A stretch of 64,000 bases of DNA from NCBI GenBank assembly GCA_021780535.1, contig JAJXYN010000012.1:69688-133687 (forward strand). Reading direction: 5' to 3'. This document shows, in pieces, positions 1 through 64,000 of this stretch. This DNA is from a bacterium. Its GTDB lineage: Bacteria > Patescibacteriota > Patescibacteriia > JAGPKW01. Below the pieces are notes generated by a model. It worked only from the letters and a program-made list of their open reading frames with translations. It ran no database searches and was not told the origin of the DNA. The position numbers and the translations under genes were made by a program. Each line of letters opens with the position of its first letter. Within the stretch, counting starts at the first letter, position 1.

Positions 1-2869
1 CTTGTTTTATAGAAGTTAAATCTTTTTCATCTAGTAATTCAATTATTTTTTGATATAAATCCAAGCATGATAAATCTTCCAAATTATTAAATATATTTTT
101 ATATTTATCATTCAAAATCAAAGTTTCATCTTCTATTAATTTTTTTAATCTATTTAATAAAAACTTATTATTAATATCAAAATTTAAATTTAATTCTTGT
201 TTTAGACTTTCATAATTAGAAAATATTATATTTATAACCTTTTCTATAGTCTCTTTATTAAAATTATTTATCAAATATTCTTTCAAATTATTTTTTAATA
301 ATTCTAAATTTTCTTTATTTTTTCCTATCAGTTCAGCTTTTTTTGCTGTTGTTAATACAGCTTTTCTTTCTATACTTATATCTTCTGTATTTAAAAATGA
401 CCTAGAATCTAATTTTCCAGAAATATCTATATCTCTTATATCTTCCTGTGATAAATCCATAGAAACATTTAATCTGTAGTCACTTATTTCGCACCAATTA
501 TTTGGATTCAAACTTTGCTGTAATAGTTCATCTGTATAGCTGGATTTTTTTGAAAAAAATTCTTTTGGTTTTGTAAGTAAAGATTTAAGACCGTCTATAG
601 ATGCTGATTCATGAGTTAATAAGTCTTCAAAATATTGATAAATCTTTAGATTTTTTTCTTTTAATTCTTGCAACTTGTGATGTTCTTTTGTAAAAGAAGA
701 ATACATTCTAGTTATTTTGAATAAAGTCAAAAAATCTCTATAATATCCTTTTTCATGAAATATTTCTGAAACTATCTCACTAGATTTTCCATTTTTTAGA
801 TTAACAATATCAACAACATAAGATGGAGTTTTCTTTTCTTCTTCTGTTAGTTCATGTTGAACAACGTTTTGCAAGAAATCTTCTGATAAGTAACCATCAA
901 TAAGAGTTCCAAGTATTTCGTATTTATCTTTACCGAAATCATTTGGATTAGAATTTGGCACAAGAACAGCAAATAATTGATATAAATCTTGTATTTGAAA
1001 TTTACTAAATAATTCTAAATTACTTATTTTTTCAAGCGGAATATGATATTCATTCTCAAATGATTTATTTTTTGGTAAATATTTATATAAAATATCCAAA
1101 GAATTAAATTTCTCAGGTTTTACATAATTTAAAGTTGATATATAAGAATAAAAATCAGAATCTTTTTTGTCTGGATTTTCTAGTAAATAACTATTTTTCC
1201 AGTTATCTATAAAAATTTTATATTCTTCAGATCTTCCTTCTAAATATTTTTTTAAATTATCAAATATCTCTTTATGTTTTTCTTCAAAGACATTTGCAAA
1301 TCTAAATTCTAATAATTCTTTTTCATTATTTTTCTTTTTTAATATAGTCTCTAATTCTTTTTCTTTTCCATTTTCAACTACTTGAAATAGTTGTGGTTGA
1401 GTAAAACCATCATAAAGAGATGCATTTTCTAATACATTTTCCAATACTTTCTTGTATCTATCTAAAATATCTATCAAACCATTAGCATTGTGCTTTTTTA
1501 ATAAATCACATAGAGATTTCGGGGTATGTTCCTCATTTAAAAAATCGTTATTTAACAATATTAAAAGATCCTCATCCAATAAACAATCTTTAAAAATTGA
1601 TTCTAATCCTTTTATGTCTTGAGAATTGTTTGTAAAATTTTCTAAAAAATACATAAAATCTTCTTTTGTGTATTTTGTATTCTTGGTTTTTATTAAATTA
1701 ATAAAAAAACTTAAGTCATAATATTCTAATTTTTGTGGATCTTGTATTTGAGAACGCTTTATAACAAAATCAACCTCTCTTGCTAAGATGCTATCATTAT
1801 TAATTTTATTTATTATCTTTTCTTTTATTAATTCACCACATATTTTTCCATCAGTTTCTTGATAAAGACTGATAAGCACTCCTAAAGGATCAGTTTCGCT
1901 ATCTTCACTCAAGCTTTCTTTTATATTGTCAAAATTATGTTTTATGTTTTTTTCCAAAGCATCATCTAAATCTTTATGATTTAAGATATCTTGAATATCT
2001 ATAAAATTCAAAACGTCTTTTAATCCATAATCTATATTAAGAGCATAAAATCTTTCTGATATAGGCTTCATAAAATATTTTTGGATATACATTTCTTTTA
2101 TTTCTGGATCTGATTGTATTATTTCTTTAAAATAATTAGAAACTTCTTCTTTACTATTAAATTCTTTTGAATTTAAAAAATATAATATTCTGCAAAACAT
2201 TTCTTCTGGTGAAAAATAATGTATCATCTTCCTATTCTCCATAAAACTTAATAGTATAGATTTACATCCTTCTTCGTTTTTATTAACGCCGTCTTCTTTA
2301 TCAATAAGAATGCTCCATTTTAATTTTTCTGGAAATAGATTATCTAGGTAATTTTTTAGATCACATATTTTATTTTTTATTTTTTTGGTATCATCATTAT
2401 ACTCAATAGATCTACTACTAAGTTTTTCTAATAAAACAACAATTAATTTAGAAATTAAATCATCTAATCGTCTAAAATTTTTATCAGAACTCAATATAGG
2501 TATTTTCTTCAAATTATCTTTTCCTATAATTTTTTCCAATATGATAGTAATATTTTTAAAATGAAAAAAGTATTTTTTCATATATTCTAAATCCTGATCT
2601 ATTTTTTCAACCTCACCACTTATAATATTTTTAGACTTTCTTTCTAAGTCAAAATAAAATTTTATATCGTCAATAAACCAATTTAAAAATTCATTATTAC
2701 TTCTTACAAATTCTATAAGTCTTTTATTTTTTAAAAACTCTTCAAGATCTTCTATTTTTATATGATTATCAGAAATCGGTTTCATGATATCAAAAAATTC
2801 ATTAACAGATAATTCTTTTAATTCTTCAGTTGATTCTTGATTAATTGTTATATTATTAAATCTTTCCAT
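1..2869 (-). CDS. Large hypothetical protein, 3' end outside the window (>950 aa)
   Basis: Not in the ORF track because the stop lies outside the window. ATG at 2869-2867 reads MERFNNITINQESTEELKELSVNEFFDIMKP... and the frame looked open wherever spot-checked. K/E/N/I-rich, no motif recognised. Confidence 0.7.
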   Translation of the reverse strand, partial: MERFNNITINQESTEELKELSVNEFFDIMKPISDNHIKIEDLEEFLKNKRLIEFVRSNNEFLNWFIDDIKFYFDLERKSKNIISGEVEKIDQDLEYMKKYFFHFKNITIILEKIIGKDNLKKIPILSSDKNFRRLDDLISKLIVVLLEKLSSRSIEYNDDTKKIKNKICDLKNYLDNLFPEKLKWSILIDKEDGVNKNEEGCKSILLSFMENRKMIHYFSPEEMFCRILYFLNSKEFNSKEEVSNYFKEIIQSDPEIKEMYIQKYFMKPISERFYALNIDYGLKDVLNFIDIQDILNHKDLDDALEKNIKHNFDNIKESLSEDSETDPLGVLISLYQETDGKICGELIKEKIINKINNDSILAREVDFVIKRSQIQDPQKLEYYDLSFFINLIKTKNTKYTKEDFMYFLENFTNNSQDIKGLESIFKDCLLDEDLLILLNNDFLNEEHTPKSLCDLLKKHNANGLIDILDRYKKVLENVLENASLYDGFTQPQLFQVVENGKEKELETILKKKNNEKELLEFRFANVFEEKHKEIFDNLKKYLEGRSEEYKIFIDNWKNSYLLENPDKKDSDFYSYISTLNYVKPEKFNSLDILYKYLPKNKSFENEYHIPLEKISNLELFSKFQIQDLYQLFAVLVPNSNPNDFGKDKYEILGTLIDGYLSEDFLQNVVQHELTEEEKKTPSYVVDIVNLKNGKSSEIVSEIFHEKGYYRDFLTLFKITRMYSSFTKEHHKLQELKEKNLKIYQYFEDLLTHESASIDGLKSLLTKPKEFFSKKSSYTDELLQQSLNPNNWCEISDYRLNVSMDLSQEDIRDIDISGKLDSRSFLNTEDISIERKAVLTTAKKAELIGKNKENLELLKNNLKEYLINNFNKETIEKVINIIFSNYESLKQELNLNFDINNKFLLNRLKKLIEDETLILNDKYKNIFNNLEDLSCLDLYQKIIELLDEKDLTSIKQ

Positions 2870-2906
2870 TCGGATTTCTTTTATTTATAAGAGTATTTTA
2901 TCATTT

Positions 2907-4203
2907 TTATCTAACATAGTCATATTGTTGATAAGATAAAATCTTGTTTTCCAAAACAATCTTTCCACCACTAAAACATCTCACAATCTCTCTTTTCTCA
3001 TCAACACTTCCATTAACCAAAACATGCTTAACATAATCCTTAATATTAATTTCTTTCTTATCCTTATTATCATCCTTATAAATAAGCCTATAAAAGCTAT
3101 TAAACCTATTAATTTCAAGTTTTAATTTATCGCTTATCATTTTCTCATCAATTCTAACCTTATCGACTATTTCTATAAGTTGTTTAATAATCAGATCTTC
3201 TCTCACATAACCATTCTTACAATTTTTATCTTTAGACTTTGTACAACCATAATAAATATAACTTAGAGGCTTTCCATTTTTTAATTTCTTTATTTTTTCT
3301 CTTGCAGATATTCCAGAATTACAAAGTCCACACGTAAATAAATTAGTAAATGCAAATTCTTTATTATTACTTCTGTAATCACATTCACTAGATATTTTCT
3401 CTCTTATTTTTTCAAATACTTCTTTTGTTATTATTGGTTCATGCTGTCCTTTATACCATTTACCATTTCCTTTAGGGATATTCAAAATATCCATAATAAA
3501 AAGTATTATTAAGCATTAAATAAATATTACTTAATGAAAAATCTTTTCCTGATTTTGTTTTGAAATTTATATCTTTTAACCAATTAAATATCTTTCTTCC
3601 TGAATAATTATCATAAGCAACTTTCTCAAATATTTCTCTTATAATATTCCATCTATCAGGATCTAAATGAATACATCCAGTTCTATCTTTTCTTAAATCA
3701 TTTAGATACCCAGTAGGAGCTACAGCAGGCCATAAACCTTGTTCTACTTTTGCTCTTAAACCTCTTTTTACATTAATACTCTTATTATCATTTTCAAGTT
3801 TTGCTTGTCCTCCTAGAATCATAAGCATAAATTTATCATTAGGAGTATTTTTAAATACTTGATTATATGTTTTTATTTCTATTAATAAGTTTTTATCTAC
3901 TAAGTCTATTAAAGATCCAAGATCTCCAGCGTTTCTAGATAATCTATCAGTATTCCAAGTTAGAAGGGAATTAAACTTCTTATTTTTTAGATCAGAAATA
4001 ATAGAGTTAAAAATATCTCTCTTGCTTGATTCTTTAGCTGAATGACTTTCTTTTTTAATATCAACTATTTCTAATCCTTCTTTTTCTGCTATTTGCATCA
4101 TTTCTTTAATCTGAGAATCAATAGAAAGAGCTTGTCTTTCGTCTTCTTCGCTAGACTTTCTAGCATAAAGACAATATTTCTTTTGAATTATTTGATTATC
4201 CAT
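2907..4203 (-). pseudogene. Large serine recombinase (resolvase + recombinase + Zn-ribbon domains) split into two frames at CCC-TAA
   Basis: N-terminal part has YARKSSE (catalytic Ser), DRLSRN and APTGY. C-terminal part has GQHEPIIT, CGLC and YYGC. Skipping one base at TAT CCC TAA AGG AAA gives continuous YPKGNGKWYKGQHEP. Confidence 0.85.
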
Positions 4204-4217
4204 CTTTTTTATTTTTA

Positions 4218-4306
4218 TTTATCTTTTATTACATTAATGACGTAATAAAAAATTTATATCTAGACTTAAAGAGTAGGTAAACAGTAGATAAAAATGCTTT
4301 TAATTA
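4218..4306. repeat. Direct repeat A, copy 1 (89 bp), immediately upstream of the serine recombinase
   Basis: Matches 9417-9505 with 4 substitutions. Contains the dyad TTTTATTAC-N9-GTAATAAAA. Confidence 0.9.
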
Positions 4307-4353
4307 ATCTGTTTTTGAGCTAGAATATTAACAACTATTAAAAACTAAAAAAT

Positions 4354-4515
4354 ATGACAAATAAAGAAAAACTATTAAAAATCTATGATATTTATAAAAA
4401 ATATCTAGAGAGTATATATGAATTTAATATCAAAGAAAGAAATTTAGTGTTAAAATTTGAAGAAGAAATTGATAAAGCTAAAATAAGCCAAATAAAAAAT
4501 AAATTAAATAAATAA
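4354..4515 (+). CDS. Small hypothetical protein (53 aa)
   Basis: Read manually: MTNKEKLLKIYDIYKKYLESIYEFNIKERNLVLKFEEEIDKAKISQIKNKLNK. Stop lies 3 nt before the next ATG. Confidence 0.55.
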   Translation: MTNKEKLLKIYDIYKKYLESIYEFNIKERNLVLKFEEEIDKAKISQIKNKLNK

Positions 4516-4518
4516 ATT

Positions 4519-6024
4519 ATGTCACTTGAAAATTATCATGAAGAACACGAGAAAAAACAAGAACAAATACAAGAGCTAATTAATACTCTAGAACAAAGAA
4601 AGGACCAATTATTACAAAAAGAAAATATTTCACAAGAAGAGCTAATTGAAGTTAAAAATCAAATAGAATCAGAAATAAATAAGAAAGCACAAGTCGCTGA
4701 ACACGTAGATGATGATTGTTTACTTTCTATAGCTCATGAAATGAAAGCAATAGACATTGATTTGCCAGTAGAAAGAAAAAGAGAAATGTATGAAGCTGTA
4801 GAGGCTTTAGATTCTCAAGTTATAAAAGCAAGAGTTGATGCAAAAATTCAAATAGGTGAAGTATTATATAAAGACCTAGACGCTTCTAATTTTGATTTTG
4901 AAAATTTAAAACAAAACTTTAAAAAATTATATTTAGAATTTTTAGAAATAAGAAAACAACTCATAGACAATAAAGAAAGTCCGGAAATACTTTCTAGCTT
5001 AAAAAGTAAAAAATATGAATTAGGTAAATTATCTCAAATTCTATACTCTAATTCAGAAAATTATGAAGAATTTATAAATAGAATAAAAGAAATATTTATA
5101 GACATAAAAGGTATAGATGAAAAAGATTTTAATGAATATTTTTCAGCAACATTTTTATACCCAGCAAATTTGAAGCCCATAGAAGATAAAGAATATTTAC
5201 CAGGACCTTTTGAATCTATTATATCAACTATAGAGTGCTTAAAAGTTGCAGAAAAAGTTAGAGATTCTGTATCTGATAGTTGTTCTTCTCTTTTATTCTC
5301 AGGATCTTCAATATGGGGTTCATTTTATGCTACAAAAGGTCAAGTACCTCAAGAAGCTGGTGATTATATGTTAGAACAAAGAAAATTAAAAAATATATCA
5401 GATACAGATTTTGTAAGTATATTTGAAGATTTTAACTCTATGGAAGCTGGTATTAAAAAATTAGTTGCTGATAAGATAATATCTGAAGATAGCGTTCAAA
5501 GATTTGAAGAATTTATAAAACTAAAAAAAGACAAGAAGGTTAATTATTTATCTTGTAGAGGTGAAATAAACGGAATAGAAACTAGTATGCATTTTTTTGA
5601 TAAAGAAACCTTTTCTTCATTAAGCGGTTTTATTGATAGTATAAATCCAGAAATAGATGACAGTTTAGTATTTTCTGATTTTAGAAAAGATAGACCAAAA
5701 GGAACTGGATATGAATTAATTAATCCAAATGAAGATGAAAAATCTGAAAAAATAGAGTTTGAAGATTTGGGTGGAATAAAATCTGTTGAACAAGGAAATA
5801 TAGTTCCAGTTGTATTCTTGCTTGAAAATAATAAAAATTTTTATTTAGGTTTAATACCAACACAATTAATGCAAAGTCCAATAAAAATGATTGATAAAGA
5901 TGGATTTGTAGAAGATATATCTAAAAAATTAAAAGATTTTATAATAAAAAATGGTGGCAACCCTGACTCTATAATTAAAAAATTAAGAGCTAGTAGATTA
6001 CCACCTGAATTCCTAGAATCATGA
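4519..6024 (+). CDS. Hypothetical protein: coiled-coil N-terminus plus putative Pol-beta-superfamily nucleotidyltransferase domain
   Basis: LLFSGSSIWG...SDTDFV fits hG[GS]...DxD, with a longer spacer than usual. Confidence 0.5.
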   Translation: MSLENYHEEHEKKQEQIQELINTLEQRKDQLLQKENISQEELIEVKNQIESEINKKAQVAEHVDDDCLLSIAHEMKAIDIDLPVERKREMYEAVEALDSQVIKARVDAKIQIGEVLYKDLDASNFDFENLKQNFKKLYLEFLEIRKQLIDNKESPEILSSLKSKKYELGKLSQILYSNSENYEEFINRIKEIFIDIKGIDEKDFNEYFSATFLYPANLKPIEDKEYLPGPFESIISTIECLKVAEKVRDSVSDSCSSLLFSGSSIWGSFYATKGQVPQEAGDYMLEQRKLKNISDTDFVSIFEDFNSMEAGIKKLVADKIISEDSVQRFEEFIKLKKDKKVNYLSCRGEINGIETSMHFFDKETFSSLSGFIDSINPEIDDSLVFSDFRKDRPKGTGYELINPNEDEKSEKIEFEDLGGIKSVEQGNIVPVVFLLENNKNFYLGLIPTQLMQSPIKMIDKDGFVEDISKKLKDFIIKNGGNPDSIIKKLRASRLPPEFLES

Positions 6025-6204
6025 TGATTCTTTCGGAGACCAGACAGATACTTCGATTTTTGATCCGTCGGGTCTATGTCCAGTAATTCTTTTCTTTGTG
6101 TGTGTTTTTTCAAGTTCCTTAGCGGATTCTTGAAAAAGCATGCAGTCTTCATCATTGTCAGGATTCAATTCATTTTCCTGACTAGAAGTGTTCTTGTCTG
6201 ACAT
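6019..6204 (-). CDS. Small hypothetical protein (61 aa)
   Basis: GGAGG 5 nt before the ATG, an upstream TATAAT-like box, and higher GC than its neighbours. Confidence 0.6.
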   Translation of the reverse strand: MSDKNTSSQENELNPDNDEDCMLFQESAKELEKTHTKKRITGHRPDGSKIEVSVWSPKESS

Positions 6205-6242
6205 AAGTCCTCCATATAAATATATTATAACACAAAAATATT

Positions 6243-6770
6243 ATGTTTGCAACATATAAACCAATAAAATCTTATTTAAACTTATTAGACAGTAAAAATA
6301 AGAAACCATCTACAGAATTAATGACTTTTTTAGAAAAAGAATATAAAGAAGTTCCTGGATCTTCCAATAATCATCAAACATGGAAAGGTGGTTATTTTGG
6401 ACATATAGAAGATTTGCTAAATATAGCAAATACTTTATACAAAACTTTTGATAAAAAAAGAAAGTTAGATTTTGATTTTAAAGATTGTATAATTGTTTTT
6501 TTACTTCATGATATAGAAAAACCTTTTAGATATGGGAAAGATAATGAATTTAAAAATGAAAAAGAAGAAATAATTCAAGAATTTATTATTAAAAAATATA
6601 ACTTTAAGCTTAATAAAGACCAAAAAAATGCTTTAAAGTATATTCACGGAGAAGAACAAGATTATTCTAGTAAAAAAAGAGTTATGTGTCCTTTGGCGGC
6701 TTTTTGTCATGTTTGTGACAATATAAGTGCTAGAATTTACTTTAATTATCCTCAAAAATTTGGTTGGTAA
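6243..6770 (+). CDS. HD-domain phosphohydrolase
   Basis: HHQTWKGGYFGH...LLHDIEK...IHGE...HVCDNISAR: canonical H...HD...D arrangement. Confidence 0.8.
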   Translation: MFATYKPIKSYLNLLDSKNKKPSTELMTFLEKEYKEVPGSSNNHQTWKGGYFGHIEDLLNIANTLYKTFDKKRKLDFDFKDCIIVFLLHDIEKPFRYGKDNEFKNEKEEIIQEFIIKKYNFKLNKDQKNALKYIHGEEQDYSSKKRVMCPLAAFCHVCDNISARIYFNYPQKFGW

Positions 6771-6777
6771 TATTTAC

Positions 6778-6852
6778 TTAATATTAGCCAATAAATATCA
6801 AAACGACTCAAATACCTAGTGTCGCATATGTCGCATTAAGCCTCTATTTTTT
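6778..6852. repeat. Direct repeat B, copy 1 (75 bp)
   Basis: Matches 11094-11159 with about 6 substitutions plus one extra 9-bp tandem unit (ATGTCGCAT). Confidence 0.85.
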
Positions 6853-7042
6853 ATGTGTAACATTTGTAACATTTTATACTCTACGTACTGTCCAATTTGT
6901 CCAATTTTTTAAGACCGAATTGCTTAGAATATTTTAATAATTTATATTACAAAACGCTTATTGGTATTGATTGCTATAATTTACAGACCGTAATGCTCAG
7001 CCATCCTTCGCATAGCTACGGCTGGCGATGCCAATTTGAGAG

Positions 7043-7068
7043 ATAGACCGTAGTGGGTCTATTTTTTG
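7043..7068 (+). terminator. Intrinsic terminator-like hairpin upstream of the endonuclease gene
   Basis: ATAGACC-GTAGTG-GGTCTAT followed by a T-run. Confidence 0.5.
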
Positions 7069-7128
7069 TTTATTTATTAATATTGTGTTAATATTTATTA
7101 AAATATAACCAATATTAATCAAATAATT

Positions 7129-7824
7129 ATGAGCAAACTAAAAGAATTTAGTAATTTTTTAAAAAATGTTGATTTGGACTCTTACAGAGTTAAATATAGA
7201 CCAATAAAAATAGTTGAAATGGATTTACCATCAGAGATACAAGCATTAAAATTAATATATAAAACTTATTGGGAAAAAAAGGATTTTATGTCTTTTGATG
7301 ACTTTTATAAAAAATATGAAGATGAATTGAACGAAAAATTAGAAAATTTTAGAAAAAAAATACAAATGTGTGAGCAATGTTTTTATCTTGGTTTACCAGC
7401 AAGAATATATAGAACATGGGCTAGTATTATAACTCAAATACATGCTGGTTATATTGCGGAATCTGTTTTTGGAGATGGTTCTGTTGATATGTCGGAAAAA
7501 TTAGATCATGCTGGAATAGATTTTTTAGTAAATTACAATGGATATATACTAAATTATCAAGTAAAGAAAGAAACTGAAAGTAGAGAAGTAAGAAAAGAAA
7601 AAAAACATAAAAATGAAAATAAAGGAGAATCTATAAATATATTTTATAAAGTACCTCAATCAAAAATATTTGAAGACCCAAAGACAAAAAAAGGAGAGTT
7701 TAGAAAACCATACTTAGATTTTATAAATAATAAAAACTTAGAAAGATATAATAATGGTTTTATTGTTTTTACAAAAGAACAATTTGAAAATAAAAAAAAT
7801 GAAATTGATAATAAAATAAATTAA
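7129..7824 (+). CDS. TaqI-family type II restriction endonuclease
   Basis: FL..VDLDSYRVKYRPIKIVEMDLP, GLPARIYRT, LDHAGID...QVKKET and NGFIVF closely follow R.TaqI as recalled (KYRPIKTVEQDLP, ARLYRT, LDAQGID, QIKKET, NGFVIF). Confidence 0.85.
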   Translation: MSKLKEFSNFLKNVDLDSYRVKYRPIKIVEMDLPSEIQALKLIYKTYWEKKDFMSFDDFYKKYEDELNEKLENFRKKIQMCEQCFYLGLPARIYRTWASIITQIHAGYIAESVFGDGSVDMSEKLDHAGIDFLVNYNGYILNYQVKKETESREVRKEKKHKNENKGESINIFYKVPQSKIFEDPKTKKGEFRKPYLDFINNKNLERYNNGFIVFTKEQFENKKNEIDNKIN

Positions 7825-9338
7825 ACTGACTTCAAAAATTCTTCTGCTATTTTTATATAATCAGGATTTATTTCAAATCCTATAAAACTACCTCCGAGTT
7901 TTTTTGTAGCAACACATTCAGAACCAGATCCAACAAAAGGAACTAAAACATTAAAATTACCAATTGGTTTGCAAGATTTTATTAACTTTTCAGATAATTC
8001 AAGCGGTTTTTGAGTCGGATGTTTTATAATATTATGGTCAAGATGTTTTTTTAGTAATTTAGGATTAAAACTTTTATTGCATGTTTTACAATAAAAAAAT
8101 CTTTCTTTTATTCCACTACCCCCAGCTAATGTTGATATTTTAATAACATCTCTTGGTAGGGCGCCGTTTTCATTTGCATTATATATAGTTGTTTTCCCTG
8201 TTTTGTTTAATCTTCCAATAGTGCCTGTTCTGGTTTTGCCAGCAGAATTTTTAAGAAAGCCTTCGGTATATGGCTCTCTTACGTCGTCTTTATTAAAAAT
8301 TTTATTATTTTTCCAACAACATATAATGGATTCATGACTTCTTTGCCAAAAATTTAAAGTTGGCATATTTTTATTTGTATAATGCCACACTAACCATCTT
8401 TTGTTTAAATCTATATTAATGAAAATATATGATAAAATTTCACTAAAACCATAAATAAATATTGTTCCTGTATCTTTTAAGACTCTTTTACATTCAGCCA
8501 TATATTTATTTGTCCAAGATATATAATCTTGAATATCCATGTTATCAAAATTGTTTCCAAAATTTTTTCCTATATTATAAGGAGGATCTATAATTACTAT
8601 ATCAAAAAAGTTATCTGGTAAATCTTTTATACCAATTAATAAGTCTTTCAAATATATTGAATTTAGTTTAATTATATTTTTTTTTGTCTTTTTCTTTTTA
8701 TCTTCTTTAATTTTTTTATTTTTTTCATCACTTAAATTTCTTATAATCTTAACAACAATGCCTCGCACTTCAACTTCTTTTCTAAAAAATGGTAACATTT
8801 GTTGATTTGCTGGTTGTAATCTAAATCCGTTTTTTTCTTTATATATTTTTTTTAAGGTAGCTTTATTTTCATCTATTATAGCAACAACGGTTTGTCCGTT
8901 ATCTGCATATGCTTGTTTTTTTATAACAACCACATCTCCATCAAATATTCCATCATCTATCATGCTATCACCACTAACTTTTAAAGAATAATAATCATTA
9001 TAGGAATTTTTTATTTCCTGTTTTGATAATATAATATCTCTTTCTTTATATTCAATTGCTTCTATTGGTAATCCAGCTGTTATAATCCCTATTAACGGTA
9101 TTTTTATTGTATCATTTCTTTTGTTTAAATTAATTAATTTAATAGATCTACTACTGTGGTTGTCTTTTTTGATAAATTTTTTATTAACCAATGATTCTAT
9201 ATGTTCGTGCACAGTTGACACGGAGGATAAATTAAAATTATTTTTTATTTCTTCTATTGTTGGCGATATATTATTTTTTAATATATAATTTTTTATAAAA
9301 TCATAAATTTCTTTTTGTCTTTTAGTTATTGTTTCCAT
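7821..9338 (-). CDS. lexA: LexA repressor fused to a beta-class N4C/N6A DNA methyltransferase
   Basis: N-terminal LexA wHTH (TKRQKEIYDFI..SPTIEEI..SVSTVHEH), Ala-Gly site (ITAGLP), GDSM and TLKK. C-terminal IDPPYN, HPTQKP and VPFVGSGS. Confidence 0.9.
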   Translation of the reverse strand: METITKRQKEIYDFIKNYILKNNISPTIEEIKNNFNLSSVSTVHEHIESLVNKKFIKKDNHSSRSIKLINLNKRNDTIKIPLIGIITAGLPIEAIEYKERDIILSKQEIKNSYNDYYSLKVSGDSMIDDGIFDGDVVVIKKQAYADNGQTVVAIIDENKATLKKIYKEKNGFRLQPANQQMLPFFRKEVEVRGIVVKIIRNLSDEKNKKIKEDKKKKTKKNIIKLNSIYLKDLLIGIKDLPDNFFDIVIIDPPYNIGKNFGNNFDNMDIQDYISWTNKYMAECKRVLKDTGTIFIYGFSEILSYIFINIDLNKRWLVWHYTNKNMPTLNFWQRSHESIICCWKNNKIFNKDDVREPYTEGFLKNSAGKTRTGTIGRLNKTGKTTIYNANENGALPRDVIKISTLAGGSGIKERFFYCKTCNKSFNPKLLKKHLDHNIIKHPTQKPLELSEKLIKSCKPIGNFNVLVPFVGSGSECVATKKLGGSFIGFEINPDYIKIAEEFLKSV

Positions 9339-9370
9339 GTATTTTTATTTATAATAATAATTATATTATA

Positions 9371-9389
9371 CCGAAAATTTTCCGAAAAT
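9371..9389. promoter_or_regulatory. Candidate LexA operator: CCGAAAAT direct repeat with 11-bp period
   Basis: CCGAAAAT-TTT-CCGAAAAT lies 33-51 bp upstream of lexA, next to a minus-strand TATAAT. Confidence 0.45.
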
Positions 9390-9416
9390 GTAAATATACT
9401 TTTCCACACGAGATAG

Positions 9417-9505
9417 TTTATCTTTTATTACATTAATGACGCAATAAAAAAATTATATCTAGGCTTAAAGAGTAGATAAACAGTAGATAAAAATGCTTTT
9501 AATTA
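9417..9505. repeat. Direct repeat A, copy 2
   Basis: 85/89 identical to 4218-4306. Confidence 0.9.
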
Positions 9506-9550
9506 GATAGAGTTTATATTATAATTGATTTATATAATTAAAAAATAAAA

Positions 9551-9904
9551 ATGACTCAGGAAATTCAAGAATTGTTAAATAAAATATATAATGATTTTAG
9601 TATTGAAAAATTTGGATTAAAAAAAGAATCTAGAATTTTTTTGGATAAGTTATTGTTGAATAATGAACATTTAAAAAAATTTTTTGAACTTGAATCTGAT
9701 GAATATGTTTTTAAGTTTATTAATATTATTTATTTAGATTTGATCGAAATAAGAAGTAAAATTAATGGAATTAAAAAAGTGGCTAAAAATTCTAGAAAAT
9801 TTGAAATTTTATTTATAAAATATTTTGGTCATAACTTAGAAAACCTAGAACAAGAGAAAAAAGAAAAGTTAAAAGAATTTATAGAAAAAGAATATAATAA
9901 TTAA
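9551..9904 (+). CDS. Hypothetical protein
   Basis: 117-aa ORF, no motif recognised. Confidence 0.6.
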   Translation: MTQEIQELLNKIYNDFSIEKFGLKKESRIFLDKLLLNNEHLKKFFELESDEYVFKFINIIYLDLIEIRSKINGIKKVAKNSRKFEILFIKYFGHNLENLEQEKKEKLKEFIEKEYNN

Positions 9905-9912
9905 TTGATAAT

Positions 9913-10605
9913 ATGAATTTAGAAAATCTTAATCAAAAAAATTTAATTCCAGAAATTAAAAAAGATATTTTAGAAAAAGTAGAAGCAGATTTATCCATAC
10001 TAAAAAATATAAATATTTTTATTGATAATTATGTTAAAGACTTTGAAGATGAGATTGAAAAATCTAGCTTAGAAGAATCTAAAAAGAAAGAATTGCAAGA
10101 TAAATTAAGATCCAATCTATCTGATATTAAAGATCTTTCATCTGAAATTGATGATATTATCGAAATTAAAATAGAGGTAAGAAATGTTGTCTTAAGTATA
10201 GAAGATAAATTTAAAGATTTAATAAGAGAAGAATTACCTGAAAAATGGCAAGAAATAATTTCTCAAGAAGATTTTAATATTGCAAATATTCAAAAAGACA
10301 AAGAAGATTTATTAAGAGCTAAAGAGTTTAGTGCAAATAGAAAAGAAACCATAGAACTTTATGACATATTATTAGCTACAATTCATCAAATAAATACTGA
10401 TAAACATAGTGGAATTAATGAAATAGACGAGAATGATATACAAAAAATTATAAATGATTTTAAACTTGTTAATAGATTAAATAAAATACTTAATGAAAAT
10501 TTGAATGAAAAAGATTTCAAAAAAAGATATATTTTAATGCAAATGTTAAAAAATAGAATTAAAAGTTTAGAATTTCAAGAAATAAAACAAAAATATCAAA
10601 AATAA
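9913..10605 (+). CDS. Hypothetical coiled-coil protein
   Basis: 230-aa E/K/I-rich ORF, 8 nt after the previous stop. Confidence 0.65.
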   Translation: MNLENLNQKNLIPEIKKDILEKVEADLSILKNINIFIDNYVKDFEDEIEKSSLEESKKKELQDKLRSNLSDIKDLSSEIDDIIEIKIEVRNVVLSIEDKFKDLIREELPEKWQEIISQEDFNIANIQKDKEDLLRAKEFSANRKETIELYDILLATIHQINTDKHSGINEIDENDIQKIINDFKLVNRLNKILNENLNEKDFKKRYILMQMLKNRIKSLEFQEIKQKYQK

Positions 10606-10633
10606 AAAAGCGACTCATGTTAGAATCGCTCTT
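10606..10633. terminator. Bidirectional terminator-like hairpin between convergent genes
   Basis: AAAAGCGACTC-ATGTTA-GAATCGCTCTT. Confidence 0.45.
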
Positions 10634-10640
10634 GCGGATG

Positions 10641-10979
10641 TTATCTTTTTCTTTTTTTCCATCCACGAATTGTTGCTATTGCATCGAAATTTTTTTCGTA
10701 ATAAACAAGAAGTTCAAACGCTATATAACTAGCAACTGCATGTTGTTCATATTTTTCAGTTAATTCTTCTAATTTTTTATCTATTTCTTCAAGATTAAAT
10801 TTTTCTGAAAACCAAACTTCTTCATTATAAACTAATTTTGAATCAATTTGACCCTTTTCAATATTATGAATCAATTCAAATTCAATATTAGCTCCAAAAA
10901 TTTCCTTATCAAAAACAATTTTCAAATTTAATGGATCATTTGGATCTTTTATAGTTTGAATAGCGTTTGATTCACTCAT
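10641..10979 (-). CDS. Hypothetical protein
   Basis: 112 aa. GGAGG SD is present and tandemly duplicated (TTTATCCTCCAA x2, 10981-11004). Confidence 0.65.
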   Translation of the reverse strand: MSESNAIQTIKDPNDPLNLKIVFDKEIFGANIEFELIHNIEKGQIDSKLVYNEEVWFSEKFNLEEIDKKLEELTEKYEQHAVASYIAFELLVYYEKNFDAIATIRGWKKRKR

Positions 10980-11093
10980 TTTTATCCTCCAATTTATCCT
11001 CCAATATCATCAATCGATATTTTTGTATTTAACCACATTTTTAACAAAAAAGCAACTAATTTTATATTATAGTTTTATTTACTTATATTTTAT

Positions 11094-11159
11094 TTAATAT
11101 TAGCCAATAAATACCAAAATAAATCAAATACTTAGTGTCGCATTAAACCTCTATTTTTT
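11094..11159. repeat. Direct repeat B, copy 2 (66 bp)
   Basis: Aligns with 6778-6852. Confidence 0.85.
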
Positions 11160-11178
11160 GTTGTTTTTAGAAGTAAAT

Positions 11179-12258
11179 TTATTTGTTAAAACAAGAATTG
11201 CTATTTTGTTTTGTGTCATCAAATATTAAATTAACTCCATCACATTTTTCTCCTCTTAATGTTGAGATTGCTTGATATATAGCATCTTCTGTTTGTTGTC
11301 CTATTAATCTTGAAACCTCATTGTTATTTTTATCTATTAGAATAAATGTTGGTACTCCTATAATTTTGAATTCATTTTTTAGATAAAAATTTTCAGGTTT
11401 TGAAACGTCTATTTTTTTTAAATTTATATTTTTACCATCACATTTTGCAAATACTTGATTTAGAATTGGATCCATTTGTTTACAGATACTACAGTCGCTT
11501 GAATAAAATTCAATTAATGTTGGATAATTATTTTCAGAATTTAATATATAAGATTTTATATTATTTTTTGGACCATTATCTTTATTGAATATATTAAAAT
11601 CAAAAGATGTTGAGAATAGATATATTGATGATATTATCATTAAAATTCCTATTATTATTTCTATTTTTTTAAAATATTTATATATGTATGTTATTTTTGG
11701 TAATAAAATTTCAGAAAAAATTGATACAAGTATAAATGGTGAAAATAAACCAAATCCATATACAAATAAATAGAAAAATCCTAATAATGGACTTATTGAT
11801 TTGCTTAATATGAATGCTAATATACTTCCAAGTATAGGCCCTATACATGGTGACCAACCAGCTCCAAATACAAATCCTAATAAAAAATTATTTAGAATTT
11901 TAAATTTTGTATGAATTTTTGTTTCATTGATTTTTAGAGTTCTTTCAAGAAAAGATATTTTTACAATTCCTAAAAATTTTAAACCAAAAATAAATATTAT
12001 AAAACTACTTAGTATTGAAATGATGCTTTGATATTTATTTAAAAATAAACCAAAAATTGCGAATAAACCGCCAATTAATGCGAATGATGTGATGAATCCA
12101 AAACTGAAAGATAATGATGATTTGATTATATTTGCTTTATTTTTTGTTGATAAATCATTTGATAATATTCCTATATAAATTGGTATCAATGGTAATATGC
12201 AGGGAGTGAAAAATGTTAATGCGCCAGCGAAAAATATTGATATTATGGATAGATCCAT
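11179..12258 (-). CDS. ccdA: CcdA/DsbD-family membrane protein fused to a thioredoxin domain
   Basis: FFTPCILPLIP and GWSPCIGP in a hydrophobic domain. C-terminal FYSSDCSIC...GVPT. Confidence 0.85.
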   Translation of the reverse strand: MDLSIISIFFAGALTFFTPCILPLIPIYIGILSNDLSTKNKANIIKSSLSFSFGFITSFALIGGLFAIFGLFLNKYQSIISILSSFIIFIFGLKFLGIVKISFLERTLKINETKIHTKFKILNNFLLGFVFGAGWSPCIGPILGSILAFILSKSISPLLGFFYLFVYGFGLFSPFILVSIFSEILLPKITYIYKYFKKIEIIIGILMIISSIYLFSTSFDFNIFNKDNGPKNNIKSYILNSENNYPTLIEFYSSDCSICKQMDPILNQVFAKCDGKNINLKKIDVSKPENFYLKNEFKIIGVPTFILIDKNNNEVSRLIGQQTEDAIYQAISTLRGEKCDGVNLIFDDTKQNSNSCFNK

Positions 12259-12401
12259 TTTAACTATTTTTAAATTATTTAATTATATTATTGATTTATT
12301 ATAACATAGGGGGAGGGGGTGTCAAATATATTTTATTTGAGATAGTGATAAAAATAGGCTATTATTTATTTAATAGATTTATTTTATTTTTATAATAAAT
12401 T

Positions 12402-12824
12402 ATGAATAATAAATTTTTAACGTATTCTATATCTGTATCAATCTTATTGGTTTCAATTTCTATTAGTTTTTATTTATTTAAAGTCTTGCCAGATGTTAAT
12501 AAACAAAAATTAAATCTTGAAATACAACAAAATATTGAAGCAATAAAAACAAAATGTACAGAATTAGGGAAAGAACAATATGCCCAAGAATTAAAGATAT
12601 CTAATAATAAAACATCTTTTGGTACTCCTGTATATTTTTATAATGAGAAACTTAGTCAATGTTTATATGAAAATGTATTTATTGCAGAAAATTATACTTC
12701 TAATTATGTAGTTGATCTTTATACAAATAAACCTATTCTTGAAAGTGATTATTCAAATTCAAAACTTCAGTATGGATTAACAAAAGATGAGTTTAATAAA
12801 AAAGCATATGAATTAATGAATTAG
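12402..12824 (+). CDS. Hypothetical membrane-anchored protein
   Basis: N-terminal TM helix, two Cys. Confidence 0.65.
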   Translation: MNNKFLTYSISVSILLVSISISFYLFKVLPDVNKQKLNLEIQQNIEAIKTKCTELGKEQYAQELKISNNKTSFGTPVYFYNEKLSQCLYENVFIAENYTSNYVVDLYTNKPILESDYSNSKLQYGLTKDEFNKKAYELMN

Positions 12825-12890
12825 GTGTTTGGTTGATTGGTTTTTATAATAAAATCAAGTTAATGAATAATATAAAATAATATTTTAGTT

Positions 12891-13397
12891 ATGAATGATA
12901 CGGAGATGATAAAATTTAACCATGAAATTTTTGTTTGTGTGAATTTTTTGCATATTTATAATAAAAGTATACATTTTTTGAAACATGGCGACCCTTTAAT
13001 ACGAGAACCTGATTGTATTTGCGATAGAAATACTGCTATAGAAATTGTTGGTATTTATGATAGTGATAAACAGGCAGAAAAACTTTGGAATAATGATCTT
13101 GATATTAAAACTGAAAATATTTTTAGTTTTGATTTGCTTGCTTTTGAAAATTTGAATAAAAATATTTCAAAAAAACTTTTTAAATTAAATAAAGGTTTGT
13201 ATAAAGGATTTAATGGGAGAGTGATGTTAGTTTGTGATATTTTAAGCCCGCTTGTTACGGATAAGGATATTGATATTTTTGTGAAATCATACATTCCATT
13301 TAATGGTAATAGTGATTATGAAAAATATTTTTATGAAATTTGGATTTTATGGAAATCTAATGTTGCTGGTTGTTTTAGGATTAAAAAATTGGAATAA
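12891..13397 (+). CDS. Hypothetical protein, possible PD-(D/E)xK nuclease fold
   Basis: REPDCICDRNTAIEIV resembles PD...hE. Confidence 0.45.
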   Translation: MNDTEMIKFNHEIFVCVNFLHIYNKSIHFLKHGDPLIREPDCICDRNTAIEIVGIYDSDKQAEKLWNNDLDIKTENIFSFDLLAFENLNKNISKKLFKLNKGLYKGFNGRVMLVCDILSPLVTDKDIDIFVKSYIPFNGNSDYEKYFYEIWILWKSNVAGCFRIKKLE

Positions 13398-13490
13398 TTT
13401 ATTAATGAACTGCCGTGTTGATTAAATATTGTAAAAATATTAAAAATATGGTTTTATATAGATATCTTGTGTTATATAGGAGGTGGCGAT

Positions 13491-13769
13491 ATGTTGGAAG
13501 AAGTTGTTGCTCAAAAAGATGAAGAAATTAACCCAACAGAAAGATTGGATAAAATTATAGAAAAAGTTGACTTTACTAGGTTTGTATTACTTTCTGCTTC
13601 TTTGAAAATGACCACTAATGGTAATTTATCACAATTTCTTCAAGATATTGATCAGCAAGAAGATAGACAAATACTAATTCTTGCTAGAATATTTCAAACA
13701 AAAATAACAAGTAAGAGGGAACTTGTTAGGTTTAAAAACAAAATCAGAGAATTTAGCTTTTTTTTGTGA
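13491..13769 (+). CDS. Hypothetical protein
   Basis: GGAGG precedes the ATG at 13491 (preferred over the TTG at 13467). Terminator-like AAGGCCTTGG...CCAAGGCTTTTTT follows. Confidence 0.6.
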   Translation: MLEEVVAQKDEEINPTERLDKIIEKVDFTRFVLLSASLKMTTNGNLSQFLQDIDQQEDRQILILARIFQTKITSKRELVRFKNKIREFSFFL

Positions 13770-13877
13770 TTGCTAATAAGGCCTTGGAAAATACAACCAA
13801 GGCTTTTTTAATAAATAAAATAGGGGATAATACATTGTTTATCCCCATGTGACCAATAGGCTTGAGATCTAGAAGTG

Positions 13878-14135
13878 CTAAGAAATTCTTCTAGCTCTTT
13901 TTTGCCCCGGTCCAACTTTCTCTACACACCATACTTCTATGGATTTGTGTTTTTCGCACAATCGTTCTGCGTAATTGGCAGATGATTGTGAAAAACTTCC
14001 TCTTGTTTCAAATTGTTTTTCAAATTCTTCCTTGATTTGCCTTCTTCGCATCTCGCTATTCATAATCATTTCCATTTTTTGTCTTGAAATTTGTTTTTTT
14101 TGTTGAGATTCAGGCGTTGTTGTAGAGTTTGTCAT
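13878..14135 (-). CDS. Hypothetical protein (85 aa)
   Basis: GGGAGG SD and an upstream TTGACA-type promoter on the minus strand. Confidence 0.6.
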   Translation of the reverse strand: MTNSTTTPESQQKKQISRQKMEMIMNSEMRRRQIKEEFEKQFETRGSFSQSSANYAERLCEKHKSIEVWCVEKVGPGQKRARRIS

Positions 14136-14195
14136 TAAATTCCTCCCGTTGTTTAAATATATAACTTTGTGTCTGTTTTGTCAAAGCTAGTAACA

Positions 14196-15413
14196 TTATT
14201 CGGCAGTTTCTTTTTTTATTTTTTTTCTTATTGCGAAAAATATTATTATAATGATTTCAAATATTTGTATAAACATTGCTAGTGTGTAGCTTATTACTTT
14301 CAGTAAATTTATACTTTTACCAGAAAGTGCTGTAGCAATTAAATAGTTAAATGAATCCTCTATTACTTTTATCTTTATTGGGATATCAAATGTTATATAT
14401 CTTCCTATTATTACTATTAATCCAAGAAATACAAATAACCCGAATATTAAAAGCAATAAATCTTTTTTTTGTTTTTTGTTTTTTACTATATTCAAGTAAT
14501 ATTTTTTTGATTCTTCCATTAGATTTTCTCTATCTAATAAATCTGCAAAAAATAAATAAATATCCGTTTTTATAAATATAAGAAATTGCCATATTATTCC
14601 TAAAAACTCTATAAGAATAAAGGACTTTAGTAATAAATATAGCATATTTGAGATATGTATTATGCTAGTATTATTTAGAAATATTATTAATAAATATATC
14701 CCTAAAAAAAATAAATCAGAAAATATTCCGCTTAAATAAAGTCTGTATCTGTTTTTTTCTTTTATTGTGTATGCATTTTCAAAAATTGTTTCAGCAACAA
14801 TATAATTTGCTCTGGAGCTTATTCCAAATGATGTTACTATGTTTCTACTTCTTGCTGCTAAGAAATGGAAAAACTCATGTCTAAATGTTGATAGCCAAGA
14901 GTATGTGAATGATACTAATAAGCATAATAAATAATTTGAATTGAAAAAAAAGTCTTCATATTTTGGTAAATAGTTTAGATTTGTAATTGTTATGATAAAA
15001 GAAAATGCTATAAGTAGTATTAATAATGTTTTTACTGGTATAGAAAAAAATAATTTAGCAAAATTTTGTTTTATAAAAGGTAAATCGTTTTTTAATTTTA
15101 TATGTTCATTTTTAAATTTTTTTGATCCTATTTTTTTTATAATTTTTATTTCTAAAAAATTATTAATTCTTGTTTGTATCTCTTTTTTCGTATAATATTT
15201 TGTGTTTTTTAATATATTTTCTATTGAGTGGTGTTTTTGTAATAGTTTTATTATATGCTCTGAATCGTGATCTATGAGAATAGCGTTACCGTTTATTGTA
15301 ATAAAAAAATCTCCATCTTTTTCGCCCGTAGTTTTAAAATTGAAAAAATATATCTTGTCTGTAGCTTTTATTTTCATGATTATTATTTTATCATTTTTAA
15401 TTAAAACTGTCAT
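14196..15413 (-). CDS. M50 (site-2 protease)-like membrane zinc metalloprotease
   Basis: RHEFFHFLAA within a TM segment, then LSGIFSD and KTDIY, resembling the YydH-like subgroup. Confidence 0.7.
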   Translation of the reverse strand: MTVLIKNDKIIIMKIKATDKIYFFNFKTTGEKDGDFFITINGNAILIDHDSEHIIKLLQKHHSIENILKNTKYYTKKEIQTRINNFLEIKIIKKIGSKKFKNEHIKLKNDLPFIKQNFAKLFFSIPVKTLLILLIAFSFIITITNLNYLPKYEDFFFNSNYLLCLLVSFTYSWLSTFRHEFFHFLAARSRNIVTSFGISSRANYIVAETIFENAYTIKEKNRYRLYLSGIFSDLFFLGIYLLIIFLNNTSIIHISNMLYLLLKSFILIEFLGIIWQFLIFIKTDIYLFFADLLDRENLMEESKKYYLNIVKNKKQKKDLLLLIFGLFVFLGLIVIIGRYITFDIPIKIKVIEDSFNYLIATALSGKSINLLKVISYTLAMFIQIFEIIIIIFFAIRKKIKKETAE

Positions 15414-15576
15414 ATGAATTGTAAAAATTATGTTGATAAAATATCTAAAGAAAAATAACTGTGGATTACTTTTATAAATAGCTTATATTGGATAAAAATA
15501 TATTATGTGGAACGTATTGAACAGATGATTTATGAATGATATAATATTACACATAATCAGTTTAAATTAATTTAAA

Positions 15577-15717
15577 ATGGCTACTACAAAAAAGGCTGCA
15601 ACAAAAAAAGTTGTCGCAAAGAAACCGGTTGCAACAAAAAAAGTTGTTGCAAAAAAAACAGTTGCAAAAAAGGCTCCTGTTAAAAAAGCAAAATCTACAA
15701 GACAAGCTAATGGTTAA
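15577..15717 (+). CDS. Lys/Ala/Val-rich histone-H1-like peptide (46 aa)
   Basis: Read manually: MATTKKAATKKVVAKKPVATKKVVAKKTVAKKAPVKKAKSTRQANG. TATAAT upstream and a terminator directly after (AAAAGAAAGACG-TTT-CGTCTTTCTTTT). Confidence 0.75.
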   Translation: MATTKKAATKKVVAKKPVATKKVVAKKTVAKKAPVKKAKSTRQANG

Positions 15718-15796
15718 AAGAAAGACGTTTCGTCTTTCTTTTTTTATACTATTGATATATCATAATACTGATTAAAATCGAATCAAGGAGGGCACT

Positions 15797-17707
15797 ATGT
15801 TTTTTAATAGAAAAGACGCTGTTAAGAGCAATCTTTATGATAGAATTATAGAAAAACAACTTCAGATTTATTTTTTCTTTGAAAACGAAGAAAAGAAACT
15901 GGGAATTTTTAAAAAATTTGTTTTGAATAATAAATATTTATTTATTATTTTTTTGCAAAAAAGTAATAGTAAAAAAATTAAATTAAAAAATGAACTCAAT
16001 ACTATTATCAAAAATGAATTAAATGTTGTTATTAATGATTTGCATAGTTATCAAAGTGAACTTGAACTTATAAAGAAAATTGCTATAGATTTTTTCCTTT
16101 TTGATAATAATGATATTGATGTATATCTTGATATTTATATTGCCAGAGAGATATTCTTAAAACTTCATGAGTATTATTATAATTATAATAATAGAACTAA
16201 GTATTTGGAAGTAAACTATTGGTTAATAAGGATATCTTATGCAGTTTCTGATCAACTAAAAGGGTTAGAATATTATTCAAATGCTGATTATTATTTGAAA
16301 TCTTCAGACGGAAGTGATCTTCTAGAAGAAGAAATTTATTTTATTATTAGAACCGTTGTTAATAAGACAAATATTCTTTCTCTCAGTGATGATGGTAAAC
16401 GTAAGTTAATGACTGAGTTTAAAAATCTTTTGGATATTTTTGAACGTTATGATTATTTAACTTCTGGCGAACTTGTTAACCGTGAGTTTTTAAACAGAAT
16501 TAAGTCTATATTGTTTTCAAATATTGCTGATTCTGGTTTAAGTCTTGCTAGGGTTGGAAAATTGGATGATAAAAATGTTGAATTAGTTTTGATGTTTGCT
16601 ACAAATGCTAAAAGATTTAGAAATCTTATGTCTAATAGTGATTCTATTTCTACAGCTGATATAGCACTTTCCGAAGCTATGTTTTATAATGGTAAGTATA
16701 AAACTAGAGAGGAATACACAGAAATTCTTAGGGATTTTATAAATAAACTTGAATCGGATCATAAAGTTTCTGATAATACAAAAGAAGAATTAATTGTTTC
16801 TATTGAAGAATTACTTTTAATTGAATGTCTTAGTAATAACGAGAACTCAAAGAAAAAGAAAAGAGAATTTTCTAAAAAATCTTTTGAACGAATATTTGGA
16901 TATATTTCATCTGCTAAAATGTCTTTTGATGGAATGTTTTTCTTTAATTATGTTAAGATTTATGTTGAGATGGTTAAAGATTTCCTTGATGAGTTTGAAA
17001 TAAGAGATGACATAATGGACATTATATTTACTTGTGACAAAAGAACGTATCTTCATATTTTGGAAGTTGAATTTATAAGCAAACCAATAATTGAAGAATA
17101 TATTGATGTTAACCCAGAATCTTTTATTGGTGTCTTTGATTTTTGTAATAATGTTGAAGATGTATATAGAAATAGAAAAGTTATTGTTGATAAGATTTTG
17201 CTGGCAGTTTCTTTGCATGATACTGGCAAAATTGCTATTTCTCAAATAGTTTCAAAGTCTATAACATTAACTGATTATGAGTTTGGAACTATAAAAACAC
17301 ATGCTAAATTGGGTTATGATTTAAATATTTCGTTTTCTAAATTATCTGCTGTTGTTGCTTTGTGTCACCATAAACCTTATGATCTTACTTTAAAAGGAAG
17401 GGATGCTGGGTATCCCGAATTTATCCCGGAGGAGCTTAAGAAGTATTTAATTGTTTCTCAAATTTGTTCATTAGCTGATTCTATATCAGCTGCTACGAGT
17501 GATGTATTGAGGGATTATAGCAACCCTAAGACTTTACCTCAAATAATTGATGATATTAGAATGAAGTCTGGCACTATTTATAATCCTAAGATTGTTACTT
17601 GTTTTGATAATCCAAAAGTCGTTGCCAAGATACAGAATATTATTACTAGAGTTAGAACTGATAAAATATGGAAGGTTCTTGCTAAAAATGAAAAAATTAA
17701 TTTCTAA
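15797..17707 (+). CDS. Protein with C-terminal HD-GYP-type phosphodiesterase domain
   Basis: LHDTGK...HAKLG...HHK...GYP...LADS. SD GGAGG. Terminator-like AGCTCGC..GCGAGCTTTTTT at ~17725-17751. Confidence 0.8.
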   Translation: MFFNRKDAVKSNLYDRIIEKQLQIYFFFENEEKKLGIFKKFVLNNKYLFIIFLQKSNSKKIKLKNELNTIIKNELNVVINDLHSYQSELELIKKIAIDFFLFDNNDIDVYLDIYIAREIFLKLHEYYYNYNNRTKYLEVNYWLIRISYAVSDQLKGLEYYSNADYYLKSSDGSDLLEEEIYFIIRTVVNKTNILSLSDDGKRKLMTEFKNLLDIFERYDYLTSGELVNREFLNRIKSILFSNIADSGLSLARVGKLDDKNVELVLMFATNAKRFRNLMSNSDSISTADIALSEAMFYNGKYKTREEYTEILRDFINKLESDHKVSDNTKEELIVSIEELLLIECLSNNENSKKKKREFSKKSFERIFGYISSAKMSFDGMFFFNYVKIYVEMVKDFLDEFEIRDDIMDIIFTCDKRTYLHILEVEFISKPIIEEYIDVNPESFIGVFDFCNNVEDVYRNRKVIVDKILLAVSLHDTGKIAISQIVSKSITLTDYEFGTIKTHAKLGYDLNISFSKLSAVVALCHHKPYDLTLKGRDAGYPEFIPEELKKYLIVSQICSLADSISAATSDVLRDYSNPKTLPQIIDDIRMKSGTIYNPKIVTCFDNPKVVAKIQNIITRVRTDKIWKVLAKNEKINF

Positions 17708-17849
17708 TTAATTTTTTGGTTTATAGCTCGCTGAAATATGCGAGCTTTTTTAATTTAATTATTAAATATAAGATTATTAATTAACAATAGACAATAAACT
17801 TTATAGATATTATACTTTAAAGATTATTAATTTGAATAAGTAAAAGAAA

Positions 17850-19016
17850 ATGAATATAGGTATTTTTACTGAAGCTTATTTCCCACAAATAAGTGGAGTA
17901 GCAACTTTGGTTGACGTTTTAGATAAAGAGCTTACTAAACTCGGTCATAACGTTTATATTTTTACAAATTACTATCCTGATACTATTGATGAAAATAAAA
18001 ATGTGTTTAGGCTTCCTAGTATTCCTTTTGTTTTTGATAAAGCTTGTCGTGTTGGTTCTTTCTATTCTCATAAGATAATGAAAGAGATTAAAAAAATAAA
18101 ACTTGATGTTATTCACACTCATACTGAGTTTTCTATGGGGTTGTTTGGCAGGATAGTTGCAAAAAAACTTAAAATTCCAATAGTACATACTTATCATACG
18201 ATGTATGGTGATTGGATAGATAGTTCTATAGGTAAAAATCCTGTTGGATTTGTTGCCTCAAATATAATATCTGACATTAGTAAGAAACATTGCAATTTTT
18301 GTTATAAGATTATTGCCCCAAGTGGAAAAATAAAAGAAGTATTAGAAGGTTATGGAATTAAAAAACCAATAGAAATAATTTCTAATGGAGTTAATTTAGA
18401 ACCTTTTATAAAAGCAAATGAAGAATACGATTTAGAAAAAATAAAAAAACTAAAAGAAGAATTGAATATAAATATTAATGATAAGATTTTATTAAATTTA
18501 GGAAGACAATCTAAAGAAAAAAGCGTGGATGTTATTGTAAGATCTTTACCAGAACTAATAAAAATTAGAAAAGATGTTAAATTTGTTGTGATTGGTGATG
18601 GTCCAGGAAAACAAGATTTAGAAAAATTAGTAAAAGATCTAAATTTAGAAAAGTATGTGATATTTCTAGGAAAAAGACCGAGACAAGATATAGAGAAATT
18701 TTATAAAATAGCAGATTTATTTATAACAGCTTCATTGTTTGAAGTTCAGCCAGTTACCGTTATAGAAGCGATGGCTGCTAAATTGCCGGTAATGGTTAAA
18801 AAAGATAAGGCTTTTGAGGGTGTGATTGAAAAGGATGTTACTGGATTTGTTTTTGAAAAAGATGAAGAATTGCCTTTGATATTGAACCAAATATTGGATA
18901 ATAAACTTTTATTAAATACTATTTCTAATAATGCTTTTGAAAAAATAGGTAATTTTTCTTCTATTAATTTTACAAAAAATGTTGAGAGAGTTTATTTTGA
19001 GGCAATAAAAAAATAA
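17850..19016 (+). CDS. Glycosyltransferase family 4 (diacylglycerol glucosyltransferase-like)
   Basis: MNIGIFTEAYFPQISGV, HTYHTMY, EVQPVTVIEAMA. Confidence 0.9.
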   Translation: MNIGIFTEAYFPQISGVATLVDVLDKELTKLGHNVYIFTNYYPDTIDENKNVFRLPSIPFVFDKACRVGSFYSHKIMKEIKKIKLDVIHTHTEFSMGLFGRIVAKKLKIPIVHTYHTMYGDWIDSSIGKNPVGFVASNIISDISKKHCNFCYKIIAPSGKIKEVLEGYGIKKPIEIISNGVNLEPFIKANEEYDLEKIKKLKEELNININDKILLNLGRQSKEKSVDVIVRSLPELIKIRKDVKFVVIGDGPGKQDLEKLVKDLNLEKYVIFLGKRPRQDIEKFYKIADLFITASLFEVQPVTVIEAMAAKLPVMVKKDKAFEGVIEKDVTGFVFEKDEELPLILNQILDNKLLLNTISNNAFEKIGNFSSINFTKNVERVYFEAIKK

Positions 19017-19092
19017 TATTTTTTAATGCTTCTTCTTTTAAAATTAACAATTAAATATTATAATACTTAAATAACAAATTAATTAAAAAATT

Positions 19093-19710
19093 ATGAACAA
19101 GAAATTATTATTACTTTCTTTGATTATTCCGGTTATATTTATGGCTGGATGTACTAATAGTAATAATACAAATAATTCTAATAATAAAATAACTAACGAG
19201 AAGATGATACAACAACAAGATGTTAAAAATTCTATGGTTACTATAAATACAAATATGGGTGCTATTGGTCTTGAATTATATGCAAAAGATGCTCCAAATA
19301 CCGTTGCTAATTTTATAAAACTTGCGAAATCTGGTTTTTATGATGGTGTTAAATTTCATAGAGTTATTGAAGGTTTTATGATACAAGGTGGCGATCCTTT
19401 GACAAAAGATAATTCTAAAAAATCTTCTTGGGGTACTGGTGGTCCTGGATATAAGTTTAATGATGAAATTAATTCACACTTATTATTAAAGGGTGCTTTA
19501 GCTATGGCAAATTCTGGTGCTAATACTAACGGTAGTCAATTTTTTATAGTTACAGCTGATTCTACTCCTTGGCTTGATGGTAAACATACTGTTTTTGGTA
19601 ATGTTACAAGCGGAATGGATGTTGTTATGAATATTGAAAAAGTAAAAACAGATAGTAACGACAGGCCATTGTCAGATGTGACAATAAATAGTATAAAGAT
19701 AAATGAATAA
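19093..19710 (+). CDS. Cyclophilin-type peptidyl-prolyl isomerase with lipoprotein signal
   Basis: [33 protein letters not shown]. Lipobox MAGC. Confidence 0.95.
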
Positions 19711-19726
19711 ATTTTAAATTAAAAAT

Positions 19727-21016
19727 ATGGTTTCTATTAAAGATATTCCTAGTTTTTTAGGTAAAGAGGTTTCTATTGCTGGTTGGGTCTCTAATTTTAG
19801 ATCTTCTGGCAAAATCATGTTCTTACAATTACGTGATGGTTCTGGCTTTATGCAGGCTGTTGCACAAAAATCTTCTTTTTCTGAAGAAGAATGGTTGAAT
19901 TTAGAAAAAATTAATCAAGAAGCTAGTATTGAACTTACTGGTATTGTTAAGGAAAATACTAGAGATACATTTGGTTTTGAACTTTCTGTTTCTAAGTTTT
20001 CTATTTTAAATTATTCTAATGAAGATTATCCTATATCAAATAAGGATCATGGTGTTGATTTTCTTATGGATCATAGACATCTTTGGCTTAGATCTAAAAG
20101 ACAATGGGCAATTCTTAGAATTAGAAATACTATAATAAATGCTACTTATGAATTTTTTAACAAAGAAGGATTTATTAAAATAGATTCTCCTATATTAACT
20201 GGAAATGCATGTGAGGGTACTACGGAACTTTTTGAATTAGATTATTTTGATAGACCAGCTTATTTATCTCAATCTGGACAATTATACCTTGAAGCTGCTA
20301 TTTTTGGTTTTGGTAAATGTTTTGATTTTGGGCCAGTATTTAGAGCTGAAAAATCAAAAACAAGAAGACATCTTACAGAATTTTGGATGATGGATGCTGA
20401 AATGGCTTTTCATGATTATATTGATAATATGAGAGTGCAAGAAAGTTTAATTTGTTTTATATTAGAGAAAGTTTTGAAAGATAATAGAAATGAGTTGCAA
20501 ATATTAGAAAGAAATGTTGAAATTTTAGAAAAGGTTAAAGCCCCATTTATAATTAAAACTCATAAAGATGTTGTAAAAGAACTACAAGAAATGGGTTCTG
20601 ATATTAAAGAAGATGATGATATGGGAGCTGATGATGAAACTATGCTTACTAAAAAATATGATAAACCTATATTTGTTACAAAATATCCTAAAACGGTTAA
20701 AGCTTTTTATATGAAAGAAGATCCAGAAGATTCATCTCGTGTTCTTTGTTCTGATTTACTTGCTCCAGAGGGGTATGGTGAAATTATTGGTGGAAGTCAA
20801 AGAGAAGATGATTATGATAAATTGATTTCTAGAATAAAAGATCATAAGTTAGATCCAAAAACATTTGAATGGTATTTGGATTTGAGAAAATATGGATCTG
20901 TACCACATTCTGGTTTTGGATATGGACTTGAAAGAATAGTAACTTGGATTTGTGGACTTGAACATGTTAGAGAGTCTATTCCATTTGCTAGAACTATCCA
21001 GCGTTTAGAACCATAG
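19727..21016 (+). CDS. asnS: Asparagine--tRNA ligase
   Basis: YLSQSGQLYLE, FRAEKSKTRRHLTEFW, PHSGFGYGLER. Confidence 0.95.
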   Translation: MVSIKDIPSFLGKEVSIAGWVSNFRSSGKIMFLQLRDGSGFMQAVAQKSSFSEEEWLNLEKINQEASIELTGIVKENTRDTFGFELSVSKFSILNYSNEDYPISNKDHGVDFLMDHRHLWLRSKRQWAILRIRNTIINATYEFFNKEGFIKIDSPILTGNACEGTTELFELDYFDRPAYLSQSGQLYLEAAIFGFGKCFDFGPVFRAEKSKTRRHLTEFWMMDAEMAFHDYIDNMRVQESLICFILEKVLKDNRNELQILERNVEILEKVKAPFIIKTHKDVVKELQEMGSDIKEDDDMGADDETMLTKKYDKPIFVTKYPKTVKAFYMKEDPEDSSRVLCSDLLAPEGYGEIIGGSQREDDYDKLISRIKDHKLDPKTFEWYLDLRKYGSVPHSGFGYGLERIVTWICGLEHVRESIPFARTIQRLEP

Positions 21017-21224
21017 AACAAAATTAAAAATTGAAAAACTGAAAAATTCAAAACAATTTTAAATACTAAATTTTAAATTTTAAAACAAAATACAAATAAT
21101 AGGTAGCGTTTTAAGATTTGGTCAGTTGACACTAGGGAGAATTTTATGATACAATTTTGAGAATGCTTATTACATTACGACGTGAATTTTTAATTAACCA
21201 TAAATTATACTAATCTAAAAATAA

Positions 21225-21440
21225 ATGAGTTCAGGCGATTTTATTGAGGTTGATGGGGTAATAACTGAATTATTGCCAGCTACAACTTTTAGGGTGAAAT
21301 TACCAGATGGGAGAGAAATCATAGCTTATCTATGTGGTAAAATGAGGAAAAATAATATAAAATTAATAGTAGGTGATAAAGTAAAATTAGAAATTAGTCC
21401 TTATGATTTAGAAAAAGGAAGAATTGTCTATAGAGCCTAA
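21225..21440 (+). CDS. infA: Translation initiation factor IF-1
   Basis: [26 protein letters not shown]. Confidence 0.97.
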
Positions 21441-21530
21441 AATTAAGCAAATATGTTTATTAACATATTGATTTATTTTTAAATTAATGTATAATTTTGT
21501 TTTATTGAATTGATAATTAAATAAAAAACT

Positions 21531-21647
21531 ATGAAAGTTAGAGCTTCTGTGAAAAAAATATGTAAAGATTGTAGAGTTATCCGTAGAGAGGGTCGTGTTT
21601 GGGTTGTTTGTAGTAAAAATGCAAAACATAAACAAAGACAAGGATAG
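21531..21647 (+). CDS. rpmJ: 50S ribosomal protein L36
   Basis: Read manually: [38 protein letters not shown]. Confidence 0.97.
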
Positions 21648-21651
21648 AATT

Positions 21652-21683
21652 TAGTGCCTAGTGCCTAGTGCCTGGTACCTAGT
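21652..21683. repeat. Heptamer tandem repeat (TAGTGCC)x3 plus degenerate copies
   Basis: tagtgcc tagtgcc tagtgcc tggtacc tagt, in the rpmJ-rpsM spacer. Confidence 0.7.
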
Positions 21684-21716
21684 AAATGAAGACTAAATAA
21701 AGTAATAATTAAAAGT

Positions 21717-22100
21717 ATGATTCGTATTTCAGGTATAATTTTACCAAACAATAAAAGAATAGAAGTTGCTCTTACCTATCTTTATGGTATTGGGCCTACA
21801 AGATCTAAACAAATTTTAGCTGAATGTAATATTGATCCAAATCTTAGAGTTAAAGATGCTACAGAAGATCAAGCTAATGTTATTAGAGTTGCTACAACAA
21901 AATTTAAAGTTGAAGGCGATCTTAAAAAAGATATTTCAAGAAATATAAATTTAATGAAAGAAATTGGTTGTTATAAAGGATCAAGACATGCTAAAAGATT
22001 ACCAGTAAGAGGTCAAAGAACGAAAACTAATTCTAGAACTGTTAGAGGTAATAAGAGAGGTAGTGCTGGAAGTGGAAGAGTGGCTGCTGTAAAAAAGTAA
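21717..22100 (+). CDS. rpsM: 30S ribosomal protein S13
   Basis: ALTYLYGIG, LPVRGQRTKTNSRT. Confidence 0.97.
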   Translation: MIRISGIILPNNKRIEVALTYLYGIGPTRSKQILAECNIDPNLRVKDATEDQANVIRVATTKFKVEGDLKKDISRNINLMKEIGCYKGSRHAKRLPVRGQRTKTNSRTVRGNKRGSAGSGRVAAVKK

Positions 22101-22131
22101 TTTAAAATAATTAACGTCTATACAAAATAAA

Positions 22132-22578
22132 ATGGCTGAAAAAGAAACAAAAAAAGTTGAAGCTAAAACATCTGCTTCAAAAAAACCTGTATCATCTACA
22201 AAGAAAGGTACTAAAAAAAGAGCTATAAAATTTATTAAAAAAGGTGTTGCTCATATTAACGCAACTTATAATAATACTATAATATCTATTTCTGATATGA
22301 ATGGTAATGTTATAGCTTGGTCTTCTGCTGGAATAAATGGATTTAAAGGGCCAAAAAAGGCTACTCCATTTGCTGCTTCTATAATAGTTGAAGATGTTTG
22401 TAATAAAGTAAAAAATTTTGGTCTTGAGGAAGTTAATGTTTTTATTAAAGGCGTTGGACTTGGAAGAGATGCTGCTGTGAGAGCTTTTAATGCTAATGGT
22501 ATTAATGTTACAAGTATTAAAGATATAACTCCAGTTCCTCATAATGGTTGTAGAAAACCAAAACCAAGAAGAGTATAA
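22132..22578 (+). CDS. rpsK: 30S ribosomal protein S11
   Basis: TYNNTI, KATPFAA, DITPVPHNGCR. Confidence 0.97.
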   Translation: MAEKETKKVEAKTSASKKPVSSTKKGTKKRAIKFIKKGVAHINATYNNTIISISDMNGNVIAWSSAGINGFKGPKKATPFAASIIVEDVCNKVKNFGLEEVNVFIKGVGLGRDAAVRAFNANGINVTSIKDITPVPHNGCRKPKPRRV

Positions 22579-22608
22579 TAAAGAAGAATTAAATTAATTA
22601 TAAATAAT

Positions 22609-23205
22609 ATGGCGAATAAAATAGCTGCAAAAAAGACAAGAAGATTATTTGGGAAAAAAGGAAGCAAATCAGAAAGATTAAAAGCTGAAAGTGGCATCGT
22701 TAAAAGAGAATCAAAAAAAAGACTTACAGATTATGGTGAACGTTTTAAAGCTAAACAAGACTGTAAAAAAATTTATGGTTTAACAGAAAAATCTTTTAAA
22801 AAGTATTTTGATTTTGCTCAAAAATCTTCAGCTAATACAGAAGATATGTTTTTGATTTTGATTGAAAAAAGATTAGATAATACTGTTTTTGCGACTGGAT
22901 TTTTTAAGACAAGAGCTATGGCAAGACAAGTTGTGTCTCATGGTCATGTTTTGGTAAATGGTAGAAAACTTGATATTCCTTCTGCTCAAGTAAAAATTGG
23001 TGAAGTTATAACTTTAAAAATAACTGAAAAATTACAAAAAAAATTAGAAGACGAATTTAAAATGGATAAAAAAGAAATCAAATCAGCTGACCATGTTTAT
23101 TTTGAACCGTCAAAAATGGAAGCAAAAATTTTGAGAGATCCAGATGTAACTCCAATGAAAGAATTAGTAAATACTAGATTAATAGTAGAGTATTATTCAA
23201 GATAA
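22609..23205 (+). CDS. rpsD: 30S ribosomal protein S4
   Basis: EKRLDN, ARQVVSHGH, IVEYYSR. Confidence 0.95.
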   Translation: MANKIAAKKTRRLFGKKGSKSERLKAESGIVKRESKKRLTDYGERFKAKQDCKKIYGLTEKSFKKYFDFAQKSSANTEDMFLILIEKRLDNTVFATGFFKTRAMARQVVSHGHVLVNGRKLDIPSAQVKIGEVITLKITEKLQKKLEDEFKMDKKEIKSADHVYFEPSKMEAKILRDPDVTPMKELVNTRLIVEYYSR

Positions 23206-23251
23206 TAATATTATAAAATAACTATTTAAAAAAGATTTAATATAATAAAAC

Positions 23252-24109
23252 ATGGAAAACAACATCCTATTGCCAGAGAAATTTCAAATTATAGAAGACA
23301 AAAACAGTTTATATTCTTTGGACTTGGTAATGGAACCTTTTCAATCTGGCTATGGCTTAACAATTGGTAATGCTTTAAGAAGAATATTACTTTCTTCTTT
23401 AGAAGGTTCATCTGTATTTGCTATAAAGATAAAAGGAGTAAAACATGAATTTGACACATTGTCTGGGGTTAAGGAAGATATGATAGAAATTATTATTAAC
23501 ACAAAAAACCTTGTTGTAAAATCATTTGCAAACGAACCTGTTGTTCTTGAAATAAAGAAAAAAGGTAAAGGTGAGGTTTTTGCTTCTGATATAAAAGCTA
23601 ATGCGGATGTTGAGATTTTAAACCCAAATTTAAAAATAGCAACAATTACTGATTCTAGCACTGAAATAGATATAAAACTTTGGGTGAAAAAAGGGTATGG
23701 ATTTTATCCAACCGAAGAAAGAAAAGAAGTTATAGATGAAGTTGGTGTTATCGCTATAGATGCTTTGTTCAGCCCAGTTGTGAATGCAAACTTTAAAGTT
23801 GAAAAAACTAGAGTTGGAGATATGGTTGATTTGGATAGAATTATTTTGTCTTTAAAAACAAATGGTTCTATTGGCCCAAGAAAAGCTATATTTGATTCAT
23901 TGGATATTTTAATGAAAAATTTAGAATTAATTAAAAACAATATCAACATTAATGATGACAAAGATGTTTTAGTTAGTTCTAAGAAAGTTGATCAAACTTC
24001 TGTAAAAAAAGAAAAATCTGAATCAAAAAAAGAAGAAAAGAAAACAATAAAAAAAACAACAGCCAAAAAAGAAGAACCTGCTGCAAAGAAGGCTAAAACT
24101 AAGAAATAG
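23252..24109 (+). CDS. rpoA: RNA polymerase alpha subunit (NTD only, K/E-rich tail)
   Basis: EPFQSGYGLTIGNALRRILLSSLEG, IDALFSPV. Confidence 0.95.
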   Translation: MENNILLPEKFQIIEDKNSLYSLDLVMEPFQSGYGLTIGNALRRILLSSLEGSSVFAIKIKGVKHEFDTLSGVKEDMIEIIINTKNLVVKSFANEPVVLEIKKKGKGEVFASDIKANADVEILNPNLKIATITDSSTEIDIKLWVKKGYGFYPTEERKEVIDEVGVIAIDALFSPVVNANFKVEKTRVGDMVDLDRIILSLKTNGSIGPRKAIFDSLDILMKNLELIKNNININDDKDVLVSSKKVDQTSVKKEKSESKKEEKKTIKKTTAKKEEPAAKKAKTKK

Positions 24110-24124
24110 TTAATTTATTTTGAA

Positions 24125-24622
24125 ATGAGACATAAGAATAATAATAAAATTTTAGGTAGAGAAAAAGGACCAAGAAATTCATTATATAGAGCTACAGCCA
24201 CTAATTTATTTATTGCTGAATCTATAAAAACAACATTAGCTAAAGCTAAAGCTATTAGACCTTATACTGAAAAACTTATAACTAAAGCTAAAAGTGGTAC
24301 ATTGCATGATGTTAGAGAAGTTGTAAAAGAGATTCATGATAAAGATGTTGTTAAAAAATTATTTGGTGATATAGCCAAGAGGTTCACAAAAAGAAATGGC
24401 GGCTATACAAGAATAATTAAAACTGGACCAAGAATAAATGATGGTGCAGAAATGGCAATATTTGAATTAGTTGAGAAAGTAGAAAAAGTAAAGCCAACAA
24501 AAGAAATTAAAAAAGCTGAAAAGAAGGCTGAAAAAGTTGGAAATACTGCAAGAAAAGTAGAAAAGAAAGCTGCTTTTAAGACTAAGAAGGCTACAACTAA
24601 AAAAGAAGAAGTTGGTTCTTAA
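24125..24622 (+). CDS. rplQ: 50S ribosomal protein L17 with Lys-rich extension
   Basis: MRH, IKTTLAKAK, RNGGYTRIIK. Confidence 0.97.
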   Translation: MRHKNNNKILGREKGPRNSLYRATATNLFIAESIKTTLAKAKAIRPYTEKLITKAKSGTLHDVREVVKEIHDKDVVKKLFGDIAKRFTKRNGGYTRIIKTGPRINDGAEMAIFELVEKVEKVKPTKEIKKAEKKAEKVGNTARKVEKKAAFKTKKATTKKEEVGS

Positions 24623-24703
24623 TTATTTAAAAGTTCCTAATGCCAAGTTCCAAGTTGAATGAGGTTTGTGGAAGATTAGAATATTAATGTTTATTTAAAA
24701 AAT

Positions 24704-25048
24704 ATGATAGAAAGAAAAATACAAAAAATTGATGCGACTGATGTTTCTTTTGGAAGATTAGCTACTAAAGTGGCAAATATTTTGAGAGGAAAGATAAAAA
24801 TTGATTACACTCCTCATATAGATAATGGTGATTTTGTTATTGTTGAAAATTTAAATTCAGTTAAAATAACTGGAGACAAAATGAACCAAAGAGAATATAT
24901 CAACCATTCTGGTTGGATTGGTGGATTAAGAAAGAGATTAATGAAGGATGTTTCAAAAGAGGAAGCTTTTAAAATAGCGGTTTTTGAAATGTTACCAAAT
25001 AACAAGACTAGAAAAGCTGTTATGAAGAGATTAAGTTTTAAAAACTAA
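24704..25048 (+). CDS. rplM: 50S ribosomal protein L13 (short form)
   Basis: GRLATKVANILRGK, YTPHIDNGD, HSGWIGGL. Confidence 0.95.
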   Translation: MIERKIQKIDATDVSFGRLATKVANILRGKIKIDYTPHIDNGDFVIVENLNSVKITGDKMNQREYINHSGWIGGLRKRLMKDVSKEEAFKIAVFEMLPNNKTRKAVMKRLSFKN

Positions 25049-25057
25049 AAAACTGAT

Positions 25058-25495
25058 ATGCAAAAACAAGAAATTAAAAAACAAGATAAGAAAGAGATAA
25101 AATTTCCGGAAGGAAAATATCTTTATGCTGTTGGTAGAAGAAAATCTGCTATAGCTCAAGTTAGACTTTATAGTGGAAGAGGAAAATCTATTGTTAATGG
25201 AGTTGAGGCTGAAAAATATTTTGCAACTCCACTTATTAATAAAATGATTGAACCTTTGAAGCAAGTTTCAAAAGAAGGTGAATATGATGTTTATGTTAAA
25301 GTTGTTGGTGGTGGAACAAATGGGCAATCAGAGGCTATTAGACACGGAGTTTCAAGAGCAATATCAGAAGGTGATAAAGCTATTAGAACTACATTGAAGA
25401 AGTTAGGATTTTTAACTAGGGATCCTAGAGTAGTTGAAAGAAAGAAACCAGGTTTGAAGAAAGCTAGAAGAGCTCCTCAATGGGCAAAGCGTTAA
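25058..25495 (+). CDS. rpsI: 30S ribosomal protein S9
   Basis: GRRKSAIA, LTRDPRVVERKKPGLKKARRAPQWAKR. Confidence 0.97.
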   Translation: MQKQEIKKQDKKEIKFPEGKYLYAVGRRKSAIAQVRLYSGRGKSIVNGVEAEKYFATPLINKMIEPLKQVSKEGEYDVYVKVVGGGTNGQSEAIRHGVSRAISEGDKAIRTTLKKLGFLTRDPRVVERKKPGLKKARRAPQWAKR

Positions 25496-25558
25496 GCTTT
25501 GGCACCACAATTGGGAATATATCCCAAATTTATGCATTTTTCTAAAATCATATTTAAA

Positions 25559-25592
25559 AGGGACGTTCATTATTGTTATGAACGTCTTTTTT
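25559..25592 (+). terminator. Element-supplied terminator for the ribosomal operon
   Basis: AGGGACGTTCAT...ATGAACGTCTTTTTT. Confidence 0.6.
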
Positions 25593-25826
25593 GTTCCTCA
25601 TGTGATTTTATCGGTGATAGATTAGTTACGTCATTACTTTTCTATCCCCGATAAAATCACACGAGGCGATAATAGATTGCCTCCGATAAAGACTTTTTAA
25701 ACTTATAAAGGTCTTTATTTTTTTAATAATCAAAATAGGATTTAAAAAATCTTATAGAAAGGAATAAATTTAAATAAAAAATTAAATAAAAAGTCAGTAA
25801 TCTCTTATAAATTAACTAATTAAATA

Positions 25827-25976
25827 ATGAATAATGAAAATAATCTAAAAAGTTATATATTTTATTCTAATTGGAAAAAGAATAAAACTATTTTTAGAAA
25901 AATAAAAATAAAATTAATAGTTCTTTTTTATAGAATAAAAAGAAATTTTTTTAATAAATTAATCAAAACAACATGA
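25827..25976 (+). CDS. Small basic hypothetical protein (49 aa)
   Basis: Read manually: MNNENNLKSYIFYSNWKKNK...; its TGA overlaps the next ATG (ATGA). Confidence 0.4.
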   Translation: MNNENNLKSYIFYSNWKKNKTIFRKIKIKLIVLFYRIKRNFFNKLIKTT

Positions 25977-26167
25977 ATATAAAATTTATAAGCTCTATAT
26001 TAGAGTCTTTTTCTGATATCTTAGACGGTGATTTTTTGGTAGATGATAACTTTATTTTTATAGAAAAGCAGTTATCAAATGAAGAAAATAAAAGTGTTTT
26101 ATTTAAATTTGATCATGAGGGTAAACTCATAGAGACAAGAGTAAAAGATTTTAAGGAAATTTACTAA
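25973..26167 (+). CDS. Small hypothetical protein
   Basis: 64-aa ORF in an operon with the initiator. Confidence 0.55.
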   Translation: MNIKFISSILESFSDILDGDFLVDDNFIFIEKQLSNEENKSVLFKFDHEGKLIETRVKDFKEIY

Positions 26168-26184
26168 ATAATTAGATATTTATA

Positions 26185-26916
26185 ATGGAAAATAGTGGTT
26201 GGATAAAACTTCATAGAAAAATAGAAGAAAACTGGATATTTCAAGAAAAAAGAGTTTTCAGTAAATTTGAAGCTTGGCTACATTTTTTATTAAGAGCAAA
26301 CCATAAAGATAATAGAATATCACTCGGAAATGAAATAATAGAAATCAAACAAGGAAGTTTTATCACATCAGAAATTAAATTAATGAATCTTTTTAATTGG
26401 TCAAAGACTAAAATCAGATCTTTTTTAGAAGTCTTAGAAAAAGAAAAAATGATTATTAAAAAATCTGATACAAAAAAGACCACTATTTCCATTGTAAATT
26501 ATAATATTTACCAGAATTTAGAAACCACAAAAAAACCAAACAAAAACCAAAACAAAACTATAACAGAACCACAAAAAGACACAGACGAAGAATTTAAAAA
26601 TGAAAAGAATTATATAAATAACGATAATAGAAATTTTAAAAAATTTTCAGAAGATGAATTATTTAAAATAGATTATCTTTTAGAAAAAATAGGAAGTGAA
26701 AAAGAAAAACAAACTCTACTCGCAATAGCTTATCAATTAGGAATAAATTGGTTAGAAACTAGAATACCTTTTATTTTAGAAGATAGAGCAAATATAAATA
26801 ATATAGGTGCATATATTATGACTTTGGCTAAAAAAGATGGTTATGTACCAAAAAAGATAACAAAAAATAATTTTAGAGAAATGAAAAATATGATAATGGA
26901 AAAATTATCAATCTAA
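26185..26916 (+). CDS. Phage-type replication initiator (replisome organiser, wHTH N-terminus)
   Basis: GWIKLHRKI..W...ANH....GSFITSE..L...W.W...R.FL..LE...T.ISIVNY..YQ signature, then a low-complexity linker with A-rich iteron-like repeats. Confidence 0.8.
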   Translation: MENSGWIKLHRKIEENWIFQEKRVFSKFEAWLHFLLRANHKDNRISLGNEIIEIKQGSFITSEIKLMNLFNWSKTKIRSFLEVLEKEKMIIKKSDTKKTTISIVNYNIYQNLETTKKPNKNQNKTITEPQKDTDEEFKNEKNYINNDNRNFKKFSEDELFKIDYLLEKIGSEKEKQTLLAIAYQLGINWLETRIPFILEDRANINNIGAYIMTLAKKDGYVPKKITKNNFREMKNMIMEKLSI

Positions 26917-26933
26917 AAAATCCAATAAAGACA

Positions 26934-27815
26934 ATGTCTAAAACAAGTTTTATACAAGTACCAGAAGAAATAACAGAAAAATATTATAACAATTTGCAAT
27001 CAGCAGATAGATTTATAATACCAAGAATGAGATTTAAAAAGACAATATTATCGAGACAATTTATAAAAGGATTAAAACAAAAAACTTATTTAAAACAAAT
27101 ATCAGAAATATGGAAAGAATTCACAAAAGAGCAAAAACAAGCATGGAAAAATGTGGATTCTAGGAAATACCCTCATGGTTGGAGAATGTTTGTAACTGAT
27201 CAAAGTTTAAGAATAAAGCTAGGACTTACCGGAATAGTAACGCCTAATATTTATCATCAAGACTTGGTTGGTAAAATTCAAATACAATCGCCAGCACAAG
27301 AAATAAAATTAATTCAATTACATCCAAATAGTTATTGGATAAGTAAAAAAGTAAAAGGTTCAAAAAACATGTACGAGCCTGTGAAGATTGAAGAATATTT
27401 ATCTTTACCTTTAAAAATAGGGATAAGTTATAAATCAAATTTAGAAGTAACCGGCGAAGGAGCTTTTGCAAAATATTTCGTACGAATAAGGCATTTATAT
27501 CAAGGCAGAAATTTATTTACAGATGTAAGTATAGATATGCTTGCAAATACAGATTGGACATATAAAGAAGCTCAAAATACTTTCATGTTAGGTCAAGCAA
27601 TTTCTTATGATTTATATATTCATTTATACAAAGTAAAAGGAGAATTATTATTTGATAATTTAAAAGCTATTCATTCAGGAAGTAATTGGGCAAGAGATCA
27701 ATATTGTAAAAAGATAGAAAGAACATACACGAGAGGATTTTATCAAATACCAGAACATTGGTCGCCAGTGATAATCTCTCAAGGTGCTGATTATAAATCA
27801 ATTTATCCTATTTAA
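26934..27815 (+). CDS. Putative structural protein: basic helical N-domain plus beta-rich C-domain
   Basis: WKEFTKEQKQAWK...GWRMF motif shared with ORF 29892. Confidence 0.55.
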   Translation: MSKTSFIQVPEEITEKYYNNLQSADRFIIPRMRFKKTILSRQFIKGLKQKTYLKQISEIWKEFTKEQKQAWKNVDSRKYPHGWRMFVTDQSLRIKLGLTGIVTPNIYHQDLVGKIQIQSPAQEIKLIQLHPNSYWISKKVKGSKNMYEPVKIEEYLSLPLKIGISYKSNLEVTGEGAFAKYFVRIRHLYQGRNLFTDVSIDMLANTDWTYKEAQNTFMLGQAISYDLYIHLYKVKGELLFDNLKAIHSGSNWARDQYCKKIERTYTRGFYQIPEHWSPVIISQGADYKSIYPI

Positions 27816-27823
27816 TTAAAAAT

Positions 27824-28645
27824 ATGTCAGATTTTCCAAATACAATTTATAACCCAAGAGCAAAAGAAAATATTTATGGTGTTGTTTTTGATACAGCAAA
27901 TAAAAAGATGGCTTATGCGGAAGATTTTCAATTTTTAGATAATGAGGTTGTCGCTATTGAAAATGAGTTAGGAATAAATATAAAAGGCGTTTATCTAACT
28001 TTGAGAGAAAGAATAGAAAAAATGGAAATTGATATTTTTTTAGCAAATGATACTTTAGAGCCAAAAGCAAATAAATTTGAAATAGTAGATTTCTCAAATT
28101 TTACAGCAAGTAAAGTAGGTTCAGGTTCTAATATTAAAACGTGTTTTAGATTAAAACTTGCAACAGGAACTACAATAAACAGCAATGCAATAGCATATTT
28201 AAAATATTATAATTACGGGAATGCAGAATTTAGTTTTGATGAGAGTTTTCGTTTAATATTTTTTATAACTCAAATTTCAGGCGTTTTAAACGCTAATACT
28301 TTCTTAAAGGTAGATAATGACATAAATCCAGTAAATCCATCTAGCAAGGCCATAGGATTCAAATTAAATGGGTATAAATTGTTTGGCATTATTCACAATG
28401 GTACAAGTCTTCAAGAAATTGATTTGACTAAAAACCTTAATGCAAATGGAAAATTTAAACTAGAAATAAAATTTTTTATGTATAGTAAAATTGAATTTTA
28501 TGTAAATGATGTTAAGAGAGGCGAAAGTCAAAATATTCCTAATAGCTCAATGACTAATTCTAATATTTCAGTAAGTGTTGCAAATAATGCAGTTGCTAGT
28601 AATCAAGAAATTGCAGTGGGAAAAATATATTTAAGTGCTATATAA
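27824..28645 (+). CDS. Putative virion/receptor-binding protein, ConA/LamG-like C-terminus
   Basis: EVVAIENELG linker and KIEFYVND beta motif, paralogous to the next ORF. Confidence 0.5.
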   Translation: MSDFPNTIYNPRAKENIYGVVFDTANKKMAYAEDFQFLDNEVVAIENELGINIKGVYLTLRERIEKMEIDIFLANDTLEPKANKFEIVDFSNFTASKVGSGSNIKTCFRLKLATGTTINSNAIAYLKYYNYGNAEFSFDESFRLIFFITQISGVLNANTFLKVDNDINPVNPSSKAIGFKLNGYKLFGIIHNGTSLQEIDLTKNLNANGKFKLEIKFFMYSKIEFYVNDVKRGESQNIPNSSMTNSNISVSVANNAVASNQEIAVGKIYLSAI

Positions 28646-28650
28646 AAAAT

Positions 28651-29454
28651 ATGAGTATAGAAAATTGGTGTAATTTACCAAAATCACAAATTGATAATGA
28701 AACAATAGAAAATGCTATAAAAAGATTAATACAAGCACATTGCAATGATGTTAATGCACATTTGGAAGATGGTCAGAGCTTACACTCTCATAAAGCAAGT
28801 GAGGTTATAGATCATTTAGCATTTTCAATAGTGTCAGACAAAATTCAACAAGGAGCTATAAAATTCTATCAAGTTGAAGATAATTTGAGGGTTAAATATA
28901 CTCCACCGCTTGAAAGTATGGATGGTTGGAATTCGTATGGTGTTAATTTAACTTTGGGTGGTTTTTCCATGTATCAAGCTAATTTGCAGAATGTTTTATA
29001 TTATGCGATGACTTCCGGAATAGTTCCATTGAATTGGGAAAAGAATTTTACTTTTTCATTTCTTTGTAAAATTGGAGATACTACAAACTGTGTTGCTTAT
29101 GCTCTTGCTGGTGATGTTATGTATGATTCAGAAGATCAAGGAATTGGTTTTAAATTCATGAATAATAAAGTTTATACAACGCATGTAAGTATGATTAATG
29201 ATGTTCTTACTGAATTTTTAACTGAAATAAATGTTCAAAATAAAAATAGTTTTAATTTATATAGAGTTGAATTTGTTGCAGGTCAAAAAATTGAATTTTA
29301 TGTAAATGATCTTTTACTTGCTACACATACAATAAATTTTCCAAGTCAGTATTATTGTCACGGAATTATATTTTGTTTCAATATAAAGAATGTAAAAGTT
29401 GGATATGGTGCAATGTATGAAGTTGGGCAATTATATTTTGCTCAAGATAAATAA
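28651..29454 (+). CDS. Putative virion/receptor-binding protein, ConA/LamG-like C-terminus
   Basis: H..D.NAH coiled motif, IGFKF and KIEFYVND. Confidence 0.5.
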   Translation: MSIENWCNLPKSQIDNETIENAIKRLIQAHCNDVNAHLEDGQSLHSHKASEVIDHLAFSIVSDKIQQGAIKFYQVEDNLRVKYTPPLESMDGWNSYGVNLTLGGFSMYQANLQNVLYYAMTSGIVPLNWEKNFTFSFLCKIGDTTNCVAYALAGDVMYDSEDQGIGFKFMNNKVYTTHVSMINDVLTEFLTEINVQNKNSFNLYRVEFVAGQKIEFYVNDLLLATHTINFPSQYYCHGIIFCFNIKNVKVGYGAMYEVGQLYFAQDK

Positions 29455-29469
29455 TTAATAAAAATAATA

Positions 29470-29904
29470 ATGGAAATAGCTGAAATAATAACAGGGAAGG
29501 AATATCCTGAAAAAGTTATACCGATGATAGAAAATTGTAAAAAATCTATAGATATAGTTGTATTTGATTGGCGATGGTATCCGGATCAAATAGGGTCTAG
29601 TATTCAAAGATTTAATAATGCAATTGTTAAAAAAGGAAATACTGGAAAGCAAATAAGGGCAATAACAAATACAAAAGAAATTTCAAATGTTTTAATTCAA
29701 GGAAATATAAAAGCAAAAATATGGAAATCAAAAAGATTATTACATACAAAATTAATGATGATAGATGATGAAATTGCAATAATAGGAAGTCATAATTATA
29801 CATTAAATGCTTTTACAATAAATCAAGAAGTTTCTTTAATTATCAAGCAGAAACAAGTTTTAGAAAAATTAAAATTATATTTTGAAAATTTATGGCAGTT
29901 ATAA
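29470..29904 (+). CDS. Single-HKD phospholipase D-family (Nuc-like) nuclease
   Basis: LHTKLMMIDDEIAIIGSHNYT..A...NQE. Confidence 0.9.
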   Translation: MEIAEIITGKEYPEKVIPMIENCKKSIDIVVFDWRWYPDQIGSSIQRFNNAIVKKGNTGKQIRAITNTKEISNVLIQGNIKAKIWKSKRLLHTKLMMIDDEIAIIGSHNYTLNAFTINQEVSLIIKQKQVLEKLKLYFENLWQL

Positions 29905-30254
29905 AGCCAATACAGGAAGTTAAATCTTTAAATATTAAAAATAAATTAGGTACTTCATCTAATTTTGGTCAATTAACATTTGGTGAGACTAGATTTGGTC
30001 AATTTAAAAGTGAATATGGAATATATCAACAAAGAAGAAAAAGAAAAATTAAAATAACGATAAAAACTAAATTCTACTTACCAAAAAATCCAAAAACAGA
30101 AAGACAAATGATAAACCGATTAAAATTTAAAGAAGCAGTAAAAAAATGGCAAAATTTGACAAATAATGAGAAAGAAAAATATAATATAAGTACAAAATAT
30201 AAAAACTTATCAGGATATAATTTATTTATTAAACTAACTTTACTATCTAATTAA
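29892..30254 (+). CDS. Small basic putative DNA-binding/structural protein
   Basis: PKNPKTERQMINRLKFKEAVKKWQNLTNNEKEKYN...SGYNLF. Confidence 0.6.
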   Translation: MAVIKPIQEVKSLNIKNKLGTSSNFGQLTFGETRFGQFKSEYGIYQQRRKRKIKITIKTKFYLPKNPKTERQMINRLKFKEAVKKWQNLTNNEKEKYNISTKYKNLSGYNLFIKLTLLSN

Positions 30255-30306
30255 AGAGTCGAGTAAAAGCAAAACATTTTATTAAATAGTTTAAAAATAA
30301 AAATAT

Positions 30307-30882
30307 ATGCCAAAAGTTTCAGGGCCATTAATGTCTATGGACGCTAGTGGTAAACTCGGAAATTCAATTGTGTTTGGTAAATGGAAAGGTCAACATACAG
30401 TTAGAAGTTATGTAAAACCAGCAAATCCAAAAAAACCAGAGCAAGGTGATGTTAGACTTATATTAGGTGGACTTGGTAGGGCTTGTGGTTTTGTAGCAAA
30501 AGATAAAGGTTATCATACAAAATTGTTAGCTTTAAATATTATTCCATCATCTCAAAGTAAACAATCTTTTTTAGTTAAATACTTCAAAGATTTATTTATA
30601 AATGGAAGTGGAACAGTAATGAATACTAATTACGATGATCTTTTACTAGAGTTACAAGCACATACTGCTTATGCTGATTTTAATACAAAAGCTGTATCAA
30701 TAGGAATATCAGATTTTAGTTTGAGTTATGCTAGTTTAGCACCATTTGAAAAAGCTCTTTGTCTTTATATATTAGCAAAAGGCGCAATTTCTTTGGGATT
30801 TACAGGAACACCTTACACAAAATCACTTGCAACTTGGACATCAACAGATATTCAATCTTTGATAGTAGATTTACAAGGTTAA
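30307..30882 (+). CDS. Putative major structural protein (DUF6266-like N-terminus)
   Basis: MPKVSGPLMSMDASGKLGNSIVFGKWKGQHTVRSYVKPANPK..Q..VR. Last gene of the operon, followed by the hairpin GGAGGTCTCAT...ATGAGGCCTCT. Confidence 0.55.
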   Translation: MPKVSGPLMSMDASGKLGNSIVFGKWKGQHTVRSYVKPANPKKPEQGDVRLILGGLGRACGFVAKDKGYHTKLLALNIIPSSQSKQSFLVKYFKDLFINGSGTVMNTNYDDLLLELQAHTAYADFNTKAVSIGISDFSLSYASLAPFEKALCLYILAKGAISLGFTGTPYTKSLATWTSTDIQSLIVDLQG

Positions 30883-31042
30883 AAATAGGAGGTCTCATTT
30901 TATATGAGGCCTCTTACGATTAAAAAAATTCAAAATACAATTTAAACCACCCACGATAAACTCAATAACAAACCTTTATCGGTTCAGAAATGCTATTTAA
31001 CTTTAACTTGATAAAGTCTTATACAAAGTATGAAGTACGCTC

Positions 31043-31630
31043 GCTAAATTTTTTATTCCGGAGTACCTCCATAAAAAAATAAGCTCGCTGATGAACGTTT
31101 ATCTATAATCAACGTTTTTTATCTAGTCCATCCCGCTCCTTTCTTATTAATGTTCGCAGTAGCTCACATAAATAAGAAATCCGCTAGCTAAAATTGCCCA
31201 TAATTTTTTGAGTACAAAAAAATAGGCAATTTCTCTGCTAATAAACTTCAGTTTGCAAAATAGACAAGTGCTAACCCGTAAAATTTTTATAAATCTTCGT
31301 AGTAACTACGATTAATAAAAAATTTTACTCACTGCATCACATTATTTTTATGTTCCGCTATCGCTACACATAAAAATAAGTGATTTATGAAAATTAAAAA
31401 GTAAGAAGTGCTAACCCGGAAAAAAATAATAAACTAAGGTTAAAAAATCCGGTGAACGTAACGGTGCTCGCATAACAAGACATTTTGCGACACCTCGCTA
31501 CGTGATTGCTAGTTTAAAAGCACATCTAAAGAACCGCTCGCCGCTCGCAAAATGCTATGTTATGCGACACCTATACAGACCATCACGTTTATTGCCCCGG
31601 ACTTTTTAGAAAATTAATCTATTTTTTTCC
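31043..31630. other. Non-coding hairpin array ending in a ~210-nt imperfect rod
   Basis: Five 40-50 nt hairpins (31043-31384) and a long inverted-repeat rod (31418-31630); see findings. Confidence 0.8.
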
Positions 31631-32015
31631 TAACTTCCGTAATCCTGCTATAACGTGCATCTCGTTTCGCCCTCTGCAAACTATAAACAGTCCATCACGT
31701 AAGTGCTTCGGGCGACCAAAAAACAACGATAAAAAGCGTAAATACAACGCAAAACAAGTCTTAAAAAACAAAACAAAATTTAAAATAAAAATAAAGCCTT
31801 CCGATTATGATAAGAAACGGAATGCCTCTAAGGATTTACTCATAGACTATTTTAGATAAAAAAAGCCTATAAACAATATTTTAAAAAAATAAAAACTTTA
31901 AAAATTAGCCATTTTTAATAAAACAAAAAAGCATAAAAGCTTTATATTTTTTTGCTATTTATAAAATACTTTTAGTGTTTTGGTTTTATAAAATAACAGC
32001 GTAATTACAATATAA

Positions 32016-32639
32016 ATGGAAATAAATAAAAGATATAAACAAAATATATTAATACCAGATCAATTTTTGACCCAGAACGAAGTTGGGTGCTTGTTGAAAT
32101 CCATAGATACAAGAACATTTTTAGGAAAAAGAGATAAAGTAATTCTGTTGTTATTTTTAAATACAGGACTTAGAAAAAATGAATTATTAAGTTTGAATAT
32201 AGAAAACTATAAAAAAGAAAATAATGATTATTGGTTAGAATTCAAAGCAAAAGGCGGACAAATACATATACAAAATATATCTCAAATAGAAGTTATAAAA
32301 GCCGTAGATTCATATTTAAAATTATGGAAAATAGGAAACAATGAATTAGAGCCTATATTTCAAAGTACTTATGATTGCAAAAATAAGAGTGGCAAAAGAT
32401 TAAGTAAACAGTCATTAGAATTTATGCTTAAAAAATATGGCAAACAAGCAGGAATTCAAAAAAAATTACATATTCATATGTTAAGACATACAGCAGGAAG
32501 TGAATTTTATAGATTAACTCAAAATTTACCTTTAACTCAAATGTTTTTAAGACATAAAAGTATAAATTCAACTCTTATCTATATGCACGCAGACAAAACA
32601 AAAGTAAAAGAAGTTCAAAAATTGATGTTCAAAAATTAG
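32016..32639 (+). CDS. Short tyrosine recombinase (catalytic domain only)
   Basis: TGLRKNE, KAKGG, HMLRH, LRHKS and IYMH give a complete R-K-H-R-H-Y set. 207 aa. Confidence 0.9.
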   Translation: MEINKRYKQNILIPDQFLTQNEVGCLLKSIDTRTFLGKRDKVILLLFLNTGLRKNELLSLNIENYKKENNDYWLEFKAKGGQIHIQNISQIEVIKAVDSYLKLWKIGNNELEPIFQSTYDCKNKSGKRLSKQSLEFMLKKYGKQAGIQKKLHIHMLRHTAGSEFYRLTQNLPLTQMFLRHKSINSTLIYMHADKTKVKEVQKLMFKN

Positions 32640-32792
32640 AAAAAAATCTCAAAGAAATCATCAAAAAAATACAGGACAAATCTTGAAAAATAACTCAGAT
32701 CAAACTCGAAAAAAATATCAGAAAAAACTTTGAAAAAATATCAAACTAAATATCAATAAAAACCTAAATAAAATATCTAACAAACAAAAGAT

Positions 32793-33212
32793 ATGATTAT
32801 AAAAGATCTAAATAGATTAAATAAAAAAGTAAAAGAATTATGCGAAAAATTTATCAATGAGTGTAAAAACAAAGATATAACTGTAATTATCACAGAAACA
32901 TTTAGAGATAAATCAAGACAAGAACAAGCAGTAATCGAAAATAAAAGCAATGCTCATTTTGGTTACTCATTTCATAATTATGGATTAGCTTTCGATTTTG
33001 CTGTGTTAAATAAAAATAAAGGAATCACTTGGAATGTAAATAAAGATAAAAATTGGTTTATTTGCGGTGAAATCGGTAAGAAACTAGGTCTTTCTTGGGG
33101 TGGTGATTGGAAAATGAAAGATTATTGTCATTTTGAGTTCTATTTTAATATAAATAGAGATGTTTTGCTTAATAAATTATTAAAAGGATTTGATGCTAAT
33201 AAATTAAGTTAA
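32793..33212 (+). CDS. M15-family peptidoglycan peptidase (endolysin)
   Basis: ETFR...Q, SFHNYGLAFD, WGGDW..DYCHFE. Confidence 0.9.
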   Translation: MIIKDLNRLNKKVKELCEKFINECKNKDITVIITETFRDKSRQEQAVIENKSNAHFGYSFHNYGLAFDFAVLNKNKGITWNVNKDKNWFICGEIGKKLGLSWGGDWKMKDYCHFEFYFNINRDVLLNKLLKGFDANKLS

Positions 33213-33216
33213 AAAT

Positions 33217-33420
33217 ATGCCAGAAACAAAACAAATTTATCAATCAATGACGATTATGGGCGCTGTTATCGTAATAATTTCTTTTGTTGTTAATAGATTA
33301 AATATTGATATTTCAAATAAAGAAGTTGTTGATGTAGTGAGTGCGGTTTTTGTAATAGGAGGCGCTTTGATTTCTATTATTGGACGAATTAGGGCTAATA
33401 AGAGGATAGGGAAAAAATAA
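33217..33420 (+). CDS. Putative holin (2 TM)
   Basis: Two hydrophobic helices and a basic GRIRANKRI tail, 4 nt after the lysin. Confidence 0.7.
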   Translation: MPETKQIYQSMTIMGAVIVIISFVVNRLNIDISNKEVVDVVSAVFVIGGALISIIGRIRANKRIGKK

Positions 33421-33858
33421 CAATTATGTTTTATATTAGATAATTATTTATAATTAGGATTTCTTCATCATTTCTTCATTTTGTTTTGCTATAATATTTC
33501 TATTTATTTTTTAAAATATAATTTATGTTTTACTTTATGACTGATAAAAATGAAGTATTAGTTTTTATCAGTGCCGTTATTATATTTATTTTGTCTGTTA
33601 TTGTATATTATAAATTTTTTTATAATAGAAATAAGTAGTTTATAAATTTGTACACTGGTTGATTTTGTTATATTTAAAAGGTATATTATTTAAAATATTT
33701 CAATTAAATAAAAGAATTAATTTAAAATAGCTTGTAAAAAGCTTATTTTGAAAATATTTTTTGTGCACAACCACAAATGCGGTAAAGATGTTATAATTAA
33801 AATATATATTAAGATATAAATTATAACTATTTAATTTTTAAAGAAGTATGTTAAAAGT

Positions 33859-35982
33859 ATGTTAAAAGTTCAAATAGAAAAAAATAAAATATTTTCTCCT
33901 CTTAGAAAAAAATGGTTAATAAATACTCCAGAAGAAGAAGTCAGACAAGGTTATATTTGTAAGCTTGTTAATGATTATGGGTATGATTTAGAACAAATAG
34001 ATGAAGAGTTGCAGGTAAATAATAGTTTAAGAGGACAAGGTAAATCAAGAGCAGATATTGTCATTTGGAAATCAAAAGAAGAAAGGTTGAGCAAAAAAAA
34101 TGCTTTTATTGTTGTTGAATGTAAATCTGATAATGTTGTTATACATCCAGAAGATTATTATCAAGGTAATAACTATGCTTCTTGGGCAAGGGCTAAATTT
34201 TTTATTACTCACAATAATGCTGAAACAAAGTATTTTCAGATGCTTGAAGATAAATTACCTATTGATTTAAATGAAATAGCTAATATACCCAAAGCGGAAG
34301 AAGTAAATAATGAGATTAGATTGAAAGAGTTAGTTGATGAAACTAAAGTATTTACTAGAGATGAATTTTCAAAGTTACTTTATAAATGTCATACAATAAT
34401 TAGAAATAATGACAAACTTTCTCCTGAAGGTGCTTTTGATGAAATTAGTAAAATATTATTTATTAAGATAAGATATGAAAGACAAAAAGGGAAAAATATA
34501 TTTTCTCTTGCTCGTTTTAATGAATTAAAAAATAATTATGAAGAAACTGCTTCTAGAAACTCTAAGCCGTTTTATCAAAATTTATTTGAAAAAACAAAAG
34601 ATGATTTAGAGAAAGATGAACTTTTTGAAACGAATGAAGAGATAAAAATTCGTGAAAATAGCTTTGAACAAATAGTAAAAGAACTGGAGAAATATAATCT
34701 TTCAGATACAGGAGATGATGTTAAAGGAATAGCTTTTGAGCAATTTTTAGGCAAAACATTTAGAGGTGAGCTTGGGCAATTTTTTACTCCTAGAACAATA
34801 GTTGATTTCATGGTTGATATTTTAGACCCAAAAGAAAATGATTTAATTTGTGATCCTTGTTGTGGATCTGGTGGTTTTCTTATTAAAGCTTTTGACTATA
34901 TTAGAGCTAAAATTGAAGCTGATATTTTGAGACAAAAAGAAGAAATCAAAAATAAATATTTTGATGAAAAGTATCAAAAATTAGATGATAAAGAAAAGCA
35001 AAAGATTGATGATACTGTAGAACGTGAATTTAAGAAATTGAATCAAGAACTAGATAATAAAATAGAAAAATCTAGATTACATAATTTATCTCATAATTGT
35101 ATATATGGTTCTGACGCTAATCCAAGAATGGCAAGAACTAGTAAAATGAATATGATTATGCATGGTGATGGTCATGGTGGAGTTCATCATAATGATGGAT
35201 TATTGGATGTTAATGGTATCTTTGAAAACCGTTTTGATATAATTCTTACAAACCCTCCTTTTGGTTCAAGAGTTGGCAAAGATCACAAAATAACAGATAA
35301 TGATAATAAATATAAAGGCAAAGAATCTTATATTAAAGAAAAATTTGGTGATGCAGGTTTAAATGCAATATCTAATTTAGAGAATAACATTGGTAAAAAT
35401 CTTATAGAAACTTATGAAACTGGAAGTTTTTCAACTCTTACAGAAGTTTTGTTTATGGAACGTTATCTAAGATTGCTTAAGCAAGGTGGGAAAATGGCCG
35501 TTGTTTTGCCAGAGGGTTTTTTAAATAATCCAAATTTACAAAAAGTAAGAGAATATTTTGAAGGTAGAGCTAAGATTGAGCTTATCGTTTCTATCCCTCA
35601 GGATGTATTTATAGCTAGCGGGGCTACGGTAAAGCCCAGTTTGGTGTTTTTACAAAAATTTACTCAAGTAGATAGTAAAAAATATGAAAAAATAAAAGAG
35701 GAAGTAAATAAAAATATTATAGAAAAATATCAAATTCAAATAGATGAATTAGAAAATGAATTAGAAAAACTAAAAGGAGATAAAAGAAAACTAAAGAAAA
35801 AAGAATTGGATAATTTAGAAATTCTTATTGAAACTGAGATAAAACAGGAGATTAAAAATAAATTTGATTATCAAATACCAATAGTAGAAGTTGAAAAAGC
35901 TGGCATTACAACAACAGGAGAAAAATGTGAAAATGAACTTTTAGATGTAGTAAAAGAGTATAGAAAATATAAATCTAAATAA
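33859..35982 (+). CDS. Fused restriction nuclease (HSDR_N-like) plus HsdM-type N6-adenine methyltransferase
   Basis: PEEEVRQ..ADIVIW..VECKS, then GQFFTPR, DPCCGSGGFL and TNPPFG. Confidence 0.9.
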   Translation: MLKVQIEKNKIFSPLRKKWLINTPEEEVRQGYICKLVNDYGYDLEQIDEELQVNNSLRGQGKSRADIVIWKSKEERLSKKNAFIVVECKSDNVVIHPEDYYQGNNYASWARAKFFITHNNAETKYFQMLEDKLPIDLNEIANIPKAEEVNNEIRLKELVDETKVFTRDEFSKLLYKCHTIIRNNDKLSPEGAFDEISKILFIKIRYERQKGKNIFSLARFNELKNNYEETASRNSKPFYQNLFEKTKDDLEKDELFETNEEIKIRENSFEQIVKELEKYNLSDTGDDVKGIAFEQFLGKTFRGELGQFFTPRTIVDFMVDILDPKENDLICDPCCGSGGFLIKAFDYIRAKIEADILRQKEEIKNKYFDEKYQKLDDKEKQKIDDTVEREFKKLNQELDNKIEKSRLHNLSHNCIYGSDANPRMARTSKMNMIMHGDGHGGVHHNDGLLDVNGIFENRFDIILTNPPFGSRVGKDHKITDNDNKYKGKESYIKEKFGDAGLNAISNLENNIGKNLIETYETGSFSTLTEVLFMERYLRLLKQGGKMAVVLPEGFLNNPNLQKVREYFEGRAKIELIVSIPQDVFIASGATVKPSLVFLQKFTQVDSKKYEKIKEEVNKNIIEKYQIQIDELENELEKLKGDKRKLKKKELDNLEILIETEIKQEIKNKFDYQIPIVEVEKAGITTTGEKCENELLDVVKEYRKYKSK

Positions 35983-35983
35983 C

Positions 35984-37339
35984 ATGGTTTCTGTGATAAA
36001 TAAAATTGAATATAAATATTTACAATTCACATCTTTTAAAAATTGGTTAAATTGGGATGTAAAAAGTTATGCAAAAAACAATCTTAAATCAGATTATGAG
36101 TTTATAAAATTAGGCTCTGTGTTAAAAGAACATGTTGAAAAAGTAAAATTAAAAGATTTTCCAGACAAAGAGTTTGGTATTTTAGGTGTAAATAATAAAA
36201 TTGGTATTTTCGATGCTTATTTGGAAAAAGGTTCAAAAATAAATCAGCCATATAAAATATTAAAAAACAATTGGATTGCTTATAATCCTTATCGTGTAAA
36301 TGTTGGTTCAATAGGAATTAAAACACAAAATGAAAAATATGAGTATATAAGTAATGCTTATGTTGTTTTTAGTTGTGATGAACAAAGATTAGATACGGAT
36401 TTCTTTTTTAGACTTTTTAAAACAGATACATTTAATAATCTTGTTAAGAAATCAACGAAAGGTTCTGTTCGTCAAAATCTTTCTTTTGATTTACTTAGTA
36501 ATATTCAAATTCCTTTGCCTTCTATTAGTGCTCAAAAAGAATTTATAAAAATTTATAATAATAAAATATCAGACATTAAAAAACTAGAAATTCAAGTTAA
36601 CGAAATAAGTAGTAAAATTGAAAGTTATTTAATGAAAGAGCTTAATATAAGCGTAGAGAAAACTCAAAAAATAAAAGGTCTTCATTTTGTAAATTTTAAA
36701 AATTTAAATAAGTGGACATTAAATGAAACAACTTTAGAGAAAATACAAGAAAAATCAAAATATAAGGCTGTCCCAATAGAAAAAATATCAGAAAGTATTT
36801 TAAGAGGAAAATCTCCAAAATATGACGATAATTCTAATTGTGTTATTTTAAATCAAAAATGTAATCGTTGGGATGAAATTGATTTGGAATTTGCAAAAAC
36901 AGTAAATAAAGAATGGCTAAATAAGCAAACTCTTTTTACTAAAGAAAGTGATGTTTTGATAAATTCAACCGGCGAAGGAACAATTGGAAGATCTACGTAT
37001 ATATTAAAAAGTTATGAGGGGTTACTTTTTGATAGTCATCTACTTTTATTTAGGGGAGATAAAAAAATTATAAATGGAAAATATTTTGTGTATTGGTTTA
37101 ATTCAACAATAAATCAACAATATCTGAATGAAATAAAATCAGCGCAAACAACAAAACAAACAGAATTAGGATCTAATAATTTAAGTAATATGTTGATTCC
37201 TTTACCACCTCTTGAAACGCAAGAAGAAATAGTAAATCAAATAGATTCTTGGAAAAATAAAATTAAGGATATTAATGAAAAAATTGAGTCATTAAGAGAA
37301 GGTGCTCAAAAAGAATTTGAAGTTAATCTTTTTAAATAG
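35984..37339 (+). CDS. HsdS-type specificity subunit
   Basis: Two TRDs, ending IPLPSISAQ and IPLPPLETQEEIV. Confidence 0.9.
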   Translation: MVSVINKIEYKYLQFTSFKNWLNWDVKSYAKNNLKSDYEFIKLGSVLKEHVEKVKLKDFPDKEFGILGVNNKIGIFDAYLEKGSKINQPYKILKNNWIAYNPYRVNVGSIGIKTQNEKYEYISNAYVVFSCDEQRLDTDFFFRLFKTDTFNNLVKKSTKGSVRQNLSFDLLSNIQIPLPSISAQKEFIKIYNNKISDIKKLEIQVNEISSKIESYLMKELNISVEKTQKIKGLHFVNFKNLNKWTLNETTLEKIQEKSKYKAVPIEKISESILRGKSPKYDDNSNCVILNQKCNRWDEIDLEFAKTVNKEWLNKQTLFTKESDVLINSTGEGTIGRSTYILKSYEGLLFDSHLLLFRGDKKIINGKYFVYWFNSTINQQYLNEIKSAQTTKQTELGSNNLSNMLIPLPPLETQEEIVNQIDSWKNKIKDINEKIESLREGAQKEFEVNLFK

Positions 37340-37355
37340 ATGCAATAAAGTAAAA

Positions 37356-37410
37356 TTTATAAAAAATAAAAAACTAAGATTTATTTCTTAGTTTTTTTAT
37401 TTTTTATAAA
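37356..37410. terminator. Long AT-rich inverted repeat / terminator
   Basis: TTTATAAAAAATAAAAAACTAAGA...TCTTAGTTTTTTTATTTTTTATAAA. Confidence 0.55.
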
Positions 37411-37506
37411 GTTCATGATTTGTTCATTTTTTGCATACCTTATTGAAAAAACATTTAAAAGGTGTATCATTAAATAGTAAATATACTAAATGATTTTTAT
37501 AAAAAT

Positions 37507-38781
37507 ATGAATGAAATTATATGTCCAAATTGTAAAAAAGCTTTTAAAGTTGATGAGGCTGGTTTTGCTGATATTCTTAAACAAGTCCGCGATGAAGCGT
37601 TTAGTAAAGAATTAAAAGAACGTGAGAGAATGTTTGCTGAAGATAAAGAGAATTCTATTAAATTAGCTGAAGCAAATATTAAAAATTTGTTACAAAAAGA
37701 TATTTCAAAAAAAGAAACGGAAATAGCTGAAATAAAAGCTAAAAAAGATTTAGAGATTGCTGAACTTGATGCAAAAAAAGAAGCTGAATTGGCTGAAATG
37801 AAATCAAAAATAGATAATGCAGAAATTGAGAAAAAACTTGCCGTAACTGAAGCAGTAAATAAAATTGAGAAAGATCGTGATAATCTTGCAGGTGAATTAA
37901 AAATTAAAGATACAGAAAAACAATTACTTGAAACATCATTAAAAGAAAAATATATCACAGAACTTAAAACAAAGGATGATATTATTAAAATGAAAGATGA
38001 TGAAATTGCTCTTCGTAAAGATATGAAAGTTAAACTTTCTACAAAAATGATAGGTGAAACATTAGAACAACATTGCGAAACAGAGTTTAATAAACTTCGT
38101 GCTACTGGTTTTCAAAATGCATATTTTGAAAAAGATAATGATGTAAAAACTGGTAGTAAGGGTGATTATATTTATCGTGAAAATACTGAAGAAGGTAATG
38201 AAATTATTTCTATTATGTTTGAAATGAAAAATGAAGGAGATGAAACTGCTACAAAGAAAAAAAATGAAGATTTTTTACGTGAGCTTGATAAAGATCGTAT
38301 AGAGAAAAAATGTGAATACGCGGTGCTTGTTACTCTTCTTGAATCTGAAAATGAATTATATAACACTGGTATCGTTGATGTTTTTCATAAATATCCAAAA
38401 ATGTATGTAATTCGTCCACAATTTTTTATTCAAATAATAACTTTATTACGTAATGCAGCTACGAATTCTCTAAAATATAAAGCAGAACTTGCATTAGTAA
38501 GAAATCAAAATGTTGATATTACAAATTTTGAGGACAATGTAAATAAATTTAAAGAAGAATTTGGAAGAAATTATGAATTGGCCAGTCGTAAGTTTAAAAC
38601 AGCTATTGAAGAAATAGATAAAACAATAGATCATCTTCAAAAAACTAAAGAAGAACTTTTATCATCTGAAAACAACCTTCGTTTAGCCAATAATAAAACA
38701 GAGGATTTAACCATTAAAAAACTAACACGTGGTAATCCTACTATGACAGCTAAATTTGCAGAGATTACAAATATTAAATAA
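37507..38781 (+). CDS. DUF2130-family coiled-coil protein
   Basis: [37 protein letters not shown]. Confidence 0.85.
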
Positions 38782-38795
38782 TAACTAAAATATAT

Positions 38796-39008
38796 ATGCA
38801 AAGACAAAATGTTTCATCTTCTGATATTGCTTCAATTGGGTACGATCAAAATTTATTCATATTAGAAATTGAATTTTTAAGTGGAGGAATATATCAATAT
38901 ATTAATGTGCCAAGTAGTATTTTTCAAGGAATAATGTCCGCTTCTTCTCATGGTGTTTATTTTCATCAATATATTAAAGATAAATATAGCTGTAATAAAA
39001 TTAAATAA
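38796..39008 (+). CDS. KTSC-domain protein
   Basis: VSSSDIASIGYD....LEIEF.SGGIYQY..VP.......ASSHG.YF. Confidence 0.9.
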   Translation: MQRQNVSSSDIASIGYDQNLFILEIEFLSGGIYQYINVPSSIFQGIMSASSHGVYFHQYIKDKYSCNKIK

Positions 39009-39010
39009 AT

Positions 39011-40897
39011 ATGTTTTTAACAAAATTAATAATAATAAATAACAAAAGTTGCAAAAGAGTAATTTTAGAACCATCTAAGGATGAGCCAGAAATTTTGATT
39101 GGTATAAACGATTGCGGAAAGTCTACAATTTTAAAGTCTTTAGATTTATTTTTTGATGAGAAAAAAAATTTTAGTTTTATTAAAGAAGATCAACAAAAAA
39201 ATGATCTTTCAAACTCTCCTTTAAACAACTTAGAAATCAATGAATTATTAGAAGAAAATAAGTATCCAAGTTTTTTTGAGTATTCTGGTGATGTTATTAT
39301 CGTTATTTGTCAATTTGAGGTAGAAGAAAATGATTTAAAAAATAATGAATTTCAAGAAAGTTCAAAAAATGCTCATTTAAAATGGAGTATTATTGATAAT
39401 AAAATAAATTTAATGCGTGTATTTCATAATTCTGAACAAGGATCACAGAATTTGAGCGGGTATTATTTACTAACTAATGATTATAAAGATAATGAAAGTT
39501 ATTTAGAGTTATGGAATAAGCCAGCTAAAGAATTAACAGAAATTAAGAAAAAATTTAATATTGATAATAAAGATGTAGATAATGAAAATAATGTTGGTCG
39601 TTTAAAGAATATTGAAAATATAGAGGCAATTTATAAAAAAATGCCTACCTTATGTATGAAATGGTCTAAATATAGTGATTTTTCAAAAGATAAAACATTC
39701 TACCCAAATTTTAAATATTTGGATTGGAATTTTTCTTTAAAGGAATTAGAAGATATAGCTACTGAGGCAATGAATAAGGTGACAGAACCACTACTTCAAG
39801 AGATAAGACAGTTGGTTTCTGAAAAACAATCCGAAGCTATAATCGGTGTTAATAATGAATTTGCTAGTATGATGGGAGATTTGAAAGATGATCTACCTAA
39901 GTGTGTAAAAAAAATTAGCTCATCAGTATTTTTTGATGTAAGTCAAAAGGTTACTGATATAAAACTAGAAAAAGAAAATGTTGATGGAGAAATACATATA
40001 GATAATCAAGGAGAGGGCATAAAGAGGCAGATTTGGTTTGCGTTGTTAAAGTGGCGTAGTAAATTAATATCTAATGAAAATAAATCAAATAAATATGTTT
40101 GGTGTTTTGATGAACCAGAAACACATTTATATCCTGCCGCACAAAGGCAACTCTTTGAGACATTAAAAGAAATGTGTAGTAATGAATTTCAAATATTATT
40201 GAGCACACACTCAACAATTTTTATAGATAGAACAAAAATTAGTGATGTTAAGCAAGTAACTTTAGAAGGTGGTTACTCAACTATTTATAAAAGCGATAAC
40301 TCAACAGATCTTTTTAATTGTTTGGGTATAAAAAATAGTGATTTTTTGTTTTTTGATAAGTTTTTAGCCGTAGAAGGCTTTACTGAGTATGGTTTAATTC
40401 CATATTTGTATCAGTTGAAATATTCTAGGTCATTATTAAATGATGGAATACAAATCATCAACTTAAAAGGGGAAGACCAATATTTAAATAATAAAGGTAT
40501 CTTAGAAAATATTTTATCTGATTTTCAGAAGACTAGTGATAAAATTTTTTATTTATTTGATAATGATACAGGAATGTCTGGCGACAATATTTTTACTTCT
40601 GGCACTTATGATATAGAAGATTCTATTGAAAATAATATTTGGATTGAATTTGTAAAAGATAATTGTGATATAGATATAACGGAAGATATTTTGAATAATG
40701 ATATAAGAAAAAAATTAGAAAACAAGAATGGTAAAAAATTTTATAAGTTACTTGGAGATTATGTAGTAAAAAATTTAAAAGATGAAAAATATTTGCCATC
40801 TAAAGCTAGATCGGGTTATTTGTTAACTAAGTATTTTAAAGACATTAAAGATATTCCTAAAAAAATTGATAACCTTTTTAACGCATTAAGTTCTTAA
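39011..40897 (+). CDS. OLD-family ATP-dependent nuclease (ABC ATPase + TOPRIM)
   Basis: GINDCGKST, QGEG, FDEPETHLYP, STHS, VEGFTE and FDND. Confidence 0.85.
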   Translation: MFLTKLIIINNKSCKRVILEPSKDEPEILIGINDCGKSTILKSLDLFFDEKKNFSFIKEDQQKNDLSNSPLNNLEINELLEENKYPSFFEYSGDVIIVICQFEVEENDLKNNEFQESSKNAHLKWSIIDNKINLMRVFHNSEQGSQNLSGYYLLTNDYKDNESYLELWNKPAKELTEIKKKFNIDNKDVDNENNVGRLKNIENIEAIYKKMPTLCMKWSKYSDFSKDKTFYPNFKYLDWNFSLKELEDIATEAMNKVTEPLLQEIRQLVSEKQSEAIIGVNNEFASMMGDLKDDLPKCVKKISSSVFFDVSQKVTDIKLEKENVDGEIHIDNQGEGIKRQIWFALLKWRSKLISNENKSNKYVWCFDEPETHLYPAAQRQLFETLKEMCSNEFQILLSTHSTIFIDRTKISDVKQVTLEGGYSTIYKSDNSTDLFNCLGIKNSDFLFFDKFLAVEGFTEYGLIPYLYQLKYSRSLLNDGIQIINLKGEDQYLNNKGILENILSDFQKTSDKIFYLFDNDTGMSGDNIFTSGTYDIEDSIENNIWIEFVKDNCDIDITEDILNNDIRKKLENKNGKKFYKLLGDYVVKNLKDEKYLPSKARSGYLLTKYFKDIKDIPKKIDNLFNALSS

Positions 40898-41160
40898 TAT
40901 AATTTGTACACAATAATTGTTCAAATATTTCTCTAAAACTAAACAAAAAAGCACTTATACACAGTGCTTTTTTTGTTGGTTCTAAGATGAATTTTCAGAA
41001 ATTTAATAAGATTTTAATTAGAAAATTAATAATTTGTTCATCACCACTATGTTATAGTTTCTTTTGTTAAAAACTTAATAGAAGGGGATTTAAAAATATT
41101 ATTTTAAGACATAAGGAAATCTTAAAATAGTGATTTTAATTAAAAATGGTTTGTAATTTC

Positions 41161-41352
41161 TTATTTTTTCTTTTCTTTGGCTTCTGGAAATACTTTTAAG
41201 AAATCATCTTCATTTACTACTACGATTTCTTTTTTTATTTCTCTTTTTGAGGCTTTTAGTTCTTTTGATAAGACTTTTCTTCTTATTGTTTCATAATGTA
41301 CGCCGTATTTTTTTGATAATTCTAGTAGAGTATATTCTTTATTATCGGACAT
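41161..41352 (-). CDS. HTH excisionase-like protein
   Basis: YTLLELSKKYGVHYETIRRKV..KELKASK; divergent from the integrase. Confidence 0.75.
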   Translation of the reverse strand: MSDNKEYTLLELSKKYGVHYETIRRKVLSKELKASKREIKKEIVVVNEDDFLKVFPEAKEKKK

Positions 41353-41575
41353 TTGATTTTTTGTTTATCTGATTTTATTAGATGTAATATATATTTTATC
41401 AGTAATTTTGGCTAATATAAATACTTTTTGAAATATGTTGATAGGTCTATTGTGTATCAATACACATTATGATATAATTTTTACATAAGAGATTGCTGAC
41501 CATTTTAAAAGTGGTTGGTATTTTTATTTTTTTAAATATTAAATACTGACAATATCTAATAATTAACTTAAAAAA

Positions 41576-42505
41576 ATGGCAGAAATTATTAATATTGATA
41601 AGAGTAATATTAAAATAGTAAATGATTTTTTAGATTGGTTGGCTATCGGACATTCTTTGGAAACAGTTGATTCATATAAGTGGCCTTTGAGATTATTTTG
41701 TAAATGGTTATCTGGCAAAGAAAAAAATGTTATTGATATGAAAGAAAAAGATTTTGTAGCCTTTCATTTATTTTTAAAAGAAGACAGGCAGGTAAAAAAT
41801 TCAACGATGGCTCATTATTTTACATCTATTAGAACACTTTGGAGATATATGTATAGAAATGAAATGGTAAATTATGGTGATGATAAAATTCCAATGCCAA
41901 AAGCTGATGATAAACAATCTTATCCTTATGCGGAAGAGGCTGATATAAATAAAATACTTGATTCATTTAGGGGCTGGGATATAAAAGATATTAGAGATAA
42001 AGCTATTGTTTCTTTATTGTATAAGACAGGTTTAAGAATAGGAGAGTTGAGAAGTCTTGATATTTCTGATGTTGATTTAGAATTTAAAAAAGCTACTGTT
42101 CAAACTGAAAAAAGGATAGGACACAAAAGAGAAATTTATTGGGATGATAAAACAAATGAATTTTTAAAAAACTGGATAGATACAAGAGAAGAATTTTTAC
42201 TACAAGAAAGACGATCAGAAAATGCTTTATTTATAGGTATGACAATGGGTAGTAAAGATAAAAGAATAGATAGATCAACAGTACAAAAGATGTTTAGAAA
42301 AAAAAGAGATGAGTTAGGAATAAATAAAAAACTAACACCACATTCTTGCAGACATGGATTCGGACATAGAGCAGTAGAAAAGAATGTAAATATTAGATAT
42401 CTTCAAGTAATGCTTGGGCATTCAAAAATAGACACAACAATGATTTATATGGGTTGTAAAAATAAAGACGTAGAAACTGCTTATAGACAATTAATGTTCG
42501 CTTAG
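41576..42505 (+). CDS. Tyrosine integrase (XerC/D-like)
   Basis: SAM-like N-domain, TGLRIGE, TPHSCRH, LGHS and TTMIY; adjacent to the right att core. Confidence 0.92.
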   Translation: MAEIINIDKSNIKIVNDFLDWLAIGHSLETVDSYKWPLRLFCKWLSGKEKNVIDMKEKDFVAFHLFLKEDRQVKNSTMAHYFTSIRTLWRYMYRNEMVNYGDDKIPMPKADDKQSYPYAEEADINKILDSFRGWDIKDIRDKAIVSLLYKTGLRIGELRSLDISDVDLEFKKATVQTEKRIGHKREIYWDDKTNEFLKNWIDTREEFLLQERRSENALFIGMTMGSKDKRIDRSTVQKMFRKKRDELGINKKLTPHSCRHGFGHRAVEKNVNIRYLQVMLGHSKIDTTMIYMGCKNKDVETAYRQLMFA

Positions 42506-42682
42506 ACTAATCAAAAGAAGTTCCTAAAAAACTTCTTTTTGGTTTAAAAATATAAATACTGTTGTGGTAAAAGTTAATCTCCACAATTAAATTTTACAAA
42601 ATATTTAGTAGTTGATATAATGAAAAGAATTAAATATCTCTTAGGTTTAAAAATACTTATTGGAATAACAGCAATGACGAAA

Positions 42683-42765
42683 CCCCAATGGGCAAAAAGA
42701 TAATTTTCTGTTTATTTTTTCTATCATAGTAAAAACAATTCTGAGAAATCGGAATTGTTTTTTTG
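42683..42765 (+). other. Displaced original rpsI 3' end (attR) and its terminator
   Basis: Encodes PQWAKR*, followed by AAAAACAATTCTGA-GAAA-TCGGAATTGTTTTTT. Confidence 0.85.
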
Positions 42766-42989
42766 TTTTATCTTATCAATTTATGATTTGCTGAAATTTT
42801 AAGATTGCAGTGATTTTTTCATCTTCATTTTTTTAAGTTTTCACACATACATGTGTTCGAATTAAAAATAATGAAGCATGAAAAAACACTATTAATGTTT
42901 TTGGAATAGATTGTTATTTATTTGAATTAATCCTCTATATCGTGTTATATTTATTATAATAATACTAACTAATATTTAAATATAAAAAC

Positions 42990-43250
42990 ATGGAAGAAGA
43001 AAAAGCATCTAACACAACTGCGACTAATGAAGAATGTTGTAAGGATAATTGTTGTAGTGAAAATTATAAAAAATATAAGCATGGTAATGCTAATGGTGGT
43101 GGAGCTATTTATGGTTTAGGTTTTATTGGAGCCGCTATTTATTTTATTGGTCATGCTGCAACTTTTGGTCTTGGAATTCTTGGTTTTTTAAAAGCTATTG
43201 TTTGGCCAGCTTTTGTTATTTATAAGCTTTTAGAATTTTTTCATTTATAG
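42990..43250 (+). CDS. Small membrane protein
   Basis: Cys-rich N-terminus, YGLGFIGAAIYFI, KAIVWPAF. Confidence 0.75.
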   Translation: MEEEKASNTTATNEECCKDNCCSENYKKYKHGNANGGGAIYGLGFIGAAIYFIGHAATFGLGILGFLKAIVWPAFVIYKLLEFFHL

Positions 43251-43322
43251 AAATTAATTAAAAATACCTTTCTATTAAAATAGTTTGGTGTTTTTATTTT
43301 TTGTGATAATATTTAGTTTGTT

Positions 43323-43673
43323 ATGAAAGGCAAAAAACTTAGAAAAATTATTCATAAAGCTAGATTACAAGCTAAGTTGGAATTTGAAAATTCTGATGGT
43401 TTTGATATTGGTTTTGATCAAAATTCTGATGTTAATGATTGCTTGGATTTGCATGGTCATACAAAAAGAGAGGCTCAATTTCTTGTTGATGATTTTATTT
43501 CTTTTGCTGTTTCTAATAATTTTTCTAAAATTAGAATAATAACTGGGATTGGAGAGGATGGTTATAGTGTTTTAAAAAATTTTATTTATGATTATTTAAA
43601 AGAAAATGATTATAAATTTAATAAATCTCCACATAATAGAGGAGGAGATGGGGCGGTGGATATTTATTTATAG
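43323..43673 (+). CDS. Smr/MutS2 C-terminal domain protein
   Basis: LDLHG, IITGIG, GGDGA. Confidence 0.9.
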   Translation: MKGKKLRKIIHKARLQAKLEFENSDGFDIGFDQNSDVNDCLDLHGHTKREAQFLVDDFISFAVSNNFSKIRIITGIGEDGYSVLKNFIYDYLKENDYKFNKSPHNRGGDGAVDIYL

Positions 43674-43844
43674 AATGAACGAGAATGAATGAAGATGAAT
43701 GAGATTTGAACACAAAAGTGTTTCAATTTGAATAGGTGTTGTTTATAGTGTAAGATTTATATTATGGAAATATAGAAATATTAAAATATTTAAAAGTTGC
43801 TTCTTTTTAATATTTTAATATTTTAATATTTTAATTTGTATTCT

Positions 43845-45116
43845 ATGCTTGATATTAAATTTATTATTGAAAACCAAGAACTGGTAAAACAGAACTGTAT
43901 TAATAGACTTTCTAAGGTTGATGTTGATTTGTTGTTGTCTAAATATGAAGAGAGATTAAGTATTCTAAAAAAAATTGAATTATTACAAGCTGAGAGAAAT
44001 AAAAATTCTAAGACAAAACCTACTTTAGAAATTATTGAAGAAATAAAAAAGAAAAATTTAGAGATTGAAGAATTACAACCTAAATTAAATATTTTGGAAT
44101 CTGAGGTTAGAGAATTATTGTTGCAAGTGCCAAATATGACTCACAAAGATGTTTTTGTTAGTTTTAATGAAGATGAAAATCCTGTTCTTGAGATTTGTGG
44201 GGAACCTACTAAATTTGATTTTATTCCTAAAGATCATGTTGAACTTGCTGAATCTTTGGATTTGATAGATTTTGATAGAGGTACTAAAGTTGCTGGAGCT
44301 AAATTTTACTATTTAAAAAATGAATTAGCTCTTTTGGAATTTGCATTAACTCAATATGCGCTTGAAGTTTGTGTTAATAGAGGGTTTACTCCATTTGTAA
44401 CTCCAGATTTGGCTAAAAAAGAAATTTTAGAAGGTTTAGGATTTCAACCAAGAGGAGAATCTACACAGATTTATAGTATTGAAAATTCTGATTTATGTTT
44501 AGTTGGAACTGCTGAAATTACTATGGGTGGTTATCATGCAAATGAAGTTTTAGATGAAAAAATTTTACCACTTAAATATGCTGCAGTTTCTCATTGTTTT
44601 AGAACTGAAGCTGGTGCTGCTTCTAAATTTTCAAAAGGTATTTTTAGAGTTCATCAATTTAGTAAAATTGAAATGTTTGCTTACACAACTCCAGAAACAA
44701 GTGAATCTATTCATAAAGAATTACTTGAAATAGAAAAAGAAATTTTTAAAGGATTAAAAATCCCTTTTAGAGTTATTGATCACTGCACTGCTGATCTTGG
44801 TGGGCCATCTATTAGAACTTATGATTTAGAAGCTTGGATGCCTGGAAAACCAAAATCTGACGGGGTTATGGGAAATTGGGGTGAAATAACTTCAACATCT
44901 AATTGTACTGATTTTCAAGCAAGGGGTTTAAATATTAAATATAAAAAAGAAGATGGATCAAAGGAATTTATCCATACTTTAAATGGAACTGCTATATCTA
45001 TGGCTAGAGCTTTGATTTGTATAATGGAAAATAACCAAACGAAAGATGGGGAAATAATAATACCAGAAGTGTTGAGAAAATATTTGAATGGAAGAGAAAA
45101 AATAAGTAGAAAATAA
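43845..45116 (+). CDS. serS: Serine--tRNA ligase
   Basis: MLDIKFI, GTAE, FRTEAG, RVHQFSKIEMF, HTLNGT. Confidence 0.97.
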   Translation: MLDIKFIIENQELVKQNCINRLSKVDVDLLLSKYEERLSILKKIELLQAERNKNSKTKPTLEIIEEIKKKNLEIEELQPKLNILESEVRELLLQVPNMTHKDVFVSFNEDENPVLEICGEPTKFDFIPKDHVELAESLDLIDFDRGTKVAGAKFYYLKNELALLEFALTQYALEVCVNRGFTPFVTPDLAKKEILEGLGFQPRGESTQIYSIENSDLCLVGTAEITMGGYHANEVLDEKILPLKYAAVSHCFRTEAGAASKFSKGIFRVHQFSKIEMFAYTTPETSESIHKELLEIEKEIFKGLKIPFRVIDHCTADLGGPSIRTYDLEAWMPGKPKSDGVMGNWGEITSTSNCTDFQARGLNIKYKKEDGSKEFIHTLNGTAISMARALICIMENNQTKDGEIIIPEVLRKYLNGREKISRK

Positions 45117-45119
45117 ATT

Positions 45120-46130
45120 ATGTTTATAAAGAAAATTGGAATTGATCTTGGTACTATTAATACTTTAGTTTTTGTTCCAAAAAAAGGTATTGTTGTGAAC
45201 GAGCCTTCTGTTGTTGCTATTGATACGAAAACAAAAAAACCTATAGCTATAGGAAATGAAGCCAAAGAAATGATAGGAAGAAACCCAGATGAAATAAGAG
45301 TTTTAAAACCATTGAAAGATGGTGTTATTGCTGATTATACTGCTACTGAGGCTATGCTTAGATATTTTATTACCAAAACTACTGGTAATTTTAAATTTAT
45401 TCATCCAGAAATAATGATTTCTGTGCCTTCTTGTATTACATCTACCGAGAAAAAGGCTGTTATTGATGCTACTATTTCTGCTGGAGCTAAGTCAGCTTAT
45501 ATTATTAAAGAATCTATAGCATCTGCTATTGGTGCTGGTATTCCTGTTGCAGAGGCTTCTGGTCACATGATTATTGATATTGGTGGAGGAACGAGTGAAA
45601 TTGCTGTTATATCTCTCGGTGGTATAGTTGTTTCTCATTCTATTAAAATAGCTGGAAATAAATTTGATAGTGCTATTATTGATTATATTAAAAAAAATTA
45701 TAATTTTTCTATAGGCGAAAGAACCGCTGAAATTGTTAAAATTAAGGTTGGTAGTGCTTTATTTTCTAAAGAAAAACTAACTACCGAAATTACTGGTATA
45801 GATGTTGTGTCTGGTTTGCCTAAAGTTTTTACTGTTAATTCTGATGATGTTACTTTTGCTATACAAGAAGAACTGAAAGCTATAATTGAAGCTATAAAAA
45901 AAGTTTTGCATGATATTCCACCAGAATTATCTTCTGACATTATGGAGAATGGTATAGTTCTTGCTGGTGGTAGTTCTTTGGTTAGAAATATTGATAAATT
46001 ATTTTGTAATGCTCTTGGTATAAAAGTTAGAGTTGCGGAAAACCCTTTGCTTTGTGTTGTAAAAGGTATTAGTATAGTATTAGATCATTTAAATATGTAT
46101 AAAAAAAGTATATTTAGTGGCAGGGGATAA
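45120..46130 (+). CDS. mreB: MreB/Mbl rod shape-determining protein
   Basis: GIDLGT, NEPSVVA, PLKDGVIAD, DIGGGTSE. Confidence 0.95.
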   Translation: MFIKKIGIDLGTINTLVFVPKKGIVVNEPSVVAIDTKTKKPIAIGNEAKEMIGRNPDEIRVLKPLKDGVIADYTATEAMLRYFITKTTGNFKFIHPEIMISVPSCITSTEKKAVIDATISAGAKSAYIIKESIASAIGAGIPVAEASGHMIIDIGGGTSEIAVISLGGIVVSHSIKIAGNKFDSAIIDYIKKNYNFSIGERTAEIVKIKVGSALFSKEKLTTEITGIDVVSGLPKVFTVNSDDVTFAIQEELKAIIEAIKKVLHDIPPELSSDIMENGIVLAGGSSLVRNIDKLFCNALGIKVRVAENPLLCVVKGISIVLDHLNMYKKSIFSGRG

Positions 46131-46164
46131 TTTGAAAAAAAGCGAGAAAAAATACAAAACAAAT

Positions 46165-47328
46165 ATGAAAATTGCTATTGATGCCTCTCGTGCTAATCTT
46201 GAAAAAAAGACTGGTGTTGAGTGGTATTCTCATAATTTGATACAAGCTTTGAAGAACATAGACAAAGAAAATCAATATTTTTTATATTCTCAAAATGAAT
46301 TAAAAAATGATTTATCTAATTTGCCTGATAATTTTTATACAAGAGTTCTTGCTTGGAATCGTAAAAAATTTTGGACCCAATTAAAATTGTGGTGGCATGT
46401 TAATTATGATAAAAATCGTGTCTTGTTTGTTCCTTCTGGGATGATACCTGTTATTCCTTTTAGAACTTTTAAACTTGTTACGACTATACACGATGTTTGT
46501 TTTCTTGATCATCCAGAATATTATTCAAAAAAAGATTTAATTATGCAAAAAATAGCATTTAGATTAGGTGTTTTTTTTGCAAATAAAATTATAACTGTAT
46601 CAGAATTTTCAAAACAACAAATTATAAAATATTCTAATTGTCGTCCCGGTAAAATTTTTGTTACTCATTTAGGATATGATAAAAATATATATAAAAAAAT
46701 AAATAATAACGACTTTTTTGATAGAATAAAAAAGAAATACTCTTTGCCAGATAAATTTATCCTTTTTATTGGAAGAATTGAGGAAAAGAAAAATATTTTG
46801 AATCAAGTGAAAGCATTTGTTAAATTTAATCAAAAATATTTGGATTATAAGTTTGTTTTGATAGGTAAACCAGGATATGGTTATGATTCTATTAAAACCG
46901 AAATATTTGAACAAAATTTACAAAAAAATTTAATAGAATTAGGTTATGTAAATAAAGACGAAATAGCTCCAATTATAAATATGGCATCTGTATTTCTTTT
47001 TGTTTCTAATTATGAAGGTTTTGGGATACCTATTGTAGAGGCTATGAAATGTGGTACTCCTGTAATAACTTCAAATATGACATCTATGCCAGAAGTTGCC
47101 GGAGATGCCGCATTATACTCTGAGCCAAATAATATTTTGAAAATTAGTGAAAATCTTTGTAATGTGATAGAAAATAAAGATGGCATAAGGGATGAACTTA
47201 TTTTAAAAGGATTTGAAAGAGCCTCTTTGTTTGATTGGGAAAAATGTGCAAGAGAAACATTGTTTGTTTTAAAACAATTAAGAAAAAAAACTTTACGAGA
47301 ATGGATTGCAGAAAAAACTAAAAGATAA
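46165..47328 (+). CDS. Glycosyltransferase family 4
   Basis: MKIAID, KTGVEWY, TIHD, YEGFGIPIVEAM; start placed at the ATG at 46165. Confidence 0.9.
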   Translation: MKIAIDASRANLEKKTGVEWYSHNLIQALKNIDKENQYFLYSQNELKNDLSNLPDNFYTRVLAWNRKKFWTQLKLWWHVNYDKNRVLFVPSGMIPVIPFRTFKLVTTIHDVCFLDHPEYYSKKDLIMQKIAFRLGVFFANKIITVSEFSKQQIIKYSNCRPGKIFVTHLGYDKNIYKKINNNDFFDRIKKKYSLPDKFILFIGRIEEKKNILNQVKAFVKFNQKYLDYKFVLIGKPGYGYDSIKTEIFEQNLQKNLIELGYVNKDEIAPIINMASVFLFVSNYEGFGIPIVEAMKCGTPVITSNMTSMPEVAGDAALYSEPNNILKISENLCNVIENKDGIRDELILKGFERASLFDWEKCARETLFVLKQLRKKTLREWIAEKTKR

Positions 47329-47391
47329 TATTTTTTATTTTGATTTAATAAAAATTAAAAATACGAGATTTTTATAACCTTGTATTTTTTT

Positions 47392-47418
47392 TGCACCATT
47401 TTGTTAATATTATTCGTA
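47392..47418 (+). promoter_or_regulatory. Candidate ECF-sigma promoter
   Basis: TGCACC-N17-CGTA upstream of the operon that ends in the ECF sigma gene; resembles the TGAAAC-N16-CGTA class. Confidence 0.4.
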
Positions 47419-47457
47419 TTAATTAATATATGAAATAATTTAATAAATTATAAAATC

Positions 47458-47853
47458 ATGCAAAATTTAATAAATTTATATAAAACCCCATCAGATTTAT
47501 ATCAAAAAGTTTTAAATAGAATAGAAAACGAGAAAAATATTGCCATAATAAAGAAAAGACTAATAGTATCTTCTGTTGTTTTTAGTATAGCAATAACTTG
47601 TTTTGTGTTTTCTATATTATTCTTTTTAACGGCTGCTTCTCAAAGTGGCTTTTCTCAAATGTTTTCTTTGATATTTTCTGACTTTAACATTATTCCTACA
47701 TACTTTACTAATTTTATTTTGTCTTTACTTGAGAGCTTACCAACATTTAATATAATATTGTCTTTATTGATGGTGTTATTTGTTTCTTCTGTTTCAAGAT
47801 TTTTGACAAAAGATATTAAAAATTTTGTTATTTATTCTCATGTTAAATATTAA
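47458..47853 (+). CDS. Membrane protein, candidate anti-sigma factor
   Basis: P.DLYQKVLNRI N-terminus followed by TM helices. Confidence 0.55.
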   Translation: MQNLINLYKTPSDLYQKVLNRIENEKNIAIIKKRLIVSSVVFSIAITCFVFSILFFLTAASQSGFSQMFSLIFSDFNIIPTYFTNFILSLLESLPTFNIILSLLMVLFVSSVSRFLTKDIKNFVIYSHVKY

Positions 47854-47864
47854 ATTATAATTTT

Positions 47865-48422
47865 ATGGAAAAAAATGAAAAAAATTCAATAATCAATGAT
47901 TTGTTTAATTCAAAAGTTTTTATTATTTCTATGATATCTGTTGCATCTTTAATTCTTCTTTTATTGGTTTTTAGATTAGGTGTTTTTGTTGGTTTTGAGA
48001 AAGCTAGATTTTCTTATAAATGGAGTGATAATTATTATAGAAACTTTGATGGCCCAAGAAATAATTTTAATGAAATGATGCCATCTCCATTTTCTTTTAA
48101 TGGAGATAGATTTATGAATGCTCATGGCGTTTTTGGAGAAATAATTAAAGTGGATACAAATAGTATAGTAATAAAAGATAAAAATAATATTGAAAAAGTT
48201 GTGTCAATTGGATCTGATACTTCAATACGAGAATTTAAAAAAGATATTAAAATAACTGATTTAAAAATAAATGATAAAATTGTTGTTATAGGCGAACCAG
48301 ACTCTACTGGAAATATTATTGCAAAATTTATAAGAATTTTACCAGATAATATGCCAAATCCTCCACAAGATAATACCGCCTTGCCACCTGCTAATATAGA
48401 TCAGAATTCTTTAAATAAATAA
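47865..48422 (+). CDS. Membrane-anchored OB-fold (DUF5666-like) protein
   Basis: TM helix plus G.I......DLK..D...V.G...G.I.A..I. Confidence 0.65.
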   Translation: MEKNEKNSIINDLFNSKVFIISMISVASLILLLLVFRLGVFVGFEKARFSYKWSDNYYRNFDGPRNNFNEMMPSPFSFNGDRFMNAHGVFGEIIKVDTNSIVIKDKNNIEKVVSIGSDTSIREFKKDIKITDLKINDKIVVIGEPDSTGNIIAKFIRILPDNMPNPPQDNTALPPANIDQNSLNK

Positions 48423-48443
48423 AATTGATAATCAAAAATAATT

Positions 48444-50459
48444 ATGAACAGAATTTCAGAAAAACCAAAAAGAAAGAAAAAAATTATAATTTCTATAATT
48501 CTTGTTGTTCTTGTTATTATAGGGTTTGTTATTTTTAATACAATTTCTAAACAAGCTTCTGGTGAAACCAAATATACTATGGGTGCTGTAACAAAAGATA
48601 TGTTTATAAAAACATTATCTGGTGGTGGTCAGGTTTATGCTTCAAATCAATATGATATTAAATCTAAAGTATCAACAACTATAACTGATGTTTTGAAAAA
48701 AAATGGAGATAAGGTTAAAAAAGGTGATATAATTTTAAAATTAGATTCTTCAGATTTGAGTCAACAATTAAGAAGTGCTCAAAATAATTTAGCTAATGCA
48801 GAACTTAATTATCAAAAGGCTATTGCTCCAGCCGATGCTGTTAGTTTGGCTCAAGCTCAATCTTCTTTACAAAGTGCAAAAGATAATTTAGAAAAATTAA
48901 AATCTTCTCAAATAACAAATTTATCTTCTGCTAATGACGCTGTTACAAATGCACAAATTTCAGTTTCTAATTCTTATGCAACGACTTTGAATAATATAGA
49001 TACTGCTTTTGCTGGTTTTAACACGATAATTAATGATTCTCAGCAAGTTCTTTATTTGACAGATACTCTTTTACCACAAGATATAACTGGTAATTCTACC
49101 ACTGATCAAAATCTTATAGATATAAATGCATTTTGGAATGTTACTATACCAAAATATTGGCAAGATATTTTAAATTCTACAAATTTTGATTCTGATTCTG
49201 ATAAACAAACATTGCAAACTCTTATACAAAAAGCTACTATTTATTATAAAAATGCGCAAATTATTTACGGAAAGAATGTTATTGATTATAGAAATTTAAA
49301 TAAAACATCTTCTAACGACCAAATAAAGGCGTTTTTGGATGAGGCTATAGCAACATCTCAGTCTATCTCTGATTGTGTTAGAGGATTGAATAATGTTTAT
49401 GGTTATTATATAGATTATAGTAATCAAAGACACAGAACTCTATATTCTAGTATAAATTCTTATAATAATACATTAAAAACAGACACGATTTCAGCCACGA
49501 ATTATCTATCTTCTTTAACTAGCTCTAAAACTGGTTCTAATGGTATTTATGGTGCGGAATCAAATTATCAAGATGCTGTTAATGCTTTAAATTCATTAAA
49601 ACAAACTCAGCCAATGGATCTTAGTGCTGCTCAAAATAATTTGGATATTCAACAAAAATCTTATGATAAATTAAAAAATGGCCCAACGGCATTAGATATA
49701 AAATCTTATCAATTATCTATTGCTTCTGCTCAAGCATCCCTTGCAGATACACAATCTCAACTATCTAATTATATTATAACATCTCCAATAGATGGGGTTA
49801 TAGCTAATCTTCCAGCTTCTGTTGGTAACGATATAACCAACGGAACTACATTGGTTAGTATTGTTAGTCCGGATAGTATTGCTGAATTAACTTTTAATGA
49901 AATTGATGTTGCAAAAATAAAAATTGGACAAAAGGCTACTTTAACTTTTGATGCTATCCCGGATTTAAATTTGACTGGGGAAGTTATAGATATAGATACT
50001 CTAGGTACAGTTTCTCAAGGAGTTGTTTCTTATACTGTTAAAATTGCTTTTGATACTAATGATTCAAGAATTATGCCTGGCATGAGTGTGAATGCGGATG
50101 TTGTAATAACTGCAAATAGTGATGTATTGCTTGTTCCTAATGCTGCCATTAAAACTTCAACATCTGATGGCTCTAGTTATGTCCAAGTTTTCCCTGATAA
50201 TAAATCAACGGGGACGATTACTTCTTCAACTCCTCCTGTTGAAAAAACCGTTGAAGTTGGTTTAAGCAATGATAGTTATACAGAGATTACAAGTGGTTTA
50301 AATGAAGGTGATTTGGTTGTTGTAAAGACAACTATCCCAACTACAACTTCTAAAACTTCTGGCTCTAGTTTACTTCCTGTTGGTGGTGCTAATAGATCTG
50401 GCTTTGGTGGTGGTACTGGTAATATGAGATCATCTGGTGCTGCTAGAATTGGTGGATAA
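48444..50459 (+). CDS. HlyD/MacA-type membrane fusion protein
   Basis: GDKVKKGD, SPIDGVI, EIDVAKIKIGQ, PGMS, GLNEGD. Confidence 0.9.
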   Translation: MNRISEKPKRKKKIIISIILVVLVIIGFVIFNTISKQASGETKYTMGAVTKDMFIKTLSGGGQVYASNQYDIKSKVSTTITDVLKKNGDKVKKGDIILKLDSSDLSQQLRSAQNNLANAELNYQKAIAPADAVSLAQAQSSLQSAKDNLEKLKSSQITNLSSANDAVTNAQISVSNSYATTLNNIDTAFAGFNTIINDSQQVLYLTDTLLPQDITGNSTTDQNLIDINAFWNVTIPKYWQDILNSTNFDSDSDKQTLQTLIQKATIYYKNAQIIYGKNVIDYRNLNKTSSNDQIKAFLDEAIATSQSISDCVRGLNNVYGYYIDYSNQRHRTLYSSINSYNNTLKTDTISATNYLSSLTSSKTGSNGIYGAESNYQDAVNALNSLKQTQPMDLSAAQNNLDIQQKSYDKLKNGPTALDIKSYQLSIASAQASLADTQSQLSNYIITSPIDGVIANLPASVGNDITNGTTLVSIVSPDSIAELTFNEIDVAKIKIGQKATLTFDAIPDLNLTGEVIDIDTLGTVSQGVVSYTVKIAFDTNDSRIMPGMSVNADVVITANSDVLLVPNAAIKTSTSDGSSYVQVFPDNKSTGTITSSTPPVEKTVEVGLSNDSYTEITSGLNEGDLVVVKTTIPTTTSKTSGSSLLPVGGANRSGFGGGTGNMRSSGAARIGG

Positions 50460-50473
50460 TTATAATAAATTAT

Positions 50474-51193
50474 ATGAAAAAAAATAAAAATATAATTGAA
50501 TGTAAAAATATAACTAAAACATATATTAATGGTGGTATTGAAACAAAAGTTTTAAAAGGTATTTCTTTTGAGATTAAAGAAGGTGAATTTGTTGCTATTA
50601 TGGGACCATCTGGTTCTGGGAAATCAACATTAATGCATATATTGGGTGCATTAGATGTTGCTACTAGTGGTGAATATCTTTTAGATGAACACAATGTTTC
50701 AACTTTTACAGATGATGAATTAGCTGATATTAGAATGAACAAAATTGGGTTTGTTTTTCAAGCTTTTAATCTTTTGCCACGTACTACTGTTATGAGGAAT
50801 GTTATGCTTCCTTTAATATATCAAAACGTTCCAGAAGATGAGGCTGAGGATAGAGCTGTGGAAGCTTTAAAAAGTGCTAGTTTTGATGAGGCTAGAATAT
50901 ATAATTTATCAAATCAATTATCTGGAGGACAAATGCAAAGAGTTGCTATTGCTAGAGCTTTAATTAATGATCCATCATTGATATTAGCTGATGAACCAAC
51001 TGGTAATCTTGATAGTAAAACCGGAGAGATTGTTTTAGCTACTTTTGAAAAACTTAATAAAGAAGATGGACATACTATAGTTTTAATTACTCACGAACCT
51101 GACATAGCTATGCATGCTGACAGAACTATTGTTTTAAAAGATGGAGTAATAATTGAAGATAGGGATAATGTTAAATTAAAAATTAAGAAATAA
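50474..51193 (+). CDS. ABC transporter ATP-binding protein (MacB/LolD type)
   Basis: GPSGSGKST, LSGGQMQRVAIARAL, LADEPTGNLD. Confidence 0.95.
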   Translation: MKKNKNIIECKNITKTYINGGIETKVLKGISFEIKEGEFVAIMGPSGSGKSTLMHILGALDVATSGEYLLDEHNVSTFTDDELADIRMNKIGFVFQAFNLLPRTTVMRNVMLPLIYQNVPEDEAEDRAVEALKSASFDEARIYNLSNQLSGGQMQRVAIARALINDPSLILADEPTGNLDSKTGEIVLATFEKLNKEDGHTIVLITHEPDIAMHADRTIVLKDGVIIEDRDNVKLKIKK

Positions 51194-51202
51194 AAAAATA
51201 AA

Positions 51203-52441
51203 ATGAAACCATATTATTTTTTAAAAGAAGTTTATTATGCTCTCGTATCTAATAAGGTTAGATCTGGCCTTACTGTTCTTGGTATTGTTATAGGTATTGC
51301 TTCTGTAATTTCTATGATAGCTATAGGTCAAGGTTCACAGAATAGTATAAAAGCTAGTGTTGAATCGTTGGGATCTAATCTTATAATTGTTACACCTGGA
51401 CAGCAAAGAGGTTTTGGTTTTCAAGTTAGTGGTGGTAGGGGCGGAGCTCAAACTTTAACTTCAGCTGACGCTGATGCAATATCTCAAAATGTTTCATCAA
51501 TACAAATAATGGACCAAGAATTAAATGGTAGATATCAATTAATAGGAAAAGGAACTAATACAAATACATCTGTAATGGGAACAACAGAAAATTATCCAAG
51601 TGTGAGAAATGTCCAAATTGATCAGGGGAATTTTATATCATCTGCTGATGTTTCTAATATGAATAAAGTTGTTGTTCTTGGTGCAACTGTATTAACTGAT
51701 CTTTTTGGTGATGGAACAGATCCGGCTTCTGTTATTGGACAAACTATTCAAATAAAAACATTGCAAGTAAAAATTATAGGCGTTACGAAGGCTAAAGGTG
51801 GTAACGGATTTAATAATCAAGACGACATGGTTTATATACCATTAACAACAGCTCAACATTATTTAGCGGGTACTAAAACTAAATATATTAGCACACTTGC
51901 TATCCAGGCTGTTGATGAACAATCTATGAGTGATATACAAAATCAAGTAACGCAATTACTTTTAACACGTCATAATATTTCTGATCCAACTGCTGCTGAT
52001 TTTACAGTTACTAATCAATCAGATGTTGTTTCTACGGCGTCTTCTGTAACTGGTACTTTTACAACATTACTTGGTGCTGTTGCTGGTATATCTTTGGTTG
52101 TTGGTGGTATTGGTATTATGAATATGATGCTTACAACCGTTACAGAGAGAACAAGAGAAATAGGACTACGAAAAGCTATTGGAGCAAAAAGAAAAGATAT
52201 AAATTTACAATTTTTGGCGGAAGCTGTTGCTTTAACTTTCATAGGTGGCGCTATAGGAATTTTACTTGGTTGGATAGTTTCAATGATTGTTACAAAATTT
52301 AGCGGTATTGCTACACAAGTTTCTTTATCTTCTGTAATTCTTTCATTTGGTGTTTCTGCTTTAATCGGTGTTGTGTTTGGATATTATCCAGCAAATAGAG
52401 CTTCAAAATTAAGTCCAATAGAGGCGTTAAAATATGAATAA
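51203..52441 (+). CDS. ABC transporter permease (MacB/FtsX type)
   Basis: RSGLTVLGIVIG, VTERTREIGLRKAIGA, PIEALKYE. Confidence 0.95.
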   Translation: MKPYYFLKEVYYALVSNKVRSGLTVLGIVIGIASVISMIAIGQGSQNSIKASVESLGSNLIIVTPGQQRGFGFQVSGGRGGAQTLTSADADAISQNVSSIQIMDQELNGRYQLIGKGTNTNTSVMGTTENYPSVRNVQIDQGNFISSADVSNMNKVVVLGATVLTDLFGDGTDPASVIGQTIQIKTLQVKIIGVTKAKGGNGFNNQDDMVYIPLTTAQHYLAGTKTKYISTLAIQAVDEQSMSDIQNQVTQLLLTRHNISDPTAADFTVTNQSDVVSTASSVTGTFTTLLGAVAGISLVVGGIGIMNMMLTTVTERTREIGLRKAIGAKRKDINLQFLAEAVALTFIGGAIGILLGWIVSMIVTKFSGIATQVSLSSVILSFGVSALIGVVFGYYPANRASKLSPIEALKYE

Positions 52442-52464
52442 AATTAAAAAATAAAATAAATTAT

Positions 52465-52929
52465 ATGGAAAAAAATAATATGAATAAACAAATTGCTATA
52501 TTTATCGTATCTATAATAATAGTTGGAGGTGGTTCTTTTTTTGGTGGCATGCAATTTCAAAAAAGCCAAAAAACTTCAAATTCAAGTTTTGGAAATTTTC
52601 AAAGACAAGGTGGTGGAATTGGTACTGGAATGACAAGAAGAAATAATGGTGGTGGTTTTTCTAATGGTACTATTTTATCTATGGATGATAAAAGTATTAC
52701 TTTAAAACTTAGGAACGGTGGTTCTCAGATCATATTTTTTGGAGATTCAACTTCAATTTTAAAATCGGATACTGGTGCTAAAAGTGATTTAGCTGTTGAC
52801 CAAAATATTACTGTTACTGGCAAAACTAATTCAGATGGTAGTGTGACTGCTAATTCTATTCAAATAATGCCGATAAGACCTATAAATAATACAGTTAGTA
52901 ATCAACCTCTTATACCAGCTAATAATTAA
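52465..52929 (+). CDS. Membrane-anchored DUF5666-like protein
   Basis: FFGGMQF, G.I.S.D, DGSVTANSIQI. Confidence 0.65.
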   Translation: MEKNNMNKQIAIFIVSIIIVGGGSFFGGMQFQKSQKTSNSSFGNFQRQGGGIGTGMTRRNNGGGFSNGTILSMDDKSITLKLRNGGSQIIFFGDSTSILKSDTGAKSDLAVDQNITVTGKTNSDGSVTANSIQIMPIRPINNTVSNQPLIPANN

Positions 52930-52960
52930 ATTTCTAAAATATAAAAAATAATTATATTTT

Positions 52961-53545
52961 ATGGACCAAGCTTCTGATATTGAACTTATAAATAAATATT
53001 TAAAAAATAATGATCAAGAGTCATTTAATCTTTTGATAAAAAAATATTTAGATATGATTTATAATTTTACTTGTATTTATGTTGGAAACAAAGAAGATGT
53101 AGATGATGTTGTGCAAAATACTTTCGTAAAAGTTTGGAAAAATATAAAAAAATTTAATATTGATAAAAATTTTAAAACTTGGATATTTGAAATAGCAAAA
53201 AATACATCACTAGATTATTTAAAAAAGAAAAAAAATATTAATTTTTCTGAATTAAATAATTCTAGTGATAATGATGATGAATTTATAAATTTAATAAAAG
53301 ATGATAACTTTTCTCCAAGTGAGATTTTTGAGAACAAAGAGAACGCTTATTTGGTAAAATCAGAAATTGAAAAGCTTTCAATAAAGTATAAACAAATAAT
53401 AAATCTTTATTATTTTAATGATTTTAACTTTAGGGAGATTTCTGAAATATTAAAAGAGTCTATAGACACAGTAAAAAGTAAGCACAGAAGAGCATTAATC
53501 TTACTTAGAGAAAATTTAAATAAAAATCGTAACATAATTAATTAA
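52961..53545 (+). CDS. ECF-family RNA polymerase sigma factor
   Basis: DVVQNTFVKVW, FKTWIFEIAKN, EISEIL..TVKSKHRRA. Confidence 0.92.
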   Translation: MDQASDIELINKYLKNNDQESFNLLIKKYLDMIYNFTCIYVGNKEDVDDVVQNTFVKVWKNIKKFNIDKNFKTWIFEIAKNTSLDYLKKKKNINFSELNNSSDNDDEFINLIKDDNFSPSEIFENKENAYLVKSEIEKLSIKYKQIINLYYFNDFNFREISEILKESIDTVKSKHRRALILLRENLNKNRNIIN

Positions 53546-53622
53546 TTTAAAATTGTTACGATTTTTGTTTTCGCTAATATTTACTTTTTTAATAAAATAA
53601 TGTATTATATAACTTGTTAAAT

Positions 53623-53697
53623 GGCCTCATCGTCTAGTGGTTAGGACATATCCTTCTCAAGGATGGAACCGGAGTTCGATTCTCCGTGGGGCTACCA
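53623..53697 (+). tRNA. tRNA-Glu (CTC)
   Basis: GGCCTCA/TGGGGCT acceptor stem, TATCC-TTCTCAA-GGATG anticodon arm, CGGAG-TTCGATT-CTCCG T arm, encoded CCA. Confidence 0.95.
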
Positions 53698-53726
53698 AAA
53701 AATTAATAATTTAATAATTTAAAAAA

Positions 53727-53912
53727 ATGAAGATAGAAAAAGACATTGAAGAAAAAAAATTAGCCAATTCATCTATTTCATCTTTTGAATCTGATGATTG
53801 GGATGAAGAAGATTGTGATTGTGAAGAAGGTTGTTGTGATAGTGAAGACGTAGAGGGGAATTGTCCAGCTAGTGGATGTATTGGATGTTCTGGCGGACAT
53901 TGTAGTAGATAG
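53727..53912 (+). CDS. Small acidic Cys-rich protein (61 aa)
   Basis: CDCEEGCC...CPASGCIGCSGGHC. Confidence 0.65.
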   Translation: MKIEKDIEEKKLANSSISSFESDDWDEEDCDCEEGCCDSEDVEGNCPASGCIGCSGGHCSR

Positions 53913-54071
53913 TAAAATTGTACGTGACTTTTCACGTATTTTTTATTTAAGTTTATAAACATTGAATAATAATATTTTACACTTCATTTGTTATTTTATA
54001 AGTGATATAATAAAAGAAAATAATTATCTCTAATTTAGATTTGGTAACTATTAAAAAAGGTAAAACAAATT

Positions 54072-56291
54072 ATGATTGTAGATCCTAAAGAACTTACAAT
54101 TATTGGCGAAACCAATTTCCGTAATATGAGAAAAAAGTTTGGCATAAAAGTTGACGATAGACGTCGTCATGTTTATGTTATTGGAAAATCTGGTTCTGGT
54201 AAATCTGCTCTTCTAGAAAATATGATCATGCAAGATATTATGAACGGCAACGGATGTTGTGTCATGGATCCTCATGGAGAATTAGCAGAATCTATTGTTA
54301 GATGTATTCCTCCAGAAAGACAGAAAGATGTTATTTATTTTAATCCATCTGATGTAGAATATCCTATTGCTTTTAATATTTTAGAAGGTACTGGGGATGA
54401 TTCTAGTAAAAATTTAGTAACTTCTGGTCTTATTGGTATATTTAAAAAAATATGGGCTGATTCTTGGGGACCTAGACTTGAATATGTTTTGAGAAATACT
54501 ATTCTATCTCTTATGTATGCTGAAGGGAGTACTCTTCTTGGAATTAATAGAATGCTTACTGATAAAAAATACAGAAACTCTGTTCTTGAAAATGTTCACG
54601 ATCCTATTTTGAAAGCTTTTTGGACTCAAGAATACGAAAATTATCCTGCAAAAGAATTGCCAATGATTATAAGCCCTATACAAAATAAAGTTGGACAGTT
54701 TTTGTCTAACCCTATTGTTCGTAATATTCTTGGTCAACCGAATAGTACTATAGATTTGAGAGAAATAATGGATAAGAAAAAAATATTTTTAGTAAATCTT
54801 TCAAAGGGTAGAATTGGTGAAGATAATTCATCTCTTATTGGTTCTATGATTGTTACAAAATTATATTTGGCAGCAATGAGCCGTGTTAATATTTCAGAGA
54901 GTGAAAGAAGTGATTTTTATCTTTATGTAGATGAATTTCAAAATTTTGCTACGGATTCTTTCGCAGATATTTTATCAGAAGCTAGAAAATATAGACTTGC
55001 ACTTATTATTGCTCATCAATATGTATTACAACTTCCAGAAAAAGTTTCTGATGCTATTTTTGGTAATGGAGGTACGTTAATAACTTTTCGTCTTGGACCA
55101 CAAGATGCTGAAATTTTTGAAAAAGAATTTGGGCCAGATTTTTTATTGGAAGATTTGGTAAATATTCCAAAATATAATATTGTTCTAAAACTTCTTATAG
55201 ATGGAGTTGCGTCTAGATCTTTTTCAGCAGCTACGCTTCCCCCTATAACAAAAACTATTGGATATGAAGATAGGTCAGCTTTTATTATTGCTGAATCAAG
55301 AAAAAAATACTCAAGAAGTAAAGATCTTGTTGAAAATCAGATTAGAGAATGGAGTATGAGTGAAGATGAGAGGCGTTCTGTAGAAAAAAAGAAAAAAGAA
55401 GAAGATTTTAAAAAAGAAAATTCTATTAAAGGTATTGTTGAGGAAAAAACTGGAGAAAAAATGTATTATACTAATTGTTGGGTTTGTGGTATGAAAATAG
55501 AAGTTCCATTCGCCCCAGATGATAAAAGACCTATATATTGTATTGATGATTTAAAAAAAGTTAGAGAAAAAATAATTCAAGAACCTATATTTAATAGATT
55601 TGTTGAAAATAAAGAAAAAAAAATAGAGAAAAATAAAAAAGAAGAAAAAAGAGAACAAAAACCAAGACAAGAAAATAATATTAATAATAAACAACAAGAT
55701 AGAAATAGAGAAAATAAAAAAGAAAGCATAAAGAGAGATGATAATAGAAATAAAGATGGGAGAGATAATAAACAACAAAACAACAACCAACAAAGACAAG
55801 ATATAAAAAAACCTGTTGAGCAAGTTGTGAGACCTATAATAAATAATAATATTGGAAAAATTATTCCTATTGAAGAAGAAAAATTAATTAAACCAATAAT
55901 TAAAGAAATAATTATTGAACCTGAAAAAGAAATAAAAAAAATAGAAGAAGTTAAACCAGTTATTAAAATAGAACAACCAAAAGAAGAAATAAAAGAGTTG
56001 GACTTTAAATCTATGCTTGGAGATATTATGAAGGAAACTGGAATAGAGGAAAAACAAAAAAGAGAAAAAATGGAAAAAGAAAAAAATGAAAAAGGGATAG
56101 AAAAAGAAAATGAAAAATTAATTGAACCAATACAAGATATAAAAGAGATTGAAAATGTTATTATTAAACCAGGAATGAGTTTGAATCAATTAAAAGAGAA
56201 GAGTTTTGATGAGATTAAACAAGAATTAAGTCAAAATAATAAGAATAATCAGTCTAATATTTTAAAGGCTGGAGAAGTTATTAAATTATAG
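54072..56291 (+). CDS. VirD4/TraD/HerA-like ATPase with zinc-ribbon and low-complexity C-terminus
   Basis: RRRHVYVIGKSGSGKS, DPHGE, YVDEFQNF, EARKY, AHQY and CWVC...PF.P...RPIYC. Confidence 0.85.
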   Translation: MIVDPKELTIIGETNFRNMRKKFGIKVDDRRRHVYVIGKSGSGKSALLENMIMQDIMNGNGCCVMDPHGELAESIVRCIPPERQKDVIYFNPSDVEYPIAFNILEGTGDDSSKNLVTSGLIGIFKKIWADSWGPRLEYVLRNTILSLMYAEGSTLLGINRMLTDKKYRNSVLENVHDPILKAFWTQEYENYPAKELPMIISPIQNKVGQFLSNPIVRNILGQPNSTIDLREIMDKKKIFLVNLSKGRIGEDNSSLIGSMIVTKLYLAAMSRVNISESERSDFYLYVDEFQNFATDSFADILSEARKYRLALIIAHQYVLQLPEKVSDAIFGNGGTLITFRLGPQDAEIFEKEFGPDFLLEDLVNIPKYNIVLKLLIDGVASRSFSAATLPPITKTIGYEDRSAFIIAESRKKYSRSKDLVENQIREWSMSEDERRSVEKKKKEEDFKKENSIKGIVEEKTGEKMYYTNCWVCGMKIEVPFAPDDKRPIYCIDDLKKVREKIIQEPIFNRFVENKEKKIEKNKKEEKREQKPRQENNINNKQQDRNRENKKESIKRDDNRNKDGRDNKQQNNNQQRQDIKKPVEQVVRPIINNNIGKIIPIEEEKLIKPIIKEIIIEPEKEIKKIEEVKPVIKIEQPKEEIKELDFKSMLGDIMKETGIEEKQKREKMEKEKNEKGIEKENEKLIEPIQDIKEIENVIIKPGMSLNQLKEKSFDEIKQELSQNNKNNQSNILKAGEVIKL

Positions 56292-56293
56292 TT

Positions 56294-57586
56294 ATGAATA
56301 ATTATAAAAAGGGAAGTAATTTCATAATAATTATATTTGTGGTTCTCGTACTACTTCCTTCTTTTGTTTTGGTTCCTATAACTAACTTTATATTAAATAA
56401 TGGTGGTGTGGCGTTTTTAGAACTACCTATATTTGCAAAAATATCCGCCTTTATAGCATCTTTTTCTACGATGCTTGGTATTTTTATGATCTATAGACAA
56501 ATAGAAAAAGATAAGAAGGTTAATTCTTCTAGGTTCTTGGTAGATCTAAATGATTCTATAATGTCATTTGAAAGTACTAGAAATGTTTATAAAAAGTTAT
56601 TAGATCTTGAAGATAAGAAATATGATAGAAAGCTTTATGAAAAAGCTTTTAAAACTGATGAGGATAAATATAATTTATTGTCATATTTTGGTTTTTTTGA
56701 AAATTTACAATTTTTTTTAGAAAAGAAAATAATTAAAATCTCGGAAATAAATGATTTATTTTCTAAAAGATTTTTTATAGCTATTAATAATCCTTATATT
56801 CAAGAGGAAATATCAAAAAATGCTGAATCTTGGGTGAATATTTATAAATTATATAAAACTTTTGTTGTTTATAAAAATGATAAAAATATTAAAATCCCGT
56901 ATAAACAATATGCTTTATCAAAGACAAAAGAATATTCTAAATATTCGAAAAACTATTTCAATTATAAATCAATTAAAAACAATTTATTTATAATATTTAT
57001 TTTATCATCATCTATTTTTACATTGTTGTTGTTTTTTTTGTTGATTGCATTTGGTTATCCTGTAAATAATATTTCTAGTATAATAGGTTCTTGTGGTACA
57101 GTTATTGGTGCTTTAGCTATATTTTTTCAACTTAATGTGGAGAATGGAATAAATAAATCTAGATTTCTTTTTGAATTGAATAAATCATTTCTCTCTAAAG
57201 AATATTTTAAAGAAATAAATGTTTTAGCTTCATATAATATTAATTATAATAAAAAATTTAATTTAAAAAATAATTTGTTTAGTAAGGTAAAAATAGAAAA
57301 TTTGTTTAATTATTTAACATTTTTTGAATCAATAAATATAATGTTAGAAAACCATGGATTAGATGCTTCTGAAATAAATTCATTTTTTGGTTTTAGATTT
57401 TTTGTTGTAGTAAATAATCCTTATATTCAAGATATTTTATTAATAAAAGATGCTGTATATTTTAAAAATATTTATAGATTGCATGATAAATTAATAAAAT
57501 ATAGAAAATTTAAGTTTTTAGATGTTATATATGGTAACTATTCTTTAGAAAAAAGATATCAAAACTATAAGCAATTATTAAAATAA
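56294..57586 (+). CDS. Membrane protein with an internally duplicated (TM-TM-helical) module
   Basis: Two halves, each with RFL..LN...FFE.....EIN..F..RFF...NNPYIQ. Confidence 0.75.
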   Translation: MNNYKKGSNFIIIIFVVLVLLPSFVLVPITNFILNNGGVAFLELPIFAKISAFIASFSTMLGIFMIYRQIEKDKKVNSSRFLVDLNDSIMSFESTRNVYKKLLDLEDKKYDRKLYEKAFKTDEDKYNLLSYFGFFENLQFFLEKKIIKISEINDLFSKRFFIAINNPYIQEEISKNAESWVNIYKLYKTFVVYKNDKNIKIPYKQYALSKTKEYSKYSKNYFNYKSIKNNLFIIFILSSSIFTLLLFFLLIAFGYPVNNISSIIGSCGTVIGALAIFFQLNVENGINKSRFLFELNKSFLSKEYFKEINVLASYNINYNKKFNLKNNLFSKVKIENLFNYLTFFESINIMLENHGLDASEINSFFGFRFFVVVNNPYIQDILLIKDAVYFKNIYRLHDKLIKYRKFKFLDVIYGNYSLEKRYQNYKQLLK

Positions 57587-58388
57587 AAATGGATAAAATA
57601 AAAAAATTAGGAATAATTGGTGGTTTGGGACCAGAATCAACAGCTAGATTTTATTTAGATATTATAAAATATTTTAAGATAAAAAATCCGAATACATATC
57701 CATCTATTGTTATAGATAGTGTTTCTTTTGATAAACATTTAGAGGGAGAAATAATTGTTGAAAACAAAAATGAGAATAAAATGAAAGAGATATTGATTAA
57801 TAGTGCTAAAAAAATTAAAAGATCAGGTGCTGATATATGTGTTATGCCCTGTAATACGTTACATATATTTTTTAATGATATATCAAAAAATATGAAAATG
57901 ATTAGTATTATAGATTCTGTTATTAATGAAATTAAAATTAAAAAATTAAAAAAAGTTTTATTATTAGCTACTACAAAAACAATTGAATCTAAAATATATT
58001 CAAACGCTTTTTTAAAAAATAAAATAAATTTCATAATACCATCCAGCGTTGATCAGAAAAAGATATCTCAAATAATAATAAAAATATTAGATAATAAATA
58101 TGTTAAAAAAGATTTTGAACTATTAAAAAAAATAATATATAAATTCAAGAAAAATGGTGTAGATTCAATAATTCTAGGTTGCACGGATTTTGATATTATT
58201 CTGGATGATTTAAAAAAACTAGATATAAAAATTATAGATTCTTTAGATGTTTTAGCTAAAACAACGGTAGAATATTTAATTATTTAACATTTTTTGAATC
58301 AATAAATATAATGTTGGAAAATCATGGATTAGATGTTCCTGAAATAAATTCATTTTTTGGTTTTAGATTTTTTATTGTAGTAAATAAT
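57305..58388. repeat. 114-bp direct repeat pair (57305-57418 and 58275-58388)
   Basis: 5 substitutions between copies, 970-bp period. Confidence 0.9.
57589..58287 (+). CDS. Aspartate/glutamate racemase family protein
   Basis: GIIGGLGPEST, PCNTLH, ILGCTD. Confidence 0.9.
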   Translation: MDKIKKLGIIGGLGPESTARFYLDIIKYFKIKNPNTYPSIVIDSVSFDKHLEGEIIVENKNENKMKEILINSAKKIKRSGADICVMPCNTLHIFFNDISKNMKMISIIDSVINEIKIKKLKKVLLLATTKTIESKIYSNAFLKNKINFIIPSSVDQKKISQIIIKILDNKYVKKDFELLKKIIYKFKKNGVDSIILGCTDFDIILDDLKKLDIKIIDSLDVLAKTTVEYLII

Positions 58389-59688
58389 GAAAAGAAAAAG
58401 TAATAATTTAATATTGATTTTTGTAATACTAATATTGTTACCATCTCTTTTTATTATTCCTATTGTAAATGTTGTATTGAAAAATGTTGGAATAGGTGAT
58501 GTATTTCGTTCTAATCCTTTATTTGCCATTATATCATCTATTGCTTCATCTATCTCTGTTATTATTGGTATTTTAGTTGTTTATAGACAAATAGAAAAAG
58601 AAAAGAAAATTAATTCTAATACTTTTTTGATAAGTCTTAATGATTATTTTGCTACAGATGAAAATATTAAAAGATGTTTTCATAAATTAATGAAGCTTGA
58701 GAAAAGAAAGTATTCTTTTAGTGTTTATGAAAAAGAATTTAAGACTGATGAAGATAAATATGATTTGCTTGAATATTTGAATTTTATGGAAAGTCTTCAA
58801 TATTTTATTGCGGAAAGAGTTATTAAGATAAGTGAAATAAACGAATTATTTTCAAAAAGATTTTTTATAGCCATTAATAGCCCGTATATTCAAGAAATAA
58901 AACTTAAAAAATATGATTATTCTTGGGTGAGTTTATATAGACTTGCTAGGTCTTTGATTGACTACAGAAGAGAGAAAGGATACCAGGTGCCATATGAACA
59001 ATATTCCCTAGAAAATATGCCAAATTATGAAAAATACTCAAAAGGGTATTATGATCATAAGTCTTTAATGGCAAATTATTTTAAATTGTTTATTGTAGCC
59101 TCTACCGTATTTTTAATTACTTTTTTTATAGTATTACATTTTGTGTTCAGCTTGCAACTTCAAGATACTTCTAAGGCTATATCTATAACCGGAGTTATAA
59201 TTGGAGCTTTGGCTTTGTTATTTCAGAAAATTGAAGAAAATAATATTGATAGAGCAAGGTTTTTGTTTGAATTGAATAAAATTTTTTTAAGTAAACAACT
59301 TTTCGGAGATGTCTATATGGCTACAACTAAAAATTTTTATCGCAATGAACCTTTTGATGAAAAGCATAATTATGTAAAACATTTAAGCAAAATTGATGCT
59401 GTACAGTACCTTTCTTTTTTTGAAGAACTATATATTTTAATAAATAAAAAAATTATTAATATTCAAGAAGCGAGTTTTTTTTTCAGTCATAAATTTTTTG
59501 CAGTTGTTAATAATAAATTCTTTTTAAAAATGTTTATATTAAAAAATAAAAAAAATCTATTAAATATATATAAACTTTTTAAAATATTTGACGACTGTGT
59601 TATAAAGTATGCAACCTATGAAGATGGAAAATATGTTTTAAAAAATATTGATAAAAATTATTATAATTTGATAAATAATATAAAATAA
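58387..59688 (+). CDS. Membrane protein paralogous to 56294-57586
   Basis: YRQIEK.KK.NS, FKTDEDKY, ISEIN.LFSKRFFIAIN.PYIQE shared. Confidence 0.75.
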   Translation: MKRKSNNLILIFVILILLPSLFIIPIVNVVLKNVGIGDVFRSNPLFAIISSIASSISVIIGILVVYRQIEKEKKINSNTFLISLNDYFATDENIKRCFHKLMKLEKRKYSFSVYEKEFKTDEDKYDLLEYLNFMESLQYFIAERVIKISEINELFSKRFFIAINSPYIQEIKLKKYDYSWVSLYRLARSLIDYRREKGYQVPYEQYSLENMPNYEKYSKGYYDHKSLMANYFKLFIVASTVFLITFFIVLHFVFSLQLQDTSKAISITGVIIGALALLFQKIEENNIDRARFLFELNKIFLSKQLFGDVYMATTKNFYRNEPFDEKHNYVKHLSKIDAVQYLSFFEELYILINKKIINIQEASFFFSHKFFAVVNNKFFLKMFILKNKKNLLNIYKLFKIFDDCVIKYATYEDGKYVLKNIDKNYYNLINNIK

Positions 59689-59689
59689 T

Positions 59690-60763
59690 ATGGAAAAATA
59701 TAAAATAAATATTTTAACAGGAGGAAATTCTTCAGAATATTATTCTTCTGTTAAATCTTATGAGAATATTATTGATATTTTGAATAAAAAAAAATCAAAA
59801 ATAAAAATAGAAAATGTTTTTTTTATTCAAAAAGATTTTGTTATTGTACATAATTCAAAGAAGTTACCAAAAAATGAGAAAGAACTTCATAAGGGTGGTA
59901 TTAAAATTGATATATTTAATTTACCAGAAGAATTAAAAAAAACAGATATTTATTCTTTTTCTTTATTAATGGGTAACCATGGTGAAGATGGTGATATTCA
60001 GGGCCTTGCTGAATTTTATGATTTAAATGGTTCTTTTGGTAGAGTTGCTTCATCTTCTTGTTCTATGAATAAGAATATGATGTCTAGAATAATAAAATCA
60101 GACTTTGATCCCAGTTTGTTAAAAATTATTCCTGAAATTAAAATAACAAAAAGTACAAAAATTAGTGAAATAAATAAATTCATAGATTCTTTAAATTCTG
60201 AATATTTTGTGATAAAACCAAATAAATTAGGTTCTTCTATATTAACTTATAAAATTGATAGAAATAAAATTATTAATTTTATAAAGAACAATAAAAGTAT
60301 TTTTAAATACGATGATCAATTTTTATTACAGGAATTTATATTAGGAAGCGATATCACGGTTGGTATTTTTGAAAATGAAAATAAAATAATAATCTTAGAT
60401 CCTATAGATCAGATAACAAAAAAACATTTTTTAGGTTATAACGAAAAACATGATGTAAGTAGTAGTATAAAAATGTCTTATAAAATTGAAGATAAATTGA
60501 AAGATAAATTAACAAACATATCAAAGACTATTTTTGAAAACTATTTTGAAAATTATGTTAGAATAGATTATGTGGTTAATGATTATGGTATATATTTTTT
60601 AGAGGTTAATACAATACCTGGCTTAACAAAATATAGTCCATTTACATTAATGTTAGATAAAAGAAATATTTCTATTGATTCTATGATATGCGGTTTTATT
60701 GAAAAATCTCTAAAAATAAAGAAATTGGATATAGATTTTGATAAATTTAAAATGAAAGGTTAA
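59690..60763 (+). CDS. D-Ala-D-Ala ligase-like ATP-grasp enzyme (divergent)
   Basis: GGNSSEYYSS, GEDGDIQG, IKPNKLGSS, RIDY, FLEVNTIPGLT..S. Confidence 0.85.
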   Translation: MEKYKINILTGGNSSEYYSSVKSYENIIDILNKKKSKIKIENVFFIQKDFVIVHNSKKLPKNEKELHKGGIKIDIFNLPEELKKTDIYSFSLLMGNHGEDGDIQGLAEFYDLNGSFGRVASSSCSMNKNMMSRIIKSDFDPSLLKIIPEIKITKSTKISEINKFIDSLNSEYFVIKPNKLGSSILTYKIDRNKIINFIKNNKSIFKYDDQFLLQEFILGSDITVGIFENENKIIILDPIDQITKKHFLGYNEKHDVSSSIKMSYKIEDKLKDKLTNISKTIFENYFENYVRIDYVVNDYGIYFLEVNTIPGLTKYSPFTLMLDKRNISIDSMICGFIEKSLKIKKLDIDFDKFKMKG

Positions 60764-60913
60764 TAAAATTAAAATATTAGAGAAAACCAAGAGAAAGGCT
60801 AAAACTTTAAAAAGGCAATTAATTGAGGAGATTGATGAAAAGGATTTGAAGAAAAAAAATAAGGGCAACTAAAAGATTTCTCTTCTTTGTTACCCTGGGG
60901 CCGTATTTGTTGT

Positions 60914-61042
60914 TCAATACGGTCCGCTTTCGTTCGAAGTGTCCACGTCGTCGGTTTCGGTGTTGCCCTGCTCTTCTGCGGTGCTCATATCCGCACCGTC
61001 GTCTCCGCCAGTGAAATCATCGTCTGTGCTTTCTTCGGGCAT
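60914..61042 (-). CDS. Small acidic peptide (42 aa)
   Basis: Read manually: GGAGG-N7-ATG, MPEESTDDDFTGGDDGADMSTAEEQGNTETDDVDTSNESGPY; GC-rich patch. Confidence 0.6.
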   Translation of the reverse strand: MPEESTDDDFTGGDDGADMSTAEEQGNTETDDVDTSNESGPY

Positions 61043-61142
61043 TTTATGCCTCCAAACTATCTAGTATAGCTAGTATAAATACTTATGCTATTGTGTTATA
61101 TCTGAGATTAGAGTAGCATATTTAATAAAAAAAGTCAATTTT

Positions 61143-62138
61143 ATGAAGTATATTTTTAATATAAATAAAGATTTAAATTTTTTAGAATTTATTAGAAGTA
61201 TTTTAAAGTTTGAAAAAACTAATGGCTTTTTATTTAGTTGTAATACTTATTTTCATTCAATAATAGGTGATTTATCAGAGGAAGAAAAAATTGTTTTAAA
61301 TTATTTTGGAAATAAGTTTTTTACAGATGATTATATAATAGTTCATAACATTAAAATAAAATCTGGTTTAAGCTTTTTATGGAATATTTATTCTGATAAT
61401 TCTAAAATTTTAGAATTAGAAAATACCATAGAATGGAAAAATATGAAAGAAAAAATGTATTCTAAATTTGAAAATATATGGTCTATAGAATATCCAAAGC
61501 TTATTAAATGGAAGGAGATATTGGAAATTTATAATCATAATAATATAATAGATATTGTTTTAAAAGTTAATAATTTTTTTGATGTAGATAATGTGAATGA
61601 AATAAATATTAATTTGTTTATTAATGGGGATAAAAATTTTTCAGCAGGATACGCCAATCCTATTTCTGAAAACGTTTTTAATCTTTTTTTGTCTAATGTT
61701 GAAATAAAAAATACAGAAAATGTCTTATGTAATATTATTCATGAAACTGTTCATGTTTTAAATAATAAATCAGAATTATATAAAAGCTTATATAAAAAAC
61801 TTTATAATAAAAGGAAGAATGATATTTTAAGATTTAAAAATATAAATTGGAGGGTTTTAGCATTACCAGAAGTAATCGCGTATAATGTGTCTTCCGTAAA
61901 TTATCCAAGTAAAAGCTATATTGGCAGAAAAATATTCAATTCAATAAAATCAAAAGAATTTGTTGATGATCAGAGCATTAGAAGGGATAATTTTGCTTAT
62001 CGATATATAGAAGTTTCCTTTTTATGCTTAGAAAAAACAATAAAATATTTAGAAAATGATAAAAAAATGGATATAAATTATTTAGAATTTGTTTTTGATA
62101 ATTGGATAGAGTATTTGAATAAATTAAATGCACGATAA
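61143..62138 (+). CDS. Putative zincin metallopeptidase
   Basis: IIHETVH with a downstream E (LPEVIA). Confidence 0.6.
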   Translation: MKYIFNINKDLNFLEFIRSILKFEKTNGFLFSCNTYFHSIIGDLSEEEKIVLNYFGNKFFTDDYIIVHNIKIKSGLSFLWNIYSDNSKILELENTIEWKNMKEKMYSKFENIWSIEYPKLIKWKEILEIYNHNNIIDIVLKVNNFFDVDNVNEININLFINGDKNFSAGYANPISENVFNLFLSNVEIKNTENVLCNIIHETVHVLNNKSELYKSLYKKLYNKRKNDILRFKNINWRVLALPEVIAYNVSSVNYPSKSYIGRKIFNSIKSKEFVDDQSIRRDNFAYRYIEVSFLCLEKTIKYLENDKKMDINYLEFVFDNWIEYLNKLNAR

Positions 62139-62296
62139 ATTGTTGCAATGAAATTAAATTTGTAATGGATAAAAATAAAGACAAATTGAATTTTTTAGTC
62201 TTTTTTTGTTTGTTAATATCAAATTAATCGATTTATTAATATTCTATAAAATTGATGGTGTTATATTTTTTGATTATTAATTTAATTAGAAAATAT

Positions 62297-62924
62297 ATGT
62301 TTATAAAACATGATAAAAAATCAATTAGACTACCAAATTATGATTATTAGATAATTAATGAACGAAGTGAATATAATTATCTTATGCCGCTATGTCGGCG
62401 TCTAAAAATGATTTATATTTCATAACAATATGTACATATAATAAAAATAATTATTTTGGAAAAATTAAAAATGGGAAGATGGTGTTAAATTGGTGTGGGG
62501 GTGTTGTAAACGAATATTGGTTTGAGATACCAAAATATTTCCCATTTGTTAAATTGCATGAATTTGTAATTATGCCAAATCATATCCATGGAATTATTCA
62601 AATTGATAAAAAAATTTGTTATCATTTCACAATGTAGGGGCATGCCGTTTTTGTTTTGTAGGGGCATGCCATGGCATGCCCCTACGGGAATTCGGGAAAC
62701 AAATTTCAAATTCATTGCCAATAATTATAAATCATTTGAAAGGTGCAATTACACGAAAAATCAACAAAATCCAACCAAATTATTTCAAATGGCAATGTAA
62801 TTATTATGAACATATTATTCGTAATGAAAAATCATATCTGAAAATAATTAATTATATTATTAATAATCCGAAAATTTGGTATAGGGACAGGAATAATGTT
62901 AAAAATATTGACATTTTGATATAA
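62297..62924 (+). pseudogene. REP-associated tyrosine transposase (RAYT / IS200-like Y1), disrupted
   Basis: KSIRLPNYDY, YFITIC, FVIMPNHIHGII, WQ.NYYEHIIR and YIINNP. Interrupted by a 53-bp insert and a frameshift near the A-run at ~62610. Confidence 0.85.
62635..62685. repeat. GTAG-type REP palindromes inside the RAYT gene
   Basis: GTAGGGGCATGCC-AT-GGCATGCCCCTAC plus a preceding half copy. Confidence 0.8.
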
Positions 62925-62966
62925 AAAGTGTATTTTGAAGATGCAAAATCTTTATAGGAGGCTATC

Positions 62967-63827
62967 ATGAAGATTGGACGTCTTATCATGATCGCAGTGA
63001 TGCTGATGGTCGCATCCTTGACCATTTCCGCCCAGAGTGTGCCGAGGGACTTGCAAACGGAACTGTCGAAGTTCTGGCCGGATCAGGCCAGTCTCGACAA
63101 GAATGTTTGGCAGCTTTTCCCGGTGGACGTGTCGGAGATCGACGTGTACCCGGAAGGATTTTTCGCTATCAAAGCTCCTTTGGGTGGTTATGCTGAAGAA
63201 TTTTATGTCAGCGACCAGAGTAATGGGGCTGTCGAATTTGACTCAGAGTTCTATAAGCTAAACTTTGACAAAACTGCCCCAACTGTCAAAGGTCTTGTTT
63301 TCTACTTGAATTCGAAATATCATCCCAAAGATGTATATATCGGCATTATTTATGATGATCGAATTGTTAAGAGTAATATTGGGAAACAAAGAAACAAGGA
63401 CGATAAGGATGAGTTTAATAGGCCTTTCTATAAGGTAAACCAGGCTGACTTTAAGGCCGATAATGACCAAGATCCTGGAAGTTACGACACTGGTATTCCT
63501 ATCATCAGGTACGGTGCGAACAGCGAAAACAACCTCGTCGCAACGCCGAAGATGATCGTGAAGGTCTTCAAGGTTGCACATCCCGTTGGTGATTTCATGG
63601 AATATCATCAGGGACAAAAGTTGGAAAAAATTATTCTTGAGGGGCTTGACAAAAGCCAGCCGGAGAGTTTAAGAATAATCAAGGAGTTCCCTAATGATTA
63701 TTTTTACCCTCTCGATGTTGGTTTTGTTTTCGATGATAAAAAAGAAGAATTCTATGGTCTTTATGGAACATCTTCTGGTTATCTCATTCTTGCTTCCTTG
63801 GATTTTTTCGATAACTGGAAGCCGTAA
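62967..63827 (+). CDS. Secreted hypothetical protein
   Basis: GGAGG SD, signal peptide (…LTISA-Q), higher GC, and a terminator GACCC...GGGTCTTTTT after it. Confidence 0.75.
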   Translation: MKIGRLIMIAVMLMVASLTISAQSVPRDLQTELSKFWPDQASLDKNVWQLFPVDVSEIDVYPEGFFAIKAPLGGYAEEFYVSDQSNGAVEFDSEFYKLNFDKTAPTVKGLVFYLNSKYHPKDVYIGIIYDDRIVKSNIGKQRNKDDKDEFNRPFYKVNQADFKADNDQDPGSYDTGIPIIRYGANSENNLVATPKMIVKVFKVAHPVGDFMEYHQGQKLEKIILEGLDKSQPESLRIIKEFPNDYFYPLDVGFVFDDKKEEFYGLYGTSSGYLILASLDFFDNWKP

Positions 63828-64000
63828 ATAACCTGACCCTTTCGTGCTTGATTGCACGATCGGGTCTTTTTATTTTGTATTAAATTTGCTTATTATATCT
63901 AAGTGTTTAATTGACTTTTATGGTAAAATGTTGTATAATTTATATATCAAATTTTAGGAGGCACTCTTGTGAACTACAAGATTGTAAGAAAAAAAGAAAC

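Follow-up and report, generated by a model that had tools for sequence, protein, structure and literature searches.

Within the stretch of bacterial DNA analysed here (the window; 64,000 nucleotides), an element inserted at the 3' end of rpsI carries an integrase and lysis genes, and a first, sequence-only reading recognised in it no virion hallmark gene. The locus raises the question of what kind of element this is and, if it is a virus, what kind of particle it makes. The best explanation, to which we give slightly better than an even chance, is a temperate provirus from a lineage of small DNA viruses that has yet to be described; its particle would be length-flexible and probably helical, and it would leave the cell by lysis. 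The lineage is established by the evidence given below; the particle is not.

Integration site, integrity and host

The element spans 17,219 bp of the window sequence between two copies of an 11-bp att core (Table 1), and these are the only two copies in the 860-kb genome, the chance expectation for such an 11-mer in 17 kb being 0.002 copies. Both ends of the element encode PQWAKR followed by a stop codon, so that rpsI is restored. The site is empty in relatives: two genomes of the same family have the order rpsI-Smr-serS without an insert, and in a genome of the same genus rpsI is followed by sequence that resembles the flank of the window after attR. The precise att cores described in the sequence-only reading are confirmed by these comparisons, although the exact crossover point is uncertain because the last rpsI codons of the same-genus genome agree with attL and not with attR.

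A sequencing run from a second study contains pieces that resemble the element to about 93-98% across Rep, genes A, C, D and E, the PLD nuclease, endolysin and integrase as well as the left hairpin and the non-coding region; the element is therefore not an artefact of one assembly. In the best run, the probable source, read depth is flat over the element and its flanks (about 16-21), and no attB or attP joint is present among the joints listed for its contigs. The ORFs are intact, and the measured sizes of the core (7.9 kb) and of the defence cargo (7.0 kb) agree with the earlier estimates of about 8 and 7 kb. The element is thus real, intact and anchored in the chromosome.

A CPR host, as had been proposed, is likely. 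The genome measures 860 kb at 90.95% completeness, its RpoA is most similar to those of Falkowbacteria and Nealsonbacteria among the five genomes tested, and 12 of 19 genome contigs of the close clade stand in CPR bins, the binning of small contigs being unreliable. The copy in the window is the sole close-clade member found anchored between host genes and so links the clade with a host that is probably a CPR bacterium.

Table 1. Features of the integrated element, in window coordinates.
Feature	Position	Strand	Evidence or remark
attL core, 11 bp, CAATGGGCAAA	25478..25488	+	in the last codons of rpsI
Whole element	25478..42696		between the att cores
Left-end hairpin cluster, including a 71-nt imperfect hairpin (25596-25666) and neighbours	25562..25718	.	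z about -12
Acidic ORF, 64 aa	25973..26167	+	no family match in Pfam, PHROGs
DnaD/lambda-O-like replication initiator (Rep)	26185..26916	+	phrog_2514, E 4e-35
Gene A, 293 aa: basic helical domain paralogous to D/E, CBM-like beta-sandwich	26934..27815	+	
Gene B, 273 aa, fibre/spike-like: N-terminal ~60 aa conserved, C-terminus variable	27824..28645	+	alignment coverage
Gene C, 267 aa, fibre/spike-like	28651..29454	+	
PLD/Nuc-type nuclease (HKD), single-domain, core gene	29470..29904	+	PF13091, E 2e-19
Gene D, 120 aa, net charge +20, paralogue of E	29892..30254	+	hhalign 98.7% with E family
Perfect sigma-70 consensus TTGACA-18-TATAAT, inside gene D	30156..30185	+	~120 nt before gene E
Gene E, 191 aa: basic N-terminal arm, beta-hairpin, helical body	30307..30882	+	
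Structured non-coding region, A/T-stem hairpins	30900..31640	.	z -9.9 / -11.2
Second tyrosine recombinase, 207 aa, catalytic domain only	32016..32639	+	PF00589, E 5e-28; catalytic motifs intact
M15 peptidase endolysin	32793..33212	+	PF13539, E 3e-14
Holin-like membrane protein, 67 aa	33217..33420	+	sole hydrophobic core protein; PHROG holin E 0.1
Cargo: methyltransferase with N-terminal HSDR_N domain, specificity subunit	33859..37339	+	
Cargo: DUF2130, KTSC, OLD-family ATPase-TOPRIM	37507..40897	+	
Excisionase-like HTH protein	41161..41352	-	HTH_17, E 0.002
Tyrosine integrase, 309 aa	41576..42505	+	PF00589, E 8e-36
attR core, CAATGGGCAAA	42686..42696	+	followed by second PQWAKR-stop end, to 42703

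The six-gene operon and its relatives

Family matches bear out the integrase, the phage-type initiator and the M15 endolysin of the sequence-only reading. Its excisionase and holin stand as putative assignments: an HTH_17 match is present for the former and the latter is hydrophobic, but the E-values in both cases are weak. The second tyrosine recombinase resembles Xer- and invertase-type models of NCBIfam, all below cut-off, and is probably a dimer resolvase. This gene, the PLD/HKD nuclease of the operon and the structured non-coding region are absent from the first reading.

Genes A, B, C, PLD, D and E form an operon as tight as had been described, with intergenic gaps of 8, 5, 15, -13 and 52 nt, and it contains neither a Walker A motif nor a membrane helix. 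Gene A, the beta-sandwich of which finds its best match in CBMs, is probably an end or adhesion protein. Relatives of gene B match tail-fibre and LamG-type families; longer relatives of gene C bear beta-helix domains, and C is conserved over a larger share of its length than B. The nearest NCBIfam model of the nuclease is NucT, below cut-off, and the motifs HxKxxxxD and GSxN are kept in 71 and 72 of the 72 family members, respectively. Gene D is a probable minor coat or cap protein, and gene E is the candidate for the major particle protein.

Profile comparison identifies E, D and the N-terminus of A as paralogues of one basic domain of ~95 residues (hhalign 98.7% and 92.2%, without a significant score when E is aligned with A itself). 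The E profile alone finds two to four copies per locus in each of 13 loci checked, and additional D-like paralogues, some of them fused to LamG domains, are common in relatives. In the predicted structure of E (pLDDT 88, pTM 0.79) a basic arm of low confidence precedes the beta-hairpin and the helical body, and the model displays no significant match to any solved fold and no structural tie to a known coat protein. E is distantly related to DUF6266 (PF19781), a mainly Bacteroidota family with a related N-terminal motif: E itself does not match the DUF6266 model, falling below the Pfam cut-off, but distant members do so weakly (18 of 131 E-family members at E up to 0.05, best 5e-6), and the likeness has an Atlas feature score of 0.89. 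DUF6266 had zero text matches in the literature searched.

The promoter inside gene D is a conserved property of the operon. Of 73 relatives, 53 have it in perfect form ahead of E and 66 keep at least 11 of its 12 positions, and the perfect form is rare before the other genes (PLD, 2/54; B, 3/44; C, 0/37; A, 3/17), which suggests that E is an abundant product. Leu-Thr is written TTGACA in 56 of 58 D genes adjacent to E, against a background of TTGAC in 134 of 450. This codon choice points to selection acting on the promoter DNA, a control weakened by the D paralogues that are not adjacent, since 6 of 8 of these also write Leu-Thr as TTGAC.

A search with E found 96 close relatives, all on contigs shorter than 15 kb, and its profile retrieves 3,410 representatives at 50% identity (E up to 0.001); metagenomes hold at least 501 E-family loci. 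E has no match in 72,556 plasmids. The loci fetched comprise 7 from IMG/VR, 36 from genomes and 80 of the at least 501 from metagenomes. Among 38 close-clade contigs of at least 6 kb, chosen for E after exclusion of five duplicates and one flank-cut locus, D is present in all 38, PLD in 36, A and B in 31 each and C in 28, with the order mostly kept; the six-gene operon recurs in dozens of independent contigs without head or tail genes, and the metagenomic contigs that carry it number in the hundreds. Neither the Rep nor the M15 of the window has a tblastn match in any of the 38 contigs, and a tyrosine recombinase occurs in one; PHROGs detect O-like initiators in two close-clade contigs and a helicase in one. 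The lysis slot is filled by unrelated lysins (amidase, SLT, M23-type peptidase, CHAP, M15, lysozyme), glycosyltransferases are found in 67 related loci, and the contigs range in length between 6.3 and about 20 kb at 41-55% identical E.

In a quick tree the E of the window nests in a clade of 42 rows with a support of 98. Records of Methylococcaceae, Acidithiobacillus and Acidobacteriota contain more distant members, and the lineage extends beyond CPR. The Methylococcaceae copies stand behind repressor-, Cro- and O-like genes, and a cultured Methylobacter, M. psychrophilus Z-0021, carries the module, which lies in several pieces of its assembly and is probably present twice. Lone D/E-like genes are also found in chromosomes without the module (L034-L036, L041, L043), so that possession of the domain does not by itself indicate a virus. 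IMG/VR contains next to nothing of the close clade (0 of 111 candidates), and its 7 distant loci compare with the metagenome total of at least 501. Atlas clusters near E are labelled mostly Uroviricota where the phylum is known.

Structured regions and genome ends

The left-end hairpin cluster has no other copy in the genome and contains a terminator-like site on the minus strand. The structured non-coding region that follows gene E holds CGCT ten times on the plus strand and not once on the minus strand, and is a candidate single-strand origin or packaging/processing site. The element of the window has a single region of this kind, in one orientation and without long (inverted) repeats, unlike the free forms; a variant that is circular and integrates would be expected to look like this.

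Contigs of the free relatives (6-20 kb) mostly lack Rep and integrase. The terminal 40-mer recurs inverted in 18 of 45 close contigs, a count that includes two duplicate pairs, and L051 and L100 have inverted repeats of 1,121 and 972 bp. The loops between the repeat arms (170-848 nt) are non-coding and fold as branched hairpins, with z-scores of -9.6 to -34 for the 13 loops folded and of -1.2 to 0.3 for coding controls. This strong folding argues that the loops act as single strands; the contigs fit hairpin-ended linear DNA and a circle with an inverted repeat alike. Several loop tips read GCGAAGC or GCGTAGC, and GCGAAGC is an unusually stable DNA mini-hairpin. CGCT and AGCG show a mirror bias at the ends (left 212/109, right 126/220, middle 767/707, n=39; p about 1e-8 and 5e-7; 24 versus 11 contigs at each end), related contigs not being independent; with this bias, TAGCG-like motifs lie close to the 3' end of either strand. 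The accessible part of PMC10378824 gives TAGCGA/T as the CS-6 site of single-strand origins.

Class of the element, proposed particle and known systems

In agreement with the first reading, no virion hallmark gene was found in the element with Pfam, PHROGs and NCBIfam. The search was extended to the relatives. Apart from the clusters of A, D, E and PLD, 40 close loci contain 238 ORFs of at least 100 aa; from these, 108 cluster representatives were picked, of which 94 were scanned after two near-duplicates and 12 short frames in non-coding ends had been dropped. Terminase, portal and HK97 capsid are absent from these 94 ORFs; the matches are to glycosyl- and methyltransferases, fibre/spike domains and lysins, and two peptidases match tape-measure models at lower rank via their peptidase domain. 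For 12 distant loci, 81 ORFs were scanned (78 of the 125 picked and 3 added, those left out being judged opposite-strand frames or flanking genes), and only L001 has head and tail genes.

The defining features of known groups were compared with the element. HK97 capsid, portal and terminase, the hallmarks of Caudoviricetes, were found neither in the element nor in the 94 ORFs of the close loci; the sole exception is L001, one of the 12 distant loci, which is probably chimeric. The pI/Zot ATPase of Tubulavirales has no Pfam or PHROG match, the sole Walker A motif being that of the OLD cargo protein; in place of small single-membrane-helix coat proteins and non-lytic release, the only hydrophobic ORF is holin-like and an endolysin is present. 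No sequence or fold match was found between E and the Adnaviria coat protein. With respect to the jelly-roll capsid and FtsK-HerA ATPase of Varidnaviria/Singelaviria, the core encodes no ATPase and the beta-sandwich of A best fits CBMs. The initiator is DnaD/O-like instead of an HUH Rep, and close relatives have no HUH match. The element lacks a long perfect palindrome of the type targeted by an N15-like protelomerase, and the PICI/P4 packaging genes TerS, Sid and Ppi have no match in PHROGs, Pfam or NCBIfam. On these tests, Caudoviricetes, Tubulavirales, HUH-Rep viruses and PICIs were rejected.

The lambdoid-type initiator, the integrase and the lysis and fibre-like genes are ordinary phage parts, as they would be in a decayed tailed prophage that had lost its head and tail genes, and the HK97 head and major tail gene that adjoin the module in L001 can be read in the same way. 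In L001, however, the head genes lie on the opposite strand, and the frame before them, which we take to be portal-like, breaks off at the module; the strand switch and the broken frame suggest a chimera. The recurrence of the compact operon without head or tail genes, the intact ORFs and the lack of any match to E, A, a D-like paralogue or a distant E in 50,697 phage genomes leave this explanation largely refuted and very improbable. A helper-dependent satellite or linear plasmid-like replicon, whose DNA would be bound by E-family proteins inside the cell and whose fibres and lysis genes would serve to modify a helper phage, carries more weight, though we consider it unlikely. It would account for the absence of replication and integration genes from most free relatives, and two IMG/VR contigs, L145 and L001, in which pieces of the module are joined to tailed-phage genes, show contact with tailed phages. 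Against it, the searches detected neither a small terminase nor a capsid-size determinant nor any other gene of PICI/P4 type, the host genome (91% complete) has no terminase detectable with PF03237, the one family tested, and the retention of a strong promoter for E, of three paralogues and of two fibre genes fits self-assembly better.

Improbable to a like degree is a self-packaging virus that is not helical, in which the beta-sandwich of A, best fitted by CBMs, would be a single-jelly-roll-like capsid, or in which a complex of DNA and E would be wrapped in a membrane, with PLD acting on lipids.

The class named in the sequence-only reading, an undescribed small temperate virus or satellite, is judged the best. 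Neither of the two observations that this reading had named as refuting was made: the products of the ORFs at 30307 and 26934 have no tail, baseplate or capsid family match and none in the 50,697 phage genomes, and the close loci carry no terminase, portal or HK97 capsid gene.

Under the preferred reading, a temperate provirus with a helical particle, the integrase puts the circle into the 3' end of rpsI with restoration of the gene, as observed at the insertion. Once the circle has been excised, its replication would depend on the DnaD/O-like initiator together with enzymes of the host, and dimers would be resolved by the 207-aa recombinase. E would be made in bulk from its own conserved promoter, and its basic arm may coat the DNA to form a helical nucleocapsid, the ends of which would be capped by the paralogues D and A via the same domain. 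The domains found in A, B and C would supply sugar-binding heads and fibres that bind the host. In the weakest step, the PLD nuclease would cut and rejoin DNA at the structured non-coding region to yield unit-length, hairpin-ended genomes, by analogy with vaccinia K4, which the accessible part of PMC11980589 describes as a PLD-family nicking-joining enzyme. Equally tentative, the free relatives without Rep may use the same PLD enzyme and host polymerases in a rolling-hairpin or strand-displacement cycle from terminal hairpins. The products of the holin and endolysin genes would release the particles. This model requires no motor, portal or membrane channel, which fits their absence. Observations that speak against it are the flat read depth, the Uroviricota labels of nearby Atlas clusters, the lone D/E-like genes of chromosomes, the module pieces joined to tailed-phage genes in L001 and L145, the near-absence of the close clade from IMG/VR and the lack of a long inverted repeat in the window's element.

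Closest in working to the proposed model are Ligamenvirales/Adnaviria (archaeal rudiviruses and lipothrixviruses), which have a helical nucleoprotein, paralogous coat proteins, terminal fibres, hairpin-ended inverted repeats, glycosyltransferases and a lytic exit. The group described here differs from them in its bacterial hosts, 6-20 kb size, holin-endolysin lysis, core PLD nuclease and temperate members; the archaeal filamentous viruses are lytic dsDNA viruses of 14-41 kb (bioRxiv 10.64898/2026.09.15.751708, accessible part). Inoviridae/Tubulavirales resemble the proposed model in being filamentous and length-flexible, in their ability to integrate and in a structured intergenic region, but the element has lysis genes and lacks the pI/Zot ATPase, HUH Rep and small membrane coat proteins. 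IME1 of Dehalococcoides is likewise integrated, integrase-bearing, devoid of tailed-phage hallmarks and proposed to be filamentous; as described in the accessible part of the same preprint, it has a pI-like ATPase, membrane structural proteins, a size of 21-28 kb and non-lytic release, none of which is shared by the element. Charybdis elements, marine circles of about 4.6 kb with an archaeal host and a double-Greek-key hallmark protein (bioRxiv 10.1101/2025.08.03.668216, accessible part), are similarly small, some of them integrated, without a hallmark or replication gene and with fibre-like structural genes. Main-text descriptions set both IME1 and Charybdis apart from the group by their hallmark genes. 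PICI/P4-like satellites share a size of about 15 kb, an integrase, a replication gene and defence cargo; the element differs in having its own lysis cassette and fibre genes and in lacking a terminase small subunit and capsid-redirection genes. The accessible part of PMC13059738 concerns other viruses, namely a tailed patesciphage and an inovirus. No description of the lineage was found in the literature searched, which covered few subscription papers, and the group is apparently undescribed.

According to the accessible part of bioRxiv 10.64898/2026.09.15.751708, those filamentous viruses of bacteria that have been characterised to date have ssDNA and are extruded by a pI ATPase without lysis. 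The relatives described here may represent a new major group of DNA viruses, a possibility that we regard as falling somewhat short of probable: lytic filamentous viruses of CPR, Pseudomonadota and probably other bacterial phyla, with a coat fold unlike solved structures (the DUF6266 superfamily), hairpin-ended genomes made by a PLD nicking-joining nuclease that replaces an HUH Rep or protelomerase, and minimal forms without a replication gene. If this is true, such viruses, lytic and helical with a new coat fold, would extend the range of virion types in bacteria, and a very large protein family of unknown function (3,410 clusters together with DUF6266) would gain a function. The group is almost invisible to present virus catalogues, and the cultured Methylobacter that carries the module makes the central question testable.

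Left-end hairpins and flanking repeat

Seven sites in the left-end hairpin block (window 25624-25702) differ between the window and the contig from sequencing run X1. Elsewhere in the putative provirus, the long pieces of the X1 contig revealed no further difference from the window. Six of the seven X1 differences are also present in run X5. The variation represents either two alleles or an assembly difference. Immediately beyond attR, at window 42744-42922, lies a dispersed host repeat of ~120-160 bp, which has ~10 diverged copies spread over six other contigs of the same genome. Cargo genes of the element and a fusion gene outside it are listed below.

Cargo genes and a window gene outside the element
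Feature	Window position	Strand	Remark
LexA-like repressor-DNA methyltransferase fusion	7821-9338	(-)	outside element; from translation
Methyltransferase with N-terminal HSDR_N domain, with S subunit, without HsdR	33859-37339		cargo
DUF2130-KTSC-OLD cassette	37507-40897		cargo; candidate defence system

Contacts with tailed-phage sequence

In two loci, pieces of the element operon lie next to tailed-phage sequence. The first, L145:9829-9945, is in the tail region of a contig from a tailed phage, where an out-of-frame fragment of 39 aa is 46% identical to the C-terminus of gene A; this fragment is either chimeric or a scar left by gene exchange. At L001:7465-8300, a module of gene A, the PLD nuclease gene and gene E borders an HK97 module with head and tail genes, which is encoded on the other strand; this junction is probably chimeric.

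Multiple copies and reduced relatives

The isolate Methylobacter psychrophilus Z-0021 (L030, L161, L162) carries a partial module twice, in similar copies that are 93% alike. A separate contig of this isolate bears a repressor-Cro-O-holin-D-PLD-A block. One MAG, G616, contains three different contigs of the E-gene element family (L141-L143).

Reduced relatives occur in two Acidobacteriota records, L032:10001-13250 and L037:6153-13293, the former from a closed chromosome. In both, an E-like gene lies close to an integrase, neither locus has a match to gene A or the PLD gene, and the arrangement represents a minimal or a relic form. Solitary D/E-like genes are found amid housekeeping genes in L034-L036, L041 and L043, which derive from Spirochaetota, Syntrophaceae, UBP4 and Halanaerobiaceae records, and have possibly been domesticated.

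What the first reader, a model, noticed from the sequence alone, without database searches (positions are those of the whole stretch)
31418..31630. ~210-nt rod containing two inverted recombinase core sites (attC/CTX-attP-like) upstream of a minimal tyrosine recombinase
Seen: site 1 TCGCATAA-caagaca-TTTTGCGA (31468-90) and site 2 TCGCAAAA-tgctatg-TTATGCGA (31545-67). Each is a pair of inverted arms around a 7-bp spacer, and the two are inverted relative to each other. Folding pairs them with the central 3 spacer bases mismatched. Pairing extends outward: GGTG/CACC, AACGT/ACGTT, TAAAAAATCCGG/CCGGACTTTTTA and GGAAAAAAATA/TATTTTTTTCC. Known: integron attC (TAAC...GTTA ends, unpaired spacer) and CTXphi attP are folded-ssDNA substrates for tyrosine recombinases, and TCGCATAA resembles the XerC arm of dif. 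Inference: substrate of the 207-aa recombinase 385 bp downstream, used for ssDNA recombination, dimer resolution, inversion or hairpin-end formation.
Basis: partly seen in the sequence, partly recalled or inferred. Interest (0 to 1): 0.82.

Follow-up and report, generated by a model that had tools for sequence, protein, structure and literature searches.

The report
Paired recombinase sites inside a provirus
The folded DNA rod is real and sits beside a stripped-down recombinase gene in the middle of an integrated virus-like element whose free relatives look like linear genomes with hairpin ends, so it may be the spot where this element's circle is opened into, or closed from, a hairpin-ended linear form, although that step is inferred and not shown.

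Summary
In detail: two complete 8-7-8 sites, inverted, 54 bp apart, with spacers differing at the central 3 bases. It is the only such pair in the 860-kb genome (0 of 3000 shuffles), and both strands fold (z about -5). The rod is not the integration site. It lies 6 kb inside a 17.2-kb provirus whose att core (end of rpsI, 25478; copy at 42686) flanks a second, full-length integrase. It is not a true attC: no L-box bulge, no cassette, and the 207-aa enzyme lacks the IntI insertion and the core-binding domain. The element's gene block belongs to a family of 8-13-kb virus-like contigs that I did not find in print. In 13 of 32 a contig end matches a distant inverted repeat, 8 fold back at the tip, and almost none carries a recombinase. 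Best reading (0.4): one strand exchange between the inverted sites converts the excised circle to a hairpin-ended linear genome and back, a cos/terminase-like role. Against it: rod plus enzyme was seen in this lineage only, and contigs of four runs showed no fold-back. Scan look-ups by sequence found no earlier report.

The parts
31468..31490 (+). Site 1: 8-bp arm, 7-bp spacer, 8-bp inverted arm (arms differ at one position); complete recombinase-type core site
31545..31567 (-). Site 2: same arms in inverted orientation; spacer identical at its two outer bases on each side, different at the central three
31491..31544 (.). 54-bp segment between the sites; no fold beyond shuffles and no sigma-70-like match; would be the terminal loop of a hairpin end
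   Evidence: role inferred
31405..31638 (.). Whole imperfect rod including outer arms (31405-31467 with 31568-31638)
30883..32015 (.). 1.1-kb non-coding region with a terminator-like hairpin after the 191-aa gene and a row of further hairpins (z -2 to -5.7); GC up to 0.49 at the rod against 0.26 for the genome
32016..32639 (+). 207-aa tyrosine recombinase, catalytic domain only (no core-binding domain); R53, K79, H154, R157, H180, Y189 invariant in 20 aligned homologues of 195-208 aa
32793..33420 (+). M15 peptidase endolysin (32793-33212) and 67-aa holin-like membrane protein (33217-33420), co-oriented with the recombinase
   Evidence: holin label inferred from size, hydrophobicity and position
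26934..30882 (+). Conserved gene block of the virus-like family: 293, 273, 267 aa, PLD-type protein (29470-29904), 120 aa, 191 aa; the 293-, 120- and 191-aa families link into one similarity cluster; putative virion or nucleoprotein module
   Evidence: structural role inferred, no known fold matched
26185..26916 (+). DnaD-like / lambda-O-like replication initiator
   Evidence: phrog_2514, E 4e-35
25478..25488 (+). attL core, 11 bp, in the last codons of rpsI
42686..42696 (+). attR core, second and only other genomic copy of the 11-mer, followed by sequence that matches the DNA directly after rpsI in a same-genus genome
41576..42505 (+). 309-aa full-length tyrosine integrase next to attR, with a divergent 63-aa HTH_17 gene (41161-41352, -); likely the integration/excision module
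   Evidence: role inferred from position
33859..40897 (+). Cargo inside the provirus: restriction-modification pair, DUF2130, KTSC, OLD-type ATPase/nuclease

Best explanation
The rod is the circle-to-linear switch of a temperate, virus-like element. SHOWN: the element is a 17.2-kb provirus integrated at rpsI beside a full-length integrase; the rod lies 6 kb inside it, directly before a catalytically intact, core-binding-domain-less tyrosine recombinase that heads the lysis genes; free relatives carry long inverted repeats capped by a fold-back segment. INFERRED: after excision (309-aa integrase) and theta replication (DnaD-like initiator), the rod extrudes as a cruciform, or folds when single-stranded, so that each arm displays one complete site with a 3-nt bubble. 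The 207-aa enzyme exchanges one pair of strands between the two inverted sites. Outward branch migration then replaces the imperfect outer arms with perfect duplex and leaves two covalently closed hairpin ends, whose loops are the 54-nt segment and its complement (flip and flop). The same chemistry run backwards on two hairpin ends would recircularise an incoming linear genome so that it can integrate. The rod and enzyme would thus play the part that cos and terminase play for lambda, or telRL and protelomerase for N15, with a different site design.
For: Rod is internal, so it is not att. A single exchange between inverted recombinase sites is known to linearise a replicon (PMC4792948, passages). 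Among 32 non-redundant close-relative contigs of 7 kb or more, 13 end in a match to a distant inverted repeat, 8 fold back at the tip and 7 do both; caps are long perfect stems with branched ends. The model accounts for three separate features: two complete inverted sites, outer arms that pair on their own, and spacers that stay different, which a full two-step inversion of the folded form would make identical (inference). Enzyme is intact and co-oriented with lysin and holin, as an end-maturation gene would be. Telomere resolvases and tyrosine recombinases share chemistry and can be interconverted by point mutation (PMC12270096, PMC13221069, abstracts).
Against: Rod plus enzyme plus gene block was seen only in this lineage. 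Of 142 loci holding a relative of the 191-aa gene, 9 had any tyrosine recombinase and none an orthologue of the 207-aa one; none had an equivalent site pair; 0 of 155 viral recombinase loci held the 191-aa family. So the capped relatives must make their ends another way. Contigs of four runs gave flat depth, one unbroken contig across the rod, and no listed joint at the rod or at att; two low-depth variant contigs run through site 2 without folding back (contigs drop rare forms and some rows were not shown). A proposed motif linking this non-coding region to the relatives' terminal repeats failed a strict test. Contigs cannot tell a hairpin-ended linear molecule from a circle with two inverted repeats. 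No binding or cleavage data. Activity in the lysogen would break the chromosome, so tight control must be assumed.
Confidence: 0.4

Rival explanations
1. Folded single-strand attachment site for intermolecular recombination (works like attC or CTX attP): the folded rod recombines with a duplex partner site, by the 207-aa enzyme or a host Xer, to capture DNA or to give a second integration route.
For: Parses as attC geometry, 96 nt, with AAC/GTT triplets and 5-nt spacers; folded form has a central bubble; two inverted sites like CTX attP1/attP2 (PMC4246890, passages); outer arms selected for pairing. Earlier scan notes report attC-like arrays beside Xer-like genes in CPR bacteria.
Against: No L-box bulge, both strands equivalent; no cassette gene beside it and no second attC-like site in the provirus or near the host's two Xer-like genes; no partner site in the genome; not used for the present integration; initiator is theta-type, not rolling-circle; no IntI in 251 genomes of the phylum (the same family rang in 41 of 61 genomes of another order).
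Confidence: 0.15
2. Multimer resolution: the enzyme recombines site 1 with site 1 (or 2 with 2) between monomers of a dimeric circle, like loxP/Cre; the differing spacers stop the two sites reacting with each other, and the second site is accessory or an operator.
Against: Does not explain the outer arms or why a second, inverted, arm-identical site is kept.
Confidence: 0.15
3. Not a substrate of this recombinase: the rod is an origin, packaging or priming structure, or a pair of operators for another dimeric protein, in a region that is hairpin-rich throughout the family.
For: The whole intergenic region is a hairpin array, as are the non-coding ends of recombinase-free relatives; one arm 8-mer occurs in 7 of 15 hand-picked relative termini (no shuffle control).
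Against: Two self-symmetric 8-7-8 sites with conserved spacer edges and an AAC at the arm-spacer border is recombinase-site geometry; the pair appears only in the family member that has the small recombinase.
Confidence: 0.15
4. Relic or passenger: the two sites are the ends of a shrunken recombinase-mobilised unit, or rod plus enzyme were picked up as a module unrelated to the virus life cycle.
For: Relatives mostly lack both; an earlier scan note reads a similar pair in another genome this way (e1-6701450).
Against: The enzyme gene lies outside the pair; the gene is intact with allelic variants at only 1-4 residues; no other copy in the genome or in 30 related genomes.
Confidence: 0.08
5. 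Inversion switch: a FimB/FimE-like invertase flips the 54-bp segment.
For: Enzyme has the size of FimB/FimE-type profiles (198-200 positions) and likewise only the catalytic domain; sites are inverted.
Against: Scores 55-57 bits against cut-offs of 221-222; spacers differ at 3 of 7; no promoter-like match in the segment; no inversion joint in contigs of four runs; 54 bp is short for a duplex synapse (general knowledge).
Confidence: 0.07

Closest known systems
Hairpin-telomere systems: phage N15 telRL/TelN, Borrelia ResT, Agrobacterium TelA
   Same: A tyrosine-recombinase-type enzyme proposed to turn an inverted-repeat junction into two hairpin ends (abstracts of PMC12270096 and PMC13221069); enzyme gene next to the site, as recalled for N15.
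   Different: Those use one palindrome cut about its centre by a dedicated resolvase. Here there are two separate core sites 54 bp apart and a Xer/Cre-like catalytic domain with no telomere-resolvase Pfam hit; the element is also chromosomally integrated.
CTXphi attP(+) (two inverted dif-like sites, folded single strand, host XerC/D)
   Same: Two inverted sites tens of bases apart that pair into a stem with a mismatched centre; single strand exchange (PMC4246890, passages).
   Different: CTX sites are individually unsuited as duplexes, sit at the prophage junction and use host enzymes. Here both sites are complete 7-bp-spacer dyads, lie mid-provirus, and have their own enzyme; integration is at rpsI.
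Integron attC / IntI
   Same: Box-spacer-box geometry with AAC...GTT ends, 96 nt, unpaired central spacer.
   Different: No L-box extrahelical base, fully symmetric, no cassette or array, enzyme lacks the IntI insertion and the N-terminal domain.
FimB/FimE-type invertases
   Same: About 200 aa, catalytic domain only.
   Different: Far below profile cut-offs; heterologous spacers; no promoter-like match in a 54-bp segment.
Poxvirus, rudivirus and parvovirus hairpin termini (recalled, not tested)
   Same: Relatives show about 1-kb inverted repeats with branched fold-back caps and encode a PLD-family protein; vaccinia's nicking-joining enzyme is K4L (title seen in a reference list only; its PLD family is recalled).
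   Different: Bacterial hosts with lysins and holins; the 191-aa protein matched no solved or predicted viral fold.

Membership tests
Integron attC/IntI | R''/R' boxes with AAC and GTT triplets and a 5-6-nt unpaired spacer | tested here: met
   96-nt parse 31470-31565 on both strands
Integron attC/IntI | Extrahelical base in the L box (8-nt L'' against 7-nt L') giving strand choice | tested here: not met
   28 of 28 hits in 12 regions next to true IntI genes were 8 against 7 (26 with the bulge at the 4th base); the rod is 8 against 8 with no mismatch
Integron attC/IntI | Site closes a gene cassette, usually in an array | tested here: not met
   Nearest co-oriented gene ends about 590 nt upstream; no other attC-like site in the provirus
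Integron attC/IntI | Integrase with the IntI-specific insertion | tested here: not met
   TIGR02249 31.9 bits against cut-off 265; about 30-residue gap against five IntI proteins
Integron attC/IntI | Score under the IntegronFinder attC covariance model | not testable with these tools
   Model not on hand; the Rfam scan gave only five sub-threshold hits, none at the rod
CTXphi-type IMEX attP | Two inverted sites that fold into one site | tested here: met
   CTX layout from PMC4246890
CTXphi-type IMEX attP | Site is the integration point and lies at the prophage junction | tested here: not met
   att cores at 25478 and 42686; rod 5,990 bp inside
CTXphi-type IMEX attP | Single-stranded genome with rolling-circle initiator | tested here: inconclusive
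   Initiator is DnaD/O-like; strandedness of particles cannot be read from contigs
Hairpin telomere resolvase systems (TelN, ResT, TelA) | Single palindromic replicated-telomere junction | tested here: not met
   Two sites separated by a 54-bp non-palindromic segment
Hairpin telomere resolvase systems (TelN, ResT, TelA) | Enzyme of the telomere-resolvase family | tested here: inconclusive
Hairpin telomere resolvase systems (TelN, ResT, TelA) | Linear hairpin-ended form of this element exists | tested here: inconclusive
   Not seen in contigs of four runs; fold-back signature in 8 of 32 relatives
FimB/FimE invertase switch | About 200-aa catalytic-domain-only recombinase | tested here: met
FimB/FimE invertase switch | Sequence membership of the invertase subfamily | tested here: not met
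   56.5 and 55.2 bits against cut-offs 221 and 222
FimB/FimE invertase switch | Invertible promoter segment found in both orientations | tested here: inconclusive
   No sigma-70-like match in the segment; no inversion joint in contigs, which drop rare forms
Xer/dif or Cre/lox resolution | Dyad core site with 6-8-bp spacer and catalytic RKHRH-Y enzyme | tested here: met
Xer/dif or Cre/lox resolution | Two-domain enzyme (core-binding plus catalytic) and one site per monomer | tested here: not met
   No core-binding domain (PMC8138268 passages describe simple recombinases as two-domain); two inverted sites; XerA/C/D cut-offs not reached

The most novel reading that the evidence does not exclude
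A widespread, apparently undescribed family of small bacterial viruses with hairpin-capped inverted termini and coat-like proteins of unknown fold has a temperate member that integrates into a CPR-like chromosome and uses a minimal tyrosine recombinase on two inverted, spacer-mismatched sites to open its circle into a hairpin-ended virion genome and to close it again after infection: a new way to make and undo hairpin telomeres by a programmed single strand exchange.
Probability: 0.35. Interest if true: 0.9.

Novelty: new variant of a known kind. Interest (0 to 1): 0.7.

Why it matters
Single strand exchange between inverted sites is usually treated as a lethal accident that integrons and CTX phage are built to avoid. 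If this element uses it on purpose, it is a natural link between site-specific recombinases and telomere resolvases, and a 207-aa enzyme with a 100-bp substrate makes it directly testable in E. coli or in vitro, with possible use for making closed-ended linear DNA. Independently of the mechanism, the locus ties an apparently undescribed family of small virus-like genomes with fold-back termini to a host chromosome, with defined att sites, in a bacterial group whose viruses are poorly known.

Full report
OBSERVATION. Aligned in inverted orientation they agree at all 16 arm bases and at the two outer bases on each side of the spacer, and differ at the central three. No other match with up to one mismatch exists in the 860,089-base, 12-contig genome. 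A sequence-blind detector of paired inverted dyads found only this pair in the genome and none in 3000 dinucleotide shuffles of the intergenic region. Both strands fold into a rod (z -5.24 and -5.58). The outer arms pair on their own better than shuffles (6 and 1 of 1000; limits picked after the fact), while the 54-nt centre does not. The rod is the largest of a row of hairpins filling 30883-31760.

THE ELEMENT. In two same-family genomes rpsI is followed within 0.2-0.75 kb by the smr and serS genes that lie at 43323 and 43836 here. An 11-bp core in the last codons of rpsI (25478-25488) recurs at 42686-42696 and nowhere else in the genome, and the DNA after rpsI in a same-genus genome aligns with the DNA after the right copy. 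The island is therefore a provirus of 17,219 bp (excised circle 17,208 bp), with a full-length 309-aa integrase and a divergent HTH gene beside attR. Its order is attL, DnaD-like initiator, a six-gene block, the hairpin region with the rod, the 207-aa recombinase, M15 endolysin, holin-like gene, defence cargo, HTH, integrase, attR. The rod is 5,990 bp inside. It is intact and was not used for this integration. The host is a 0.86-Mb, 26% GC genome; that it is CPR/Patescibacteria is my inference from size and from the labels of related contigs. In the probable source run one contig of depth 17.4 spans 26365-43832 without a difference, so the layout is not an assembly join.

THE FAMILY. The 191-aa protein has 97 database hits; Atlas neighbours are unnamed clusters labelled mostly viral, with DUF6266 as a weak lead; its confident helical model (pLDDT 88.9) matched nothing in three structure libraries. 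Scans gave 138 loci (the metagenome scan kept the best 80 of 537). The close ones are whole contigs of up to 13 kb with the same block (PLD in 66, the 293-aa gene in 34 of 138), plus glycosyl- and methyltransferases, LamG or beta-helix proteins and varied lysins. Of 32 non-redundant close contigs of 7 kb or more (one duplicate dropped), 13 end in a match to a distant inverted repeat, 8 fold back at the tip, 7 do both (a stricter exact-match count gave 16, 4 and 4 of 33). The tips are perfect stems of 30-120 bp around branched caps of roughly 180-380 nt. This is the assembly signature of either a linear molecule with hairpin ends or a circle with two inverted repeats around a short unique segment; the two are related by exactly one strand exchange. 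Only 9 of 142 loci hold any tyrosine recombinase, none an orthologue of the 207-aa one, and none has an equivalent site pair. Some distant members are proviruses with lambda-like control genes or integrases. Relatives were in 2 of 400 other genomes of the class.

IS IT attC? It parses as one: box, 5 nt, box, centre, box, 5 nt, box, 96 nt. But in 12 regions beside true IntI genes all 28 hits of the same scanner had the 8-against-7 L box, 26 with the bulge at the fourth base, whereas the rod is 8 against 8 and reads the same on both strands. There is no cassette, no array in the provirus or near the host's Xer-like genes, and nothing like it in 20 sampled CPR Xer regions. No IntI was found in 251 genomes of the phylum, with a search that rang in 41 of 61 genomes of another order. 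It resembles attC and CTX attP (PMC4246890, passages) in shape, but is a member of neither.

MECHANISM. Inferred throughout. One strand exchange between inverted sites on one duplex joins the top strand to the bottom strand on each side; for integron sites this is reported to linearise the replicon (PMC4792948, passages). If the rod extrudes as a cruciform, each arm carries a full site, the 54-nt loops are already apart, and branch migration through the imperfect outer arms yields two hairpin ends. The spacer mismatch survives this cycle, whereas a second exchange (inversion) would give daughters with identical spacers; the spacers are not identical. The reverse reaction would fuse two hairpin ends into a circle fit for integration. 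The site would then sit where cos sits in lambda (recalled): away from att and just before the enzyme that processes it, ahead of the lysis genes. Telomere resolvases and recombinases can be interconverted by few mutations (PMC12270096 and PMC13221069, abstracts). I put this at 0.4. Folded-strand intermolecular recombination, multimer resolution and a non-recombinase role get 0.15 each, a passenger module 0.08, inversion 0.07.

EVIDENCE AGAINST. The combination was seen once, plus near-identical population variants, so co-variation is untested. Contigs of four runs from one study showed flat depth, no listed joint at the rod or att (15 joints shown, 7 not; 12 further rows shown, 7 not), and two low-depth variant contigs passing site 2 unbroken; this fits a quiet lysogen and cannot exclude rare forms. 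A motif thought to link this region to the relatives' termini failed. The capped relatives need another end-making route; their conserved PLD protein is a candidate by analogy only (one search shows a title, nothing more).

NOVELTY. No paper on the family or on such a site pair turned up (the library omits most subscription journals; no supplements were read). Scan look-ups by sequence were empty. Verdict: a real, highly non-random recombinase-type site pair in an unusual provirus; new variant of folded or hairpin-forming tyrosine-recombinase sites, with a fair chance of a new telomere mechanism. Interest 0.7.

Noticed in passing
L037:1-1100, L049:10200-11273, L034:9700-11005, L040:10150-11399, L048, L038, L064, L069: Family of 8-13-kb virus-like contigs with about 1-kb inverted terminal repeats ending in branched fold-back caps, several related coat-like genes of unmatched fold, a PLD protein, sugar-modifying enzymes and lysins, and mostly no recognisable replication gene; not found in print. 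Deserves its own study.
   Followed up: partly
L037, L049, L034, L040, L031, L089 terminal stems: A TTGACA hexamer lies in the last 750 nt of 7 of 12 capped termini checked, in several at the base of the terminal stem next to a GC-rich hairpin; it could be a promoter aimed at the cap. No control was run.
   Followed up: no
window 25478-25488 and 42686-42696: Provirus integrated into the 3' end of the ribosomal protein S9 gene rpsI, restoring its last codons; the site also carries other insertions in same-family genomes.
   Followed up: yes
window 25590-25672: Strong 31-bp-arm hairpin (z -8.4) just inside attL; the contig of run X1 differs from the window at 7 positions in 25624-25702 and another contig leaves the window at 25714.
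   Followed up: no
window 33859-40897: The restriction-modification pair and the DUF2130-KTSC-OLD cassette reported earlier by the scan lie inside the provirus borders, so they are viral cargo.
   Followed up: partly
window 31266-31281 and 31406-31420: Direct repeat of 13 bases, 140 bp apart, flanking two hairpins; the second copy opens the rod.
   Followed up: no
L095:8022-9150: A close relative on a 10.3-kb contig with permuted gene order carries a 269-aa tyrosine recombinase and repeated operator-like motifs upstream of it, without a paired site: perhaps another temperate or circular member.
   Followed up: partly
P0106-P0197: Many of the best distant hits to the small recombinase are 490-750-aa proteins with two recombinase-like stretches, i.e. 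tandem fusions.
   Followed up: no
G000 C1:16402-16491 and C2:55617-55704: Two related 88-90-nt hairpins with long AT-rich arms elsewhere in the genome, outside the window.
   Followed up: no

Follow-up and report, generated by a model that had tools for sequence, protein, structure and literature searches.

The window analysed here, a stretch of 64,000 nucleotides from a Patescibacteria genome, harbors a row of hairpins in a structured non-coding region of about 590 nt, which lies inside a virus-like element of 17 kb integrated at rpsI. We read this array as a single-stranded DNA (ssDNA) origin or packaging region of the element, acting as the folded minus strand, and give this reading a probability of about one half. 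An earlier note, made from the letters of the DNA only, had proposed either a functional ssDNA or a large antisense ncRNA. The former stands in part: the stems are mostly spared by strain substitutions, the hairpin module covaries in attC-like sites, and relatives of the element carry DNA-type loops with an end-specific polarity. Support also comes from hairpin H5, whose module recurs in attC-like sites as a bottom-strand arm that covaries; it is as a folded bottom strand that attC sites recombine.

Structure of the hairpin array

Five hairpins, their tips and both copies of a 13-mer had been described before, and all of them were confirmed at their positions. The region is larger than the array described then and extends to position 31625, as a sixth hairpin (H6) follows. 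The parts are (position 1 is the first letter of the window):

30887..30915, plus strand: terminator-like hairpin behind ORF 30307 with a weak T tract and two plus-strand G.T pairs
31039..31088, minus strand: H1, T-run stem, GGA/GGA loop, 2-bp stem, TACT tip
31094..31116, minus strand: small extra hairpin, one purine-purine mismatch on the minus strand
31135..31184, minus strand: H2, AT-rich stem, GA/GA tandem, GC-TACT-GC tip
31185..31240, minus strand: H3, long stem, TACT tip, no G.A bracket
31266..31278, plus strand: 13-mer direct repeat, copy 1, candidate protein-binding site
31278..31328, minus strand: H4, GTA/GAA loop with TACT tip; a competing register has a 6-bp tip stem
31336..31384, minus strand: H5, GTA/GGA loop, GC-GATA-GC mini-hairpin tip
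31406..31418, plus strand: 13-mer direct repeat, copy 2
31441..31625, minus strand: H6, long imperfect stem, core 31463-31571, branched tip, absent from the earlier note

At the foot of H1 a GA/GA tandem is predicted on the minus strand, and at the foot of H2 a GGA/GGA loop. The 11-nt core of the 13-mer is present only twice in the 860-kb genome, and the duplicated 13-mer may be a protein-binding site. A terminator scan of the region did not call the hairpin behind ORF 30307.

The region 31030-31430 folds better than 100 of 100 shuffles on each strand. The claim that the minus strand is the better folded one holds by energy (minus vs. plus: RNA -105.9 vs. -83.9 kcal/mol, DNA -60.6 vs. -55.4 kcal/mol) but not by z-score (RNA -6.0 vs. 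-6.1, DNA -7.5 vs. -8.1). The case for the minus strand is therefore built on the purine loops and the G.T pairs, which number 5 of 154 pairs on minus vs. 1 of 149 on plus, and not on z-scores.

A scan for the pattern stem-G(N)A-short stem-loop-G(N)A-stem gave four matches in the array, all on the minus strand; of 3,000 dinucleotide-shuffled sequences, 30 had a single match, the other 2,970 had none, and 0 had two or more. Genome-wide, 12 G(N)A-bracketed matches have an outer stem of at least 9 bp, 4 of them in the array, and 70 were found with an outer stem of 6 bp. Control brackets in the same scan yielded 0–14 matches; the exceptions were A..A with 54 and T..T with 51, the genome being AT-rich. 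That all four bracketed hairpins share a strand is not due to chance. The internal purine loops listed in the earlier note for four of the hairpins are present on the minus strand; H3 lacks a G.A bracket, and for H4 the energy model favors the other register with a 6-bp tip stem. Sheared G.A pairs are predicted in these loops and would brace the stems.

The DNA mini-hairpin form GCGNAGC/GCGNNAGC, in which two G-C pairs close a GNA or GNNA loop, is found in H5 only. The tips of H1–H4, four of the five, are TACT loops instead of GNNA mini-hairpin loops, which speaks against the ssDNA reading. According to PMC13037366, mini-hairpins of this form are far more stable in DNA than in RNA, are poorly bound by SSB, and in the GCGNAGC-type occur at the G4 origin and at ssiA, both ssDNA priming sites. 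The loop-type argument has been applied to STAXI in the opposite direction (PMC2864571). Among 401 genomes of the class the TACT-tip pattern matched G000 only.

Could the minus strand act as RNA? A minus-strand ncRNA would be antisense to both flanking operons, and its purine loops would be sheared-GA/loop-E-type modules, which are stable in RNA too. Its RNA energy is 22 kcal/mol lower than that of the plus strand, G.U-compatible pairs favor minus as well, and H2 matches the Rfam family Flavo-1 weakly. This is the best Rfam match on the array, at 18.4 bits vs. a threshold of 42 (E 0.73); the Rfam scan of the window returned only tRNA and no family for the array at the gathering threshold. Further evidence points away from RNA: the scan for a minus-strand promoter or terminator gave none, the tips of the array are neither GNRA nor UNCG, and the end regions of relatives use GNA triloops (43 cGNAg hairpins) and not UUCG (1 cUUCGg). 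The large antisense ncRNA of the earlier note is thus less likely, and we regard it as quite unlikely to account for the array.

Variation between strains

Homologs of the whole array were not found outside near-identical strains, and 60 related genomes gave AT-rich chance matches only; the sequence searches also found no homolog of the whole region in phages, plasmids or family loci. Covariation among the window's own hairpins was left uncounted, since these had been picked for pairing. Variation was followed in array-covering contigs from two other studies, which are single contigs of low depth; the counts refer to X5 and X6 and leave out two differences in X5 and most of those in X3 and X4.

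X6 carries 9 substitutions in 31038-31581 with only 1 at a paired position, although 54% of positions are paired (p=0.01), and this change stays paired as G.T on the minus strand. One change in X6 converts the H5 loop from GATA to GAGA, so that G and A are retained. For X5 and X6 together, 4 of 14 substitutions lie at paired positions (p=0.048). In the hairpin 31094-31116 two strain substitutions keep the purine-purine state. The limited evidence from these sequences suggests that the array is under selection, its stems being mostly spared. Conservation of structure over sequence, as had been claimed, is consistent with this sparing and with the covariation of the same module in attC-like sites, but compensatory double changes were not seen among the X5/X6 substitutions.

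The X5 changes at 31197 and 31457 break pairs of the minus strand and give G.T on plus, and another substitution, at 31048, hits a paired base; these changes and the lack of compensatory ones are at odds with the ssDNA reading. The first two would fit a structure of duplex DNA, either a cruciform or a barrier to transcription or replication, or else a decoy that draws DNA-binding or defence proteins of the host. In line with this, folding is far better than in shuffled sequences on either strand, and the same element carries restriction-modification and OLD nuclease genes; a cruciform, on the other hand, needs neither purine loops on one strand nor the end polarity seen in relatives. A duplex structure or decoy appears quite improbable to us.

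An arm shared with attC-like sites

The core of H5 recurs in 3 of 400 genomes of the class, with 0 for a control pattern. There it forms an arm of a 100–130-nt site, which is bounded by AAC and GTT and lies beside single genes on the opposite strand. The site in G178 adjoins a divergent integrase of 270 aa, which scores 208 bits on TIGR02249, below the cut-off of 265. An attC-like site was matched in 18 of 400 other genomes of the phylum. The sites of this attC-like family (L419/L422/L425 in G178:C6, L426, L418, L427-L450) lie beside single cassette-like genes and have a branched terminal structure with an invariant GNA/GNA-bracketed arm. attC sites recombine as folded bottom strands (PMC2727003), and the text consulted of a survey on attC models is silent on Patescibacteria (PMC8352920).

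For the arm alignment, 13 distinct arms from 17 sites were kept of 26 BLAST rows; these rows came from a search with a single member and were cut to the surroundings of the motif. No variation occurs in these 13 arms at the four bracket bases. Pairing holds in 93.6% of the cells, and for 7 of the 12 pairs both partners change. H5 is 93% identical to the attC-like arm over 28 nt. The top two sites of the arm model in the window are H5 with 39 bits (E 3e-5), partly by construction, and H1 with 25.9 bits (E 0.014); H4 is weak and H2 and H3 were not reported. Applied to 90 family loci, it placed 12 of 15 weak sites in the end regions, which make up ~14% of the sequence.

The array itself is not an attC. 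Like an integron attC, it has in H5, and more weakly in H1, the first arm of the branched terminal structure on the equivalent strand. The full-site model, however, aligns over H1 and H5 through the arm only, with the basal pairs broken, so that the R and L boxes expected to pair where the bottom-strand fold begins were not found. The would-be boxes are unpaired and variable between strains. No cassette ORF lies between the hairpins, and the neighboring ORF 32016 reaches 31.9 bits on TIGR02249 vs. the cut-off of 265 and is not an integron integrase. The array was rejected as an attC site: it has the arm structure on the bottom strand, but the paired boxes and the cassette setting are missing.

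The 28-nt identity and the full-site alignment over H1 and H5 could also mean that arms of attC-like cassette sites were captured and amplified and are now functionless or a generic stable fold. This is highly unlikely: substitutions avoid the stems, five different stems pair well, the would-be boxes vary as described, and no such attC site was found elsewhere in the host at E<=0.001.

The element and its genes

The host genome comprises 860 kb in 12 contigs, the main ones with 26% GC. An 11-bp repeat duplicates the end of rpsI and delimits the element. The element is absent at rpsI in G002 and G004, where this gene is immediately followed by genes from beyond 43400; in G001 the contig ends at the site and in G003 other DNA follows. 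The element contains, among others:

25478..25488, plus strand: left attachment repeat, within rpsI at its 3' end
26185..26916, plus strand: DnaD/O-like replication initiator gene (phrog_2514, E 4e-35), precedes the cassette
26934..27815, plus strand: conserved 293-aa protein, predicted C-terminal carbohydrate-binding-like beta-sandwich
29470..29904, plus strand: PLD (HKD) nuclease-like gene with a single domain, clustered in 59 of 96 loci
29892..30254, plus strand: 120-aa basic protein, in relatives in the same similarity cluster as ORF 30307
30307..30882, plus strand: marker gene of the family, basic protein of 191 aa without a fold match
32016..32639, plus strand: short tyrosine recombinase, catalytic domain only, R-K-H-R-H-Y motifs present
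32793..33420, plus strand: M15 endolysin and small holin-like gene
42686..42696, plus strand: right attachment repeat, follows the integrase at 41576-42505

Here, the array sits between the cassette 26934-30882 and the short recombinase, the M15 endolysin and the holin-like gene. ORF 26934 is likely a virion protein, judging from its modeled C-terminal sandwich, a type seen in tail fibres (structural match with Z 11.8, rmsd 2.8, 133 aligned); it was rejected as a Rep, its structure not being Rep-like. For ORF 30307 a confident model was obtained (pLDDT 87.5), which had no Foldseek match at E<=0.001; its best VIA Z was 4.0. In the Atlas it falls into unnamed, mostly viral clusters with DUF6266 as a lead. 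A capsid role would be conceivable. The family has the PLD nuclease-like gene among its core genes; its product is a candidate end-processing enzyme.

Neither a capsid nor a terminase nor an HUH Rep was recognized in the element, which is why its viral nature is inferred. We also infer that its minus strand is at times single-stranded and that the array has a role in priming or packaging. Compared with sso and ssi sites of rolling-circle replicons, the array has the strand-specific, extensive hairpin structure in non-coding DNA, but no HUH or Rep_trans initiator was found among 13 window ORFs or 101 ORFs of 15 relatives, several of these ORFs being without assignment. The DnaD/O-like initiator suggests ordinary theta replication, which weakens the ssDNA reading. 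The same holds for the sequencing depth, which in run X1 is flat across the element; in runs X1–X4 neither a joint nor a depth rise was seen at the array, in contigs that drop rare forms. The host genome (91% complete) gave no PF17764 match for PriA, as a primosome assembly site would need, and TIGR00595 matched only far below cut-off, which counts on the same side.

The short tyrosine recombinase, with its full catalytic motifs, lies 390 bp downstream of H6. It might use the array as substrate by cutting and rejoining folded strands, either converting an excised circle into an inverted-repeat or hairpin-ended form or causing inversion. In line with this, H5 and H1 match the attC arm, the two-copy 13-mer resembles a binding site, and the assembly of one relative (L082) holds inverted isomers around 90-bp repeats with G.A hairpins. 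However, a palindrome or inverted partner of the array is absent from the window, a similar recombinase was detected in 1 of 95 close loci (L095), and no strand-switch joint was found in four runs. We consider this explanation unlikely. The window has this one control region, and its lack of an inverted partner or enclosing palindrome, which sets it apart from the free relatives, also counts against the ssDNA reading. Relatives of the short recombinase were not found in viral contigs.

Some further features of the element were seen. Just inside its left border (25596-25720), a 31-nt inverted repeat and further small hairpins are present, and the contig of run X1 shows 7 differing positions between 25624 and 25702. 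Inside the initiator gene (26519-26572), three A-rich repeats spaced 11 bp apart are possible theta-origin iterons. At 33859-40897 the element carries restriction-modification genes, DUF2130, KTSC and OLD nuclease as cargo.

Virus-like relatives and their ends

The gene cassette upstream of the array defines a family of virus-like contigs of ~9–12 kb, often binned with Patescibacteria. ORF 30307 has 97 matches, itself included, and a homolog in 2 of 400 other class genomes. Alignment of ORF 30307 gathered 5 viral loci, the best 80 of 545 metagenome loci and 51 genome loci; the cassette is conserved in these 80 metagenome loci (the best of 545) and in part of the 51 genome loci. In the close relatives listed, the array does not directly follow the 30307 homolog, and a terminator and other genes follow instead. 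Pfam searches of 101 ORFs from 15 loci, with core genes left out for most of these, revealed genes for lysis and for glycosyl- and methyltransferases; L090 yielded an O-like initiator and L095 part of an integrase. No HUH Rep, polymerase, primase or packaging ATPase was found among these ORFs.

The sequence of the array is not conserved in the family loci, which share the design only. Its tip recurs in the non-coding ends of L007, L049 and L067. Hairpins of the cGNAg, cGNYAg and G.A-bracketed types were counted in end regions after removal of near-duplicates, which retained 24 of the 28 regions at left ends and 46 of the 50 at right ends, the latter including unassigned ORFs. Left ends hold 17 such hairpins on minus vs. 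6 on plus (by locus 9:3 with 12 ties), and right ends 37 on plus vs. 8 on minus (by locus 18:3 with 25 ties), counts that are overstated because the loci are kin and of which half or more by locus are ties. Each strand thus tends to carry hairpins near its own 3' end. The density is about 0.7–1.2 per kb in end regions vs. about 0.1 in coding cores, where 131 kb hold 10 and 14 such hairpins. The strand with the G.A loops points away from the lysis genes in the window, as it does at the right ends of relatives, and in L082 and L107 such hairpins follow the 30307 homolog on the minus strand. Against the ssDNA reading, both strands of L082 carry G.A hairpins. A purine bias at position 3 of the GNNA loops of relatives was not found, nor was a G.A hairpin near the 13-mer in any of 120 loci holding it.

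Two leads were discarded. Exact tip patterns in IMG/VR were mostly chance, with the outer stem in 2 of 22 and 1 of 118 matches and none in an array, and the word TAACCCG, common to the array and L082, is too short.

Of 26 loci of at least 8 kb, 12 end in inverted repeats, one contig end recurring in inverted orientation close to the opposite end. Several family contigs end in a foldback with a perfect stem of 30–127 bp and an apex of long A/T-run arms; foldback ends whose multi-arm, A/T-run apices measure 240–350 nt were found in L038, L041, L042, L052, L089 and L097. An inverted repeat partner together with an enclosing palindrome, as in a hairpin telomere or ITR, is thus present in relatives and not in G000. 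These ends fit a linear, hairpin-ended genome as well as a circle with two inverted repeats, between which contigs cannot separate. Inverted terminal repeats and giant foldbacks mark the ~10-kb members L041, L052, L097, L038, L042, L089 and L076, in which no replication or capsid gene could be recognized, and the apex in L042 consists of short tandem repeats. L082 (1-1159, 4837-4926, 7569-8816) is apparently circular, with 7.6 kb, an HTH initiator-like gene and an M15 endolysin; its 90-bp repeats with G.A hairpins are direct and inverted, and the assembly suggests inversion isomers.

More specifically, the array could be the integrated genome end of an undescribed ~10-kb family of Patescibacteria viruses, parvovirus-like in being linear with inverted terminal repeats and multi-arm foldback tips, with a capsid of new fold and without an own initiator. 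G.A-zipper hairpins at the 3' end of each strand would serve host priming, the ends would be resolved by the PLD nuclease or the short tyrosine recombinase, and the module would be common to host attC-like sites. In this full form the proposal is doubtful.

Proposed function and known systems

For the ssDNA origin or packaging region that we favor, the following course can be envisaged. The minus strand would be exposed or displaced during replication of the element, whereupon its AT-rich stems may fold into a row of hairpins, with sheared G.A zippers as predicted brace. Braced in this way, the hairpins would resist coating by SSB and could mark a site of complementary-strand priming or the start of packaging. 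Candidate readers are host primase, RNA polymerase and the basic proteins 29892 and 30307 of the element.

Terminal hairpins and ITRs are known from parvoviruses, poxviruses and rudiviruses. The free relatives likewise have inverted terminal repeats, foldback ends and branched apices; they differ in their bacterial hosts, no NS1/Rep, polymerase or resolvase was recognized, and the copy in the window is internal and unpartnered. The filamentous phages f1 and M13 have one intergenic region with about five tandem hairpins. The array is similar and could, like it, combine a packaging signal with a minus-strand origin, whereas a gII-type HUH protein and a Zot-like ATPase were not found here and lysis genes are present.

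The complementary-strand origin of phages G4, St-1 and alpha3 and the plasmid site ssiA, as given in PMC13037366, are alike in clustered ssDNA hairpins, G.A-closed mini-hairpins and a non-coding location, and the H5 tip fits GCGNNAGC. In contrast, the array has longer AT-rich stems, internal GNA/GNA loops and TACT tips, and no HUH Rep or primase gene was found. The guanine/adenine zippers of Satellite III DNA consist of GGA/GGA-type GNA loops bracketed by sheared G.A in a pyrimidine-GNA-purine context (PMC11014236). The array resembles them in GGA/GGA and related GNA loops bracketed by predicted sheared G.A. It differs in that each hairpin tip has just one such module beneath it and in that GTA/GGA and GTA/GAA loops are mixed in; the geometry of these is taken by analogy.

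The G.A and mini-hairpin motifs are already known. What appears new is the array in the element, the end architecture of the virus-like family, the family of attC-like sites and the arm shared with them, for none of which a description was found in the literature searched, mostly open-access, although one may exist. Few viruses of Patescibacteria have been described. By way of the array, a common family came to light whose small virus-like genomes have structured-DNA ends and lack recognizable capsid, packaging and mostly replication genes. Should the array serve as their single-strand origin or packaging signal, it would reveal how copying proceeds in a genome that has no Rep. The occurrence of the G.A-zipper arm in attC-like sites suggests a reusable folding module of ssDNA in these bacteria.

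Distant homologs of ORF 30307 (L101, L102, L106, L107, L112) lie in apparent proviruses of Methylococcaceae, Acidobacteriota and Contendobacter. Those of Acidobacteriota form small islands with GC-rich structured flanks.
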